From Candidatus Stercoripulliclostridium sp. (GTDB taxonomy: Bacteria; Bacillota; Clostridia; Christensenellales; DTU072): 35,344 nucleotides of DNA. Under the pieces are notes generated by a model that saw nothing but the letters and a program-made list of their open reading frames with translations, did not search any database and was not told where the DNA came from. The stretch lies in assembly GCA_045594145.1 (NCBI GenBank), contig JAZNYA010000147.1, positions 1 through 35,344 on the forward strand, read 5' to 3'. Position numbers and translations under genes: made by a program. This document shows positions 1-35,344 of the stretch, one piece after another; position 1 is the first letter of the stretch, and each line of letters starts with the position of its first letter.

Positions 1-52
1 AACTACAAAACAAAGACTTTATCCTCACAAAACCTATATATAAAGGTGTGAT

Positions 53-1357
53 ATGGACAAAACATTGAAAGCGGAACTTTGGGACAAAATGCAATATATG
101 TTCCGCAACTATTATGATAGAATGGTGCACGCCGTTTTGTATTACGACGGACTCATCGACATCCCTACGTTAAAAACCGTTTTAGTTGCCACAACGGAAA
201 AAGTCCCCGTCCTGCACTCAAGTTTTCACGATAGTGCAATAGACCCCTATTGGATTGTTGAAGACTACAGCATCGACGACATCCTTACGGTAAAAGACGT
301 AAGCATAGAAAGCTTGGAAGATGAAATAGAGAACTTTATCACCTATTCTATCCCCGTCACTTCCAACGTACAATTCAAGATGGCCATCTTTAACGCAGAC
401 GGCAAGTCTACGCTTTGTATGATAGTCAACCATATGTGTTTTGACGGCGGTGATTTTAAGTATTTCTTAAAGCGTCTTGCTTCAAACTATAACTCCGTAA
501 TTGGCGGTAAACCCATAATCGACATCAAAACCGGCTCTCGTTCATACGACCAAGTTTATACCAAGCTCGATGATGAAGACAAAGAAGTCGCCAAGAATCT
601 TTATAAGAACATTTCACAAGTAAAAGATGAGCATTATTTCCCCTTGTCTCCCAATGCCCCGGAAGATAAAAGCATGATTAATCGCTCTAAGGTAGATGCC
701 GAAACTTTCACGAAATTTAGAAAAATCGGCAAATACTACGGCGTAACCGTCAACGACCTTATGCTCGCCGTCTATATGCATAGCCTTTATGAATTCGGTG
801 GATATCCGGAAAGCGACACCGTTACCATACCTTGCATGGTCGACCTGAGAAGACATATCGAAGGCGGAGAAGAAGCCGGCGGTCTAACCAATCACACGGG
901 CTTTATGCAATGTAGCGTAGAAGGAGTGGGTAAGAACATCAACGAAACGCTTGTTAAAGTTCTACAATCGGTAAGAAAATCCAAAAAAGACAAGTATATG
1001 GGTCTTTATTCCCTCCCCCTACTCAAGCTTGCATATACCATTTTGCCTTATGCCATAAGCGAAATTGCCATTAAAATCGGCTATCTTAACCCGCTAATCG
1101 GCATGTCCAACATAGGCGTTCTGGACCCCAACAAACTCGGACTTGCAGGCCTTCAACTCGTAGACGGATTTATGACCGGTGCAGTAAAATACAAACCCTA
1201 TATGCAACTTGCATTAACGTCACTCAACGGTGAATTGACTATGACTATCGCCATAAAAGGTAACGAAAAAGACCGTGAAGGCGTACAAGAATTCTTCCGC
1301 ATAATACATAAAAACATCAACCAATTCATTAGCGATAACGCCCAATACGCAGAATAA
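53..1357 (+). CDS. Condensation-domain-like acyltransferase (HxxxD superfamily)
   Basis: 434-aa ORF. ATG at 53 is preceded by AAGGTG. The translation contains NHMCFDGGD, an HHxxxDG-type motif, about one third into the protein, as in NRPS C-domain/PapA5/WS-DGAT-like acyltransferases. A hairpin terminator follows. Confidence 0.55.
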   Translation: MDKTLKAELWDKMQYMFRNYYDRMVHAVLYYDGLIDIPTLKTVLVATTEKVPVLHSSFHDSAIDPYWIVEDYSIDDILTVKDVSIESLEDEIENFITYSIPVTSNVQFKMAIFNADGKSTLCMIVNHMCFDGGDFKYFLKRLASNYNSVIGGKPIIDIKTGSRSYDQVYTKLDDEDKEVAKNLYKNISQVKDEHYFPLSPNAPEDKSMINRSKVDAETFTKFRKIGKYYGVTVNDLMLAVYMHSLYEFGGYPESDTVTIPCMVDLRRHIEGGEEAGGLTNHTGFMQCSVEGVGKNINETLVKVLQSVRKSKKDKYMGLYSLPLLKLAYTILPYAISEIAIKIGYLNPLIGMSNIGVLDPNKLGLAGLQLVDGFMTGAVKYKPYMQLALTSLNGELTMTIAIKGNEKDREGVQEFFRIIHKNINQFISDNAQYAE

Positions 1358-1377
1358 TCGCTTGATTGCAAAAATTA

Positions 1378-1403
1378 AGACGACCGGTAGGTCGTCTTTT
1401 TTG
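1378..1403 (+). terminator. Rho-independent terminator between convergent genes
   Basis: GACGACC-ggta-GGTCGTC hairpin followed by TTTTTTG, immediately after the stop of 53..1357. Confidence 0.6.
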
Positions 1404-1405
1404 TT

Positions 1406-2497
1406 TTATATGAAATCGCTATGCCTTAATGCAAATTTTCCTATCCCCTTTACTATTCCTTCTTCTGCACCAACCAAACTTGCTATTGCATTTTGCTCGG
1501 AAAGAGTCATTTGGGGGGCTTCTTCCGTCGGCGTTACGGCAATTTCTTCGCCACGAACGGATATCTTTAGTTTTGTCCTACCTTCTATTTCTATAACTGT
1601 CTCTACGTCTTCAAGTGAGCCTACGTTCTTGCCAACTTGCAACAATTTATAAATTAAAGTTTGATAATCGAAAACTTTATATTTTACGGTAGACACAATA
1701 GAGTAATCTTCGCAAACCCTTTGCATCGCTTCCTTAAATTCTTTTTCACTAGGCAAAACTTCTACCGTCAGATTTGACACCTTCTTGTATTCTTTGTATG
1801 CACTTACGCAAGCAACGTAATCTTGCCAAGAACCATCCTTTACGCACAACCTTTCCAATACGTTTGAACCAAAAGATTTACCACCGGCAAAACCTACTAC
1901 TTTTCCGTCTTTTCTTATAACGTATGCTTTAGAAAACCAATTTCTTATCGTATCACCTTCCGTGCTAATGGGCGTTGCGTTATACTGTGAAGCTCCCATC
2001 GCTAGCTCGGAAATGCTGGCGTAGTCTTCTTTCGTTTTTGCAGGTTCTATTGAGTATGGGGTTCCATTATTATATTTTTTGATACTCATACTGCTTATTT
2101 TGTAAGAATATACAACCCCGGTGGGATAATATCCAAAATGCTCGTAACGATGTCTTCTTCCCGTCAAATAAGATATCTCGCATATGTTCTCGTACTCTTT
2201 AAAGACGTGGTTGAGCATAGTAGACATAATGCCTTTGCCACGCTTGGACTTCTTGGTTGCAACCATACCGATAGCCACTCCGTTAAAGACTACACCATTG
2301 ACGTGAACTTCTTGCGGATAGGCACAAATTCCGCCCACTAACTCACCGCCGTCTTCAACAATATAATGGTAATCCATGCTGTTCTTTTCTTTGCCGTAAA
2401 GGCTGGGAATAAGGCTCGGGAAAGGACGATGGAAGACCTTGCTTAAAAACTTTATTACCTTTTTATTCTCTTCTTTTCGGGGTATTCTAATTTCCAT
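1406..2497 (-). CDS. GNAT family N-acetyltransferase, Eis-like (GNAT plus C-terminal SCP2-like region)
   Basis: 363 aa. ATG has AAGGAG upstream. GNAT motif A is present (KKSKRGKGIMSTMLNHVF, RxxGxG/A type). The length and a second GNAT-like/C-terminal segment are typical of Eis-type enzymes. Confidence 0.7.
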   Translation of the reverse strand: MEIRIPRKEENKKVIKFLSKVFHRPFPSLIPSLYGKEKNSMDYHYIVEDGGELVGGICAYPQEVHVNGVVFNGVAIGMVATKKSKRGKGIMSTMLNHVFKEYENICEISYLTGRRHRYEHFGYYPTGVVYSYKISSMSIKKYNNGTPYSIEPAKTKEDYASISELAMGASQYNATPISTEGDTIRNWFSKAYVIRKDGKVVGFAGGKSFGSNVLERLCVKDGSWQDYVACVSAYKEYKKVSNLTVEVLPSEKEFKEAMQRVCEDYSIVSTVKYKVFDYQTLIYKLLQVGKNVGSLEDVETVIEIEGRTKLKISVRGEEIAVTPTEEAPQMTLSEQNAIASLVGAEEGIVKGIGKFALRHSDFI

Positions 2498-2506
2498 AAC
2501 TACTCC

Positions 2507-3091
2507 TTACTTATTTATCATTGGACTAAGTTTGTTCGCTATAATAGCACTACCTATTGCACTAAGAATATCAATGGGCAAAAACACCAAACTACCCATT
2601 GTTATCGCTTGCCATAAACCAACGGTAGCTCCCGAATAAACGGGGATATCTGCCACTTGCGTATAAAATATATCTGCTACTTGCAAATAAAAATTGGCCA
2701 TAAAATAAAAGTATATTACGCCAATAACGTGGATAATCAACACTCCAACAAGGTTGCATACGATTCGTTTTCTTAGCCCTTGCTTAGGAATTCCGGCAAT
2801 AATGCCGGCAAACGCAAAGCCCAATAAATAGCCAAACGTGGGGTATAGAAAGTAGGTTACTCCACCGCCTGCACTAAAAATCGGGAGTCCTATAAGTCCG
2901 AGCATCAAGTAAATCAGGGGTGCCAAAAAGCCCACTATTTTACCGCATAACGCTCCGCCTAAAAGCACAAAAAGCGTTTGTAGCGTAATCGGCACGGCTC
3001 CTACCGGAATTCTAACCAAGCCACCAACGATTATTAGAGCCGTAAATAGTGCCGTCCTAACCAGCGTTTTAATACCTACCTTTTTAGACAC
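2507..3091 (-). CDS. bioY: Biotin transporter S-component BioY
   Basis: 194-aa polytopic membrane protein with typical BioY sequence (TALFTALIIVGGLVRIPVGAVPITLQTLFVLLGG). GTG start at 3091 has GGAGAAG 7 nt upstream. It overlaps the birA stop by 16 nt. Confidence 0.85.
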   Translation of the reverse strand: MSKKVGIKTLVRTALFTALIIVGGLVRIPVGAVPITLQTLFVLLGGALCGKIVGFLAPLIYLMLGLIGLPIFSAGGGVTYFLYPTFGYLLGFAFAGIIAGIPKQGLRKRIVCNLVGVLIIHVIGVIYFYFMANFYLQVADIFYTQVADIPVYSGATVGLWQAITMGSLVFLPIDILSAIGSAIIANKLSPMINK

Positions 3092-4044
3092 AAGCTTACT
3101 TCTCCGTAATATAGCGTTTCTTCCGTTCCGTCGTCAACGTACTTCACTCTCAACCTACACTCATCATCAAGCGATAAACAAACGGCACTCCTATCTCCGC
3201 TATCACGCTTTACGACAACCTGCTTTCCTACCATAATCGATGCCGTGCGATATTTTTCCACGATAACGTCTTTATCAAAATTGTTATAATAGTTCAAAAG
3301 TTTGTTTATTACCATTGCTACAAGTTTGTTCTTAGCATTAGGAATACGGGCGTTAACAGCACAGGCGACGTCCTTTATTTCTTCCGGATATCCACCTTGT
3401 GGCTCGTTTACGTTAATACCTATGCCTACAACGGCGTAAGCAATGGAACCACTTTCGAAATCTATGCTTGCTTCCGTTAGTATTCCGGAACATTTCTTAT
3501 CACCGATATAGACGTCGTTAACCCACTTAATGCCGGCTTCTACGCCAAATAATTCGTTTATGCTTTCACAAACAGCAATGGCACTTAATACCGTCAAATA
3601 CTCAGTTGCGGGAGCGTTTTTCTTTGGGCGAAGAAGAATAGAAAAATATACGCCACCGCTTGGCGAAAAGAAAGTTCTACCAAGCCTTCCCTTTCCACCA
3701 TCTTGGCTTTCCGCAACAGCAACCAAGCCTTCTTCTTTGCCTTCACTTCCTTTTTTAAAAAGATATTTATTTGTAGAATCTATTGTTTGGAATACTTCTA
3801 TTTGAGTTTTGGATTCCGTATTCAAAAGTTTTTGAATTGCAACAAGTGACAACTTATCGCTTTCTTCCATGAGCTTATATCCTTGCTTAGTGCGTTTTTC
3901 TATCATATAACCTTGGCTTTCAAGCTTCTTAATAGCCTTCCATACGGCATTGCGAGAAACTTCCAGCTCTTCCGCCACTTTAGCCCCGGAAACGTATTTA
4001 CCACGATTTAATTCCAAAAAACTTAATACTTTTTCTTCTAGCAT
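3076..4044 (-). CDS. birA: Bifunctional biotin-[acetyl-CoA-carboxylase] ligase / biotin operon repressor BirA
   Basis: 322 aa. N-terminal winged HTH (VSGAKVAEELEVSRNAVWKAIKKLESQGY). Biotinyl-AMP loop GGKGRLGRTFFSPSGG. C-terminal SH3-like tail. AAGGTGA RBS. Confidence 0.9.
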   Translation of the reverse strand: MLEEKVLSFLELNRGKYVSGAKVAEELEVSRNAVWKAIKKLESQGYMIEKRTKQGYKLMEESDKLSLVAIQKLLNTESKTQIEVFQTIDSTNKYLFKKGSEGKEEGLVAVAESQDGGKGRLGRTFFSPSGGVYFSILLRPKKNAPATEYLTVLSAIAVCESINELFGVEAGIKWVNDVYIGDKKCSGILTEASIDFESGSIAYAVVGIGINVNEPQGGYPEEIKDVACAVNARIPNAKNKLVAMVINKLLNYYNNFDKDVIVEKYRTASIMVGKQVVVKRDSGDRSAVCLSLDDECRLRVKYVDDGTEETLYYGEVSLCLKR

Positions 4045-4061
4045 ATTGTCACCTTACTAAA

Positions 4062-4090
4062 ATTGTAGGTAACCTAAAGAGAATTGTCAA
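4062..4090 (-). promoter_or_regulatory. Sigma-70-type promoter of birA-bioY
   Basis: Minus-strand TTGACA (4085-4090), 17-nt spacer, TACAAT (4062-4067), about 18 nt upstream of the birA ATG. Confidence 0.55.
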
Positions 4091-4116
4091 CCAAAATTTA
4101 TAATTTAGCTAACAAT
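4083..4116. promoter_or_regulatory. Probable BirA operator (bioO-like inverted repeat)
   Basis: ATTGTCAAC-N16-GCTAACAAT, with 7 of 9 arm positions complementary. It resembles the TGTnAAC...GTTnACA BirA boxes of Gram-positive bacteria. The left arm overlaps the -35 of the birA-bioY promoter. Confidence 0.6.
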
Positions 4117-4147
4117 CAATTTACATTTTCTTTACTAAAGTTGCATA

Positions 4148-4176
4148 TTTACAAAGCAACGCTCATATGCTATAAT
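4148..4176 (+). promoter_or_regulatory. Promoter of the small membrane-protein gene
   Basis: TTTACA (4148-4153), 17-nt spacer, TGcTATAAT extended -10 (TATAAT at 4171-4176). Confidence 0.5.
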
Positions 4177-4209
4177 AATTATATCATAAAAACTTTAGGA
4201 GATTTAATT

Positions 4210-4425
4210 ATGGCAAAAGCACAAAAAGATTACTTTGGTTTAGACCGTATCGTTAGCATAATTCTTGCTATCATCCCCTTTACCGCATGGGCACTTGGCG
4301 TTCTTACTCGCGCTAAGGAAGGCAAATGGATAGCTGTTATTATCCGTATTTTTGGCGGTTGGCTCATTTGGGTAATCGACCTATTCATGATGATTACCAA
4401 AGGTAGCATCTGGAGATTGCTATAA
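4210..4425 (+). CDS. Small hydrophobic (two-TM) membrane protein, function unknown
   Basis: Internal ATG at 4210 has AGGAG at 4197-4201. The 42 codons upstream in the track ORF overlap promoter DNA. The 71-aa product has two hydrophobic helices (IVSIILAIIPFTAWALGVL and WLIWVIDLFMMI). A terminator follows. Confidence 0.5.
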   Translation: MAKAQKDYFGLDRIVSIILAIIPFTAWALGVLTRAKEGKWIAVIIRIFGGWLIWVIDLFMMITKGSIWRLL

Positions 4426-4440
4426 TCATATTATTAAATA

Positions 4441-4477
4441 AAAAACAAGAAGGGAGCGTTGCTCCCTTCTTTATTTT
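4441..4477. terminator. Bidirectional rho-independent terminator
   Basis: GAAGGGAGC-gtt-GCTCCCTTC perfect 9-bp stem, flanked by an A-run (4441-4445) and a T-rich run (4470-4477). It lies between convergent genes. Confidence 0.75.
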
Positions 4478-4480
4478 CTC

Positions 4481-4747
4481 TTATTTCAATGCGTTTTTAT
4501 ATCCGTTTCCGTATTTAACACATTTGCTTACTCTAGAAAGTGTTGCAGAAGATATGTTAGTTTCTTTAATGATGTCTTCATAAGTACGGCCATCCATCAA
4601 CATTTTTGCCGCTTTTATCCTTTGTGCCATGGAGTCGATTTCCTTATAAGTACAAAGGTCGTTAAAAAGAAATTCCATTTCGCTTGCATCTGTTATGCCT
4701 GCGAGCAACTCATACAATGCTTTTACGTCTTCTTTATCGTTTGACAT
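4481..4747 (-). CDS. TrpR-like YerC/YecD family protein
   Basis: 88 aa. The sequence (LFNDLCTYKEIDSMAQRIKAAKMLMDGRTYEDIIKETNISSATLSRVSKCVKYG) matches the YerC/YecD Trp-repressor-like HTH pattern. It lies 2 nt downstream of the ABC ATPase gene. Confidence 0.7.
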   Translation of the reverse strand: MSNDKEDVKALYELLAGITDASEMEFLFNDLCTYKEIDSMAQRIKAAKMLMDGRTYEDIIKETNISSATLSRVSKCVKYGNGYKNALK

Positions 4748-4749
4748 AG

Positions 4750-5544
4750 CTATTCTCCTTCTTTACTAGATAATCCTTTTAGAAATGCTTGTAATTTTTC
4801 CGACTTGGGAGCATCAAAAACTTCCGCAGGAGTGCCAATTTCTTCCACAATGCCATCAACCATGAACATAACTTTATCGCTCACGCTCTTGGCAAAGCCC
4901 ATTTCGTGCGTAACGATAATCATGGTGATGCCTTCTTTTTCCTTGAGTTCTCTTATAACTTTTAGAACTTCTCCGGTAAGTTCAGGGTCTAGTGCCGACG
5001 TAGGTTCATCAAAACAAAGAACGGAAGGTTTTAATGCCATAGCTCTTGCTATTGCAACACGTTGGCATTGTCCGCCGGAGAGTTGGCAAGGATAAAGTTG
5101 CATTTTATCTTCTAGACCTACCTTGATGAGTAGTTCCTTTGCAACTTCAATAGAAGGCTTATTATAAAGCGGTTCCATGCCTTTTTTTACTCTTTCCTTT
5201 TCCATCAAGGAAAGGGCAAGGTTTACGTTTTGAAGAGCGGTATATTGTGGGAATAGATTGAACGATTGGAATACCAAGCCGAAATGCAATCTGTTTGCTC
5301 TTATCTCACTTTCCTTCATGCTCTTTAGGAGTTTACCATCGGAAATGACGTTGCCGTTTAGTTCTACGGTTCCTTCGTTTGCAAACTCAAGGTAATTAAG
5401 GCATCTAAGAAGGGTGGTTTTTCCGTTACCGGAAGAGCCTATTATGGAAAGCACTTCTCCTTCTTCCAAGGAAAAGGAAACTCCCTTTAGGACTTCCACC
5501 TTGCCAAAGCTTTTATATATGTTTTTTACTTCTAAAAATGCCAT
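4750..5544 (-). CDS. Polar amino-acid ABC transporter ATP-binding protein
   Basis: Walker A GSSGNGKTT, signature LSGGQCQRVAIARA, Walker B LCFDEPTSALD, H-loop VTHEM. GlnQ/HisP-like length plus a short C-terminal tail. Confidence 0.9.
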   Translation of the reverse strand: MAFLEVKNIYKSFGKVEVLKGVSFSLEEGEVLSIIGSSGNGKTTLLRCLNYLEFANEGTVELNGNVISDGKLLKSMKESEIRANRLHFGLVFQSFNLFPQYTALQNVNLALSLMEKERVKKGMEPLYNKPSIEVAKELLIKVGLEDKMQLYPCQLSGGQCQRVAIARAMALKPSVLCFDEPTSALDPELTGEVLKVIRELKEKEGITMIIVTHEMGFAKSVSDKVMFMVDGIVEEIGTPAEVFDAPKSEKLQAFLKGLSSKEGE

Positions 5545-5545
5545 A

Positions 5546-6235
5546 TTACACCTTATAGTAGGAAAGTTTCTTTTCTATCCAATTGAATAGTATTGTTAAT
5601 GCACCTACGAATATCAAGTAGTATGCACCTGCGTAGAATAAAGGCCAAATTAAGCCTTGGAGCATAAATTCTTTTGCTCTATAATTCAACTCCAATACGC
5701 CGATTACGTTTGCAAGAGCGGTATCCTTAATGAGCGTTATGATTTCGTTACTCATTGGGGGGATTATTCTCTTTATTACTTGCATTAGGATGACCTTAAA
5801 GAATATTTGAGACTTGGTCATGCCTAAGACTTCGCCTGCTTCCATTTGTCCCTTCGGTATGCCTTCTATACCGCCACGGAATATTTCCGAAAAATATGCG
5901 GCATAGTTGATGGAAAACGCTACTACCGTCGCTATAAGACGTGTCGAGATGGTTTTATCGAACCAAGCCCAGCCGGTATTCATGGAAGGCCATACAAACA
6001 AGTTGAGCAATCCGGGCAGATAGAAGATGACGAATATCTGCAACATTAGTGGGGTGCCACGTAGCACCCACACTATTGTCCTTGATACTATTCTTAGTGG
6101 AGCAAACTTGCTCATTGAGCAAAATGCTATAAGTAATCCTAAGGGTATTGCAAAGATCAGAGTTGAGATGAATATTATTACGGATGATGAAAATCCTTCC
6201 AGCAACCGTAATGATACGTTTGCAAATTGTTCCAT
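5546..6235 (-). CDS. Polar amino-acid ABC transporter permease (His/Glu/Gln/Arg/opine family)
   Basis: 229-aa polytopic protein carrying an EAA-type loop (EAGEVLGMTKSQIFFKVILMQVIKRIIPP). Only a 1-nt gap to the ATPase gene. Confidence 0.85.
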   Translation of the reverse strand: MEQFANVSLRLLEGFSSSVIIFISTLIFAIPLGLLIAFCSMSKFAPLRIVSRTIVWVLRGTPLMLQIFVIFYLPGLLNLFVWPSMNTGWAWFDKTISTRLIATVVAFSINYAAYFSEIFRGGIEGIPKGQMEAGEVLGMTKSQIFFKVILMQVIKRIIPPMSNEIITLIKDTALANVIGVLELNYRAKEFMLQGLIWPLFYAGAYYLIFVGALTILFNWIEKKLSYYKV

Positions 6236-6247
6236 TAATTATCCTTT

Positions 6248-7051
6248 TTATTTGAGAGCGTCTGCGTTGATACCTACGTTATATTTTTCTGCAAGAGCGG
6301 TGATGGTGCCATCTGCATATTTTGCCTTCAAGAAAGCGTCTAGTTGAGCCTTAAGGTCGCTTCCCTTTCTGAGACCTACTGCGAAGATTTCGTCGCCATA
6401 AGAAGCACCTTCTACTATCTTAAGATTTGCATATTCGCCTTTGCCTACAAGGTTTTGTGCCATGGTGATATCTACGATAGCTACTTGAGAAGTGCCTGCC
6501 TTAACTTCGTTAAGAGCGTCTACTTGAGCGGTAACGGGGGTGATGTTAGCAGCTTGGATGGTTTCTTGAGCAACGGTCATACCTGCGGAGCCGTTTTCTA
6601 CTGCGATGCTGGAAGTTGCTACTTGAGCTGCGGTAATGGTGCTATCAGATTTAACAACTGCTACTTGAGCGTTCTTTGCGTAAGAAACGGAGAAATCGAT
6701 TTCTTGTCCTAGTTCATCGCTAGCGGTCATGCCGTTCCAAATAAGGTCGATTTGCTTGGAGTTGAGTTCTGCTACCTTTTCACTCCAGTTGATGATAACG
6801 AGTTGGCAGTTAACGTCAAGGGAGTCTGCGAACATCTTTGCTAGTTCTGCATCAAAGCCGGTCCATTCGCCACTTTCTTCATCAATGTAATCCATGGGGG
6901 GATATACGGTTACGCCAACAACGAGTTTGTCTGCATCTTTTACTGCTTGAAGGTCGGATGCGGGTTCATCGGGGTCGTTACATGCAACAAGGCCAAAGAT
7001 TGCGGATACGCCAAGAGCAACTACTAAGAGAATCATTAAAAACTTTTTCAT
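6248..7051 (-). CDS. Amino-acid ABC transporter substrate-binding lipoprotein
   Basis: Signal peptide with lipobox (FGLVAC). Family-3 SBP pattern (YPPMDYIDE...GFDAELAK...WNGMT). Confidence 0.85.
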   Translation of the reverse strand: MKKFLMILLVVALGVSAIFGLVACNDPDEPASDLQAVKDADKLVVGVTVYPPMDYIDEESGEWTGFDAELAKMFADSLDVNCQLVIINWSEKVAELNSKQIDLIWNGMTASDELGQEIDFSVSYAKNAQVAVVKSDSTITAAQVATSSIAVENGSAGMTVAQETIQAANITPVTAQVDALNEVKAGTSQVAIVDITMAQNLVGKGEYANLKIVEGASYGDEIFAVGLRKGSDLKAQLDAFLKAKYADGTITALAEKYNVGINADALK

Positions 7052-7116
7052 ACTATTACTTCCTTTTTGGTTTATTTTTTTACTTTATCACTTTAGTTTG
7101 TTGAAGCGATGACTGT

Positions 7117-7145
7117 ATTATACTTCATTACTTTAGCGTTGTAAA
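7117..7145 (-). promoter_or_regulatory. Promoter of the amino-acid ABC operon
   Basis: Minus-strand TTTACA (7140-7145), 17-nt spacer, TATAAT (7117-7122), about 65 nt upstream of the SBP ATG. Confidence 0.5.
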
Positions 7146-7225
7146 GTGTTTTTTGCAAATTTCTTAAAATTTTTTTAAATTTTTTTCTTCGACCTAAAAA
7201 CGACCTATAATCATTATATATTTTT

Positions 7226-7259
7226 AAAGAAAAACCGCCACGATTTTCATCGTAGCGGT
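7226..7259 (-). terminator. Rho-independent terminator after the acetyltransferase gene
   Basis: Minus-strand hairpin of 11-bp arms with one mismatch and a 4-nt loop (7234-7259), followed by TTTTCTTT. Confidence 0.65.
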
Positions 7260-7264
7260 CGTCT

Positions 7265-7876
7265 TTATTCTATTGGAATATCTATTTCTTTATCTCGGAA
7301 ATAATATTTCTTATCATGCTCACCGAGTTCTCTTACTACCTTTGCCGGAACTCCTAAGGCTAGCACGTTTGCAGGAAGATCTTTGCTTACCACGGCACCG
7401 GCTCCTACAACCGTATTATCTCCTATGGTAACGCCCGGGAGTATGGTTGCGTTTGCACCAATCCAAACGTTATTTCCTATTCTTACTTCTTGGTTATATT
7501 GGTAACCCTTTTCTCTTAAAGTAGGATTTAGGGGGTGTCCTGCCGTCGCAACGACTACACCAGGAGCAAACATTACGTTATTGCCAACGTAGATATTAGC
7601 ATCATCAACCAGCGTTAGTCCGAAGTTAGCATATACGTAATCGCCCAAATAGACGTTCTTTCCGCCCCAGTTTGCGTGATATGGTGCTTCTATGTAACAA
7701 CCTTTACCGACTGAGCCAAAGAGCTCTTTAAGAAGCTCCTGACGTCTTTCTTGCTCTCTGGGGAGAGTGTTATTGTATTCCACCATCTTATCCAATAGCG
7801 AAAGCTGATAATCCATGACGTCGTTCGTAGTGGGGTCGTAAAGAAGCCCCGCTTTCATGCGTTCGATATTATCCAT
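7265..7876 (-). CDS. Maltose/galactoside O-acetyltransferase-like hexapeptide-repeat enzyme
   Basis: 203 aa. N-terminal Mac-type domain (MKAGLLYDP...). Left-handed beta-helix hexapeptide repeats ([31 protein letters not shown]). The ATG overlaps the stop of the upstream permease by 1 nt. Confidence 0.85.
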
Positions 7877-8850
7877 TATCGCTCTTCCCTAAAGTAAGTT
7901 AAGCCAAGTGCTGCCGGGGGTTGAGCCTTCTTGCTACCGGTAATACTTACAACAAGAAGAACCAAAACGGTAACAACGTAAGGAATCAACTTGATTAGCG
8001 CGCTCTTTGTAGAAGAATCTCCTCCTACGAAGTAGGGCAAAACGTAAAGAATACCGAACACGATAGAACCGATGATTGCAAGGTTGGGACGCCATAAGGT
8101 GAATATAACAAGAGCGATTGCAAGCCAACCGAAAGCTTCTATGGTTGCATAGCTATCGTACATGCCTTGAACGTAGTCCATAACGTAGAAGAATCCACCT
8201 AGGCCGGCTATACCGCTACCCGTCAATATGGAAACGTATTTATACCTATCGACCTTGATGCCCACTGCATCCGCCGCCCCGGGATTTTCGCCTACTGCAC
8301 GAAGACCTAGACCAATCTTGGAGCGTTTTAGGAATATGGATGCTATAATTGCTATTCCCATTGCAAGATATACAAGTATGCCATATGAGAAGAACAAATC
8401 GCCAAACCAACCTAGTTTATCCGCAAAGGGGAAACCTTGAGCAATATAGGTACTTGCTATAGAGAAGTTAACGCGCTCAACGTAGTTATCCATAATAAAT
8501 TGAGCAAAGCCCGTACCAAAAGTCGTAAGAGCAAGACCCGTTATGTTTTGGTTACACTTTAGCGTTACGGTTAAAAGAGCGTATATGGCTCCGAGCACTC
8601 CTGCAAACAAGAACGCCATTATAACGCCTATTAATACTAGAGCTAAGTAGTTGGGCTCATTAGGGTTAGATAATCCACCCATATATAAAGCAACGCCCAA
8701 ACAACCGCCTGCAGTGCCTGCACACATAATACCGGGGATACCAAGGTTAAGGTGACCGGATTTTTCGGTTAGGATTTCACCGGTACAACCGAACAAGAAA
8801 ACTGCGGAGAATCTAATTGCACTTTGTAGTAATTGTATCATACTATTCAT
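7876..8850 (-). CDS. BMP-family (nucleoside/simple-sugar type) ABC transporter permease, NupQ/YufQ-like
   Basis: 324-aa polytopic membrane protein. 8-nt overlap with the upstream permease gene. The gene order SBP-ATPase-permease-permease matches NupNOPQ-type operons. Confidence 0.8.
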
Positions 8851-10018
8851 CCCCCCTTTCCGTAACTTCGGTATTTTCTATTACGGCCGTTTCCGTAGCG
8901 TTTTCCGCCACTACTTCCGCCTTAGCCGTTTTATTCTTTAATTTGACGTTGAACACCACTTTATATTGAATAAAGAACGCGCATGCGATAATAAAGAAAT
9001 ATACTAGTCCTATAATTAGGTTTGCTATACTATCGTTGGTTAGACCGAAGTCCATACGAACTTGTTCCATACCCTTTGTTACAAAGGTAACGAGTCCGCA
9101 GGTAGCTATAATCATAAGGGGATTACAATTACCTAGCCAAGTTGTCATAATTGCCGTAAAGCCCATATTTTGAGCCGTCTTTACGCCTATCGTGTGGCTC
9201 ATACCACTCGTGAGAAGAAGTCCTACCAAACCGCAAATAGCACCCGATAAAACCATAGTTCTAATAACTACCATCTTTACGTTAATGCCTATGTATCTTG
9301 CGGTATTGGGGCTATCGCCAACTACGCTTAGTTCGTATCCGTGTTTGCTATAACGAAGATATACGAAAATTATAGCAGTCATAACTACGCCGAAAAGAAT
9401 TATGAGAATATAAGGATTACCTAGCGTAGGAAGATTGCCGTATTTGATAGGTTCAAGTACGCCGGAACCACTCTTTACCCAAACTGCAAGGAAGAAGGTT
9501 ACAAGTCCCGTTGCAATATAGTTGAGCATAAGGGTTAAAAGTGATTCGTTAGTATTAAAGAAAGCTTTGCATAGAGCAGGTATAACCGCCCAAATTGCAC
9601 CCGCAAGAGCACTTGCGATAACTGCTACTAAAACGATGACGGTATCGTCAGCCTTTCCGCCCATATAGAACATGCAAGCAATGGCTGCAAGCCCGCCTAT
9701 TAGTATTTGTCCGTTACCGCCCAAGTTCCAAAACTTCATCTTGAAAGCAGGAACAAGTGCCATAGAAACGGAAAGAAGTAGTGCCATTTGTTGAAGGAAT
9801 ACCCAAATCTTTCTAGGACTACCAAAGCATCCGTCGATTAGAGATGCAAAGAAGGTGAAGGGGTCACCCTTTGATGCAAGGGAGCTTATTATTCCGCCAA
9901 GGAAAAGAGAAACGAGAATTGCAACGGCGTAAATTAGAATTTTATAGCCGATTTTTAAGTCTTCACGCTTTACTACATGGAAAAGGGGTTCACGTTTGGC
10001 TTTAATATTATTACTCAT
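8843..10018 (-). CDS. BMP-family ABC transporter permease, NupP/YufP-like
   Basis: I place the start at ATG 10018 (MSNNIKAK...), which has AAGGAGAA 7 nt upstream and an 8-nt overlap with the ATPase stop. The 33 Lys/Arg-rich codons upstream in the track ORF are the alternate frame of the ATPase acidic tail. Confidence 0.8.
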   Translation of the reverse strand: MSNNIKAKREPLFHVVKREDLKIGYKILIYAVAILVSLFLGGIISSLASKGDPFTFFASLIDGCFGSPRKIWVFLQQMALLLSVSMALVPAFKMKFWNLGGNGQILIGGLAAIACMFYMGGKADDTVIVLVAVIASALAGAIWAVIPALCKAFFNTNESLLTLMLNYIATGLVTFFLAVWVKSGSGVLEPIKYGNLPTLGNPYILIILFGVVMTAIIFVYLRYSKHGYELSVVGDSPNTARYIGINVKMVVIRTMVLSGAICGLVGLLLTSGMSHTIGVKTAQNMGFTAIMTTWLGNCNPLMIIATCGLVTFVTKGMEQVRMDFGLTNDSIANLIIGLVYFFIIACAFFIQYKVVFNVKLKNKTAKAEVVAENATETAVIENTEVTERGDE

Positions 10019-11816
10019 TTGCGTTTTCTCCTTTGCCTTCAGTTTTCTCTTTTTCTTCTTCCCACTCTTCTTCGGTAAGGTGACTGTCCTTTGCCTTACC
10101 ATAGTTCTTTTCTGCATTGATTTCGGTTAAGTCTAGAGAACCGGTCATCATAAGACCAAGTTGTTCTTTGGTAACCTTATCTGCGTGAACGATACCCATA
10201 TTCTTACCATGACAAAGAACCATAATCTTGTCGCAAAGAGCAAGCATAACGTCAAGGTCTTCACCTATGAAAAGAATGCCCGTGCCGTTTGCCTTTTGCT
10301 CGTTAAGGATGTTGTATATTGCGTAAGAAGAGTTGATGTCTAGTCCACGAACGGGATATGCGGTAATAATGACGTTAGGACCGGATTCTATTTCTCTGCC
10401 TACCAAAACCTTTTGAACGTTACCACCGGAAAGACGTCTTACGGGAGTTTCCGTTGAAGGAGTAACGATTTCTAGTTTTTCGATGAGTGCTTCGGCATTT
10501 TTTCTTGCCGTCTTTCTATCTACGAAAGGTCCCTTTTTATCGTTATAGGTCTTAAGCATCATATTATCGGTAATAGAAAAGTTGGGAGCAAGACCCATAC
10601 CAAGTCTATCTTCCGGTATAAAACTCATGGAAATACCCTTGTCGATAATAGCTTTTGCGGGTAGCCCTACTATGCTTTCGCCCTTGTGGCAAATAGCACC
10701 GTTTTCTATCTTTCTAAGACCTGCTACCGCTTCACAAAGTTCTTTTTGTCCACAGCCTGCGATACCTGCAACACCAAGTATTTCACCGCCACGAATATAG
10801 AAGCTTACGTCGTCAATCTTGTTTGCACCGTCGTCGCCTTTAATGGACAAGTTACGGATTTCCAAAAGCGGTCTATCAAAGTTGGTTTCCGTTCTTTCTA
10901 TTTTTAGGTCTATCTTCTTACCTACCATCATCTCGGTAAGTTCTTTTTCGTTGGTTTCCGCTGTGTTTACGGTACCAACGTATTCGCCTTTACGAAGAAT
11001 AGTAACCTTATCGGAAATAGCCATAACTTCATTTAGTTTATGGGTAATAATAATGATAGATTTACCATCTTCACGCATCTTCTTGAGCACGTCGAAGAGT
11101 TTGGTAATTTCTTGTGGCGTCAAAACTGCGGTAGGCTCGTCAAGGATGAGTATTTCCGCACCACGATAAAGCACTTTTATAATTTCGACAGTCTGTTTTT
11201 CGGAAACGGACATATCGTATATTTTCTTATTTAAGTCGATTTCAAAGCCATACTTGTCGGCAACTTCTTGTAGAACCTTTGCCCTATTATTTGCCAAAAA
11301 GTCAAACTTTATAAATTTTCCAACCTTAACAAAAGGAAGAGCGGCTACTTTTAGATATGTAAGAAGAGTTTCGCCTAACACCTTAAAGTCTATGGTCTTA
11401 CTCTTCTTGCCTTCCTTTTCTACTTCCTTAATTATGCTTTCGCTAGGAAGGGTTGCAAGTATCTTTTTTGCATTTTCTCTTATGGAATAGGTAGGCATTT
11501 TTTCGCCAAGCAAAATATTATCTGCCGCACTAAATACGTCAACCAACTTAAAGTGTTGGTGAATCATACCTATTTTATAATTAAATGCGTCTTGCGGTGA
11601 AGTAATATGCGTCTTTTTGCCGTCAATAAAAATTTCACCTTCATCGGGATAATATATACCCGATATCATGTTCATTAGCGTCGTTTTTCCACTGCCGTTT
11701 TCGCCTAGAAGAGAAAGAATTTCTCCTTTTTCCAAAACCAAATTGACGTTTTTGTTAGCAACGACGGAGCCGAACGTTTTTGTAATGTTTTTTAGTTCAA
11801 GAGCAACGTTGTTCAC
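10011..11816 (-). CDS. Tandem-NBD ABC transporter ATP-binding protein (NupO/RbsA-like)
   Basis: Two NBDs. NBD1 has GENGSGKTT, VSEKQTVEI and ILILDEPTA. NBD2 has LSGGNVQKV with a degenerate Walker A (GIAGCGQKE). GTG start with GGAGAA 6 nt upstream. Long acidic C-terminal tail. Confidence 0.9.
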   Translation of the reverse strand: MNNVALELKNITKTFGSVVANKNVNLVLEKGEILSLLGENGSGKTTLMNMISGIYYPDEGEIFIDGKKTHITSPQDAFNYKIGMIHQHFKLVDVFSAADNILLGEKMPTYSIRENAKKILATLPSESIIKEVEKEGKKSKTIDFKVLGETLLTYLKVAALPFVKVGKFIKFDFLANNRAKVLQEVADKYGFEIDLNKKIYDMSVSEKQTVEIIKVLYRGAEILILDEPTAVLTPQEITKLFDVLKKMREDGKSIIIITHKLNEVMAISDKVTILRKGEYVGTVNTAETNEKELTEMMVGKKIDLKIERTETNFDRPLLEIRNLSIKGDDGANKIDDVSFYIRGGEILGVAGIAGCGQKELCEAVAGLRKIENGAICHKGESIVGLPAKAIIDKGISMSFIPEDRLGMGLAPNFSITDNMMLKTYNDKKGPFVDRKTARKNAEALIEKLEIVTPSTETPVRRLSGGNVQKVLVGREIESGPNVIITAYPVRGLDINSSYAIYNILNEQKANGTGILFIGEDLDVMLALCDKIMVLCHGKNMGIVHADKVTKEQLGLMMTGSLDLTEINAEKNYGKAKDSHLTEEEWEEEKEKTEGKGENANE

Positions 11817-11855
11817 AATAGTTTCTCCATTAGTATAAAAGCGTATTAACTTATA

Positions 11856-11880
11856 GGGCGGAGTGTTTAACGCTCCGCCC
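11856..11880 (-). other. Intra-operon GC-rich stem-loop after the SBP gene
   Basis: GGGCGGAG-N9-CTCCGCCC perfect 8-bp stem, 36 nt downstream of the SBP stop. There is no clear T-run, so it is more likely an mRNA stabiliser or partial attenuator than a full terminator. Confidence 0.4.
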
Positions 11881-11915
11881 GTTCATAAGTTTTAATTAAG
11901 TTTCTTTTGCTTCAA

Positions 11916-13157
11916 TTATGCAATGATGGTGATACCATCGATGATGATATCGAAGTAAGGAGCAGAACGCTTGGAAGATTCGGTGAAGATACCGTTTTCG
12001 ACAGCGTTGGTTTCGCCTGCGAAGTCGCCTAGGTCGATGATGTCTGCATTGTAAGCAACGAGCTTGCCGTTAGCATCCATGGTGATGTTGCCATAGGTGT
12101 CGTTTGCCTTAGCATTTCTTACGGTGAAGTTAGCGGTATCGAATACCTTGAGGGTTCCACCCATAAGTTGTGCTTTAACTGCATCCAATTTAGCTTGGGT
12201 GCCTTCTGCTGCAGCTTGACCAAGAGCGGTAATTTGAACGGAACCGGTTGCAAGAGTGCCGGTGTAATCTTTAACGATTTCCTTATTGTTCATAACGCAA
12301 TCAAGCATATATTCAAAGTAGGGTTGCCAGTTAATCTTGGAAGCGATAACGAAGGTGCTTTCGGAAGAAACGCCGTTGTAGAATACGTTGGGAACGTTAG
12401 CTTCTTTACATGCGGTAGGAACGCCCATAGAGTCAGCGTGACCGGAAACTAGTTTTGCGCCTTCAGCGATTAGAGATTCAGCAGCACTCTTTTCGCCAGC
12501 TTCATCATACCAAGAGTTGGTGTACTTAACTTTCATAGTTACGTTAGGAACGATGCTCTTAACGCCAAGATAGAAAGAAGTGTAACCGGAAATAACTTCT
12601 GCATAGGGCCATGCACCTACGTAACCGATGGTTGCTTCTGCATCGGTGATATCTTCGCCGTACATTTCAATAAGTTTTAGACCTGCAGCAACGCCAGCAA
12701 GGTATCTACCTTCATAGATAGATGCGAAAGCATTGTGGAAGTTTGCGGGGGTATCGTTGGATGCGTCTTGGTCAAGAGACAAGCTTGCACCGGTACCGGT
12801 TGCGTGGCAGAATTGAACGTCAGAGAATTCTTTTGCTGCCTTAATCATATTTGCTTGGTGACCGAAAGAGTCAGCAAATACTACTTTGTAGCCTGCATCA
12901 GCAAATTGTGCGGCTTTTTCATAGCAGTCGTTACCTTCTTCGGGAATATCAACTACGATGGTGTATTGGTCTTCGGTAAGACCTTTTGCTTCACAAGCAG
13001 CCTTGAATGCGTCGATGAAGTTCTTGTCATAAGAAGAATTGTCACCGTGCAAGCAAATAAGAGCGGCTACAGGTTCTGCCTTGTTACATGCTACCAAGCT
13101 TACGCAAAGAGCTGCAACCATTGCTACGCAAAGAACGATAGCTAAAACTTTTTTCAT
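11916..13157 (-). CDS. BMP-family ABC transporter substrate-binding lipoprotein (PnrA/NupN/Med-like)
   Basis: Lipobox (SLVAC). BMP-type pattern (GYVGAWPYAEVISGYTSFYLG...YTNSWYD...AESLIAEGAKLVSGHADS). GGAGGAA RBS. Confidence 0.85.
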   Translation of the reverse strand: MKKVLAIVLCVAMVAALCVSLVACNKAEPVAALICLHGDNSSYDKNFIDAFKAACEAKGLTEDQYTIVVDIPEEGNDCYEKAAQFADAGYKVVFADSFGHQANMIKAAKEFSDVQFCHATGTGASLSLDQDASNDTPANFHNAFASIYEGRYLAGVAAGLKLIEMYGEDITDAEATIGYVGAWPYAEVISGYTSFYLGVKSIVPNVTMKVKYTNSWYDEAGEKSAAESLIAEGAKLVSGHADSMGVPTACKEANVPNVFYNGVSSESTFVIASKINWQPYFEYMLDCVMNNKEIVKDYTGTLATGSVQITALGQAAAEGTQAKLDAVKAQLMGGTLKVFDTANFTVRNAKANDTYGNITMDANGKLVAYNADIIDLGDFAGETNAVENGIFTESSKRSAPYFDIIIDGITIIA

Positions 13158-13196
13158 GTGTTTCCTCCATTTTTTTGCCGTTAGGCGTTTTTTATT

Positions 13197-13249
13197 ATGT
13201 ATTTTTAAAATACATATTTATTTTAGTCTTTTTCTCTTCGCAGTGTCAA
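13197..13249 (-). promoter_or_regulatory. Promoter of the BMP ABC operon with a TSS-overlapping 19-bp palindrome
   Basis: Minus-strand TTGACA (13244-13249), 18-nt spacer, TAAAAT (13220-13225). A perfect inverted repeat ATGTATTTT-t-AAAATACAT (13197-13215) starts about 5 nt downstream of the -10. Confidence 0.5.
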
Positions 13250-13387
13250 ACGATTTAACCCCTTAATCTCAACCTTCCAAAATTTTTCATACGCACCCAA
13301 AAATATATTTTCTGTAATTTTTTGCTCTCTATTCCAAAATGCAAAAACTTGTGCTACAATATATCCATCTCAACCAGGTAGGCAAAC

Positions 13388-14356
13388 ATGAAAAAACTCA
13401 TTCTCGTTCTAATCGTAGCCGTATTCCTTGCAACGTCCGTCGCTCTTGTCGGCATCAATCTTTTGCCGGGTGAAGACGTCATAACTCCGCCCGAAAATAT
13501 TTGGACGTATAATCAATATAAAGCTAATACGCACACGCATACAACGAGAAGTTTGGATAGTAGCACCTTTCCGCAAGATAGAGTTTATGAATATCAAGAC
13601 CGTGGCTACGATATCCTTGCATTATCCGACCATTACTTAGGACTTCGCTCCTTCGAAGATGCCGGAATAACGGATTACACCCTTACTCCCATCTGCTCTA
13701 ATGAAGCCGAAGGCGTTATGGCTCATATAAATATTTATTATACCTTTATAGAGTTTGCATTGGATACTCCGGAAAACATATTAAATATGGTAACGGAAGG
13801 CGGTGGCATAGCCGTCCTTAACCACCCCGCAAAATACGACGGCGTAACCAACGAGCAAAGAATAAAATGGTACACGGATTATCCTTGCTTGGTCGCAATG
13901 GAAATCGTCAATCGTAACGATAGATATAAATATGATAGAGAAATATGGGATGCTTGCTTAACCGCACTCATGCCTTCAAGAAATATCTATTGTGTTGCGG
14001 CCGACGACACCCACGATGCAGACGATATAGGCTGGAGTTATACGATGTTTCTTGCTCCGGATAGGTCGGAAGAAAGCATAGAACACGCTTTTAGAAACGG
14101 ACACTACTATGCCGTAACCAACGCAATAGTACAAAACGCAGAAGGTCCCGAACCCAGAATCACTTGCGTAAGCGAAAACGAAGACGGTTCCTTTACCGTT
14201 TCCGGCGAAAACTATGAAACTATAAGATGGATTTCTTGCGGAGAAATCGTGGGTGAAGGAGCAACCTTTAATCCTATAAATTGTAGCAAATACGTGCGTT
14301 TTGAACTTGAAGGTAAGGGCGGTATTGCGTTTGGTCAGCCCATACCACTTTATTAA
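13388..14356 (+). CDS. PHP-domain (polymerase/histidinol-phosphatase-type) metal-dependent phosphoesterase with N-terminal membrane anchor
   Basis: N-terminal hydrophobic helix (LILVLIVAVFLATSVALVGI). PHP metal-ligand motifs appear in order: NTHTHT (HxH), LSDHY, LNHP, AADDTHD (DxH). Confidence 0.6.
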   Translation: MKKLILVLIVAVFLATSVALVGINLLPGEDVITPPENIWTYNQYKANTHTHTTRSLDSSTFPQDRVYEYQDRGYDILALSDHYLGLRSFEDAGITDYTLTPICSNEAEGVMAHINIYYTFIEFALDTPENILNMVTEGGGIAVLNHPAKYDGVTNEQRIKWYTDYPCLVAMEIVNRNDRYKYDREIWDACLTALMPSRNIYCVAADDTHDADDIGWSYTMFLAPDRSEESIEHAFRNGHYYAVTNAIVQNAEGPEPRITCVSENEDGSFTVSGENYETIRWISCGEIVGEGATFNPINCSKYVRFELEGKGGIAFGQPIPLY

Positions 14357-14383
14357 AAACTTCCATTTTTAGTCTAAGAACAG

Positions 14384-14409
14384 AAAAAACGCCAAAATTG
14401 GCGTTTTTT
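14384..14409. terminator. Bidirectional terminator between convergent genes
   Basis: AAAAAACGCCAA-aa-TTGGCGTTTTTT palindrome with flanking A and T runs. Confidence 0.6.
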
Positions 14410-14532
14410 CATAAAGAAGGAGGAGATTGGATGAAAAAGTATACTTGACTTTCGTCTCGTATATTTATTTTGTACCTATATTATGTTGCCCCTTCCTTAA
14501 ATCGTCATTAAAATACCCTTTTCTTTTTTGAA

Positions 14533-15456
14533 TTATATGTGTTTTTTGTGTTTTCCAAAAGGAAGTATAACAGGATGCTCAAAAATACCCTTTTGATAAT
14601 TTCTGCCATTTGGTGCGTGTATTAATATCTTTTTCTTTCCGTCCAAAGTATTAAACACCATGCCGTGTCCGCCATCATTGTCGTAAATGAGTTCGTCTTG
14701 AACCCACTCGTCGAACAGTCCGCCCTTGCTGGACGCAGAAAGCAACATATACGCCTTCTTTCCGCCTACCGTTGACCACAACATCTTTAACGTTTCTCCG
14801 TCTTTATATAGGAACGGACCATCCGTGATTTTATTTGGATTTATTCTTGGATAAAAAACATTCGCACTTGCCTTAAAGAGTAGTTTATCCGTGCTAACGT
14901 CTATTCCGCTTCCGTCGTTAAGGAGTTTTACTGCTCTTACGTGTCCGTCTTTTGCTTCCACCCACTCGTAGCAATATACAACATACTTCTCTCCGTTTTC
15001 TTCATACAACGTGCCGTCCAAAGAGAACATATCTTCCGGCGTCACTCTTGCGATAAACTCGTATTTTCCGTCCACTTCTTTGCTCTTAAAAAGATACGTT
15101 CCACGCTTTTTGCCCTTTGGCTCTAGTGTTACAAATAGCCAGTATTCGCCGTCTACTTCATGTATTTCGGGAGCCCAAAAGCAAGAATATTCGCTTAGCC
15201 CATCTTCTCTATCAACAATCAACACAGGGCCTTCCCAGGTCTTTAAATCCTTGCTCTTATAAAGCGGAACGCCATATCCATCGGAAATGTTTTCATGCGA
15301 AATCGTACCTGTCAAATAATAGGTATCCCCTTTCGTAATTATATATGGGTCTCTCAAATGCAGTTCTTCCAGCATATAATCTTCGCCGTAAGGAATAGGC
15401 CATGGGGGTGCAACTTTTTTGTTTCCTTTAACCTTTAAAAAATCTAATATGCTCAT
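14533..15456 (-). CDS. Glycoside hydrolase family 43 (beta-xylosidase/alpha-L-arabinofuranosidase-like)
   Basis: GH43 five-bladed propeller motifs are present: LRDPYIITKGDTYYLTGT (catalytic Asp region), FWAPEIHEVDGEYWLF, and ITDGPFLYKDG (second acidic residue). Confidence 0.85.
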   Translation of the reverse strand: MSILDFLKVKGNKKVAPPWPIPYGEDYMLEELHLRDPYIITKGDTYYLTGTISHENISDGYGVPLYKSKDLKTWEGPVLIVDREDGLSEYSCFWAPEIHEVDGEYWLFVTLEPKGKKRGTYLFKSKEVDGKYEFIARVTPEDMFSLDGTLYEENGEKYVVYCYEWVEAKDGHVRAVKLLNDGSGIDVSTDKLLFKASANVFYPRINPNKITDGPFLYKDGETLKMLWSTVGGKKAYMLLSASSKGGLFDEWVQDELIYDNDGGHGMVFNTLDGKKKILIHAPNGRNYQKGIFEHPVILPFGKHKKHI

Positions 15457-15458
15457 AT

Positions 15459-16436
15459 TTATTCGTACGTATCCAGTGCTGATTGTAGTCTTTCTTTAAC
15501 CTTATTCGCTACGTCTTTGGGTGCTACTACCCTAAGGGTTCCGCCAAATCCCATAACCCAAGCTATAAAGGTAGGTGATATTTGTGCTTCCACTTCAAAA
15601 ACAAGCTTCCCGCCTATTTCTTTTAGTTTTACGTCGTCTCCGAACTTATCGAAAACTCCATCAACTGCCGTTTTGTCCACTTCCAAAACTACCTTCTTAG
15701 GAGCTCCAACGTACATGCCGAAAAGTTGCTTTTTATGTTTCTTTATATCAAAGTTCCTGCTTTCCTTCGTTTCCTTAATTGGCTCGTTTATCATCCTAAG
15801 GCTTTCCATGCGGTCTATGCGATAATGTATTATGTTGCCGTGCTTATCGTCATAGCACATCAAATAATATTTGTCGTCACAGAAAACCGTTGCCAGCGGA
15901 TTGACCACGTATGGCTTGTTCTTATGTTGATAAACCTTTTCCCCTTTTTCATTATATTTAAAATAATAAAATGAAATTTGTTTTTGTTTTTCTAGGGCAA
16001 GAGCTATTTCGTTTATAGTATAGAACACCTTTTCGTTGGACGATTTGACAGTGTTAAATGCGACTATATTTCTCTTTAGCACTTCGCCTTTTTTAGCTCC
16101 GGCAAGACCTGCTATCTTTTTGACGAGTTGCTCGCTCTTTTTCTCCGATATAAACTTGGAAGCAAGCACGGCATCCATTAAAATTTGGAGTTCCGGGACG
16201 TCAAACGTTCTCTCCATTACGTAGTATTCGTTGCTCGTGGAGCGATTTACGCACACTTCATATCCGTTGGCGTTCAAAATCTTGACGTCTTCATATAGCG
16301 TCTTACGGTGGCAGGGAATTCCTTCTTCGCCCAGTCGCCTGATGATTTCTTCCGTCTTTAACGGATTTTCTTCATCGGACTCTCTATTAAGGATTTCCCA
16401 AATTTTTAGTATTCTTATTTTGTTCTTTTCATCCAT
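15459..16436 (-). CDS. WYL-domain transcriptional regulator (wHTH-WYL-WCX architecture)
   Basis: N-terminal wHTH (IRILKIWEILN...LKTEEIIRRLGEEGIPCHRKTLYEDVKIL). Central WYL-like beta segment (YVVNPLATVFCDDKYYLMCYDDKHGNIIHYRIDRM). C-terminal extension. The ATG abuts the upstream stop (TAAATG). Confidence 0.8.
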   Translation of the reverse strand: MDEKNKIRILKIWEILNRESDEENPLKTEEIIRRLGEEGIPCHRKTLYEDVKILNANGYEVCVNRSTSNEYYVMERTFDVPELQILMDAVLASKFISEKKSEQLVKKIAGLAGAKKGEVLKRNIVAFNTVKSSNEKVFYTINEIALALEKQKQISFYYFKYNEKGEKVYQHKNKPYVVNPLATVFCDDKYYLMCYDDKHGNIIHYRIDRMESLRMINEPIKETKESRNFDIKKHKKQLFGMYVGAPKKVVLEVDKTAVDGVFDKFGDDVKLKEIGGKLVFEVEAQISPTFIAWVMGFGGTLRVVAPKDVANKVKERLQSALDTYE

Positions 16437-17738
16437 TTATGCAAACACCTTTTGTAGCTTTGCCATCCACTTAGCTATCTTCTTTTCATCATATTCAGTG
16501 GGTATTTTCTTAGCGGTATTCATAGCTCCTACACCCTTGAGCAATGCCCCGACAACGCTTAGAACGAACGGGAGTTTCTTTACCGCAAGGCGTAATTTTT
16601 TGCATACGTCTTTTGCCGTCATCTTTCCGCCTTCGCCACCGGTTAGCATCTTAATATCATCTTCGGTTATGAATCCGGACTCTATAACATACTTGATATC
16701 GTCGTTATCCGCAACGAGTATTTTACGCTTCATGCAATCCACTAAGAAATGTTCGCTTGCTACCTTTTGATAATATTTTACTTGATATTTCCACAAGGTT
16801 TCCACTCCTACGGACGACTCTGCATTTATGGTTTCGCCCAGCATTTGTCCCGCTCTTAGTGAGCAAGCAATTCCCGAGCCTATTAGCGGTATGGTCATAA
16901 ACGCTGCATCACCAATTGCAACGTAGCCTTCTCCCACCATTTTGAGCAAAGGATAACGAATAGGAATTCTTGCCCTTCTGCCACCATAAACGATATCGTC
17001 ACCGATTATTGGATGCAATTCCTTTAGTTTAGCAATAGATGAATCTATCTCTTCTTGCGGTAGGCTTCCTATTCTTCCTATTAGTACGTTTTCCGTACCA
17101 TCCGGCTCGCATACTACCCAACTTATACCAAGAGCTCCTTCCGGCTTCAAATAGACCAAGCGACGATATTTTTCGGGTTCGGGTTCGCCTTCTCTCTTGT
17201 TAAAGTGTGCACGATAAACGTTAAAAGCTTCATCGGGATTTGCGGATTTTATGATACCCATACTCTCTGGTAAAGATGCCCTAAACTTAGAATCCATACC
17301 GGAGCAGTCTATAACCAAATCGGCATAAACGTTCTCTCCGCAAGCGACTACGCCCTTGACTTTTTCGTCTTCTATGATAAGTCTTTCAACGCTGGTTTCA
17401 TAAATTATTTTTGCTCCCTTTTCTTCTGCCCTAGTTGCAAGCATATCGCCAAAAGTGTGACGATATACGCCCCACTCCATCTTGTCTTCATCTTGATATA
17501 TGAACAAGGGCTTATCGCTAAACGGTGCCAAAAAAGATACGTTTTGCACTCTATGGCTGTCGCCGGGAATGAGAACTTCGAGTTCATCAAACACGTTATA
17601 CTCAACGTCGTCACGCCAGTCGTAACTTATCTTACCTTTGCACGAACGCTCGTAAACCGTAACGTCATGCCCGCCTTCTGCTAGCACTTTTGCCGATTGC
17701 AATCCGCCTATGCCGGCACCTATAACAACTATTTTCAT
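16437..17738 (-). CDS. FAD-dependent oxidoreductase, geranylgeranyl-reductase-like
   Basis: Rossmann dinucleotide motif KIVVIGAGIGGLQSAKVLAEGGHDVTVYER. GDAAFMTIPLIGSGIACSLRAG matches the GDAA..P..G.G FAD motif of the GGR/FixC family. Confidence 0.8.
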   Translation of the reverse strand: MKIVVIGAGIGGLQSAKVLAEGGHDVTVYERSCKGKISYDWRDDVEYNVFDELEVLIPGDSHRVQNVSFLAPFSDKPLFIYQDEDKMEWGVYRHTFGDMLATRAEEKGAKIIYETSVERLIIEDEKVKGVVACGENVYADLVIDCSGMDSKFRASLPESMGIIKSANPDEAFNVYRAHFNKREGEPEPEKYRRLVYLKPEGALGISWVVCEPDGTENVLIGRIGSLPQEEIDSSIAKLKELHPIIGDDIVYGGRRARIPIRYPLLKMVGEGYVAIGDAAFMTIPLIGSGIACSLRAGQMLGETINAESSVGVETLWKYQVKYYQKVASEHFLVDCMKRKILVADNDDIKYVIESGFITEDDIKMLTGGEGGKMTAKDVCKKLRLAVKKLPFVLSVVGALLKGVGAMNTAKKIPTEYDEKKIAKWMAKLQKVFA

Positions 17739-17772
17739 TTTCGTTCTCCCTTTTGAAAATTTGTTCGTTATT

Positions 17773-17801
17773 ATTATATAATAACTCCGCCCGTTTGTAA
17801 A
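17773..17801 (-). promoter_or_regulatory. Promoter of the oxidoreductase-WYL-GH43 unit
   Basis: Minus-strand TTTACA (17796-17801), 17-nt spacer, TATAAT (17773-17778). AAGGGAGAA RBS before the ATG at 17738. Confidence 0.5.
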
Positions 17802-17884
17802 TAGGGGTTGTCCCCGTTTTTTGCCAACTCATAAAAACACAATTGCATCTACCCAAATGAAATAATCTATGCTATAATGATTTC

Positions 17885-18400
17885 ATGATTAAGAATTATC
17901 AAGAACTCGTAGAAATAAAAAACCAATCCGGCGGGCTTGCTGTTGCTTTCGGATGCTTTGATATTTTGCATTACGGACATCTTAATTTTGTCAATTCCGT
18001 ATTAGAAAAAACGTCCCTTCCGCTTGCTTTGGGCGTACTTCCGGACGTTTACGTTAAGAACACAAAAGGAGAAGGTCGTCCAGTCCACACCGAAAGTGAA
18101 AGAGCTAGCACTCTCGATAGTAACGCACAACACGACTACACCTTTATTGTGAACGAAAAAGGCGACTTTGAGTTTTATAAATCCAAATTCAATCTAACTC
18201 ACGGTAAACTACTATGGGAATACGCATTGAACGCCTTGTATAAAATTAAGCCCACCGAATTTTATTATTCGACGGACTTCAAAATGACTAAAGAAATTCT
18301 CATGGTGTTTGACGAATTAAAGATAAAACATTATGCCGTTCCATATACTGAAGGCATTTCTTCTACCGCCATAATCGAAAAATGTCATTTGCCTAAATAG
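17885..18400 (+). CDS. HxGH-type cytidylyltransferase (TagD / CCT / RfaE-II-like)
   Basis: 171 aa. AFGCFDILHYGHLNF (CFDxxHxGH nucleotidyltransferase motif) and C-terminal YTEGISSTAII (RTEGISTS-type motif). Confidence 0.75.
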   Translation: MIKNYQELVEIKNQSGGLAVAFGCFDILHYGHLNFVNSVLEKTSLPLALGVLPDVYVKNTKGEGRPVHTESERASTLDSNAQHDYTFIVNEKGDFEFYKSKFNLTHGKLLWEYALNALYKIKPTEFYYSTDFKMTKEILMVFDELKIKHYAVPYTEGISSTAIIEKCHLPK

Positions 18401-19401
18401 GAAGCCAAGTAAACGTAATTCGCAATAGACGTATCCATATAGGGCATATCCAGTTTGCGAGATATCATCATCATTGCACTAAATCTTGTAACAAAGTATA
18501 GAAGCACGTTAAAATTCAGTGCTTCTTTTTTGTTTTCCATTGTCTCCTTATCGCCATAATAAGCTAATAAAAATCTATTGATTTCACCATCGGTCAAAAG
18601 AGTGGGATAATGCACCAAATAGGAAACTAAATCAAATTCCGGATTATTGTAGGTGGAAAGTTCCCAATCGTAAAGCTTAATAGACGGAGTCGTCGTCATG
18701 TTGTTTATTGTCAAATCCCCGTGACACACGCACCTACCAAAAGACGCCATTTTCTCATACGTTTTGCCATAGTCTTCGGCAAGTTTTCTTGCCTTTATGA
18801 GAAGCTCGTTAGGAAAAGCAGGAAAAACTTTTTTCACGCTCTCTATTAAAGCAAGCGAGAGCTCCTTCGCTTGCAAGTAGTCTTCCTTAACGTGAACGTT
18901 TGCTCCCACTTTAACGGCATCTTCCAAGCGTGGATATTCTCCATGTATTTTCTTTAGTAGTTCAGCAAGCTCTTCGTCCTTCGGTTCCCTAGAAATCTCC
19001 AGCTTTTCCATGATGACTATTGAACGTGTTTTATCGCTTTGGGCTCCGTAAATCTTTGGTAAGGATTCCTTAACAACGCTAAACGCAGAATACACCTTTT
19101 GCTCTCTTACTACACTATCTCTAATATAAAAAATGTATTTGCCCTTTTTATAATGCTTAAAAAACTCTTCCGAACCAAAATAGTTCATAGCATCGCCAAC
19201 GTTACTTTCAAACTGTCTCGACTTCATTTTTACGACGTATTCTCGTCCTTCTACAACGGCCTTCAATAAGGTTTCTTCTCCGCCGTCTTCCAATCGTGCA
19301 GTCATATTTCCCGTAGCTTTAAGTCGTTCCAAGGTTACTTCGCTACGGGTATTTAGCACTCTTTTTATGAAGTCTTTTATTTCGTCTTTAGAGTATATCA
19401 T
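18385..19401 (-). CDS. Choline/ethanolamine-kinase- or aminoglycoside-phosphotransferase-type small-molecule kinase
   Basis: 338 aa. Catalytic loop CHGDLTINNM (HGDxxxxN, Brenner motif). KLYDWELSTYNNPEFDL resembles the IDWEYxxxNxxxFDL choline-kinase motif. The ATG overlaps the upstream gene by 14 nt. Confidence 0.75.
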   Translation of the reverse strand: MIYSKDEIKDFIKRVLNTRSEVTLERLKATGNMTARLEDGGEETLLKAVVEGREYVVKMKSRQFESNVGDAMNYFGSEEFFKHYKKGKYIFYIRDSVVREQKVYSAFSVVKESLPKIYGAQSDKTRSIVIMEKLEISREPKDEELAELLKKIHGEYPRLEDAVKVGANVHVKEDYLQAKELSLALIESVKKVFPAFPNELLIKARKLAEDYGKTYEKMASFGRCVCHGDLTINNMTTTPSIKLYDWELSTYNNPEFDLVSYLVHYPTLLTDGEINRFLLAYYGDKETMENKKEALNFNVLLYFVTRFSAMMMISRKLDMPYMDTSIANYVYLASYLGK

Positions 19402-21697
19402 CTTCGTACTTTTCTATGGTTGCCATAAGCTCTAGGTATGCTTGGTATACGAGTTTTCCAAAAGAACTATCATCACGAAGCAATAGCTTTTCTACCGAAC
19501 GATAAAACTCGGCAACGTCCCTACTTACTCCCCTTCTCACTTCTATGAACTTCTTTGCAGAAAGAATATTAATTCTCCTTATGCGATAATAATGTTTCAA
19601 CTTGTTTTCGTTCAATAGATGTGCCTTATACGATACAAAACATTTTCTCCAAGAAAGTTCCCCGTCATCGTAATAAGGAATTTCTATATCCGTCCTATCG
19701 TCGTTATAATACCTTAACGCCATACCACAGTTTAGGAGAGCAAATTTCTCATCCGCTATCATTTCGTCGTAATACTTTTGCTCGTCGTTTTCATCTCCGC
19801 AAGCTAAAAGAGAATGCAGGCAAAGTATACGCATCGTCACGTCGGTGGTGCCTTCATAAATCTTCCTTACGAATCTTGCAACCTTTTGGAATCTATTAAG
19901 CCTATGCAAATGGTTAAAAATAGACAATACTTTGACGTAATCGTTTTCTTCTACGTCTTCATACAAATCCACCAATGCATCATAAACGTCATCCACACCT
20001 TCTTCTTCAAAGACGTCTGTTATAAAAGCGTTTATTTCCTTGTTGAAAGTGCGGTCGAGCATATGGCCAACTTCCCTTTCTTCCAAAACTCTATCCACGA
20101 AATCTCTGGCGATTAGATATTCCTTGAACATTTCATGAACAAAGGTTAAAACCCCGCTTTCATTTTCTATTGTGAAAATGTCAAGCATCACCCTAACGTC
20201 TCTTTCTTCAAGGTAAGTTTCTTGTGCAATCTTTTCTGCAAGCTTTTCTCTCGTGAGCAATCTCTTGCGTGTCGTTGAATATAGTTTCCAAGCAAGACTC
20301 TTTAACGCAACGTTTCCTTCTTCCGTCGTTAACGCAAGCATCTTCTTTTCTCGTTCACGCTTTATAATTCTACCTATTATACCACCCAGCGTGCTAGACA
20401 CCTTTAAAGAAAGATTTTCATCTACATCATCAAACTCTGCCGTGGCAAGATAGTAAGTGAGCACTAGCACTTTAGAGAATATTTTTTGACCTTTAATTTT
20501 ATCCACTATGAGCTTTGCTTCTTCTTCATCACAGCCACGTGCCTTAAGCAAAAAGTTGACGGCATATTTGCCTATTTCCCTTTCTCCAAATGGTTTAACT
20601 TCTATTACACTGTTTACTTTTGAAGAAACTTCATCGACGTAGAATCCCTTAAAACACGTAGTTCTCATGGACATAATGAGCGTGCTTTTTTCGTTAATGC
20701 CAAGTATCGCTTCTGTTATTAAACTAGAGTTTAGCTCACTGCTTTTTTCATCGAGAGCATCATAAAGATAAAGCGGGGACGTGTTTTTGCAAAAGGCTTT
20801 TAGTACTTCTGCATCCACCTTTAAAGATGCTTGTTCTACTATGTCGCCTATCACTTTTTCATAATCGAATTCCAGCGTTTTAGCACTGTTCAGGCTCTTG
20901 AATATTGGTATTTGGTTGCCTAGTTCCCCATTTAGTGCCTTTTCTGCATATTCCTTAAACAACCTATACATTAGGGTGGACTTACCGCTTCCACTCTCGC
21001 CGTGGAGCACGCTAACGCTACCTTCTTCCAATAGCACTTCGTTTAGGTCGTCAAAATACGGAGCACCATTTAAATATAGCTTTGGCTCTACAAAATACTC
21101 ATTTACTATGGTATCCATCTTCATTATTAAGGTGGAACCGGAGTGTGCCTTTTTAAGCCTTTCTATTTCGTATTTGATTATTTTTTCTTTTAGTTCCTTG
21201 TGCTCTAAGATTACCGGTTTGCTTTCGTCCAAACCAAGAGCTTTTAATAGCACGCCTTCGGTATAATCGGAGTAGCTTCTTGCACCTTCATAGGTTATAT
21301 AATCGATGTAATAAATCCTTTCCGCTCTTTCCTTTCCGAGCAGTTTTTCAAGGAGTTCTTTCTTTTCCGCATCCCAAGAAAAGCTCTTATGTGCTACCGC
21401 TAGTATGTTTTTATCCGGGTAACAAAGCACCGTTTTTAATTCATATAAAACTTCATCATTTTCACGGGTAAGGCCGTCTATAAAATAGTCGGTAAGGACG
21501 ATTATAAAGGTGGAGCATTCGTCTATTGCCCTTTCTTCTTCCTTCCTATAATTAGTGCCGTAAACACGATTTCTTTGCGAAGAAAAATAGGTGTTCTTGC
21601 CTTGCCTATCGCTGAGCGTACGGAAAATTTCGGCACCTATCGCACCGCCTAGTTCGGCATCGCCCCTAAAGCAAACGAAATATTCCGTCTTATTCAT
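19388..21697 (-). CDS. TIR-like domain fused to a NACHT/STAND P-loop NTPase with a helical C-terminal (sensor?) region
   Basis: 769 aa.
- aa 1-~135 have a TIR-like pattern (YFVCFRGDA...FIIVLTDYF...EVLYELKTVL).
- Walker A is VLHGESGSGKSTLMY (nt 20975-21001).
- Walker B is PLYLYDALDE.
- A sensor-1-like LIMSMRT follows.
- The C-terminal ~300 aa are alpha-helical-looking with no obvious repeats.
AGGGGAA RBS. Confidence 0.7.
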   Translation of the reverse strand: MNKTEYFVCFRGDAELGGAIGAEIFRTLSDRQGKNTYFSSQRNRVYGTNYRKEEERAIDECSTFIIVLTDYFIDGLTRENDEVLYELKTVLCYPDKNILAVAHKSFSWDAEKKELLEKLLGKERAERIYYIDYITYEGARSYSDYTEGVLLKALGLDESKPVILEHKELKEKIIKYEIERLKKAHSGSTLIMKMDTIVNEYFVEPKLYLNGAPYFDDLNEVLLEEGSVSVLHGESGSGKSTLMYRLFKEYAEKALNGELGNQIPIFKSLNSAKTLEFDYEKVIGDIVEQASLKVDAEVLKAFCKNTSPLYLYDALDEKSSELNSSLITEAILGINEKSTLIMSMRTTCFKGFYVDEVSSKVNSVIEVKPFGEREIGKYAVNFLLKARGCDEEEAKLIVDKIKGQKIFSKVLVLTYYLATAEFDDVDENLSLKVSSTLGGIIGRIIKREREKKMLALTTEEGNVALKSLAWKLYSTTRKRLLTREKLAEKIAQETYLEERDVRVMLDIFTIENESGVLTFVHEMFKEYLIARDFVDRVLEEREVGHMLDRTFNKEINAFITDVFEEEGVDDVYDALVDLYEDVEENDYVKVLSIFNHLHRLNRFQKVARFVRKIYEGTTDVTMRILCLHSLLACGDENDEQKYYDEMIADEKFALLNCGMALRYYNDDRTDIEIPYYDDGELSWRKCFVSYKAHLLNENKLKHYYRIRRINILSAKKFIEVRRGVSRDVAEFYRSVEKLLLRDDSSFGKLVYQAYLELMATIEKYEDDIL

Positions 21698-22475
21698 TTT
21701 CGCATTCCCCTACCATTTGTTCTATTTTCTTTGCACAATCCATAGCATAACTCAAATACTCGTATTCGTCTTTCGTCTTACTTGCATCTTTAGAGCCGTG
21801 AACTTCCAGCGTTATGCCCTTAATAAGTGGCATCTTTGCAATCCTAGAACATATTTTTGCCCAGTCACAGTTGCCTTCAAAAGGCATATAGTGGTCGTCG
21901 GTTTTACCAAAGTTATCGTGAAGGTGTAGTAACGCCACACGATTAATGCACTCTAAAACGTCAAAGTCATTGGGATAATAAATGTTATGGTGGCCGGCAT
22001 CATAGCAAACCTTCACGCTCTCCGGCATCCTTTCCATAACGCCCCAAAAGTAATCTAGTCGCCTTAAGTTTTCTATGCATAGCGTAAGACCACATTTTTC
22101 GTAATATTCCGCAACCTTTAGTATGCGGTTAAACCCGATTTCACTCATGGGCGGTGGTTCCGGGCTCGAAGAAATATGCATGGTTAGTTTATCTACTCCT
22201 ATGCTTTTTGCATAGTCCGCCCCTTTTATCATTTGTGAAAAATAAAAATCACCACGCTCTCCGGACAACCATAAATCGTTAACAACGTTCCTAAATGGAA
22301 GATGTATACTTTCTACTTCCAACCCGCTTTTTAGAGCAAAGTCAATTTCGTCATAAAAACTAGGCGTACGTTCAAAAAGTGCCATTACCCCATCAAAGCC
22401 CACTGCTTTAACGAGTTCTACACTGCGTTTATAATCGCCTTCAAAGCCATAATAAAAAGATATGTTCTTTTTCAT
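21690..22475 (-). CDS. Xylose-isomerase-like TIM-barrel protein (sugar-phosphate isomerase/epimerase / AP-endonuclease-2 fold)
   Basis: I place the start at ATG 22475 (MKKNISFYYGFEG), which has GGAGAAAAA upstream and an ATGA overlap with the upstream stop. Metal-ligand pattern typical of the fold: ...ESIHLPF..., ...LTMHISS..., ...LCIENL..., ...CYDAGHHN..., ...LHLHDN..., ...ITLEVH. Confidence 0.75.
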   Translation of the reverse strand: MKKNISFYYGFEGDYKRSVELVKAVGFDGVMALFERTPSFYDEIDFALKSGLEVESIHLPFRNVVNDLWLSGERGDFYFSQMIKGADYAKSIGVDKLTMHISSSPEPPPMSEIGFNRILKVAEYYEKCGLTLCIENLRRLDYFWGVMERMPESVKVCYDAGHHNIYYPNDFDVLECINRVALLHLHDNFGKTDDHYMPFEGNCDWAKICSRIAKMPLIKGITLEVHGSKDASKTKDEYEYLSYAMDCAKKIEQMVGECENE

Positions 22476-22999
22476 TTTTTCTCCACTAAGCACGCCCAGT
22501 CTTTCATAAGTTTTTCTAACGTATACGTTGCATTTGCCGGCGACGTTGACGGCAGACACACCGCTTCTATGCAAAGCGAAGGCAAAACGTATTTATCGTA
22601 ATACTTTTTTGCCGTTTTACCATTAACGAAAATTCTCTTAACGTTAGAATTGTTTAGTATTATCGTCAAATCGTTCGGCTTAACGTTTCTTATTGAACTA
22701 TCACTGGAGCCCACGATTTCGCAACTTTCTATTACGTCCCATACCGCAATCCCTAAGGATGATAAGAGTGCTTTTTTCTCGCTCACGCTACTTGGCTCTT
22801 GTTTGCCATCGAGTCTTGAAAGCACCTTCCAAAACCTATTTTGTGGATGTCCGTAAAAGAAGCTTTGCTCTCTTGATTTGACCGACGGAAAAGAACCTAG
22901 CACGAGAACTTGGGAGTTTTCGTCGTATACGGGTGGTATGGGATGATGAATAAGTTGATACCTTTCGTCTTTATCCGTTTTATCTTTCCGCTTTGCCAT
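22472..22999 (-). CDS. UDG-superfamily DNA glycosylase, hypoxanthine (deoxyinosine)-DNA-glycosylase-like
   Basis: 175 aa. VLVLGSFPSVKSREQSFFYGHPQNRFWKVL matches the GSFPSxxS...FYYxHPxNRFW signature I associate with family-6 'DNA-deoxyinosine glycosylase'. A C-terminal LPSTSPAN motif-B-like segment is present. Confidence 0.7.
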   Translation of the reverse strand: MAKRKDKTDKDERYQLIHHPIPPVYDENSQVLVLGSFPSVKSREQSFFYGHPQNRFWKVLSRLDGKQEPSSVSEKKALLSSLGIAVWDVIESCEIVGSSDSSIRNVKPNDLTIILNNSNVKRIFVNGKTAKKYYDKYVLPSLCIEAVCLPSTSPANATYTLEKLMKDWACLVEKK

Positions 23000-23005
23000 A
23001 TCAAA

Positions 23006-23034
23006 ATATTACCATAAAAGCTATGCTTTTACAA
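23006..23034 (-). promoter_or_regulatory. Candidate promoter of the glycosylase-TIM-TIR/NACHT-kinase cassette
   Basis: Minus-strand TTGTAA (23029-23034), 17-nt spacer, TAATAT (23006-23011). The -10 ends 6 nt before the ATG at 22999, and no Shine-Dalgarno is visible. Confidence 0.4.
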
Positions 23035-23052
23035 CCCTAATTTTAAAACACC

Positions 23053-24096
23053 CTAGAGATATATCTTTTCAAAAGCGTACGTATCTTCTACGCTAACGGC
23101 TAGAGCGTTTATAGTTGTGAGCGTTACGCTGGGGCTAACGTCTTTCGGCATCCAAGCAGAATAACCGCTTGGAGACGAAAGTTGATAATATCTTCCTTCG
23201 TAATACGAGCATAAATCGTTTCCGTGTTGATGTCCGCAAGAAATGAGCGTAAGCAATTCTTCACCGGCAAACATATTATCTAAAATTGCGTTTTTGGGTA
23301 TCGAAGAATAGGAATCTGAGAGCCTTTTTGGCATATTTTCGTACTCCTTCCCGTTTTCATAAGCATCTTCAAAGGCAGGTGTTTGCATGTGCATAAAGAG
23401 TGACGTGCGAACCCCACGACGTATTATTTCTTCCTTTAAACGTGCCACTTGGCTTTCTCTAAGATGGTCGTAACTTCCGGTGATTTTCGGTTTTCTCATA
23501 CCGCTATCCATAAACGCAAGAGTATGCACCCTTTCTCCGCCACGGGTTACGTCAACGCAAAATTGCAAGTCGCCGTATATTCCTTCCACGTTTCCCGCAA
23601 GAAAGTGCTCGTAGCGTAACATATATGCTATCACGTCTTGGTTAGAGCCGTCTATTTCACCATCGTTGTTGCCGGGCGTAAAAGTCCACGGTACGTCGTA
23701 TTCTTCCACCAATTGACAAATCTTCTTTATTGCGTTCTCCTTGTCGTAAGCGGGATTTAGACTGAACCCTTCAACCAGGTCTCCGGCAAGCACTATGAAG
23801 TCAACGTCCGTCTTATTAAGGATGCTTTTGAGTCCTGCAAGCGTCTTGACGTCATCCGCTGTTTCACCATTTAGAAGGTGCGTGTCATTAATCTTAAGAA
23901 CCTTTAGAGTGCCGTTTTCATCCGTCTCTACAGAGTAGTTATAACCAGCATAAATTTCGTCATAATCATCTTCCAGCGGTAACTTGTTCGTCCAAGCTCT
24001 ACCGCCTACGTAAGCTCCAAACGAAGCCCCCGCAACAGCGATTATAACGAGTACAATGATTAATATTTTTCTTGTGTCACACTTTGATATTTTCAT
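23053..24096 (-). CDS. Membrane-anchored calcineurin-like metallophosphoesterase
   Basis: N-terminal TM helix (ILIIVLVIIAVAGASFGAYVGG). Metallophosphoesterase motifs appear in order: INDTHL (DxH), LAGDLVEG (GDxxE/D), GNNDG (GNHD/E variant), CGHQHGN (GHxH). AAGGAAG RBS. Confidence 0.85.
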   Translation of the reverse strand: MKISKCDTRKILIIVLVIIAVAGASFGAYVGGRAWTNKLPLEDDYDEIYAGYNYSVETDENGTLKVLKINDTHLLNGETADDVKTLAGLKSILNKTDVDFIVLAGDLVEGFSLNPAYDKENAIKKICQLVEEYDVPWTFTPGNNDGEIDGSNQDVIAYMLRYEHFLAGNVEGIYGDLQFCVDVTRGGERVHTLAFMDSGMRKPKITGSYDHLRESQVARLKEEIIRRGVRTSLFMHMQTPAFEDAYENGKEYENMPKRLSDSYSSIPKNAILDNMFAGEELLTLISCGHQHGNDLCSYYEGRYYQLSSPSGYSAWMPKDVSPSVTLTTINALAVSVEDTYAFEKIYL

Positions 24097-24111
24097 ATCG
24101 TTCTTCCTTTA

Positions 24112-25269
24112 TTACAACAACTTTACGGTATATCCGCCAAACGAATACACGGGTTGGTCCTGCCTTACGCCACGTGGACAAAAGTCCGTAGTGATAATTT
24201 GCGAACCGCACTTTTCCGCTAGAGCATATCTTTCTTCGCTTACCTTGGGGTAATGGTCGGCACGAGTTCTCACTATATAGTTACCACTTTCAAAAACGTC
24301 CTTTCTCTTTATCGTCTTTTTGGGATTGTTGTCAATTATAAACGATGCGTATTCTCTTTCTCTTTGCTTATATAAGAGCGACGGAAACATTGCTTGCGTA
24401 CGTAAAGTATCGTCACGAGCGACGTAGTCTTCCGTCATTTTTGTTTCATGAAGTATGACGACGATTTTGCCCAGCATATCATTGAGTGCCATCCAGCTAT
24501 TGTCTTCTCTCATTTCTTTGAAGGTTTCGTAAGAGCCCAGCATATCTCCGGGAGTAATGAGCTTGTCGCCCAACTTTTCTTTTAGAAGTGCATCAAAGGC
24601 ATCCGCATGCTCTATTCCAAATATTTTTAATTCGTCAAGTGGGGCTACGTCTTGCTTGGCTTCTATTATGATGCTTATTGGTAAATGCCCTGGGTTGTGG
24701 TTAGACCACATAACTATTTCTTCCAGCGTGGTTGCAAAATCCAAGCAACTGGTCGCACTATCGAAAACGGGTTTATGCATGACGGTAAAGGTCGTTTGCG
24801 TGCCTGTTTCTTTTGCTTCTACGTCTATTTCTATGCTCCTAATACCATTTTCAAATTGCATGGTAAGAGTGTCGTTTACAAAATCGTTTTTATTAAAGTT
24901 TTTTAAGCCCAACGCAAGAATCTTAAATGGTAATTGGAAATCCTTGGTTGCTTCCGTTGCAAGCCGTTGATAGCTATTATGGGTAGCCAAAAATGCAACT
25001 TCGTTATACTTAACTCCGCTTTCTAATGCTTGTGCCAAATCAAAATTACAAAAGGTTTGTTCCCCTTTTGGCGTATAATTCTTATAAAACTCGTTCTTTA
25101 AATAAGCCATATGCTCGGCTTGGAAACGCTCGTTGTCTACCTTGTTTAACGCATAAACGTCTTTTGCATATTCCCATAAACCTATGGAAACAGCTCCTGC
25201 AACAATCACCACAGAGACAACGACAACAACTACTATCTTTATAATTTTCTTAAGTAAATCTCGGTTCAT
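24112..25269 (-). CDS. Membrane-anchored PLC-like phosphodiesterase (Ca2+-dependent PI-PLC-like TIM barrel)
   Basis: N-terminal TM helix (IVVVVVVSVVIVAGAVSIGLW). FLATHNSYQ and NGIRSIEIDVEAK resemble the HNSY / G-x-R-x-hEhD motifs of the PI-PLC X-domain superfamily. Confidence 0.65.
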   Translation of the reverse strand: MNRDLLKKIIKIVVVVVVSVVIVAGAVSIGLWEYAKDVYALNKVDNERFQAEHMAYLKNEFYKNYTPKGEQTFCNFDLAQALESGVKYNEVAFLATHNSYQRLATEATKDFQLPFKILALGLKNFNKNDFVNDTLTMQFENGIRSIEIDVEAKETGTQTTFTVMHKPVFDSATSCLDFATTLEEIVMWSNHNPGHLPISIIIEAKQDVAPLDELKIFGIEHADAFDALLKEKLGDKLITPGDMLGSYETFKEMREDNSWMALNDMLGKIVVILHETKMTEDYVARDDTLRTQAMFPSLLYKQREREYASFIIDNNPKKTIKRKDVFESGNYIVRTRADHYPKVSEERYALAEKCGSQIITTDFCPRGVRQDQPVYSFGGYTVKLL

Positions 25270-25283
25270 TTTTTACCATTGTA

Positions 25284-26315
25284 CTATTCGTCAAACTTTA
25301 TATTTTTAAATAGGTCTCCAAGAGTAGCCTTCGGCATTTCGGTTACGTATTCTTTAATACCTGTCTTTGATGCCTTTCTTTCCTTATATCTTTTTGCCAA
25401 ATCATCGTGGTTTACCTTCAAGATATCAAGAAACTTTTCTCTGGACATGAGCTCAAGTTTGCCGTTTTTAACTTCTTCCATCACGAACATTTCTCTTCTA
25501 TCAAGCACGTCGTCTTCTTCCATTTGCACAAAATAATGGCACTCTTTAAGATTTGTTTCGTATCTGCAATTGTGCTTTGAAAGAATATGAATTAGTTCCA
25601 GGGTTTCTTCAAAGTAAGCGTTTTCATACGTCATGCTAAAGCACAACTTTTTGTCCGTCAATTCGCTTTGGATGGGCTTTCCTTTTTTATGCAAACTCCT
25701 TGCTAGATTTTTAATTTCGTGTTGCTTGTTAAGCATACTACTCGTTTGTGACTTACCGCAAATGCTCGGTATCTTTTCTTCTACGTCCTTCAACTCCACG
25801 CCGGATTCACCGGCAAGTTTTTGTATCAATTGACAAACCAAGTAGGAATCTTCATCGCTTCTATGCAAAAATACGGGCTTTTTCAAATTGTATTTTTCTA
25901 TCGCCCTTTCAAGTGAAATGTTGCCGTATTCCTTGTGGACGTATTCGCTAAAAGCTTGGCTATCAACAAAAGAGAAATCTATTTCGTCAAGTCCGTAACG
26001 TGAACAAGCGACTCGCAAAAACTTACAGTCGTTTTCGCCGTCGTGTGCCACGTTAACCATATCGGGCGACTCCAACAATTCTTTGATTTTATTATAATAA
26101 AACGGGAAAGTTGCACACATTTTATAGTAAACTTCCGTGTAATACAACTCTATTCCCGGCCTTCCACGCCTTTCGAAGACTTCAAACCTTGATTCCGGAT
26201 TCATCGGTATGACTTCTCGTTTAAGCACGTTGTAGTTTTCATCCGTTATGACGTACCCAAACTCGCACATACGCAAGCCATCAGAACATTCAATATCAAA
26301 AAACAAATATTTCAT
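25284..26315 (-). CDS. DEDDh 3'-5' exonuclease (DnaQ-like) with a C-terminal BRCT-like segment
   Basis: Exo I is FFDIECSD, Exo II is VAHDGENDCKFL, and Exo III is HRSDEDSYL (H-x4-D). aa ~215-265 (KKLCFSMTYENAYFEETLELIHILSKHNCRYETNLKECHYFVQ) have a BRCT-like pattern, but this is low confidence. Confidence 0.8.
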   Translation of the reverse strand: MKYLFFDIECSDGLRMCEFGYVITDENYNVLKREVIPMNPESRFEVFERRGRPGIELYYTEVYYKMCATFPFYYNKIKELLESPDMVNVAHDGENDCKFLRVACSRYGLDEIDFSFVDSQAFSEYVHKEYGNISLERAIEKYNLKKPVFLHRSDEDSYLVCQLIQKLAGESGVELKDVEEKIPSICGKSQTSSMLNKQHEIKNLARSLHKKGKPIQSELTDKKLCFSMTYENAYFEETLELIHILSKHNCRYETNLKECHYFVQMEEDDVLDRREMFVMEEVKNGKLELMSREKFLDILKVNHDDLAKRYKERKASKTGIKEYVTEMPKATLGDLFKNIKFDE

Positions 26316-26356
26316 CTACTTTTCCTTATCTTTCGCAAATTCGTATCGTCCTTTAT

Positions 26357-26385
26357 ATTTTAACACGATACTACAACCAATTCAA
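26357..26385 (-). promoter_or_regulatory. Promoter of the exonuclease gene
   Basis: Minus-strand TTGAAT (26380-26385), 17-nt spacer, TAAAAT (26357-26362). AAGGAAAAG RBS. Confidence 0.5.
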
Positions 26386-26395
26386 CACCAAAACC

Positions 26396-26424
26396 GATAA
26401 AAAAGACGCTATATAGCGTCTTTT
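26396..26424 (-). terminator. Rho-independent terminator ending the vWA/kinase/PP2C operon
   Basis: AAGACGC-tatata-GCGTCTT hairpin followed by TTTTTT on the minus strand. It is nested inside an outer AAAACCGA...TCGGTTTT complementarity. It lies 21 nt after the PP2C gene stop. Confidence 0.75.
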
Positions 26425-26444
26425 TCCCTTTCGGTTTTAAGAGA

Positions 26445-28772
26445 TTAGTAGTTATACTTTTCAAGCATGGTTTCTAATTCTACCAATATTCTCTTCACTT
26501 CTTCTACGTCAACGTTTCTTGTTGCTCTATATAGGGCAAGTCTCTTGACGTTAAAGCATCTATCTATGACGCTTTGTGTACTTGCCTTGAAGGCTTCCAT
26601 TATTTCATCAAAAACAGCTTCCAGTTCAACTTGAAGTTCACTTGCAGTAACTTCTTCGTCTGCAACGCTTACGTTTAAGCCGTATTTTTGAATTTCTTCT
26701 TCCGTAAAATACTGCTCGACGTTCTTTATGAACGATTCCAAGCACTCCTTCAAGCCATCATATTCAGTTTCCAAGTCTTTTTGAGCACGTTTTAACTCGT
26801 TTTCCTTCTTGGTCTTTTCAAATCCAAGCTTATTCAAAGAACTTTCCGCCGTCTTATATTCTCTAATAGACTTTTCCAGATTATCATATATCTCGCCGTC
26901 CATTTGGAAGATAAACTTAGGTCTACCAAACATGGGCACTTCCTTTCTTTCCCAGTATTGTATAATCTTTCTGAGCTGTTTTAGAGTTTCTTGATAATCT
27001 CTATGATTCTTTTCGCTTGCACGAATAGCCCCTTCTTGTTGGAACCTATAGTTGTCGTTTTCGTTCAACTTTACCGGGCTACGAGAGATTATGCTCTTAC
27101 CTTCGCTGATTCTTCTACTGCATTCTTGTGCAAAGGCTTCCAACAATCTTATTCTTCCTTTAACACCAAAATATTTGCGTCCGTCCTTGCCGAGAACTGA
27201 ACCCCTATTGACAAGTTCATCACCCGTTTGTTCAGCTTCTTTCTTATCGTTTTCCCACTGAGCCATATTCATATCGATTTTTTGAATTTCGCTTTTCGTG
27301 GATGCGATTTTAGCTTGTAAGTCGGTTATAGTGGAAAGCTTTTTATCAAGTTTGGGGAACTGCTTCCTTTGTTCAGCTAGCAATACCATGGCGTCTATCT
27401 TGCCGTTTTTAAAGCAATCTATAAGTTCATTACACTTTGCTTCTTGGGCTCTTTCCAGCCTTTGAGCTTTTTCTTCCTTTTTGAACTCTTTAAGGTTTTC
27501 AAGAACGTCCTTTGTGCCTTGGGTTACTACGGCATCGTTACTATCCGTTAACACCGCACTTGCAACTTCTTGCAATATTCTTTCTTTTACGTCTTGGGCT
27601 CTTTCTTCAACGTATGCTTTTGCATCGACGCTACCATCTATTACAGAGAACAAGTCTTTGTTTGCAAAGTAATCTTTTTGGGCTTTAACAAGCTTATTAT
27701 ATTCTTCTTCAACAAAGTACGTATTTTTAAAGCCTTCAAACTCATCGAAAGCGACAAAAGAAATACTGCAGTCATCGTGGGTGGTGGGCTTGTATTCAGC
27801 ATGCCATAGTTGAGCAAATTCTTCAAAGGATTGGGCTTCCTTTAGAGCCTTTAGCATAACTTCTTCTACGCCGATATTGTCGATAGGGTCAAAAGGGTCG
27901 AAGAAACCGTCGCTACAAGCGAATATCGCACTGCCTTTGGGAAGCTTGTATGCCTTATAACGCAATATAGTATTTGTACCACGTCCTTTGCTGATGGCAA
28001 ACAAGTTGTTGATGGCTCCGGAGTTATCTTCGTCGTCAACGGTTAGTTGTACTAATCCTTTGCCGGGAATTAAAGCGTGTCCCCTAGAGTCGCCTGCCCA
28101 TATAACTTCCACGTTTAGACCATCTTCCATTTCTTTATACCTTATTGCAACCAACGTAGTGGGCAAAATGGATTGGCCTGATATTTCTGCGTCTTTGAGT
28201 TCAAAGCCTTTTTGGGTATCGAGTAATCCTTGATATACGAATTTAACCAGCTTTGCTCTTTCGATTTCATTACTTAAATCCATGTCGCCATTTGTTCTAA
28301 GGTAATAAACGGTTCTTGCAATAGCAATACGAGAACCCCAGAGAGCCGACGTATCCGATGCTTCGTCAGACATGGGTTTTACCATTTCATCTATCCAGCT
28401 TCTAAACTCTTCATCTAGTTCCTGTTTATCAAGCTCGCTTCCTTCCGCTTCGTTTATAACAGTTTCTTTGCCTTCGCTAATTACTTCTTCCAAAACTTCT
28501 ACGCAAGTTTCCTTTTCTTCCAAAGCCACAACTTCTTGTTTGTTAGAATCGGTCTTTTCCGTAAAATATTCGGGTAAAAAGGTGGTTTTTAGCGTTTCTG
28601 CAAAATCGCCCTTTTTGCATTGCTCTTCTATTACGTGAACAAAAGAGCCGGAGCCACCCAAGCCATCCGCTACTGCGATTAGTCCGCTTTTTTCTTCGGC
28701 ATCTACGTAAACGTACGGCTCAGCGTCTTCATTTTTTTGTACTTTGTAAAATCTAAAATAGTTAGTACTCAT
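26445..28772 (-). CDS. PP2C-family Ser/Thr phosphatase fused to a ~430-aa predicted coiled-coil tail
   Basis: 775 aa. All four PP2C metal-binding motifs are present: VADGLGGSG, WAGDSRGH, FACSDGFFD, THDDCSISFV. There is an acidic insert (aa ~75-125). aa ~343-775 are heptad-like and rich in K/E/Q. AAGGAAG RBS lies 9 nt after the kinase stop. Confidence 0.8.
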   Translation of the reverse strand: MSTNYFRFYKVQKNEDAEPYVYVDAEEKSGLIAVADGLGGSGSFVHVIEEQCKKGDFAETLKTTFLPEYFTEKTDSNKQEVVALEEKETCVEVLEEVISEGKETVINEAEGSELDKQELDEEFRSWIDEMVKPMSDEASDTSALWGSRIAIARTVYYLRTNGDMDLSNEIERAKLVKFVYQGLLDTQKGFELKDAEISGQSILPTTLVAIRYKEMEDGLNVEVIWAGDSRGHALIPGKGLVQLTVDDEDNSGAINNLFAISKGRGTNTILRYKAYKLPKGSAIFACSDGFFDPFDPIDNIGVEEVMLKALKEAQSFEEFAQLWHAEYKPTTHDDCSISFVAFDEFEGFKNTYFVEEEYNKLVKAQKDYFANKDLFSVIDGSVDAKAYVEERAQDVKERILQEVASAVLTDSNDAVVTQGTKDVLENLKEFKKEEKAQRLERAQEAKCNELIDCFKNGKIDAMVLLAEQRKQFPKLDKKLSTITDLQAKIASTKSEIQKIDMNMAQWENDKKEAEQTGDELVNRGSVLGKDGRKYFGVKGRIRLLEAFAQECSRRISEGKSIISRSPVKLNENDNYRFQQEGAIRASEKNHRDYQETLKQLRKIIQYWERKEVPMFGRPKFIFQMDGEIYDNLEKSIREYKTAESSLNKLGFEKTKKENELKRAQKDLETEYDGLKECLESFIKNVEQYFTEEEIQKYGLNVSVADEEVTASELQVELEAVFDEIMEAFKASTQSVIDRCFNVKRLALYRATRNVDVEEVKRILVELETMLEKYNY

Positions 28773-28781
28773 TTTCTTCCT

Positions 28782-30386
28782 TTATATAAATTGCATTATT
28801 TTGATGTATCCTATGTTGACAATCGATTCTTTTTCCGTTCCGTCAACCATATGAACAACTCTATATTTGTGTTGACCGCCTTCATCAACTCTTTCTATCT
28901 TGGCAACGTTTCTCTTAGCAAGATTTGCTTGATTGTATGCACTTCCGTGTTCCGGCCAAGGCGTATCCGCATCGATAGTAACGGTGGCAACGGCTTTAGG
29001 CTTTGCAATACCACGGCTAAGAAGTCCTTGCCTGCTGGTCGTATAACCCTGTCCGCCTATCGTTCTTATAAAATAGAACTTCTTAACACCTAAGTCTTTG
29101 GGCTCGACTGCGACTATGCCAAGCTTTGCTATTTCGTCTGCAGACACAAGCTCAATAGTCTTTTCATCTTCCGGGAAAAGAACTCCCAGCGTTATGGGTT
29201 TTGCCTTTGCGAAGCCCTTTTCTATTAGCTCTTCGATAGTCAACCTTTGCTCGCTTCCGTCCGCCATCTTGATAGCGTACTTATAAGCACCGGCATCATA
29301 TACCTTTTTGAATCCCTTGACGTTCTTGGCTTTTAGCTCGTCTTTGTCTAAATCTTCAACTACGTTCTTGTGAAGGCTGTGAAGTTCTAATTCGAACTTG
29401 GAGCTGGTTCCAATACCATTAAAGTGGTCGCTTACGTCCAACCTATCGCTAAGTGCTTCTATTACTTGTTCGGCAGTCGGTCTCATTGCGAAATCTTTTT
29501 CCAACATCCAACCTAGTAGTGCCGTGAACTTACAATCGTTGTTAGAACCAAGCGATACGTCGAACTTAGAGTCTAGCTTAATGGGCGTTCCCATATATAC
29601 CGCTTCGCCAACAGGACAATCGTCACCAACTACCACAGGGAAATCTCCCGTCCATAGTCTATGGAAAATTAAAGCAAGAGTAAAGATGTCCGTCTTATTG
29701 GTAATTTGCGACTCGTCCGTTTCTTCGCCTTCTTCGTTGTTGAAGTTGTTTATTGCGATTTCAGGACTTTGGTATCCCGGGGAGAATACAACGGGTAGCT
29801 TAAGTAGTGGCATACCATCGGCTCCCTTTCTTACGCCATAGTCGCTGGGATAAGACGAATCAAAGTCGATTAGGTACGGAACAAGCACTCCCGAATTGTC
29901 TTGGATTAATACGTTCTTTTCCTTCAAGTCCCCGTGCGTTACGCCCGCAACGTGTGCCTTTTTGATTAACTCTGTAATATCCAAACAAAGCTTAACGAAC
30001 GTGGCTTGGTCTAGTGCCGTATAGTCAACGTTTTGAGCTTCGTTGGGGATTGCACGAGTTACCGTGGTAAACATATTGTCATCCCAAAAGTTTTCTTCTT
30101 CCGTTACGATATGGTCCTTATCAATAGTTATTCCCGCTCTGGAAAACAACCTACGGATTTCTTCTTGCTTTGTCGTCAAGGAATCGGCTATTGCCTTTTG
30201 CTCGGAATATATTGGTTCCGGGATGGTGCGAGAAGGCAATCTCGGACCCATCGTATACCTTTTAATGAAATACTTTTGACCGCCGTATTCACCAATTACA
30301 AACGCTCCGTTACCGGTAACCTTCCAATTGATTACGCCATCGACGACGTCTGCGGGATTTATTTCATATTTAGAATGATATTTCAT
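28782..30386 (-). CDS. Hanks-type Ser/Thr protein kinase with a triple-repeat C-terminal domain
   Basis: 534 aa. Gly-rich loop TGNGAFVIGEY, Lys in YFIKRY, catalytic loop THGDLKEKN, Mg-binding DFD, GYQSPE (APE-like). aa 350-530 contain three ~45-aa repeats. AAAGGAG RBS. Confidence 0.85.
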   Translation of the reverse strand: MKYHSKYEINPADVVDGVINWKVTGNGAFVIGEYGGQKYFIKRYTMGPRLPSRTIPEPIYSEQKAIADSLTTKQEEIRRLFSRAGITIDKDHIVTEEENFWDDNMFTTVTRAIPNEAQNVDYTALDQATFVKLCLDITELIKKAHVAGVTHGDLKEKNVLIQDNSGVLVPYLIDFDSSYPSDYGVRKGADGMPLLKLPVVFSPGYQSPEIAINNFNNEEGEETDESQITNKTDIFTLALIFHRLWTGDFPVVVGDDCPVGEAVYMGTPIKLDSKFDVSLGSNNDCKFTALLGWMLEKDFAMRPTAEQVIEALSDRLDVSDHFNGIGTSSKFELELHSLHKNVVEDLDKDELKAKNVKGFKKVYDAGAYKYAIKMADGSEQRLTIEELIEKGFAKAKPITLGVLFPEDEKTIELVSADEIAKLGIVAVEPKDLGVKKFYFIRTIGGQGYTTSRQGLLSRGIAKPKAVATVTIDADTPWPEHGSAYNQANLAKRNVAKIERVDEGGQHKYRVVHMVDGTEKESIVNIGYIKIMQFI

Positions 30387-30406
30387 TGCTACTCCTTTAA
30401 TTATCT

Positions 30407-31105
30407 TTAGCTTTGAGAACTAGCACTTGCACATAGGATTTTGAGAATACCATCAAACGAAACGTCTGACATACCTTTATCGGCTACTACCGGTTGGAAC
30501 GATGACCTATTAAGCACTCTTGCAAGGTCTTCATACTTTGAACCGGCGGGAGCAAACATAACGATTCTCTTACCCCTTTCCGTCATCTTGTTTGCATTAC
30601 CGAGCTTACAGAACCAGGTGTTGATTAAGGCGTCTTGGGTCAATCCGGTAGGATAACCCGTTCTTGCATCCTTTTCACCAAACCCTATAGCATCGGTATC
30701 GGTAAACAATACGATAACTTGTCTGTCGTTGGTGCCCTTTGCCTTGAACTCTGTCGTCATTGCTGATTGAAGAGCTTCTAGGCCACTTTCTTTTTTGTCT
30801 CCGCCACCTATTGCTTTGATGCCGTTAAGATATCTTTCGAAATCATAATCTTCATCCGGGAGTTCGAAGAATCTGCTCTTTACCAATCCTTCTACGTCGC
30901 ATTCTAGGTCACGGAATACTATAACCTGCACTCTCAACATATCTACGTCACTGTTATAATCGTTTACTATACTTTGATAAAAGTCTTTGTAGAACGTTCT
31001 AGCGTGATTTCTGATATTATCGATACACGGTCCCATACTACTAGTTCCGTCTATGCAGAAAACTATATCGATATTTCTTCCTTTTCTTAGTTGGTTAAAT
31101 CCCAT
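30407..31105 (-). CDS. Cytoplasmic vWA-domain protein (paralog B of 32066..32782)
   Basis: 232 aa. MIDAS-type IDIVFCIDGTSSM, GGGDKKESGLEA, VLFTDTDA. No signal peptide. About 45% identity by eye to the vWA at 32066..32782. AAGGAG RBS. Confidence 0.85.
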   Translation of the reverse strand: MGFNQLRKGRNIDIVFCIDGTSSMGPCIDNIRNHARTFYKDFYQSIVNDYNSDVDMLRVQVIVFRDLECDVEGLVKSRFFELPDEDYDFERYLNGIKAIGGGDKKESGLEALQSAMTTEFKAKGTNDRQVIVLFTDTDAIGFGEKDARTGYPTGLTQDALINTWFCKLGNANKMTERGKRIVMFAPAGSKYEDLARVLNRSSFQPVVADKGMSDVSFDGILKILCASASSQS

Positions 31106-31115
31106 TATTTTCTCC

Positions 31116-31976
31116 TTAAGCGTTGTTACCTGACTTTCTTAAAATGTCTGCTATTTGAGCAAACGTGCTGGTTAATTGTGCACTGCCACCGGTGGGCGGA
31201 CCGTTTATGGTTCTCATTTTCGATAGCGAATATTCATCAGCACCCGTTATACCAACAGCCATAATTTCCGCATCTCCTTTTGCCAGCACGGCATCTCTTG
31301 CCCTTATAGCTGCATTTAAATCGAAGAATTCACCGTCTGTTACAAAGATGATGAAAACCGGATTCTTTGCTCTCATTACGTCTGACCTGATGTAATCAAA
31401 GGGGCTATCTGCACAAGTTCCACCACCAACGTTACAATTATCGTTTTCATACGTTCTTAAAGCGGAACTTATTTTCGATACGCTGTTTTCGCCTTTGAAT
31501 AGATACGTTGCACTATTTGCCCAAGGAACAAAACTATAAGTATTATTCATATCTTGTAGCTGTTGTACCAGCGAAGTTACAGCCCTTGATGCTTCACGTC
31601 TATCGCTCGTTGACATACTGCCAGATGCATCCATCAAAAAGTAAACGTCGAAAGCTCCGGTGTTGTTTTTAACAATTTCCAAGCCCGAACAATATAAGCA
31701 TTGGTACCATAGTTCGCCTTTCTTAACGGGACAACCCCTGCTCTTATCGCACGACATGGGCGTTCTGCTGTTGGTCGTTGCACAACTCTTTAGGTGGCTA
31801 GATACTTCCGGAAGAGCGTCGTTAAAATCGGTATTGATTTGACTTGCTATAGCATCGTCGATATCATAGAAGTTAACTACTTGGTCTCTTCCGTTGTTTT
31901 TATCTATTGTTACAAGTCCGTATTTTTTGGACTTGGGGCAATACGTTTTAACGTATTTTTTGTTATCTGTGCTCAT
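31116..31976 (-). CDS. vWA-domain protein (TerY-like DxSGS MIDAS) with a Cys-rich N-terminal module
   Basis: 286 aa. aa 1-~100 carry 6 Cys including CLYC. The vWA part has VYFLMDASGSMS, VGGGT and IFVTDGEF. AAGGAGA RBS. Confidence 0.8.
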   Translation of the reverse strand: MSTDNKKYVKTYCPKSKKYGLVTIDKNNGRDQVVNFYDIDDAIASQINTDFNDALPEVSSHLKSCATTNSRTPMSCDKSRGCPVKKGELWYQCLYCSGLEIVKNNTGAFDVYFLMDASGSMSTSDRREASRAVTSLVQQLQDMNNTYSFVPWANSATYLFKGENSVSKISSALRTYENDNCNVGGGTCADSPFDYIRSDVMRAKNPVFIIFVTDGEFFDLNAAIRARDAVLAKGDAEIMAVGITGADEYSLSKMRTINGPPTGGSAQLTSTFAQIADILRKSGNNA

Positions 31977-32065
31977 CTTTTCTCCTTGTTTGCCGACCTG
32001 CTGACTATCTTTAATCGGATTTCCTTTTCTTCTTTAGAAATTTTGTTTTGACTGCCTATCGTACG

Positions 32066-32782
32066 TTATGAAGCTGCACTTGCAGATGCTACAACAATCT
32101 TTAGGATTTCATCAAAGTCGATATCCGCAAGACCTGCATCCATTTGTACGGGCTTGAATACGCTACGATTGAATTCTGCTTGCATGCTTTCGTAAACCGT
32201 TCCGGCGGGAGCAAACATGACGAGTCTCTTGCTTCTTTCTTTGAGCGAGAATTCGCTTTGTCCCAGGAAGTCGGGGCGAGTGCCGTACCAAGCTTTTACG
32301 AGACCATCTTTATCGACCATGTTCTTAGGATAGTCTGCAGAAGTTTCTCTTGCCTTCAAGGGTACTGCATCGGCGTCGGTGAAGAGAACTATAACTTGTC
32401 TGTCCTTGTCGCCTTTTGCGTTCCACTTGGAAGCCATTGCGGTAAAGATGGCTTCTAATCCGTTTTCGGGATCGTCGCCACCGCCGTCTGCGATAATACC
32501 GTTAAGATGCGTTTCATAATCGGCATCGTCACCGGCAGTAATATCGAACCAACGGCTCTCTACCATTGCGTTGACACCATCGCATTCATAGTCACGGAAA
32601 GTGATAACCTTTAAGTTCAAAGAATCGACGACACTACCGGATTCCGTCATTTTTTGAACGAAGTCTTGGTAGAATTTCTTCGCATTGCTCTTAACCTTAT
32701 CAAGACACGGGGTCATGCTTCCGGTTCCATCGATGCAGAAAACGATGTCAATGTTTCGTGATGCGTTACTATTTAGTCCCAT
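32066..32782 (-). CDS. Cytoplasmic vWA-domain protein (paralog A)
   Basis: I place the start at ATG 32782 (MGLNSNASRNIDIVFCIDGTGSM), which has AGGAGA 8 nt upstream. The 31 upstream codons in the track ORF run through the 5'UTR and promoter. MIDAS-type DGTGS, GGGDDPENGLEA, VLFTDADA. Confidence 0.85.
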   Translation of the reverse strand: MGLNSNASRNIDIVFCIDGTGSMTPCLDKVKSNAKKFYQDFVQKMTESGSVVDSLNLKVITFRDYECDGVNAMVESRWFDITAGDDADYETHLNGIIADGGGDDPENGLEAIFTAMASKWNAKGDKDRQVIVLFTDADAVPLKARETSADYPKNMVDKDGLVKAWYGTRPDFLGQSEFSLKERSKRLVMFAPAGTVYESMQAEFNRSVFKPVQMDAGLADIDFDEILKIVVASASAAS

Positions 32783-32846
32783 TTTTTTAATCTCCTTTTT
32801 GGGTTTTTTATTTTTCTTTTTTGGGCTTTCCCGCCCTTGTGAGTAT

Positions 32847-32875
32847 AGTATAGCATTGCGGTATACCCGAGTCAA
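32847..32875 (-). promoter_or_regulatory. Promoter of the vWA/kinase/PP2C operon
   Basis: Minus-strand TTGACT (32870-32875), 17-nt spacer, TATACT (32847-32852). The predicted 5'UTR is ~58 nt and begins with a GGGC-gggaaa-GCCC hairpin. Confidence 0.55.
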
Positions 32876-33021
32876 TGAACCCGTTTTTCGACAAATACCA
32901 GTTTTTTGTTCATTTAAAAAATTTCTTCTACTTCTTATATTTTTCTTGTAAAAAATACAAATTTTGCGTGTTTTCCTTTAAAAATGGTCGCTTTTTATGC
33001 TTGTGCCTAAAAGTTAGCAAT

Positions 33022-33047
33022 AAAAAAACAGGTCCCATATGAGACCT
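33022..33047 (-). terminator. Rho-independent terminator downstream of the HTH gene
   Basis: Minus-strand AGGTCTC-atat-GGGACCT (7-bp stem including one G-U pair) followed by GTTTTTTT. Confidence 0.65.
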
Positions 33048-33182
33048 TACGTTTATTTCTTTTCCAATTATTAATTGTGCTTAGAAACCTTAAAACTTAT
33101 GTTAATGCTTTGCGTTATTGTTTAAAAAAACAGTATTTATTTTTTAATAAATATATTTTTGCGAGTCTTTGGTAGGTTGGGG

Positions 33183-33521
33183 TTATTCTTCAAAAACAAC
33201 CACTTCATCTATACTTACATCTGCAAGTTGGCAGTAGAATAATAGGTCTTCGTATGAAACCATAGTCTTATTTCTTTCCCAATTGTTAATTACGCTTTCC
33301 GAAACGTTAAAAACTTCTGCGAGTTCGGCTCTACTGATGCTGTTGTCCATTTCATATCTGCATTCATCGCAGTTTTCACTACATTCTTCCAAGTGTAGAG
33401 CTAGTTCTTTGCATACTCTTTTACGCAAAGTAATATTATCTTTTCTTAATAAATATAAATTTTTGCTTGTCTTTTTCCAATCTATAACGTATTTTCTTTT
33501 CATCTTTCGTTTCTTCTCCAC
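33183..33521 (-). CDS. XRE/Cro-C1-type HTH protein with a Cys-containing insertion
   Basis: 112 aa. The HTH core is ISRAELAEVFNVSESVINNWERNKTMVSYEDLLFYCQLADVSIDEV. The usual first helix (KNLYLLRKDN) is separated from the core by ~35 aa containing ECSENCDEC. The track start is GTG 33521; an alternative ATG lies at 33503. Upstream promoter is TTGAAA-17-TAAAAT. Confidence 0.6.
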   Translation of the reverse strand: MEKKRKMKRKYVIDWKKTSKNLYLLRKDNITLRKRVCKELALHLEECSENCDECRYEMDNSISRAELAEVFNVSESVINNWERNKTMVSYEDLLFYCQLADVSIDEVVVFEE

Positions 33522-33645
33522 TTAAAGTACGTATATTATTTTATCATATTTATATTACGTTTTCAATACCCAATTTCCACCATCCACGCAACTTTAATTA
33601 TGCTTTCTAGCGTAGGGCTATAAGATGACTTTGGGAACAAACTAT

Positions 33646-33671
33646 AAAAGCACCGCTTTCGCAGTGCTTTT
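33646..33671 (-). terminator. Hairpin terminator after the vWA-like remnant
   Basis: AGCACTGC-gaaa-GCGGTGCT (one mismatch) followed by TTTT on the minus strand, 4 nt after the stop at 33675. Confidence 0.55.
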
Positions 33672-33674
33672 AAA

Positions 33675-33875
33675 TTAAACCTTCACCCTTGCGACCTTAC
33701 CCCAAGGCGGTGTGATGCGGTCGTTGTTTATTAGCCATAGAACCGGAATATCGTTAGTTAATTTTTCAGGCGGAAAGTCTGCTACGCCGTCCGTCAAGAT
33801 AACTATACTGGTCGGCTTTTCTTCCATTTTATTCGTGCTCATTTTACTAAACGTTATGTACCATAAATGCATCAT
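33675..33875 (-). pseudogene. Probable 3' remnant of a VWA-like (DUF2201-type) gene
   Basis: The 66-aa ORF ends in SIVILTDGVADFPPEKLTNDIPVLWLINNDRITPPWGKVARV. This matches my memory of the C-terminus of VWA-like/DUF2201 proteins (..TDG..FP...P.LW......PPxG..). No MIDAS-containing N-terminal part and no RBS are present. Confidence 0.35.
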
Positions 33876-34189
33876 CTTTCGACATATTTCGCATTATATG
33901 GCAACGAAAACTATACGCATGGGCGTGACTCCGCCCACAACGGCTTAAGGTTATATTCTGTTGTTTTTGTGGTTAAAAAATAAAGTGATGTTAGTCCTAA
34001 CACGCTCGCTTTTTTGGGCGTGCGAGATGTATTCTAGCACACGTTTTTATATTTGTAAATAGGGTTTTTAAAAATTTTTCATGTTTCTTTTCATCTCCTA
34101 CCACAATTATACTCTAATTAAAACATGGTTTTCAATGGCATTATCACTTGCATTAGACAACTTTTTTGCAAAAAATACAAGTTTTGGGC

Positions 34190-34219
34190 AAAAAAATCCC
34201 CATAGAACTCTCTATGGGG
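34190..34219 (-). terminator. Rho-independent terminator of the GH4 gene
   Basis: CCCCATAG-agagtt-CTATGGGG perfect 8-bp stem followed by ATTTTTTT on the minus strand, 7 nt after the stop. Confidence 0.8.
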
Positions 34220-34225
34220 AAAATG

Positions 34226-35344
34226 TTATTTGAACTTAGGTAGCCAGTCGCCGTGGGCTTTAATTAAATCATCGCAAAGAGCTTTGATTTTGGGTAGTGA
34301 GAGCTGGTCTCTTGTATGCGGGTCTAGATATGCCGCCATATAAATATATTGTTTCTCTCCCGTTTCAATTGCCTTTAAGACCATATCGTGTACGGCAATG
34401 TGCGTCATATTAAGAGCTGCAAGTTGCTCTGGAAGGGCACCGACAACCTTTGGATTCAAACCGTTAGCATCTATGATTATCGGCACTTCTACGCATGCTG
34501 TTGGTGGTAAATTGGTAATCCAGCCGTCGTTTTGTACGTTACCATAAATCTTGAAAGGCTCGCCCGTCTCGCAAGCTTCTATGATGCGTGAACCATATTC
34601 GTTACTGCGTTCATGCGTAACGTTTCCATCCGCCATTATCTCGTTACGAAGCTTTTTCCAACGTCTTATTTGACTCCTACAACGTCTTGGGTATTCGTCA
34701 ATGGGTATAAAATACTTTAATATTAGGTGTGGATACTTCGATTTTATAAAATATGGATGATATTCCGCCGTATGTTCGCTACTTTCCGTGTTATAGTAAC
34801 CGAATCGATTCATTATCTCCAATCTAACACGGTCGTTTATGGGCTTAACTTCATTAAATCTCTTTTTAAATAGCGGATAAAGGTCGTTCCCTTCTTTATC
34901 GGTTAACGTCAACAGCCAGCACATATGGTTGATACCGCCAAGCGTGTATTCGGCATCATTAAGCTTTTCTTCTTTTAAACGACGATTTACTTGCGAAACA
35001 ACCACTTGGCACGAGTGACACAAGCCTACCGTCTTAATTTTGGTGTATCTTTGCATGTATCCCGACAAAATACTCATGGGATTTGTGTAATTTAATAATA
35101 AGGCATCCGGGCAAACTTTTTCCATAACGTCGGCATAACCCTTCATTACCGGAATAGTACGTAATGCCCTAAATATACCGCCTATACCAATGGTGTCACC
35201 TATAGTTTGTTGTAGCCCATACTTTTTGGGAATTCTAAAATCGGTAACCGTGCAAGGTTTATATCCGCCAACCTGGATGGCATTTATGACGTATTTTGCA
35301 TCTCTAAACGCATCTTCCGTTTGCTTTTCATCCGTGGAAAGATA
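34226..35344 (-). CDS. Glycoside hydrolase family 4 alpha-galactosidase/alpha-glucosidase (5' end outside the window)
   Basis: The frame stays open upstream of the track's Met to the window edge (my translation: ...AIQVGGYKPCTVTDFRIPKKYGLQQTIGDTIGIGGIFRALRTIPVMKGY...). GH4 hallmarks NYTNPMS and VGLCHS are present. Confidence 0.85.
   Translation of the reverse strand, partial: YLSTDEKQTEDAFRDAKYVINAIQVGGYKPCTVTDFRIPKKYGLQQTIGDTIGIGGIFRALRTIPVMKGYADVMEKVCPDALLLNYTNPMSILSGYMQRYTKIKTVGLCHSCQVVVSQVNRRLKEEKLNDAEYTLGGINHMCWLLTLTDKEGNDLYPLFKKRFNEVKPINDRVRLEIMNRFGYYNTESSEHTAEYHPYFIKSKYPHLILKYFIPIDEYPRRCRSQIRRWKKLRNEIMADGNVTHERSNEYGSRIIEACETGEPFKIYGNVQNDGWITNLPPTACVEVPIIIDANGLNPKVVGALPEQLAALNMTHIAVHDMVLKAIETGEKQYIYMAAYLDPHTRDQLSLPKIKALCDDLIKAHGDWLPKFK

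Follow-up and report, generated by a model that had tools for sequence, protein, structure and literature searches.

The window, that is, the whole stretch of 35,344 nucleotides analyzed here, carries a conserved multi-gene module built around an NLR-like protein, most likely engaged in conflict or anti-phage immunity, a role that, like its chemistry, we infer with slightly better than even confidence. A NACHT protein forms the center of the module, a small-molecule kinase and a nucleotidyltransferase are its invariant partners, a TIM-barrel protein is a frequent one, and a RyR-domain membrane protein is an optional fifth member, absent in the window. The evidence is that the genes are linked and inherited together, that their domains can be identified and that catalytic residues are conserved. 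The module is not described in the literature searched, and none of the PADLOC models matches it.

Four overlapping minus-strand ORFs, recognized with their domains in an earlier note on this DNA, proved to be real: a hypoxanthine-DNA glycosylase (22472-22999, 175 aa), the TIM barrel (21690-22475, 261 aa counted from its ATG, the mechanical ORF reaching a TTG at 22574), the central STAND NTPase (19388-21697, 769 aa) and an APH/choline-kinase-fold kinase (18385-19401, 338 aa). The overlaps are those reported, namely ATGA at 22472-22475, with a GGAG Shine-Dalgarno sequence upstream of it, 8 nt at 21690-21697 and 14 nt at 19388-19401, and this coupling is kept in relatives through overlaps of 1-20 nt or gaps below 10 nt. 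The boundaries of the proposed four-gene cassette were wrong, as they left out a fourth conserved partner, the cytidylyltransferase-like (HxGH) nucleotidyltransferase gene (17885-18400, plus strand), which is convergent in the window and overlaps the 3' end of the kinase gene by 16 nt. Likewise, the promoter claimed at 23006-23034 (TTGTAA-17-TAATAT) matches only 8 of 12 consensus positions, under the scan threshold, with a -10 box that stops about 6 nt short of the ATG; the glycosylase gene lies only 53 bp from an upstream metallophosphoesterase gene on the same strand, so read-through from upstream is equally possible. Both promoter-like (14 vs. 13.4 ± 4.3) and terminator-like matches (4 vs. 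4.7 ± 1.9) in the region are at the level of shuffled sequence. The best promoter-like site, TTGAAA-18-TATAAT before the nucleotidyltransferase gene (17753-17782, plus strand), is an 11/12 consensus match only and is paired with a divergent minus-strand site at 17801-17773. Upstream of the cassette, the window has PI-PLC-like and metallophosphoesterase genes, and downstream of it a geranylgeranyl-reductase-like gene. The cassette has the GC content of its flanks and one fixed chromosomal position within the window's genus, and thus looks vertically inherited, rather than mobile, within that genus.

Regarding the central protein, its reading as a TIR-like/NACHT STAND NTPase with a helical C-terminus was borne out by an AlphaFold2 model (pLDDT 74.3) and Foldseek, with NOD2, NLRP3, RPP1, NAIP5 and EfAvs5 among the PDB matches. 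The Pfam NACHT match (1.4e-7) is over the gathering score, the Walker A (GESGSGKST) and Walker B (LYLYDALDE) motifs are both present and conserved, and the invariant residues comprise G233-T241 of Walker A, D313, D316 and E317 of Walker B, R345 and the winged-helix motif F519-x-H521-E522. Judged by its model and alignments, the N-terminal domain (aa 1-160; 21218-21697, minus strand) is a TIR-like domain, though a divergent one, and E86 is the candidate for its catalytic glutamate. In Foldseek its model matches the TIR domain of a SARM1/TIR-1 chimera (8p2l_I, target-normalized TM 0.70, E 1e-3), and the top PDB match of its profile is the TIR domain of Caenorhabditis elegans TIR-1 (E 0.028), where the invariant E86 aligns with the catalytic Glu of 'HKELK'. 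Pfam TIR_2 is far below its threshold (13.7 bits vs. 28; E 0.088), and relatives with the same N-terminal domain match TIR_2 only (1.3e-5 to 0.04). The Trp position of the usual WxxxE NADase motif is occupied by an invariant glutamate (E82), which counts against an immune reading.

The C-terminal helical domain (aa 541-769; 19391-20077, minus strand), presumed to be the sensor, returns no Pfam hit and exceeds every other part of the protein in conservation, with 80-87% identity within the clade and 34-39% to distant lineages, rising to 92-95% and 38-46% in the core at aa 620-720. The corresponding values for the nucleotide-binding domain are only 47-70% and 17-28%. Such conservation is unlike that of the fast-evolving sensors of phage proteins, and this also counts against immunity.

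Among the closest known systems are the bNACHT/TIR-NLR STAND defense proteins, which, like the central protein, consist of three parts, an effector at the N-terminus, NACHT and a sensor at the C-terminus; the effector domains listed for bNACHT proteins include TIR (Kibby et al., bioRxiv 10.1101/2022.07.19.500537). In its NACHT motifs and fold, the central protein agrees with NOD2 and NLRP3. However, the module differs in its three conserved partner enzymes, in lacking a PADLOC match and in its unusually conserved C-terminal domain outside Pfam. About 80 clusters combine the same NACHT and C-terminal domain with other N-termini, such as DUF4062 or CHAT. DUF4062 has been reported as a TIR-like NADase (preprint 10.64898/2026.05.01.722283), and the closest relatives of this chassis outside the family carry it, as in the Swarozyc/DUF4062 proteins, whereas the window N-terminus matches TIR_2 weakly and DUF4062 not at all. 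In addition, the one DUF4062-NACHT relative examined (L029) has no kinase, transferase or TIM neighbors, in contrast to the module, and adjoins a DNA methyltransferase and an HD-domain gene.

The neighborhood comparison covered six lineages from gut Christensenellales/Clostridia MAGs, with NACHT proteins 27-52% identical. In every locus recovered, the NACHT gene is followed by the kinase gene, which always adjoins it, and by the cytidylyltransferase-like gene, co-directional in L008, L009 and L030. This order is kept down to 27-34% NACHT and 29-48% kinase identity with congruent distances (pairwise identity matrices, Spearman 0.88 for NACHT vs. kinase and 0.80 for NACHT vs. transferase). Kinase, transferase and TIM homologs down to 33-40% identity always adjoin a NACHT gene, and no TIM-kinase-transferase operon without one was found among the homologs examined; the next outgroups (TIM barrel at 30-33%, kinase at 24-26% identity) stand in unrelated contexts without the other partners. 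The family is rare and patchy, with about seven full-length clusters among 1.84 billion representatives, and no member was found by two motif-based scans of JGI metagenome contigs or by tblastn in plasmid and phage records.

The kinase assignment is supported by Pfam APH (5e-7, over the gathering score) and by an AlphaFold2 model (pLDDT 91) whose top Foldseek matches are the LicA choline kinase, fructosamine-3-kinase and APHs; K58, K60, D229, N234 and D245 are invariant. The transferase belongs to PF01467 (1e-11), has human ethanolamine-phosphate cytidylyltransferase (ECT, 3e-7), then CCT and TagD, as best PDB sequence matches, and possesses an invariant GCFDIxHxGH and a (Y)TEGISST-like C-terminal motif. 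Together, the two enzymes resemble, in sequence and predicted structure, a choline/ethanolamine kinase with its CCT/ECT, and would make a CDP-alcohol. The Kennedy-type pairs (choline or ethanolamine kinase with CCT or ECT; pneumococcal LicA with LicC) likewise place an APH/ChoK-fold kinase beside a nucleotidyltransferase, LicA and ECT/CCT being the top structural and sequence neighbors of the module enzymes. However, the identity is only 11-18%, the Pfam Choline_kinase score (24.4) stays under its threshold of 29, the NACHT gene is embedded between the enzymes, and neither a CDP-alcohol-consuming transferase of the LicD or CDP-OH_P_transf type nor a transporter is conserved with the module across the loci compared.

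The TIM barrel is confirmed as such by Pfam PF01261 AP_endonuc_2 (6e-21), a superfamily common to Endonuclease IV (Nfo) and CbiR. Of the nine metal ligands of Escherichia coli Nfo, seven correspond in the alignment to invariant positions (H100, E135, D159, H162, H184, D193 and H195), and the other two have the invariant H58 and E224 no more than 2-3 residues away. The metal-ligand set is Endonuclease IV-like. In sequence, Endonuclease IV (E 0.04) is a far more distant match than MJ1311, the best one in the PDB (4.9e-12), or the ketose epimerases (about 1e-5). The best NCBIfam match is the CbiR phosphodiesterase, at 45 bits under a cut-off of 105 and with cobamide genes absent nearby; CbiR acts on a small molecule, in which it breaks a phosphoribosyl bond (PMC7733943). 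The protein is a candidate metallo-phosphoesterase. It is present in five of the six lineages, a GDPD gene taking its place in L006; its relatives at about 30% identity are located in sugar-utilization operons, and its history among distant lineages is not congruent with that of the other three genes (Spearman about 0.0-0.1).

The membrane protein of the relatives has 717-750 amino acids with TM, Rossmann-like and RyR-like domains, the C-terminal domain matching RyR repeat structures (E 5.5e-4). It occurs in most close relatives and at one distant locus: its gene lies between the transferase and geranylgeranyl-reductase-like genes in L001, L003, L005, L011, L013 and L014, and a 598-aa homolog lies downstream on the same strand in L008. 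The window has lost this gene; its site corresponds to the intergenic gap at 17739-17884, and tblastn found no trace of it in the window. Binding or cleavage of 2'/3' cADPR is known from phage proteins with RyR domains (PMC13232231), and the RyR-like domain thereby links this partner to ADPR-type signals. Thoeris has a TIR-type enzyme as well, and the separate RyR-domain protein of the relatives, a domain type binding 2'/3' cADPR, is a further likeness; however, the window module has no ThsA-type SLOG/SIR2 or Macro effector, its TIR is fused to a NACHT sensor, the kinase, transferase and phosphoesterase are added, and the RyR partner is missing.

In the mechanism proposed, the C-terminal domain would sense a trigger and NACHT-driven oligomerization would gather the TIR-like domains; these, by analogy with TIR-STAND and TIR-NLR proteins, may then split NAD+ or a similar nucleotide. 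Kinase and transferase would activate a hydroxyl compound in two steps, from X-OH through X-phosphate to CDP-X or another NDP-X, and the TIM barrel would cut a phosphodiester of that compound or its precursor. The resulting small molecule could mature or extend the TIR product, or be the ligand that gates the sensor, and the RyR-domain membrane protein, where present, may be the receptor or effector. The DUF4062 or CHAT N-termini of relatives, the L029 context, the rarity and patchiness of the family, and the L008 module, with five TIR-domain genes and one DUF4062 gene around it and TraG and a recombinase beside it, all count for immunity. The fixed chromosomal position, native GC, lack of a PADLOC model and TIM-barrel incongruence count against it, as do the missing putative membrane effector in the window, the choline-kinase-like and CCT/ECT-like pairing, classic for head-group metabolism, and the envelope- or lipid-type neighbors in some loci (PI-PLC-like, metallophosphoesterase, GDPD, GtrA).

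Several of these points would also fit housekeeping head-group salvage, in which the TIM barrel (in L006, GDPD) acts as a phosphodiesterase and frees an amino-alcohol or polyol, kinase and cytidylyltransferase convert it to a CDP-alcohol for envelope or lipids, and the NACHT protein is a STAND regulator or scaffold, not an immune sensor. The LicA match of the kinase model and the ECT and CCT matches of the transferase agree with this, as do the PI-PLC-like, metallophosphoesterase and geranylgeranyl-reductase-like neighbors, the replacement by GDPD in L006, GtrA near L022, the stable position with native GC within the genus, and the nearest kinase outgroups, fused to HMG-CoA reductase and beside CDP-alcohol phosphatidyltransferase genes. 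However, no CDP-alcohol consumer or transporter is conserved with the module in the loci compared, the lipid-type neighbors are conserved within the close clade only, the TIR-like domain keeps an invariant candidate catalytic Glu, relatives swap in DUF4062 or CHAT effectors, L008 lies in a TIR-rich mobile island, and the family is remarkably rare and patchy for a housekeeping pathway, so salvage is considered unlikely.

A variant of the immune reading, purely inferential and rather improbable, is that a CDP-linked metabolite, constitutively produced and turned over by the three enzymes, holds the TIR-NACHT protein off by binding to the C-terminal domain, as a guard or tonic signal, until phage interference with nucleotide pools or the metabolite frees the NADase. 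The peak of conservation in the C-terminal domain would be expected for a fixed small-molecule or self ligand, but could equally reflect binding to a partner enzyme or a conserved phage protein. The catalytic residues kept in all lineages and the persistence of the module without its membrane partner are consistent with a guard, and the transferase gene, often convergent and with its own promoter-like site, could be regulated separately.

The earlier note had offered two explanations of its own. Of the first, a multi-component system, the general form stands, as the NACHT gene is tightly and conservatively linked to small-molecule enzymes; its base-excision mechanism, in which the glycosylase removes modified phage bases, the Endonuclease IV-fold TIM barrel cuts abasic sites and TIR-NACHT signals, is very improbable. 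The glycosylase is a bona fide family-6 UDG (TIGR04274, 136 bits vs. a cut-off of 80; PDB 2l3f, 2e-17), whose gene in the window's clade is translationally coupled with that of the TIM barrel, and the TIM barrel has Nfo-type metal ligands. However, the glycosylase is limited to that close clade, is missing from part of it, and the neighborhood comparison finds it absent from L005 and five other lineages (L006/L019, L008, L009, L018/L022 and L030) that keep the rest of the module; it is a lineage-specific, co-transcribed upstream neighbor, not a core component, which leaves abasic-site processing without comparative support. In addition, the TIM barrel is closer to MJ1311 and ketose epimerases, and its nearest named family, CbiR, acts on a small molecule. 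The second explanation, that a TIR-NACHT gene recently landed in an older repair or head-group operon and the linkage has no functional meaning, could draw on the TIM-barrel incongruence and on the lineage lacking this gene, but is hardly credible, as the NACHT-kinase-transferase order persists over deep, congruent divergence, no clade kinase, transferase or TIM homolog was found without the NACHT gene, and outgroups with 24-33% identity belong to unrelated operons.

Returning to the immune reading, this rare bacterial relative of the NLR immune sensors of animals and plants invariably has a kinase and a cytidylyltransferase beside it, and in most lineages also a putative metal-dependent phosphoesterase, a pattern suggestive of a so far undescribed immune module based on a small molecule.

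The four minus-strand genes drawn as a cassette in the earlier note were borne out by an ORF check: a family-6 UDG glycosylase gene (22472-22999, 175 aa), a TIM-barrel gene (21690-22475, 261 aa from its ATG), the central TIR-like NACHT gene (19388-21697, 769 aa) and an APH-fold kinase gene (18385-19401, 338 aa), together occupying about 4.6 kb. The head-to-tail overlaps were found as described, namely an ATGA at 22472-22475 with a GGAG just before it, 8 nt at 21690-21697 and 14 nt at 19388-19401. The domain calls also stood, with 136.3 bits for the glycosylase (TIGR04274, cut-off 80), 6e-21 for AP_endonuc_2 in the TIM barrel, and NACHT and APH scoring above their gathering scores. The extent of the cassette has to be redrawn, as it had been ended at the kinase, missing a convergent cytidylyltransferase-like gene with an HxGH motif on the plus strand (17885-18400; PF01467, 1e-11), which shares 16 nt with the kinase 3' end.

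The GC content of the cassette (0.38-0.41) is that of its flanks, and an Rfam search of the whole window returned no match. The candidate promoter proposed at 23006-23034 (TTGTAA-17-TAATAT) was discarded as evidence, since it has 8 of 12 matches and is unlisted by the consensus scan, whose counts equal those of shuffled sequence; its -10 box stops about 6 nt ahead of the ATG. The top promoter-like site of the region in the same scan (11 of 12 matches) sits upstream of the transferase gene. The sole minus-strand terminator-like hairpin of the region (18248-18279, minus strand) lies about 106 nt past the kinase stop and falls inside the convergent transferase gene; the kinase-side and transferase-side transcripts probably overlap in antisense.

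Regarding the composition of the system, neighbourhoods were gathered from homologues of the NACHT protein, the kinase and the TIM barrel, and all loci were scanned with purpose-built HMMs. The NACHT proteins form six lineages, 27-52% identical to one another, and the NACHT, kinase and transferase genes occur together in every locus with enough flanking sequence, a module whose conservation across lineages we state with high confidence. The TIM barrel accompanies them in the window clade, including locus L005, and in loci L008, L009/L017, L018/L022 and L030, and it is absent from L006/L007/L019. A membrane protein with a RyR-like domain is present in the close members of the window clade except the window itself, as well as in L005 and L008 (as a 598-aa homologue), and absent from L006/L007/L019 and L018/L022; the contigs of L012 and L015 stop before its site, those of L009/L017 about 1 kb past the transferase gene, and that of L030 also past this gene.

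The glycosylase, which the earlier note had considered, as one of two options, for a base-excision type of defence, was ruled out as a system component by this comparison: it is found only in the close window clade, and is a lineage-specific neighbour, because the other lineages and L005 have the module without its gene. The window copy is about 17 residues longer at the N-terminus (22945-22999, minus strand) than its 158-aa relatives, and its ATG at 22999 has no Shine-Dalgarno sequence upstream; both this start codon and the 5' end of the transcript are tentative.

The pairwise identity matrices agree between NACHT protein and kinase (Spearman 0.88) and between NACHT protein and transferase (0.80), and the TIM barrel is far less congruent with its partners among distant lineages. 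Outgroups of the TIM barrel lie in another operon (33% identity) and in sugar-utilisation loci (30%), and those of the kinase (24-26%) are HMG-CoA-reductase fusions in lipid contexts; the Desulfobacterota kinase matches L020 and L021, being such fusions in a lipid-synthesis context, were not counted as system members. As for the possibility that a NACHT gene had been inserted into an older operon, no enzyme operon of this clade without the NACHT gene was present among the loci recovered.

Some loci show particular arrangements. In L006, genes for a GDPD, an LDcluster4 (LOG/SLOG-like) protein and a DUF6125 protein (4538-6546, minus strand) are placed upstream of the NACHT gene in divergent orientation, where the TIM barrel would be; the GDPD, a phosphodiesterase, may be a non-orthologous phosphoesterase replacement, accompanied by an additional nucleotide-binding protein. 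The NACHT gene of L009/L017 (3237-5572) is broken in its TIR-coding region into fragments 3237-3473 and 3374-5572, either by a frameshift or through an error of assembly; the system of that lineage may be in decay. The closest TIM-barrel outgroup (33%) belongs to L024 (3453-10275), an operon encoding, in order, a 582-aa protein, a 199-aa protein, a PRK/AAA_18-like kinase, a HAD protein, the TIM barrel, a 433-aa protein and a beta-lactamase-fold protein, adjoining an N6/N4 methyltransferase and a ResIII/Z1 gene; it may be another uncharacterised small-molecule conflict operon.

The central protein matches the NACHT family (PF05729, 31.9 bits against a gathering score of 26.7), and its AlphaFold2 model, whose pLDDT of 74 makes the fold match one of moderate confidence, has NOD2, NLRP3, the TIR-NLR RPP1, NAIP5 and EfAvs5 as best Foldseek matches (E 2e-7 to 1e-5). 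NLR proteins carry a Walker A (GxxGxGK[ST]), a Walker B (hhhhDxxDE), a sensor-1 Arg and a winged-helix motif (FxHxxxxE[FY]L). The corresponding residues, Walker A G233-T241, Walker B D313/D316/E317, R345 and winged-helix F519-x-H521-E522, are unchanged across lineages at 28-35% identity.

At the N-terminus, the model resembles the TIR chain 8p2l_I (target-normalised TM 0.70, rmsd 3.9 A, E 1e-3 by Foldseek), and the profile of the first 160 aa has the TIR domain of C. elegans TIR-1 as its top PDB match (E 0.028). In the profile alignment, the invariant E86 pairs with the Glu of the TIR-1 'HKELK' stretch in the alpha-C helix, which we take to be the counterpart of the SARM1 catalytic Glu, E642. 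The Trp of the WxxxE motif was not found, its position being held by the invariant E82, aligned to the Trp of TIR-1 'DWVHKE'. None of Pfam TIR, TIR_2 and TIR_3 exceeds its gathering score (TIR_2, E 0.088, 13.7 bits against 28), and the relatives sharing this domain match, where any Pfam family is matched, TIR_2 alone (1.3e-5 to 0.04, all sub-threshold). The N-terminus is read as a divergent TIR-like domain, for which NADase activity is plausible.

Within the central protein, conservation is highest in the C-terminal helical domain and the TIR-like domain, the C-terminal core being 92-95% identical within the clade, and lowest in the nucleotide-binding domain. This pattern is not the usual one in a sensor of phage proteins that evolve fast; it agrees with a ligand or partner that stays fixed. 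HMMER, run exhaustively over 1.84 billion representatives, shows only about 7 clusters that are full-length members of the family, and about 80 clusters that join the NACHT and C-terminal domains to other N-termini, DUF4062 or CHAT; effector swapping at the N-terminus is typical of conflict systems. DUF4062 has been described as a TIR-like NADase (10.64898/2026.05.01.722283), and one DUF4062-NACHT relative adjoins radical-SAM, HD and DNA-methyltransferase genes and is not accompanied by the enzyme trio.

The kinase passes the APH threshold (30.1 bits against 23.2), and K58, K60, D229, N234 and D245 are invariant, the APH fold being recognised by an HxD-x4-N catalytic loop, a Mg-binding Asp and an ATP-binding Lys. 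It falls below the Pfam Choline_kinase cut-off (24.4 against 29). Its model (pLDDT 91) has as nearest structures in Foldseek the LicA choline kinase, fructosamine-3-kinase (FN3K), YtaA and APHs, neighbours at the superfamily level only (TM 0.5-0.65, 11-18% identity), so that no substrate can be assigned. The transferase scores 45.5 bits against 21 for PF01467, with an invariant GCFDIxHxGH and a C-terminal TEGISST (ISST-type) motif; against the specific equivalogs RfaE domain II, TagD and PPAT it stays below all cut-offs, and by sequence its closest PDB entries are human ethanolamine-phosphate cytidylyltransferase, CCT and TagD. Taken as a pair, kinase and transferase appear suited to activating an alcohol in two steps, with a CDP-alcohol or a different NDP-alcohol as the product.

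For the TIM barrel, the nearest named family is CbiR (NF041277), a phosphodiesterase that cleaves the phosphoribosyl bond in cobamides (PMC7733943). This identity was rejected, since the score is 45.4 bits against a cut-off of 105 and no cobamide genes were found in any locus examined. By sequence, the nearest solved structure is MJ1311 (4.9e-12), followed by ketose 3-epimerases (about 1e-5), and the Endo IV chains of the PDB reach only E 0.04-0.8, so the protein was not accepted as an Endo IV (Nfo) orthologue. The trinuclear site of E. coli Nfo is formed by H69, H109, E145, D179, H182, H216, D229, H231 and E261; in an automatic alignment, seven of these nine ligands fall on invariant residues of the TIM barrel, and an invariant His/Glu lies 2-3 residues off the other two. 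The protein is read as a probable metallo-phosphoesterase rather than a sugar isomerase.

Regarding the membrane partner, the close clade (L001, L003, L005, L011, L013 and L014) has its gene, encoding 717-750 aa, between the transferase and geranylgeranyl-reductase-like genes (L001, 11908-14061; L011, 9014-11266), and in L008 the homologue lies directly downstream on the same strand (10684-12480). The protein comprises three to four N-terminal TM segments, Rossmann-like regions and a C-terminal RyR-like domain, whose profile has RyR repeat structures as top PDB matches (6uhi, E 5.5e-4), then bacterial 'putative ryanodine receptor' chains; Pfam RyR itself reaches E 0.047 only. No remnant was detected by tblastn in the window, which has a clean intergenic gap of about 147 bp (17739-17884). 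The membrane protein is thus an optional fifth partner, and the window has lost its gene. Binding or cleavage of 2'/3' cADPR, products of TIR enzymes, has been reported for RyR-domain proteins of phages (2026 preprint, PMC13232231), and by this analogy the RyR-like domain may tie the module to ADPR-type signals, which is a lead and not proof.

The nearest loci belong to goat, sheep and chicken gut MAGs assigned to Candidatus Stercoripulliclostridium, Christensenellales and Clostridia, and the window probably stems from a genome of this kind. When genome-contig and metagenome-contig collections were scanned with the NACHT alignment, no relative was confirmed; the kinase alignment recovered 8 loci of the system and two unrelated fusion genes among genome contigs, and nothing in JGI metagenomes. 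A tblastn search of plasmid and phage records with the NACHT protein gave no match, so that carriage on plasmids or prophages has no support from those collections. In L008 the module lies amid five TIR-domain genes, a DUF4062 gene, TraG and a recombinase. The flanks in the window (15459-17738 and 23053-25269, both minus strand) encode a WYL/WCX regulator, a geranylgeranyl-reductase-like flavoprotein, a calcineurin-like metallophosphoesterase and a Ca-dependent PI-PLC-like protein. Despite their phospholipid head-group flavour, these flanking genes are probably not part of the module, because their synteny is confined to the close clade. A further gene run of conflict-type appearance lies at 26445-32875 and 25284-26315 (minus strand), with a 775-aa protein without Pfam match, a Ser/Thr protein kinase (Pkinase, 2.8e-14; generic PADLOC kinase matches MkoA and PD-T4-6), three consecutive vWA-domain proteins and a DEDDh-exonuclease-like protein.

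The module is linked and co-inherited across its lineages, its catalytic motifs are intact and its domains are identified. A defence or conflict role appears somewhat better founded than not, because of the effector swapping, the rarity and patchiness of the family and the setting of L008. Against this role, PADLOC v2 (Avs, bNACHT, TIR-NLR, Thoeris and others) gave no system-level match: the window NACHT protein has a P-loop-level match to mad3 (E 0.0017) and nothing else, and the other system proteins, the L008 homologue and the membrane partner have no matches at all. The cassette also holds a fixed chromosomal position with native GC within the genus, and the enzyme pair has a head-group-metabolism flavour, with some lipid-related neighbours.

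Any specific chemistry named for the module is doubtful. In the proposed mechanism, a trigger would induce oligomerisation of the NACHT protein, and its TIR-like domain would then act on NAD+ or a nucleotide akin to it. A small molecule, phospho- or nucleotide-linked, would be made or processed by the phosphoesterase together with the kinase-transferase pair; it would extend the TIR product or gate the sensor, and the RyR-domain membrane protein, where present, would be the receptor or effector. One version, which we consider rather unlikely, is that of an NLR-like immune receptor with a dedicated operon-encoded pathway of phosphoesterase, kinase and cytidylyltransferase. Its product, CDP-linked or a modified ADPR-derived compound, would represent a new class of immune messenger or gating ligand, with the extremely conserved C-terminal domain or, in loci that have it, the membrane protein as its reader. 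If true, it would be the first case of an NLR that needs a metabolite from its own operon for its activity.

Of APH-type kinases as effectors, Kaur et al. mention sporadic cases only, and in the literature searched on NACHT or TIR proteins with a kinase, cytidylyltransferase or TIM barrel no account of this operon was found. We regard it as an NLR-like or TIR-STAND system that has its own set of enzymes. To our knowledge, bacterial NLR-like proteins have to date been described as essentially single-gene systems; here three catalytically intact small-molecule enzymes are conserved partners, with an optional RyR-like membrane protein besides, which points to a TIR-NLR signalling chemistry still to be described. 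Possible tasks of the enzymes are maturation of the TIR product, a block on phage NAD+ recycling, or synthesis of a sensor-gating metabolite. Should the module serve head-group metabolism with a STAND regulator, a TIR-NACHT protein would here have an unusual role outside immunity. Moreover, the module could show how RyR-type domains function in proteins of cells rather than of phages, and it offers a small and concrete target for asking whether NLRs couple to dedicated metabolite synthesis.

Follow-up and report, generated by a model that had tools for sequence, protein, structure and literature searches.

Introduction

The TerY-P triad of vWA protein, kinase and PP2C phosphatase was reportedly described by Anantharaman, Iyer and Aravind in 2012. 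A metal-sensing role was first proposed for it in tellurite-resistance neighbourhoods. A related logic operates in Pseudomonas aeruginosa, where the type VI secretion system (T6SS) is activated by threonine phosphorylation through PpkA, PppA and Fha1. TerY-P kinases are defined by a C-terminal zinc ribbon or OB fold, and vWA duplication is also seen in CoCoNuT operons that contain TerY-P (PMC11090510). TerY-P-like modules defend against phages on their own (Gao et al. 2020, as summarised in PMC11090510). In Escherichia coli, the operon encoding YegL (vWA), PphC/YegK (PP2C) and YegI (eSTK) has a biochemically characterised kinase and phosphatase (10.1101/819920). The KKP system of Pf prophages is a kinase/phosphatase toxin-antitoxin defence that is triggered when a phage inhibits the phosphatase (PMC11341870). 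Here we describe an operon of this general kind from an uncultured Clostridia genome and compare it with these systems.

Results

A five-gene minus-strand operon

We analysed 35,344 nucleotides of contig JAZNYA010000147.1 (the window). Five closely packed ORFs on the minus strand (26445-32782) encode three vWA proteins (vWA-A, vWA-B and vWA-C), a Hanks-type kinase and a PP2C phosphatase, in that order. The intergenic gaps (89, 10, 20 and 9 nt) and ribosome-binding sites (AGGAG or AAGGAG before every start, AAGGAA for the phosphatase) agree with a preliminary description made from the sequence. The features are:

33183..33521, minus strand: XRE-family HTH protein, 106-112 aa, upstream of the operon (HTH_3 4.1e-8)
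32847..32875, minus strand: promoter-like site TTGACT-17-TATACT with TG upstream of the -10 (10/12 matches; ~60 nt 5′ of the first start codon)
32066..32782, minus strand: vWA-A, stand-alone, 238 aa (MIDAS DGTGS; C-terminal tail ...KIVVASASAAS; VWA_4 38.2 bits)
31116..31976, minus strand: vWA-B, 286 aa, Cys-rich N-terminal domain followed by vWA with canonical MIDAS DASGS (VWA 40.9 bits)
31662-31976, minus strand: Cys-rich N-terminal domain of vWA-B, ~105 aa
30407..31105, minus strand: vWA-C, 232 aa (MIDAS DGTSS; tail ...KILCASASSQS)
29442..30386, minus strand: Hanks-type Ser/Thr kinase domain, residues 1 to ~315 of the 534-aa kinase (Pkinase 53.6 bits, cut-off 31.7)
28785..29390, minus strand: three tandem ~60-aa PW-EH repeats, kinase C-terminus, residues 333-534 (predicted structure pLDDT 89; hhalign)
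28782-28784, minus strand: kinase stop codon
27738..28772, minus strand: PP2C domain, residues 1-345, disordered insert at 74-116 (metal-binding Asp residues invariant; AlphaFold model)
26445..27737, minus strand: helical/coiled-coil tail of the phosphatase, ~430 aa, residues 346-775, stop codon included (model pLDDT mostly >85)
26399..26426, minus strand: terminator-like 12-bp hairpin followed by a T-run, 19 nt past the phosphatase stop codon

We place the vWA-A start at the ATG at 32782 (238 aa, RBS AAGGAG), a call shared by a 99%-identical contig (L001). The TTG at 32875 was rejected as a start codon; it is the -35 hexamer of the proposed promoter. The operon had been described as having its own promoter and a strong terminator, and both sites are present. 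However, promoter-like sites are not above chance in this AT-rich region (28 observed vs 23.6 +/- 5.5 in shuffles), so the operon promoter is plausible by position only. Terminator-like sites numbered 17, against 9.6 +/- 3.4 in shuffles. The upstream XRE HTH gene is itself provided with a promoter-like site and a terminator-like hairpin (33030-33047), and likely encodes a dedicated regulator of the module.

Two kinds of vWA protein

All three vWA proteins pass Pfam VWA/VWA_2/VWA_4 cut-offs. As first proposed, they are of two kinds: vWA-A and vWA-C are paralogues sharing 49% identity, and their genes lie on either side of that for the Cys-rich vWA-B. The metal motifs had been called intact in all three, and they are, but only vWA-B has the canonical DxSxS MIDAS; vWA-A and vWA-C have DxTxS (DGTGS and DGTSS), which is the family norm (DGTGS in 51/68 copies). 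With the Pfam vWA-TerF-like model, vWA-B scored 18.1 bits, under the cut-off of 29.4, while vWA-A and vWA-C gave no match; some vWA-B homologues carry a precomputed match to this model. Homologues of vWA-B form only 35 clusters, all ~285-291 aa. The A/C-type proteins end in a conserved ...IIKIIAASASxx tail, with [AC][AS]S[AVI][ASGQ] located 1-4 residues from the C-terminus in at least 57 of 67 copies. This tail is a candidate phospho-acceptor.

An active-looking kinase and phosphatase

The catalytic residues of the kinase are invariant in 37 homologues (K42, E96, H151-G-D153, K155, N158, D174-F-D176, S207-P-E209, D233 and R302), in keeping with the earlier reading of HGDLKEKN, DFD and SPE as intact motifs. 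The triple repeat suspected at its C-terminus is real, as the PW-EH units match one another with hhalign probabilities of 96.6-98.3%. Each unit is predicted to fold as alpha-beta-beta-beta-alpha, and searches of PDB and Pfam returned no significant match and no match, respectively. The domain is rare (205 representatives among 1.84 billion), and is present on every kinase of the family and, in one locus (L029), on the PP2C protein as well.

The phosphatase scored 22 bits with Pfam PP2C_2, slightly under the cut-off of 24. Its AlphaFold model (pLDDT 87.6) confirmed the fold, matching tPphA, PppA, PstP and Stp1 (E ~1e-8, probability 1.0), with E 3.3e-8 and TM 0.70 for tPphA. Together with the Pfam matches of the other proteins, this supports all three folds initially assigned (vWA, Hanks kinase and PP2C). 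The motifs listed as intact (DGLGG, GDSR, SDG and HDD) also held up: across 42 homologues, ED15-16, DGLGG, GDSR, SDG and DD333-334 do not vary. The ~430-aa coiled coil noted previously is modelled as long helices (residues 345 to 775). For this tail, generic coiled-coil or helical-bundle matches were the only ones obtained, and the TelA model scored 17.7-19.1 bits, under its cut-off.

The best defence-database models for the kinase were MAD6 (MADS), PD-T4-6 and Mokosh MkoA. We rejected membership in these families, since the similarity is to the generic kinase core and lies far under family cut-offs (MAD6 39 bits vs 460). The PADLOC check proposed for the five proteins did not bear out TerY-P: neither the vWA proteins nor the PP2C protein matched any model, for TerY-P or any other system, even at E<=10. 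This absence of any known defence model for these proteins counts against a conflict or defence reading.

A rare family in changing contexts

The module occurs in about 35 of 185,579 species-representative genomes, all of them MAGs of uncultured gut or rumen Clostridia and Bacilli, and searches of sequenced plasmids, phages and IMG/VR did not detect it. We counted co-occurrence across 32 non-redundant loci. The kinase and the PP2C with helical tail are present in 32/32, an A/C-type vWA in 31/32 (57 copies), and an XRE HTH homologue adjoins the module in 16/32. Modules contain one to four vWA genes, and the three-vWA layout is a minority form: vWA-B is carried by 5/32 loci, inside or adjoining the module. 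In most relatives (25/32) a zincin is the fourth core gene. It encodes an HExGH metallopeptidase that is ATLF/M90-like, not of the ImmA (M78) type, and often overlaps the PP2C stop codon. The zincin gene is absent from the window's locus and its three-vWA clade, and this version of the module has no recognisable effector.

The surroundings vary from locus to locus; T4SS coupling proteins and recombinases occur there, as do TIR, SLATT, Abi and Azaca-like genes. In keeping with an accessory, mobile character, 9/32 loci have a T4SS coupling protein at a distance of no more than 10 kb, and serine recombinases are close by. Among 102 immediate neighbours were 4 TIR_2, 2 DUF4231/SLATT and 3 viperin-like radical-SAM proteins, along with SspH, AbiLi, DrmD and PtuA matches and, on the window's own contig, a ZacB-like protein (1.1e-89); six "mad8" neighbours are probably six BspA-type LRR proteins. 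Apart from this set, L012 has AbiH and an N6-MTase/Eco57I gene in its vicinity. Inside the window, the flanking genes had generic PADLOC matches only (DEDDh, WYL, Rossmann motif). Because PADLOC matches at 1e-5 take in generic domains, the neighbour enrichment is suggestive. No Ter-family domain was detected at E<=0.001 in the scanned window ORFs >=110 aa, consistent with the original statement that terZ/A/B/C/D/E are missing. The survey of homologous operons for gene content and location, which the preliminary description had called for, thus reveals a separate, accessory family in changing contexts, as expected of the distinct kind of vWA/kinase/PP2C module it had envisaged.

Discussion

Together, our results describe an apparently active Hanks kinase and PP2C phosphatase, whose genes are predicted to share a transcript with those for one to four small vWA/MIDAS proteins, in a rare module confined to uncultured gut or rumen Bacillota and found in unrelated contexts beside mobility and immunity genes. 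Our preferred reading, to which we give a probability of roughly 45%, is that this is an accessory, horizontally moving cytoplasmic phosphorylation switch of TerY-P design but separate lineage, with a role in conflict or defence; that role may be anti-phage.

In such a switch, the kinase and phosphatase would determine whether the vWA proteins are phosphorylated, most likely at the conserved C-terminal ...AASASxx tail. The triple PW-EH repeat could gather enzyme and substrate or trigger, and the long helical tail of the phosphatase might do likewise or assemble a higher-order complex, while the MIDAS faces of the vWA proteins would bind a partner or invader protein. The phosphatase would prevail in resting cells, and an invading phage or other mobile element would shift the balance to the kinase. 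The output in most relatives would be the zincin. As the window's clade lacks it, the output there would probably be kinase activity itself, with the phosphatase serving as antidote to a toxic kinase, as in KKP, or alternatively sequestration by the extra Cys-rich vWA-B.

A role in host physiology or stress signalling without conflict, comparable to YegL-PphC-YegI, Deinococcus DRA0331-0334 or TerY-P metal sensing, is unlikely. Chromosomal operons with the same domain triad do exist, their function unknown or stress-related (10.1101/819920; 10.64898/2026.01.23.701218; PMC11090510), MIDAS sites bind metal, and the TelA model gives a weak score with the helical tail. However, that score is under threshold and the tail otherwise matches generic helices only, the E. 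coli triad has no family-level similarity to the module, and ter genes are absent. The very sparse, patchy spread across Clostridia and Bacilli and the shifting neighbourhoods also argue against it.

Less likely still is that, on the model of PpkA-PppA-Fha1, the three components control type IV secretion or ICE transfer post-translationally, and that the XRE protein, and the zincin in relatives, behave as a repressor/protease pair of the ImmR/ImmA type. The coupling protein found within 10 kb of the module in 9/32 loci is of the TraG/VirD4 type, is usually accompanied by a conserved ~525-aa protein and an FtsK-gamma protein, and directly adjoins the module in six (L005, L008, L012, L020, L021 and L047). 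Structural comparison of the PP2C domain placed PppA, the T6SS phosphatase, among the top matches, and the XRE HTH and metallopeptidase recur with the module. Yet 23/32 loci lack a coupling protein within 10 kb, as does the window's 35 kb; the 25 commonest Pfam families of immediate neighbours include no VirB4, relaxase or other T4SS family; an FHA protein is absent; the zincin is not ImmA-like; and cargo beside transfer genes predicts adjacency equally.

That the module is a true but highly divergent TerY-P member (Gao et al. 2020) working exactly alike is improbable: the operon unites the same three enzymatic and adaptor folds and some vWA-B homologues match vWA-TerF-like, but PADLOC gave no match for the vWA or PP2C proteins, the kinase C-terminus has another fold than in TerY-P, gene order and number differ, and the conserved zincin and XRE partners are foreign to TerY-P.

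Comparison with known systems

Partner genes of the MADS, PD-T4-6 and Mokosh systems are absent from the module. Like E. coli YegL-PphC-YegI, it encodes the three domain types together, but gene order and accessory domains differ. BLASTP against YegL, PphC and YegI returned nothing (E > 0.2), the kinase profile of the family aligned with just the catalytic core of YegI (4.8e-6), and its PP2C profile had no match to PphC. PpkA-PppA-Fha1 shares the kinase/PP2C/vWA logic, and PppA is a top structural match of our PP2C domain. In contrast to the module, the vWA domain of PpkA forms part of a membrane kinase and lies in the periplasm, and the pathway depends on T6SS genes and an FHA reader, all of which are absent here.

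The TerY-P-type assignment made at the outset stands for the domain triad but not for the PADLOC models, the vWA-TerF-like model or the kinase C-terminus. The module resembles TerY-P in encoding a stand-alone cytoplasmic vWA/MIDAS protein, Hanks-type Ser/Thr kinase and PP2C in one operon, in accessory or conflict-type neighbourhoods. It falls outside the TerY-P definition: the kinase has three PW-EH repeats where TerY-P has a zinc ribbon or OB fold, a helical tail of ~430 aa extends the phosphatase, the one to four vWA genes encode proteins in which an AASAS tail is conserved, the module is recurrently joined by a zincin and an XRE regulator, ter genes are lacking, and the family is limited to gut Bacillota MAGs. 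KKP differs in having two kinases and no vWA protein, and in residing in a prophage of Proteobacteria. By design, however, it is alike, with a Ser/Thr kinase opposed by a phosphatase on a mobile element, and it provides the mechanistic template for the effector-less variant in the window.

A five-gene operon with its own ribosome-binding sites

The operon consists of five tightly spaced genes on the minus strand:

Genes of the operon, in order of transcription
32066-32782, minus strand: vWA-A, 238 aa from the ATG (ORF open to 32875)
31116-31976, minus strand: vWA-B, 286 aa
30407-31105, minus strand: vWA-C, 232 aa
28782-30386, minus strand: kinase, 534 aa
26445-28772, minus strand: PP2C phosphatase with helical tail, 775 aa

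The ORF listing bears out the preliminary description of closely packed genes with individual ribosome-binding sites, as the spacings are 89, 10, 20 and 9 nt, in order, and all five starts have a Shine-Dalgarno sequence, of the AGGAG/AAGGAG type (AAGGAA for the phosphatase). The vWA-A start is the ATG at 32782, as annotated in L001, a 99%-identical metagenomic contig. The alternative start codon, the TTG at 32875, is part of what would be the promoter's −35 hexamer. The operon had also been described as having its own promoter and terminator, and both sites were found: a promoter-like TTGACT-17-TATACT with an upstream TG lies ahead of the operon, and a 12-bp hairpin with a T-run occupies 26426..26399. 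Since promoter-like matches in this AT-rich region are no commoner than in shuffles (28 versus 23.6 ± 5.5), the support for the promoter is positional. An Rfam search of the window matched no RNA family.

The three vWA proteins are of two kinds

Each vWA protein scored above the Pfam vWA cut-offs. vWA-A and vWA-C are paralogues (49% identity) in which the MIDAS has the form DxTxS (DGTGS and DGTSS), the norm for the family. vWA-B, encoded between them, has a Cys-rich N-terminal domain of ~105 aa followed by a canonical DxSxS MIDAS. On the TerY/TerF-specific Pfam model, vWA-TerF-like, vWA-B scored 18.1 against a threshold of 29.4, and vWA-A and vWA-C had no match; for a few homologues of vWA-B, a PF10138 match is precomputed. 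The vWA-B gene of L001 (6796-7647) encodes 283 aa, the last ~11 of which are out of frame relative to the family consensus, while the 286-aa protein of the window retains the consensus end ...LTSTFxxIAxxLKKxGNN; the divergent end in L001 is a frameshift or sequencing error.

The kinase and phosphatase are predicted to be active

The kinase is of the Hanks type (Pkinase, 53.6 bits, above the Pfam cut-off), and inspection of its sequence by eye revealed no membrane-spanning hydrophobic segment. The phosphatase scored just below the PP2C_2 cut-off (22 versus 24 bits). However, its predicted structure (alignment-based AlphaFold, pLDDT 87.6) matched tPphA, the T6SS phosphatase PppA, PstP and Stp1 in Foldseek (E ~1e-8, probability 1.0). 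The ATP-binding Lys, HGD, Asn, DFD and SPE of the kinase are invariant in an alignment of 37 sequences, and ED, DGLGG, GDSR, SDG and DD of the phosphatase, including the metal-binding Asp, are invariant in an alignment of 42. Since the catalytic and metal-binding residues are invariant, both enzymes should be active.

The phosphatase tail is predicted to form long helices over residues 346-775, in agreement with the coiled coil of ~430 aa noted earlier. It gave generic coiled-coil and helical-bundle matches, plus a TelA score under threshold, which we therefore discarded as evidence of a TelA relationship.

The kinase C-terminus carries three copies of a rare mobile domain

In the predicted structure, kinase residues 322-534 form three alpha-beta-beta-beta-alpha units (pLDDT 89). 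These are true repeats, as they align with one another at hhalign probabilities of 96.6-98.3% and each contains a PW-EH motif. Together with the domain and structure matches, this upholds the preliminary account of the proteins: vWA folds with intact MIDAS, in three genes of two kinds; Hanks-kinase and PP2C folds with intact motifs; and a triple repeat on the kinase.

We found no Pfam match to the PW-EH repeats. Structure searches of the PDB returned nothing at E ≤ 0.001, and profile searches against PDB sequences gave chance-level matches only. The BFVD yielded one borderline match (E 9.3e-4, TM 0.12); its other matches, to homing-endonuclease, AP2 and T5orf172-type repeat proteins, were weak and uninformative. 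A DNA-binding role for the repeats is thus a lead and not a result.

A profile of the unit recovered 205 cluster representatives among 1.84 billion proteins, mostly from the module's own kinase family. One relative, P0257 (L029 11560-15360), is a 1266-aa protein of the PP2C-helical family with three N-terminal PW-EH repeats. Since the repeat thus occurs on both the kinase and a phosphatase, its distribution argues for a targeting or ligand-binding module that the two enzymes may share. In addition, a MacB/FtsX-type permease has the domain on its cytoplasmic N-terminus, and proteins of ~200 aa have a single copy after a zinc ribbon. It is a rare mobile domain, with carriers beyond P0257 that include P0298, P0328, P0338 and P0365. 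One further carrier, the surface protein P0247, was excluded: its junction with the repeats is abrupt, strong matches came from no other surface protein, and it may have arisen as a chimera during assembly or gene calling.

The module is confined to gut and rumen metagenomes and usually includes a zincin

Searches recovered 158 homologues of the phosphatase, 175 of the kinase and 35 of vWA-B, all from metagenomes or MAGs and labelled at most "hypothetical protein", "protein kinase" or "VWA domain-containing protein". Among 185,579 genomes (one per GTDB species), ~35 carry the module. All are gut or rumen MAGs, from Clostridia, a few Bacilli and Anaeroplasma, and the named carriers include Stercoripulliclostridium, Coproplasma and Christensenella. 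Searches of PLSDB plasmids, GenBank phages and IMG/VR contigs yielded no family members. ORF clustering gave the following anatomy:

Components of the module in 32 non-redundant loci
Kinase: 32 of 32 loci
PP2C with helical tail: 32 of 32 loci
A/C-type vWA: 31 of 32 loci (57 copies, one to four per locus)
Zincin protein of ~310 aa: 25 of 32 loci
XRE-type HTH, homologous to window 33183-33521: 16 of 32 loci
vWA-B: 5 of 32 loci

The zincin partner (~280-330 aa) has an HExGH motif and weak ATLF/M90 similarity; it is near-core, and absent from the window. Its gene usually lies directly 3′ of the phosphatase gene, often overlapping the PP2C stop codon, and in a few loci lies upstream of the vWA genes. 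Examples are L008 12052-12987, L010 12501-13415 and L005 6694-7563, with 22 further loci. From these counts, the window layout, A-B-C without zincin, is a minority subtype. The A-B-C order also occurs in L014, L015, L017, L018 and L022, among which L017 and L018 retain an upstream zincin.

A conserved Ser-containing tail on the A/C-type vWA proteins

The A/C-type proteins end in ...DhDF..IIKIIAASAS(S/N)x(S), which is nearly invariant (at least 57 of 67 copies, 32 loci). In the window the tails read ...KIVVASASAAS in vWA-A (32069-32089) and ...KILCASASSQS in vWA-C (30410-30430), and the tail has the same position in L005-L048. Since this conserved extreme C-terminus contains Ser and is encoded beside a kinase and a phosphatase, it is the obvious candidate phospho-acceptor. 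Alternatively, the tail could serve the zincin as a recognition or cleavage site.

Genomic setting and likely function

The window is chromosomal. Its left half contains transporters, BirA/BioY and similar housekeeping genes, and accessory-looking genes begin at ~15.5 kb and run rightwards: a WYL regulator, an FAD oxidoreductase, a cytidylyltransferase, an APH-like kinase and a NACHT NTPase, then, towards the operon, an AP-endonuclease-type TIM barrel, a UDG-family protein, a metallophosphoesterase, a PI-PLC and a DEDDh-like gene. The WYL-WCX regulator (15459-16436; PADLOC WYL, 7.2e-28) lies between genes for a GH43 glycosidase and the FAD-dependent oxidoreductase. Comparison with L001 sets no boundary here, since it begins at 16445, where L001 ends.

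This region includes two gene groups to the left of the operon. At 18385-22999, a tight minus-strand array of overlapping or abutting ORFs encodes the APH-like kinase (338 aa), the NACHT/STAND NTPase (769 aa), the AP_endonuc_2 TIM-barrel and the UDG-superfamily protein; no PADLOC model matched its proteins, and it is possibly another conflict module. At 23053-26315, three genes encode the metallophosphoesterase, a Ca-dependent PI-PLC-like protein that has a hydrophobic segment at its N-terminus, and the DEDDh-like exonuclease, whose 343 aa include a long C-terminal extension. L014 likewise has a PI-PLC homologue near the module, on the opposite side. We considered the DEDDh-like gene as the missing effector and left it out of the module because it lies behind the terminator, has its own promoter-like site and is confined to the window's lineage.

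Beyond the right end of the window, L001 contains a GH4 gene and genes for a half-length ZacB-like protein (PADLOC ZacB, 1.1e-89), a DUF6361 protein and a large serine recombinase. The last three, with an HTH protein, occupy L001 1-3594, ~2.4 kb from the operon; this content suggests a remnant of Azaca-type defence and the edge of an island. The window differs from L001, elsewhere 99% identical, by a 533-bp insertion at 33621-34153, for which we found no flanking repeats. It includes terminator-like hairpins and a 66-aa ORF (33675-33875), a gene remnant with a match to the C-terminal end of DUF2201, a vWA-like domain. When strain-level presence or absence was probed through the flanking PI-PLC protein, every contig recovered had this same arrangement.

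Across relatives, the survey that had been proposed for homologous operons found unrelated surroundings and no fixed core-genome position: the module lies, for example, beside the S10 ribosomal operon in one setting, and in another it adjoins AbiH together with an N6-MTase/Eco57I gene. The 102 immediate neighbours include four TIR_2, two DUF4231/SLATT and three viperin-like radical-SAM proteins, six BspA-type LRR proteins, and matches to SspH, AbiLi, DrmD, PtuA and HerA. Since these are raw counts and PADLOC matches at 1e-5 take in generic domains, this enrichment of immunity genes is suggestive only. Such surroundings are typical of accessory mobile cargo that travels with immunity genes, and the module is not a core locus. 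Its most likely function is that of an accessory phospho-switch conflict or defence module, to which we assign a probability of roughly 0.45. Host stress signalling seems unlikely for a module with such varied surroundings.

Control of conjugative transfer is less likely still. A TraG/VirD4-type coupling protein lies within 10 kb of the module in 9 of the 32 loci, and in several species, a recurrent trio adjoins it, as in L008 (2290-6681), L010 (15654-19744), L012, L020, L021 and L047: a ~525-aa protein, a TraG/VirD4-type coupling ATPase and an FtsK-gamma winged-helix protein. We saw no further T4SS genes within 10 kb; the trio may be a piece of an ICE core or a separate system.

The conflict or defence reading can be given a more specific, tentative form, in which the module is an undescribed ICE- or island-borne immune or conflict family of gut Bacillota. 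The PW-EH repeat domain and the long helical scaffold would target the kinase/PP2C pair, which would write and erase phosphates on the AASAS tails of the small vWA proteins; the phosphorylation state of the tail would then gate the zincin protease effector or, in the window's clade, the Cys-rich vWA in its place.

Triads of vWA, kinase and PP2C proteins are widespread, and those of the TerY-P-like kind are reported to protect against phage. If vWA tails act as a gate in this way, they would provide the first concrete and testable mechanism for such triads, TerY-P included. Unusually clear handles on how the triads work are the Ser-containing vWA tail as a candidate phospho-site, loci with and without the zincin, and the PW-EH repeat, a new small domain that the kinase has in common with the phosphatase of one relative. 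The accessory genes of uncultured gut Clostridia are also extended by a conserved, wholly unannotated system.

Comparison with known systems

In TerY-P, a TerY-like vWA protein is combined with a PP2C phosphatase and with a Ser/Thr kinase whose C-terminus carries a zinc ribbon in the 2012 definition and in CoCoNuT operons, or an OB fold in the Gao systems, for which phage defence was shown (PMC11090510). The module likewise combines vWA, PP2C and Hanks-type kinase in one operon, but its kinase ends in three alpha-beta-beta-beta-alpha repeats. While TerY-P is linked to ter genes or to restriction and DNA-processing systems, the window module has no ter linkage: as first stated, there are no ter genes, since no scanned ORF of the window has a Ter-family domain at threshold. 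Restriction-type genes adjoin the module in few relatives only (e.g., L012).

The suggested PADLOC check went against TerY-P. In PADLOC-DB 2.0.0, which we take to contain TerY-P models, the three vWA proteins and the PP2C matched no family even at E ≤ 10, and the kinase matched MkoA, PD-T4-6 and mad6 only. In NCBIfam, all that matched were kinase and PP2C models, at scores far below threshold. Thus, the preliminary observation is confirmed and its interpretation partly supported: the domain triad stands, while the kinase appendage, PADLOC profiles and ter linkage do not fit. Despite the common triad, these differences make a merely divergent true TerY-P improbable.

We also compared other kinase-phosphatase systems. 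Direct comparison with the E. coli yegL-pphC-yegI operon (vWA/PP2C/kinase) revealed no family-level similarity. The T6SS pathway PpkA/PppA/Fha1 uses a membrane kinase with a periplasmic vWA and an FHA reader, whereas the vWA proteins of the module are separate polypeptides; FHA-domain and T6SS families were found neither in the annotated ORFs of the window nor among the families that recur most often next to the surveyed loci. For MADS, the window kinase scored 39.4 bits on the MAD6 equivalog NF047741 (cut-off 460). We also rejected a link through "mad8" neighbours, as these matches equal the six BspA-type LRR proteins in number and are probably those proteins. Where the effector is missing, as in the version of the window, the best precedent for a mechanism is the prophage module KKP, in which a phage protein inhibits the phosphatase and so frees toxic kinase activity (PMC11341870).

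In its working, the module may be likened to a TerY-P-type triad, but we do not class it with TerY-P. It is set apart by the PW-EH repeats, the helical tail of its PP2C, the AASAS tails of its vWA paralogues, the zincin that accompanies it and its XRE regulator.
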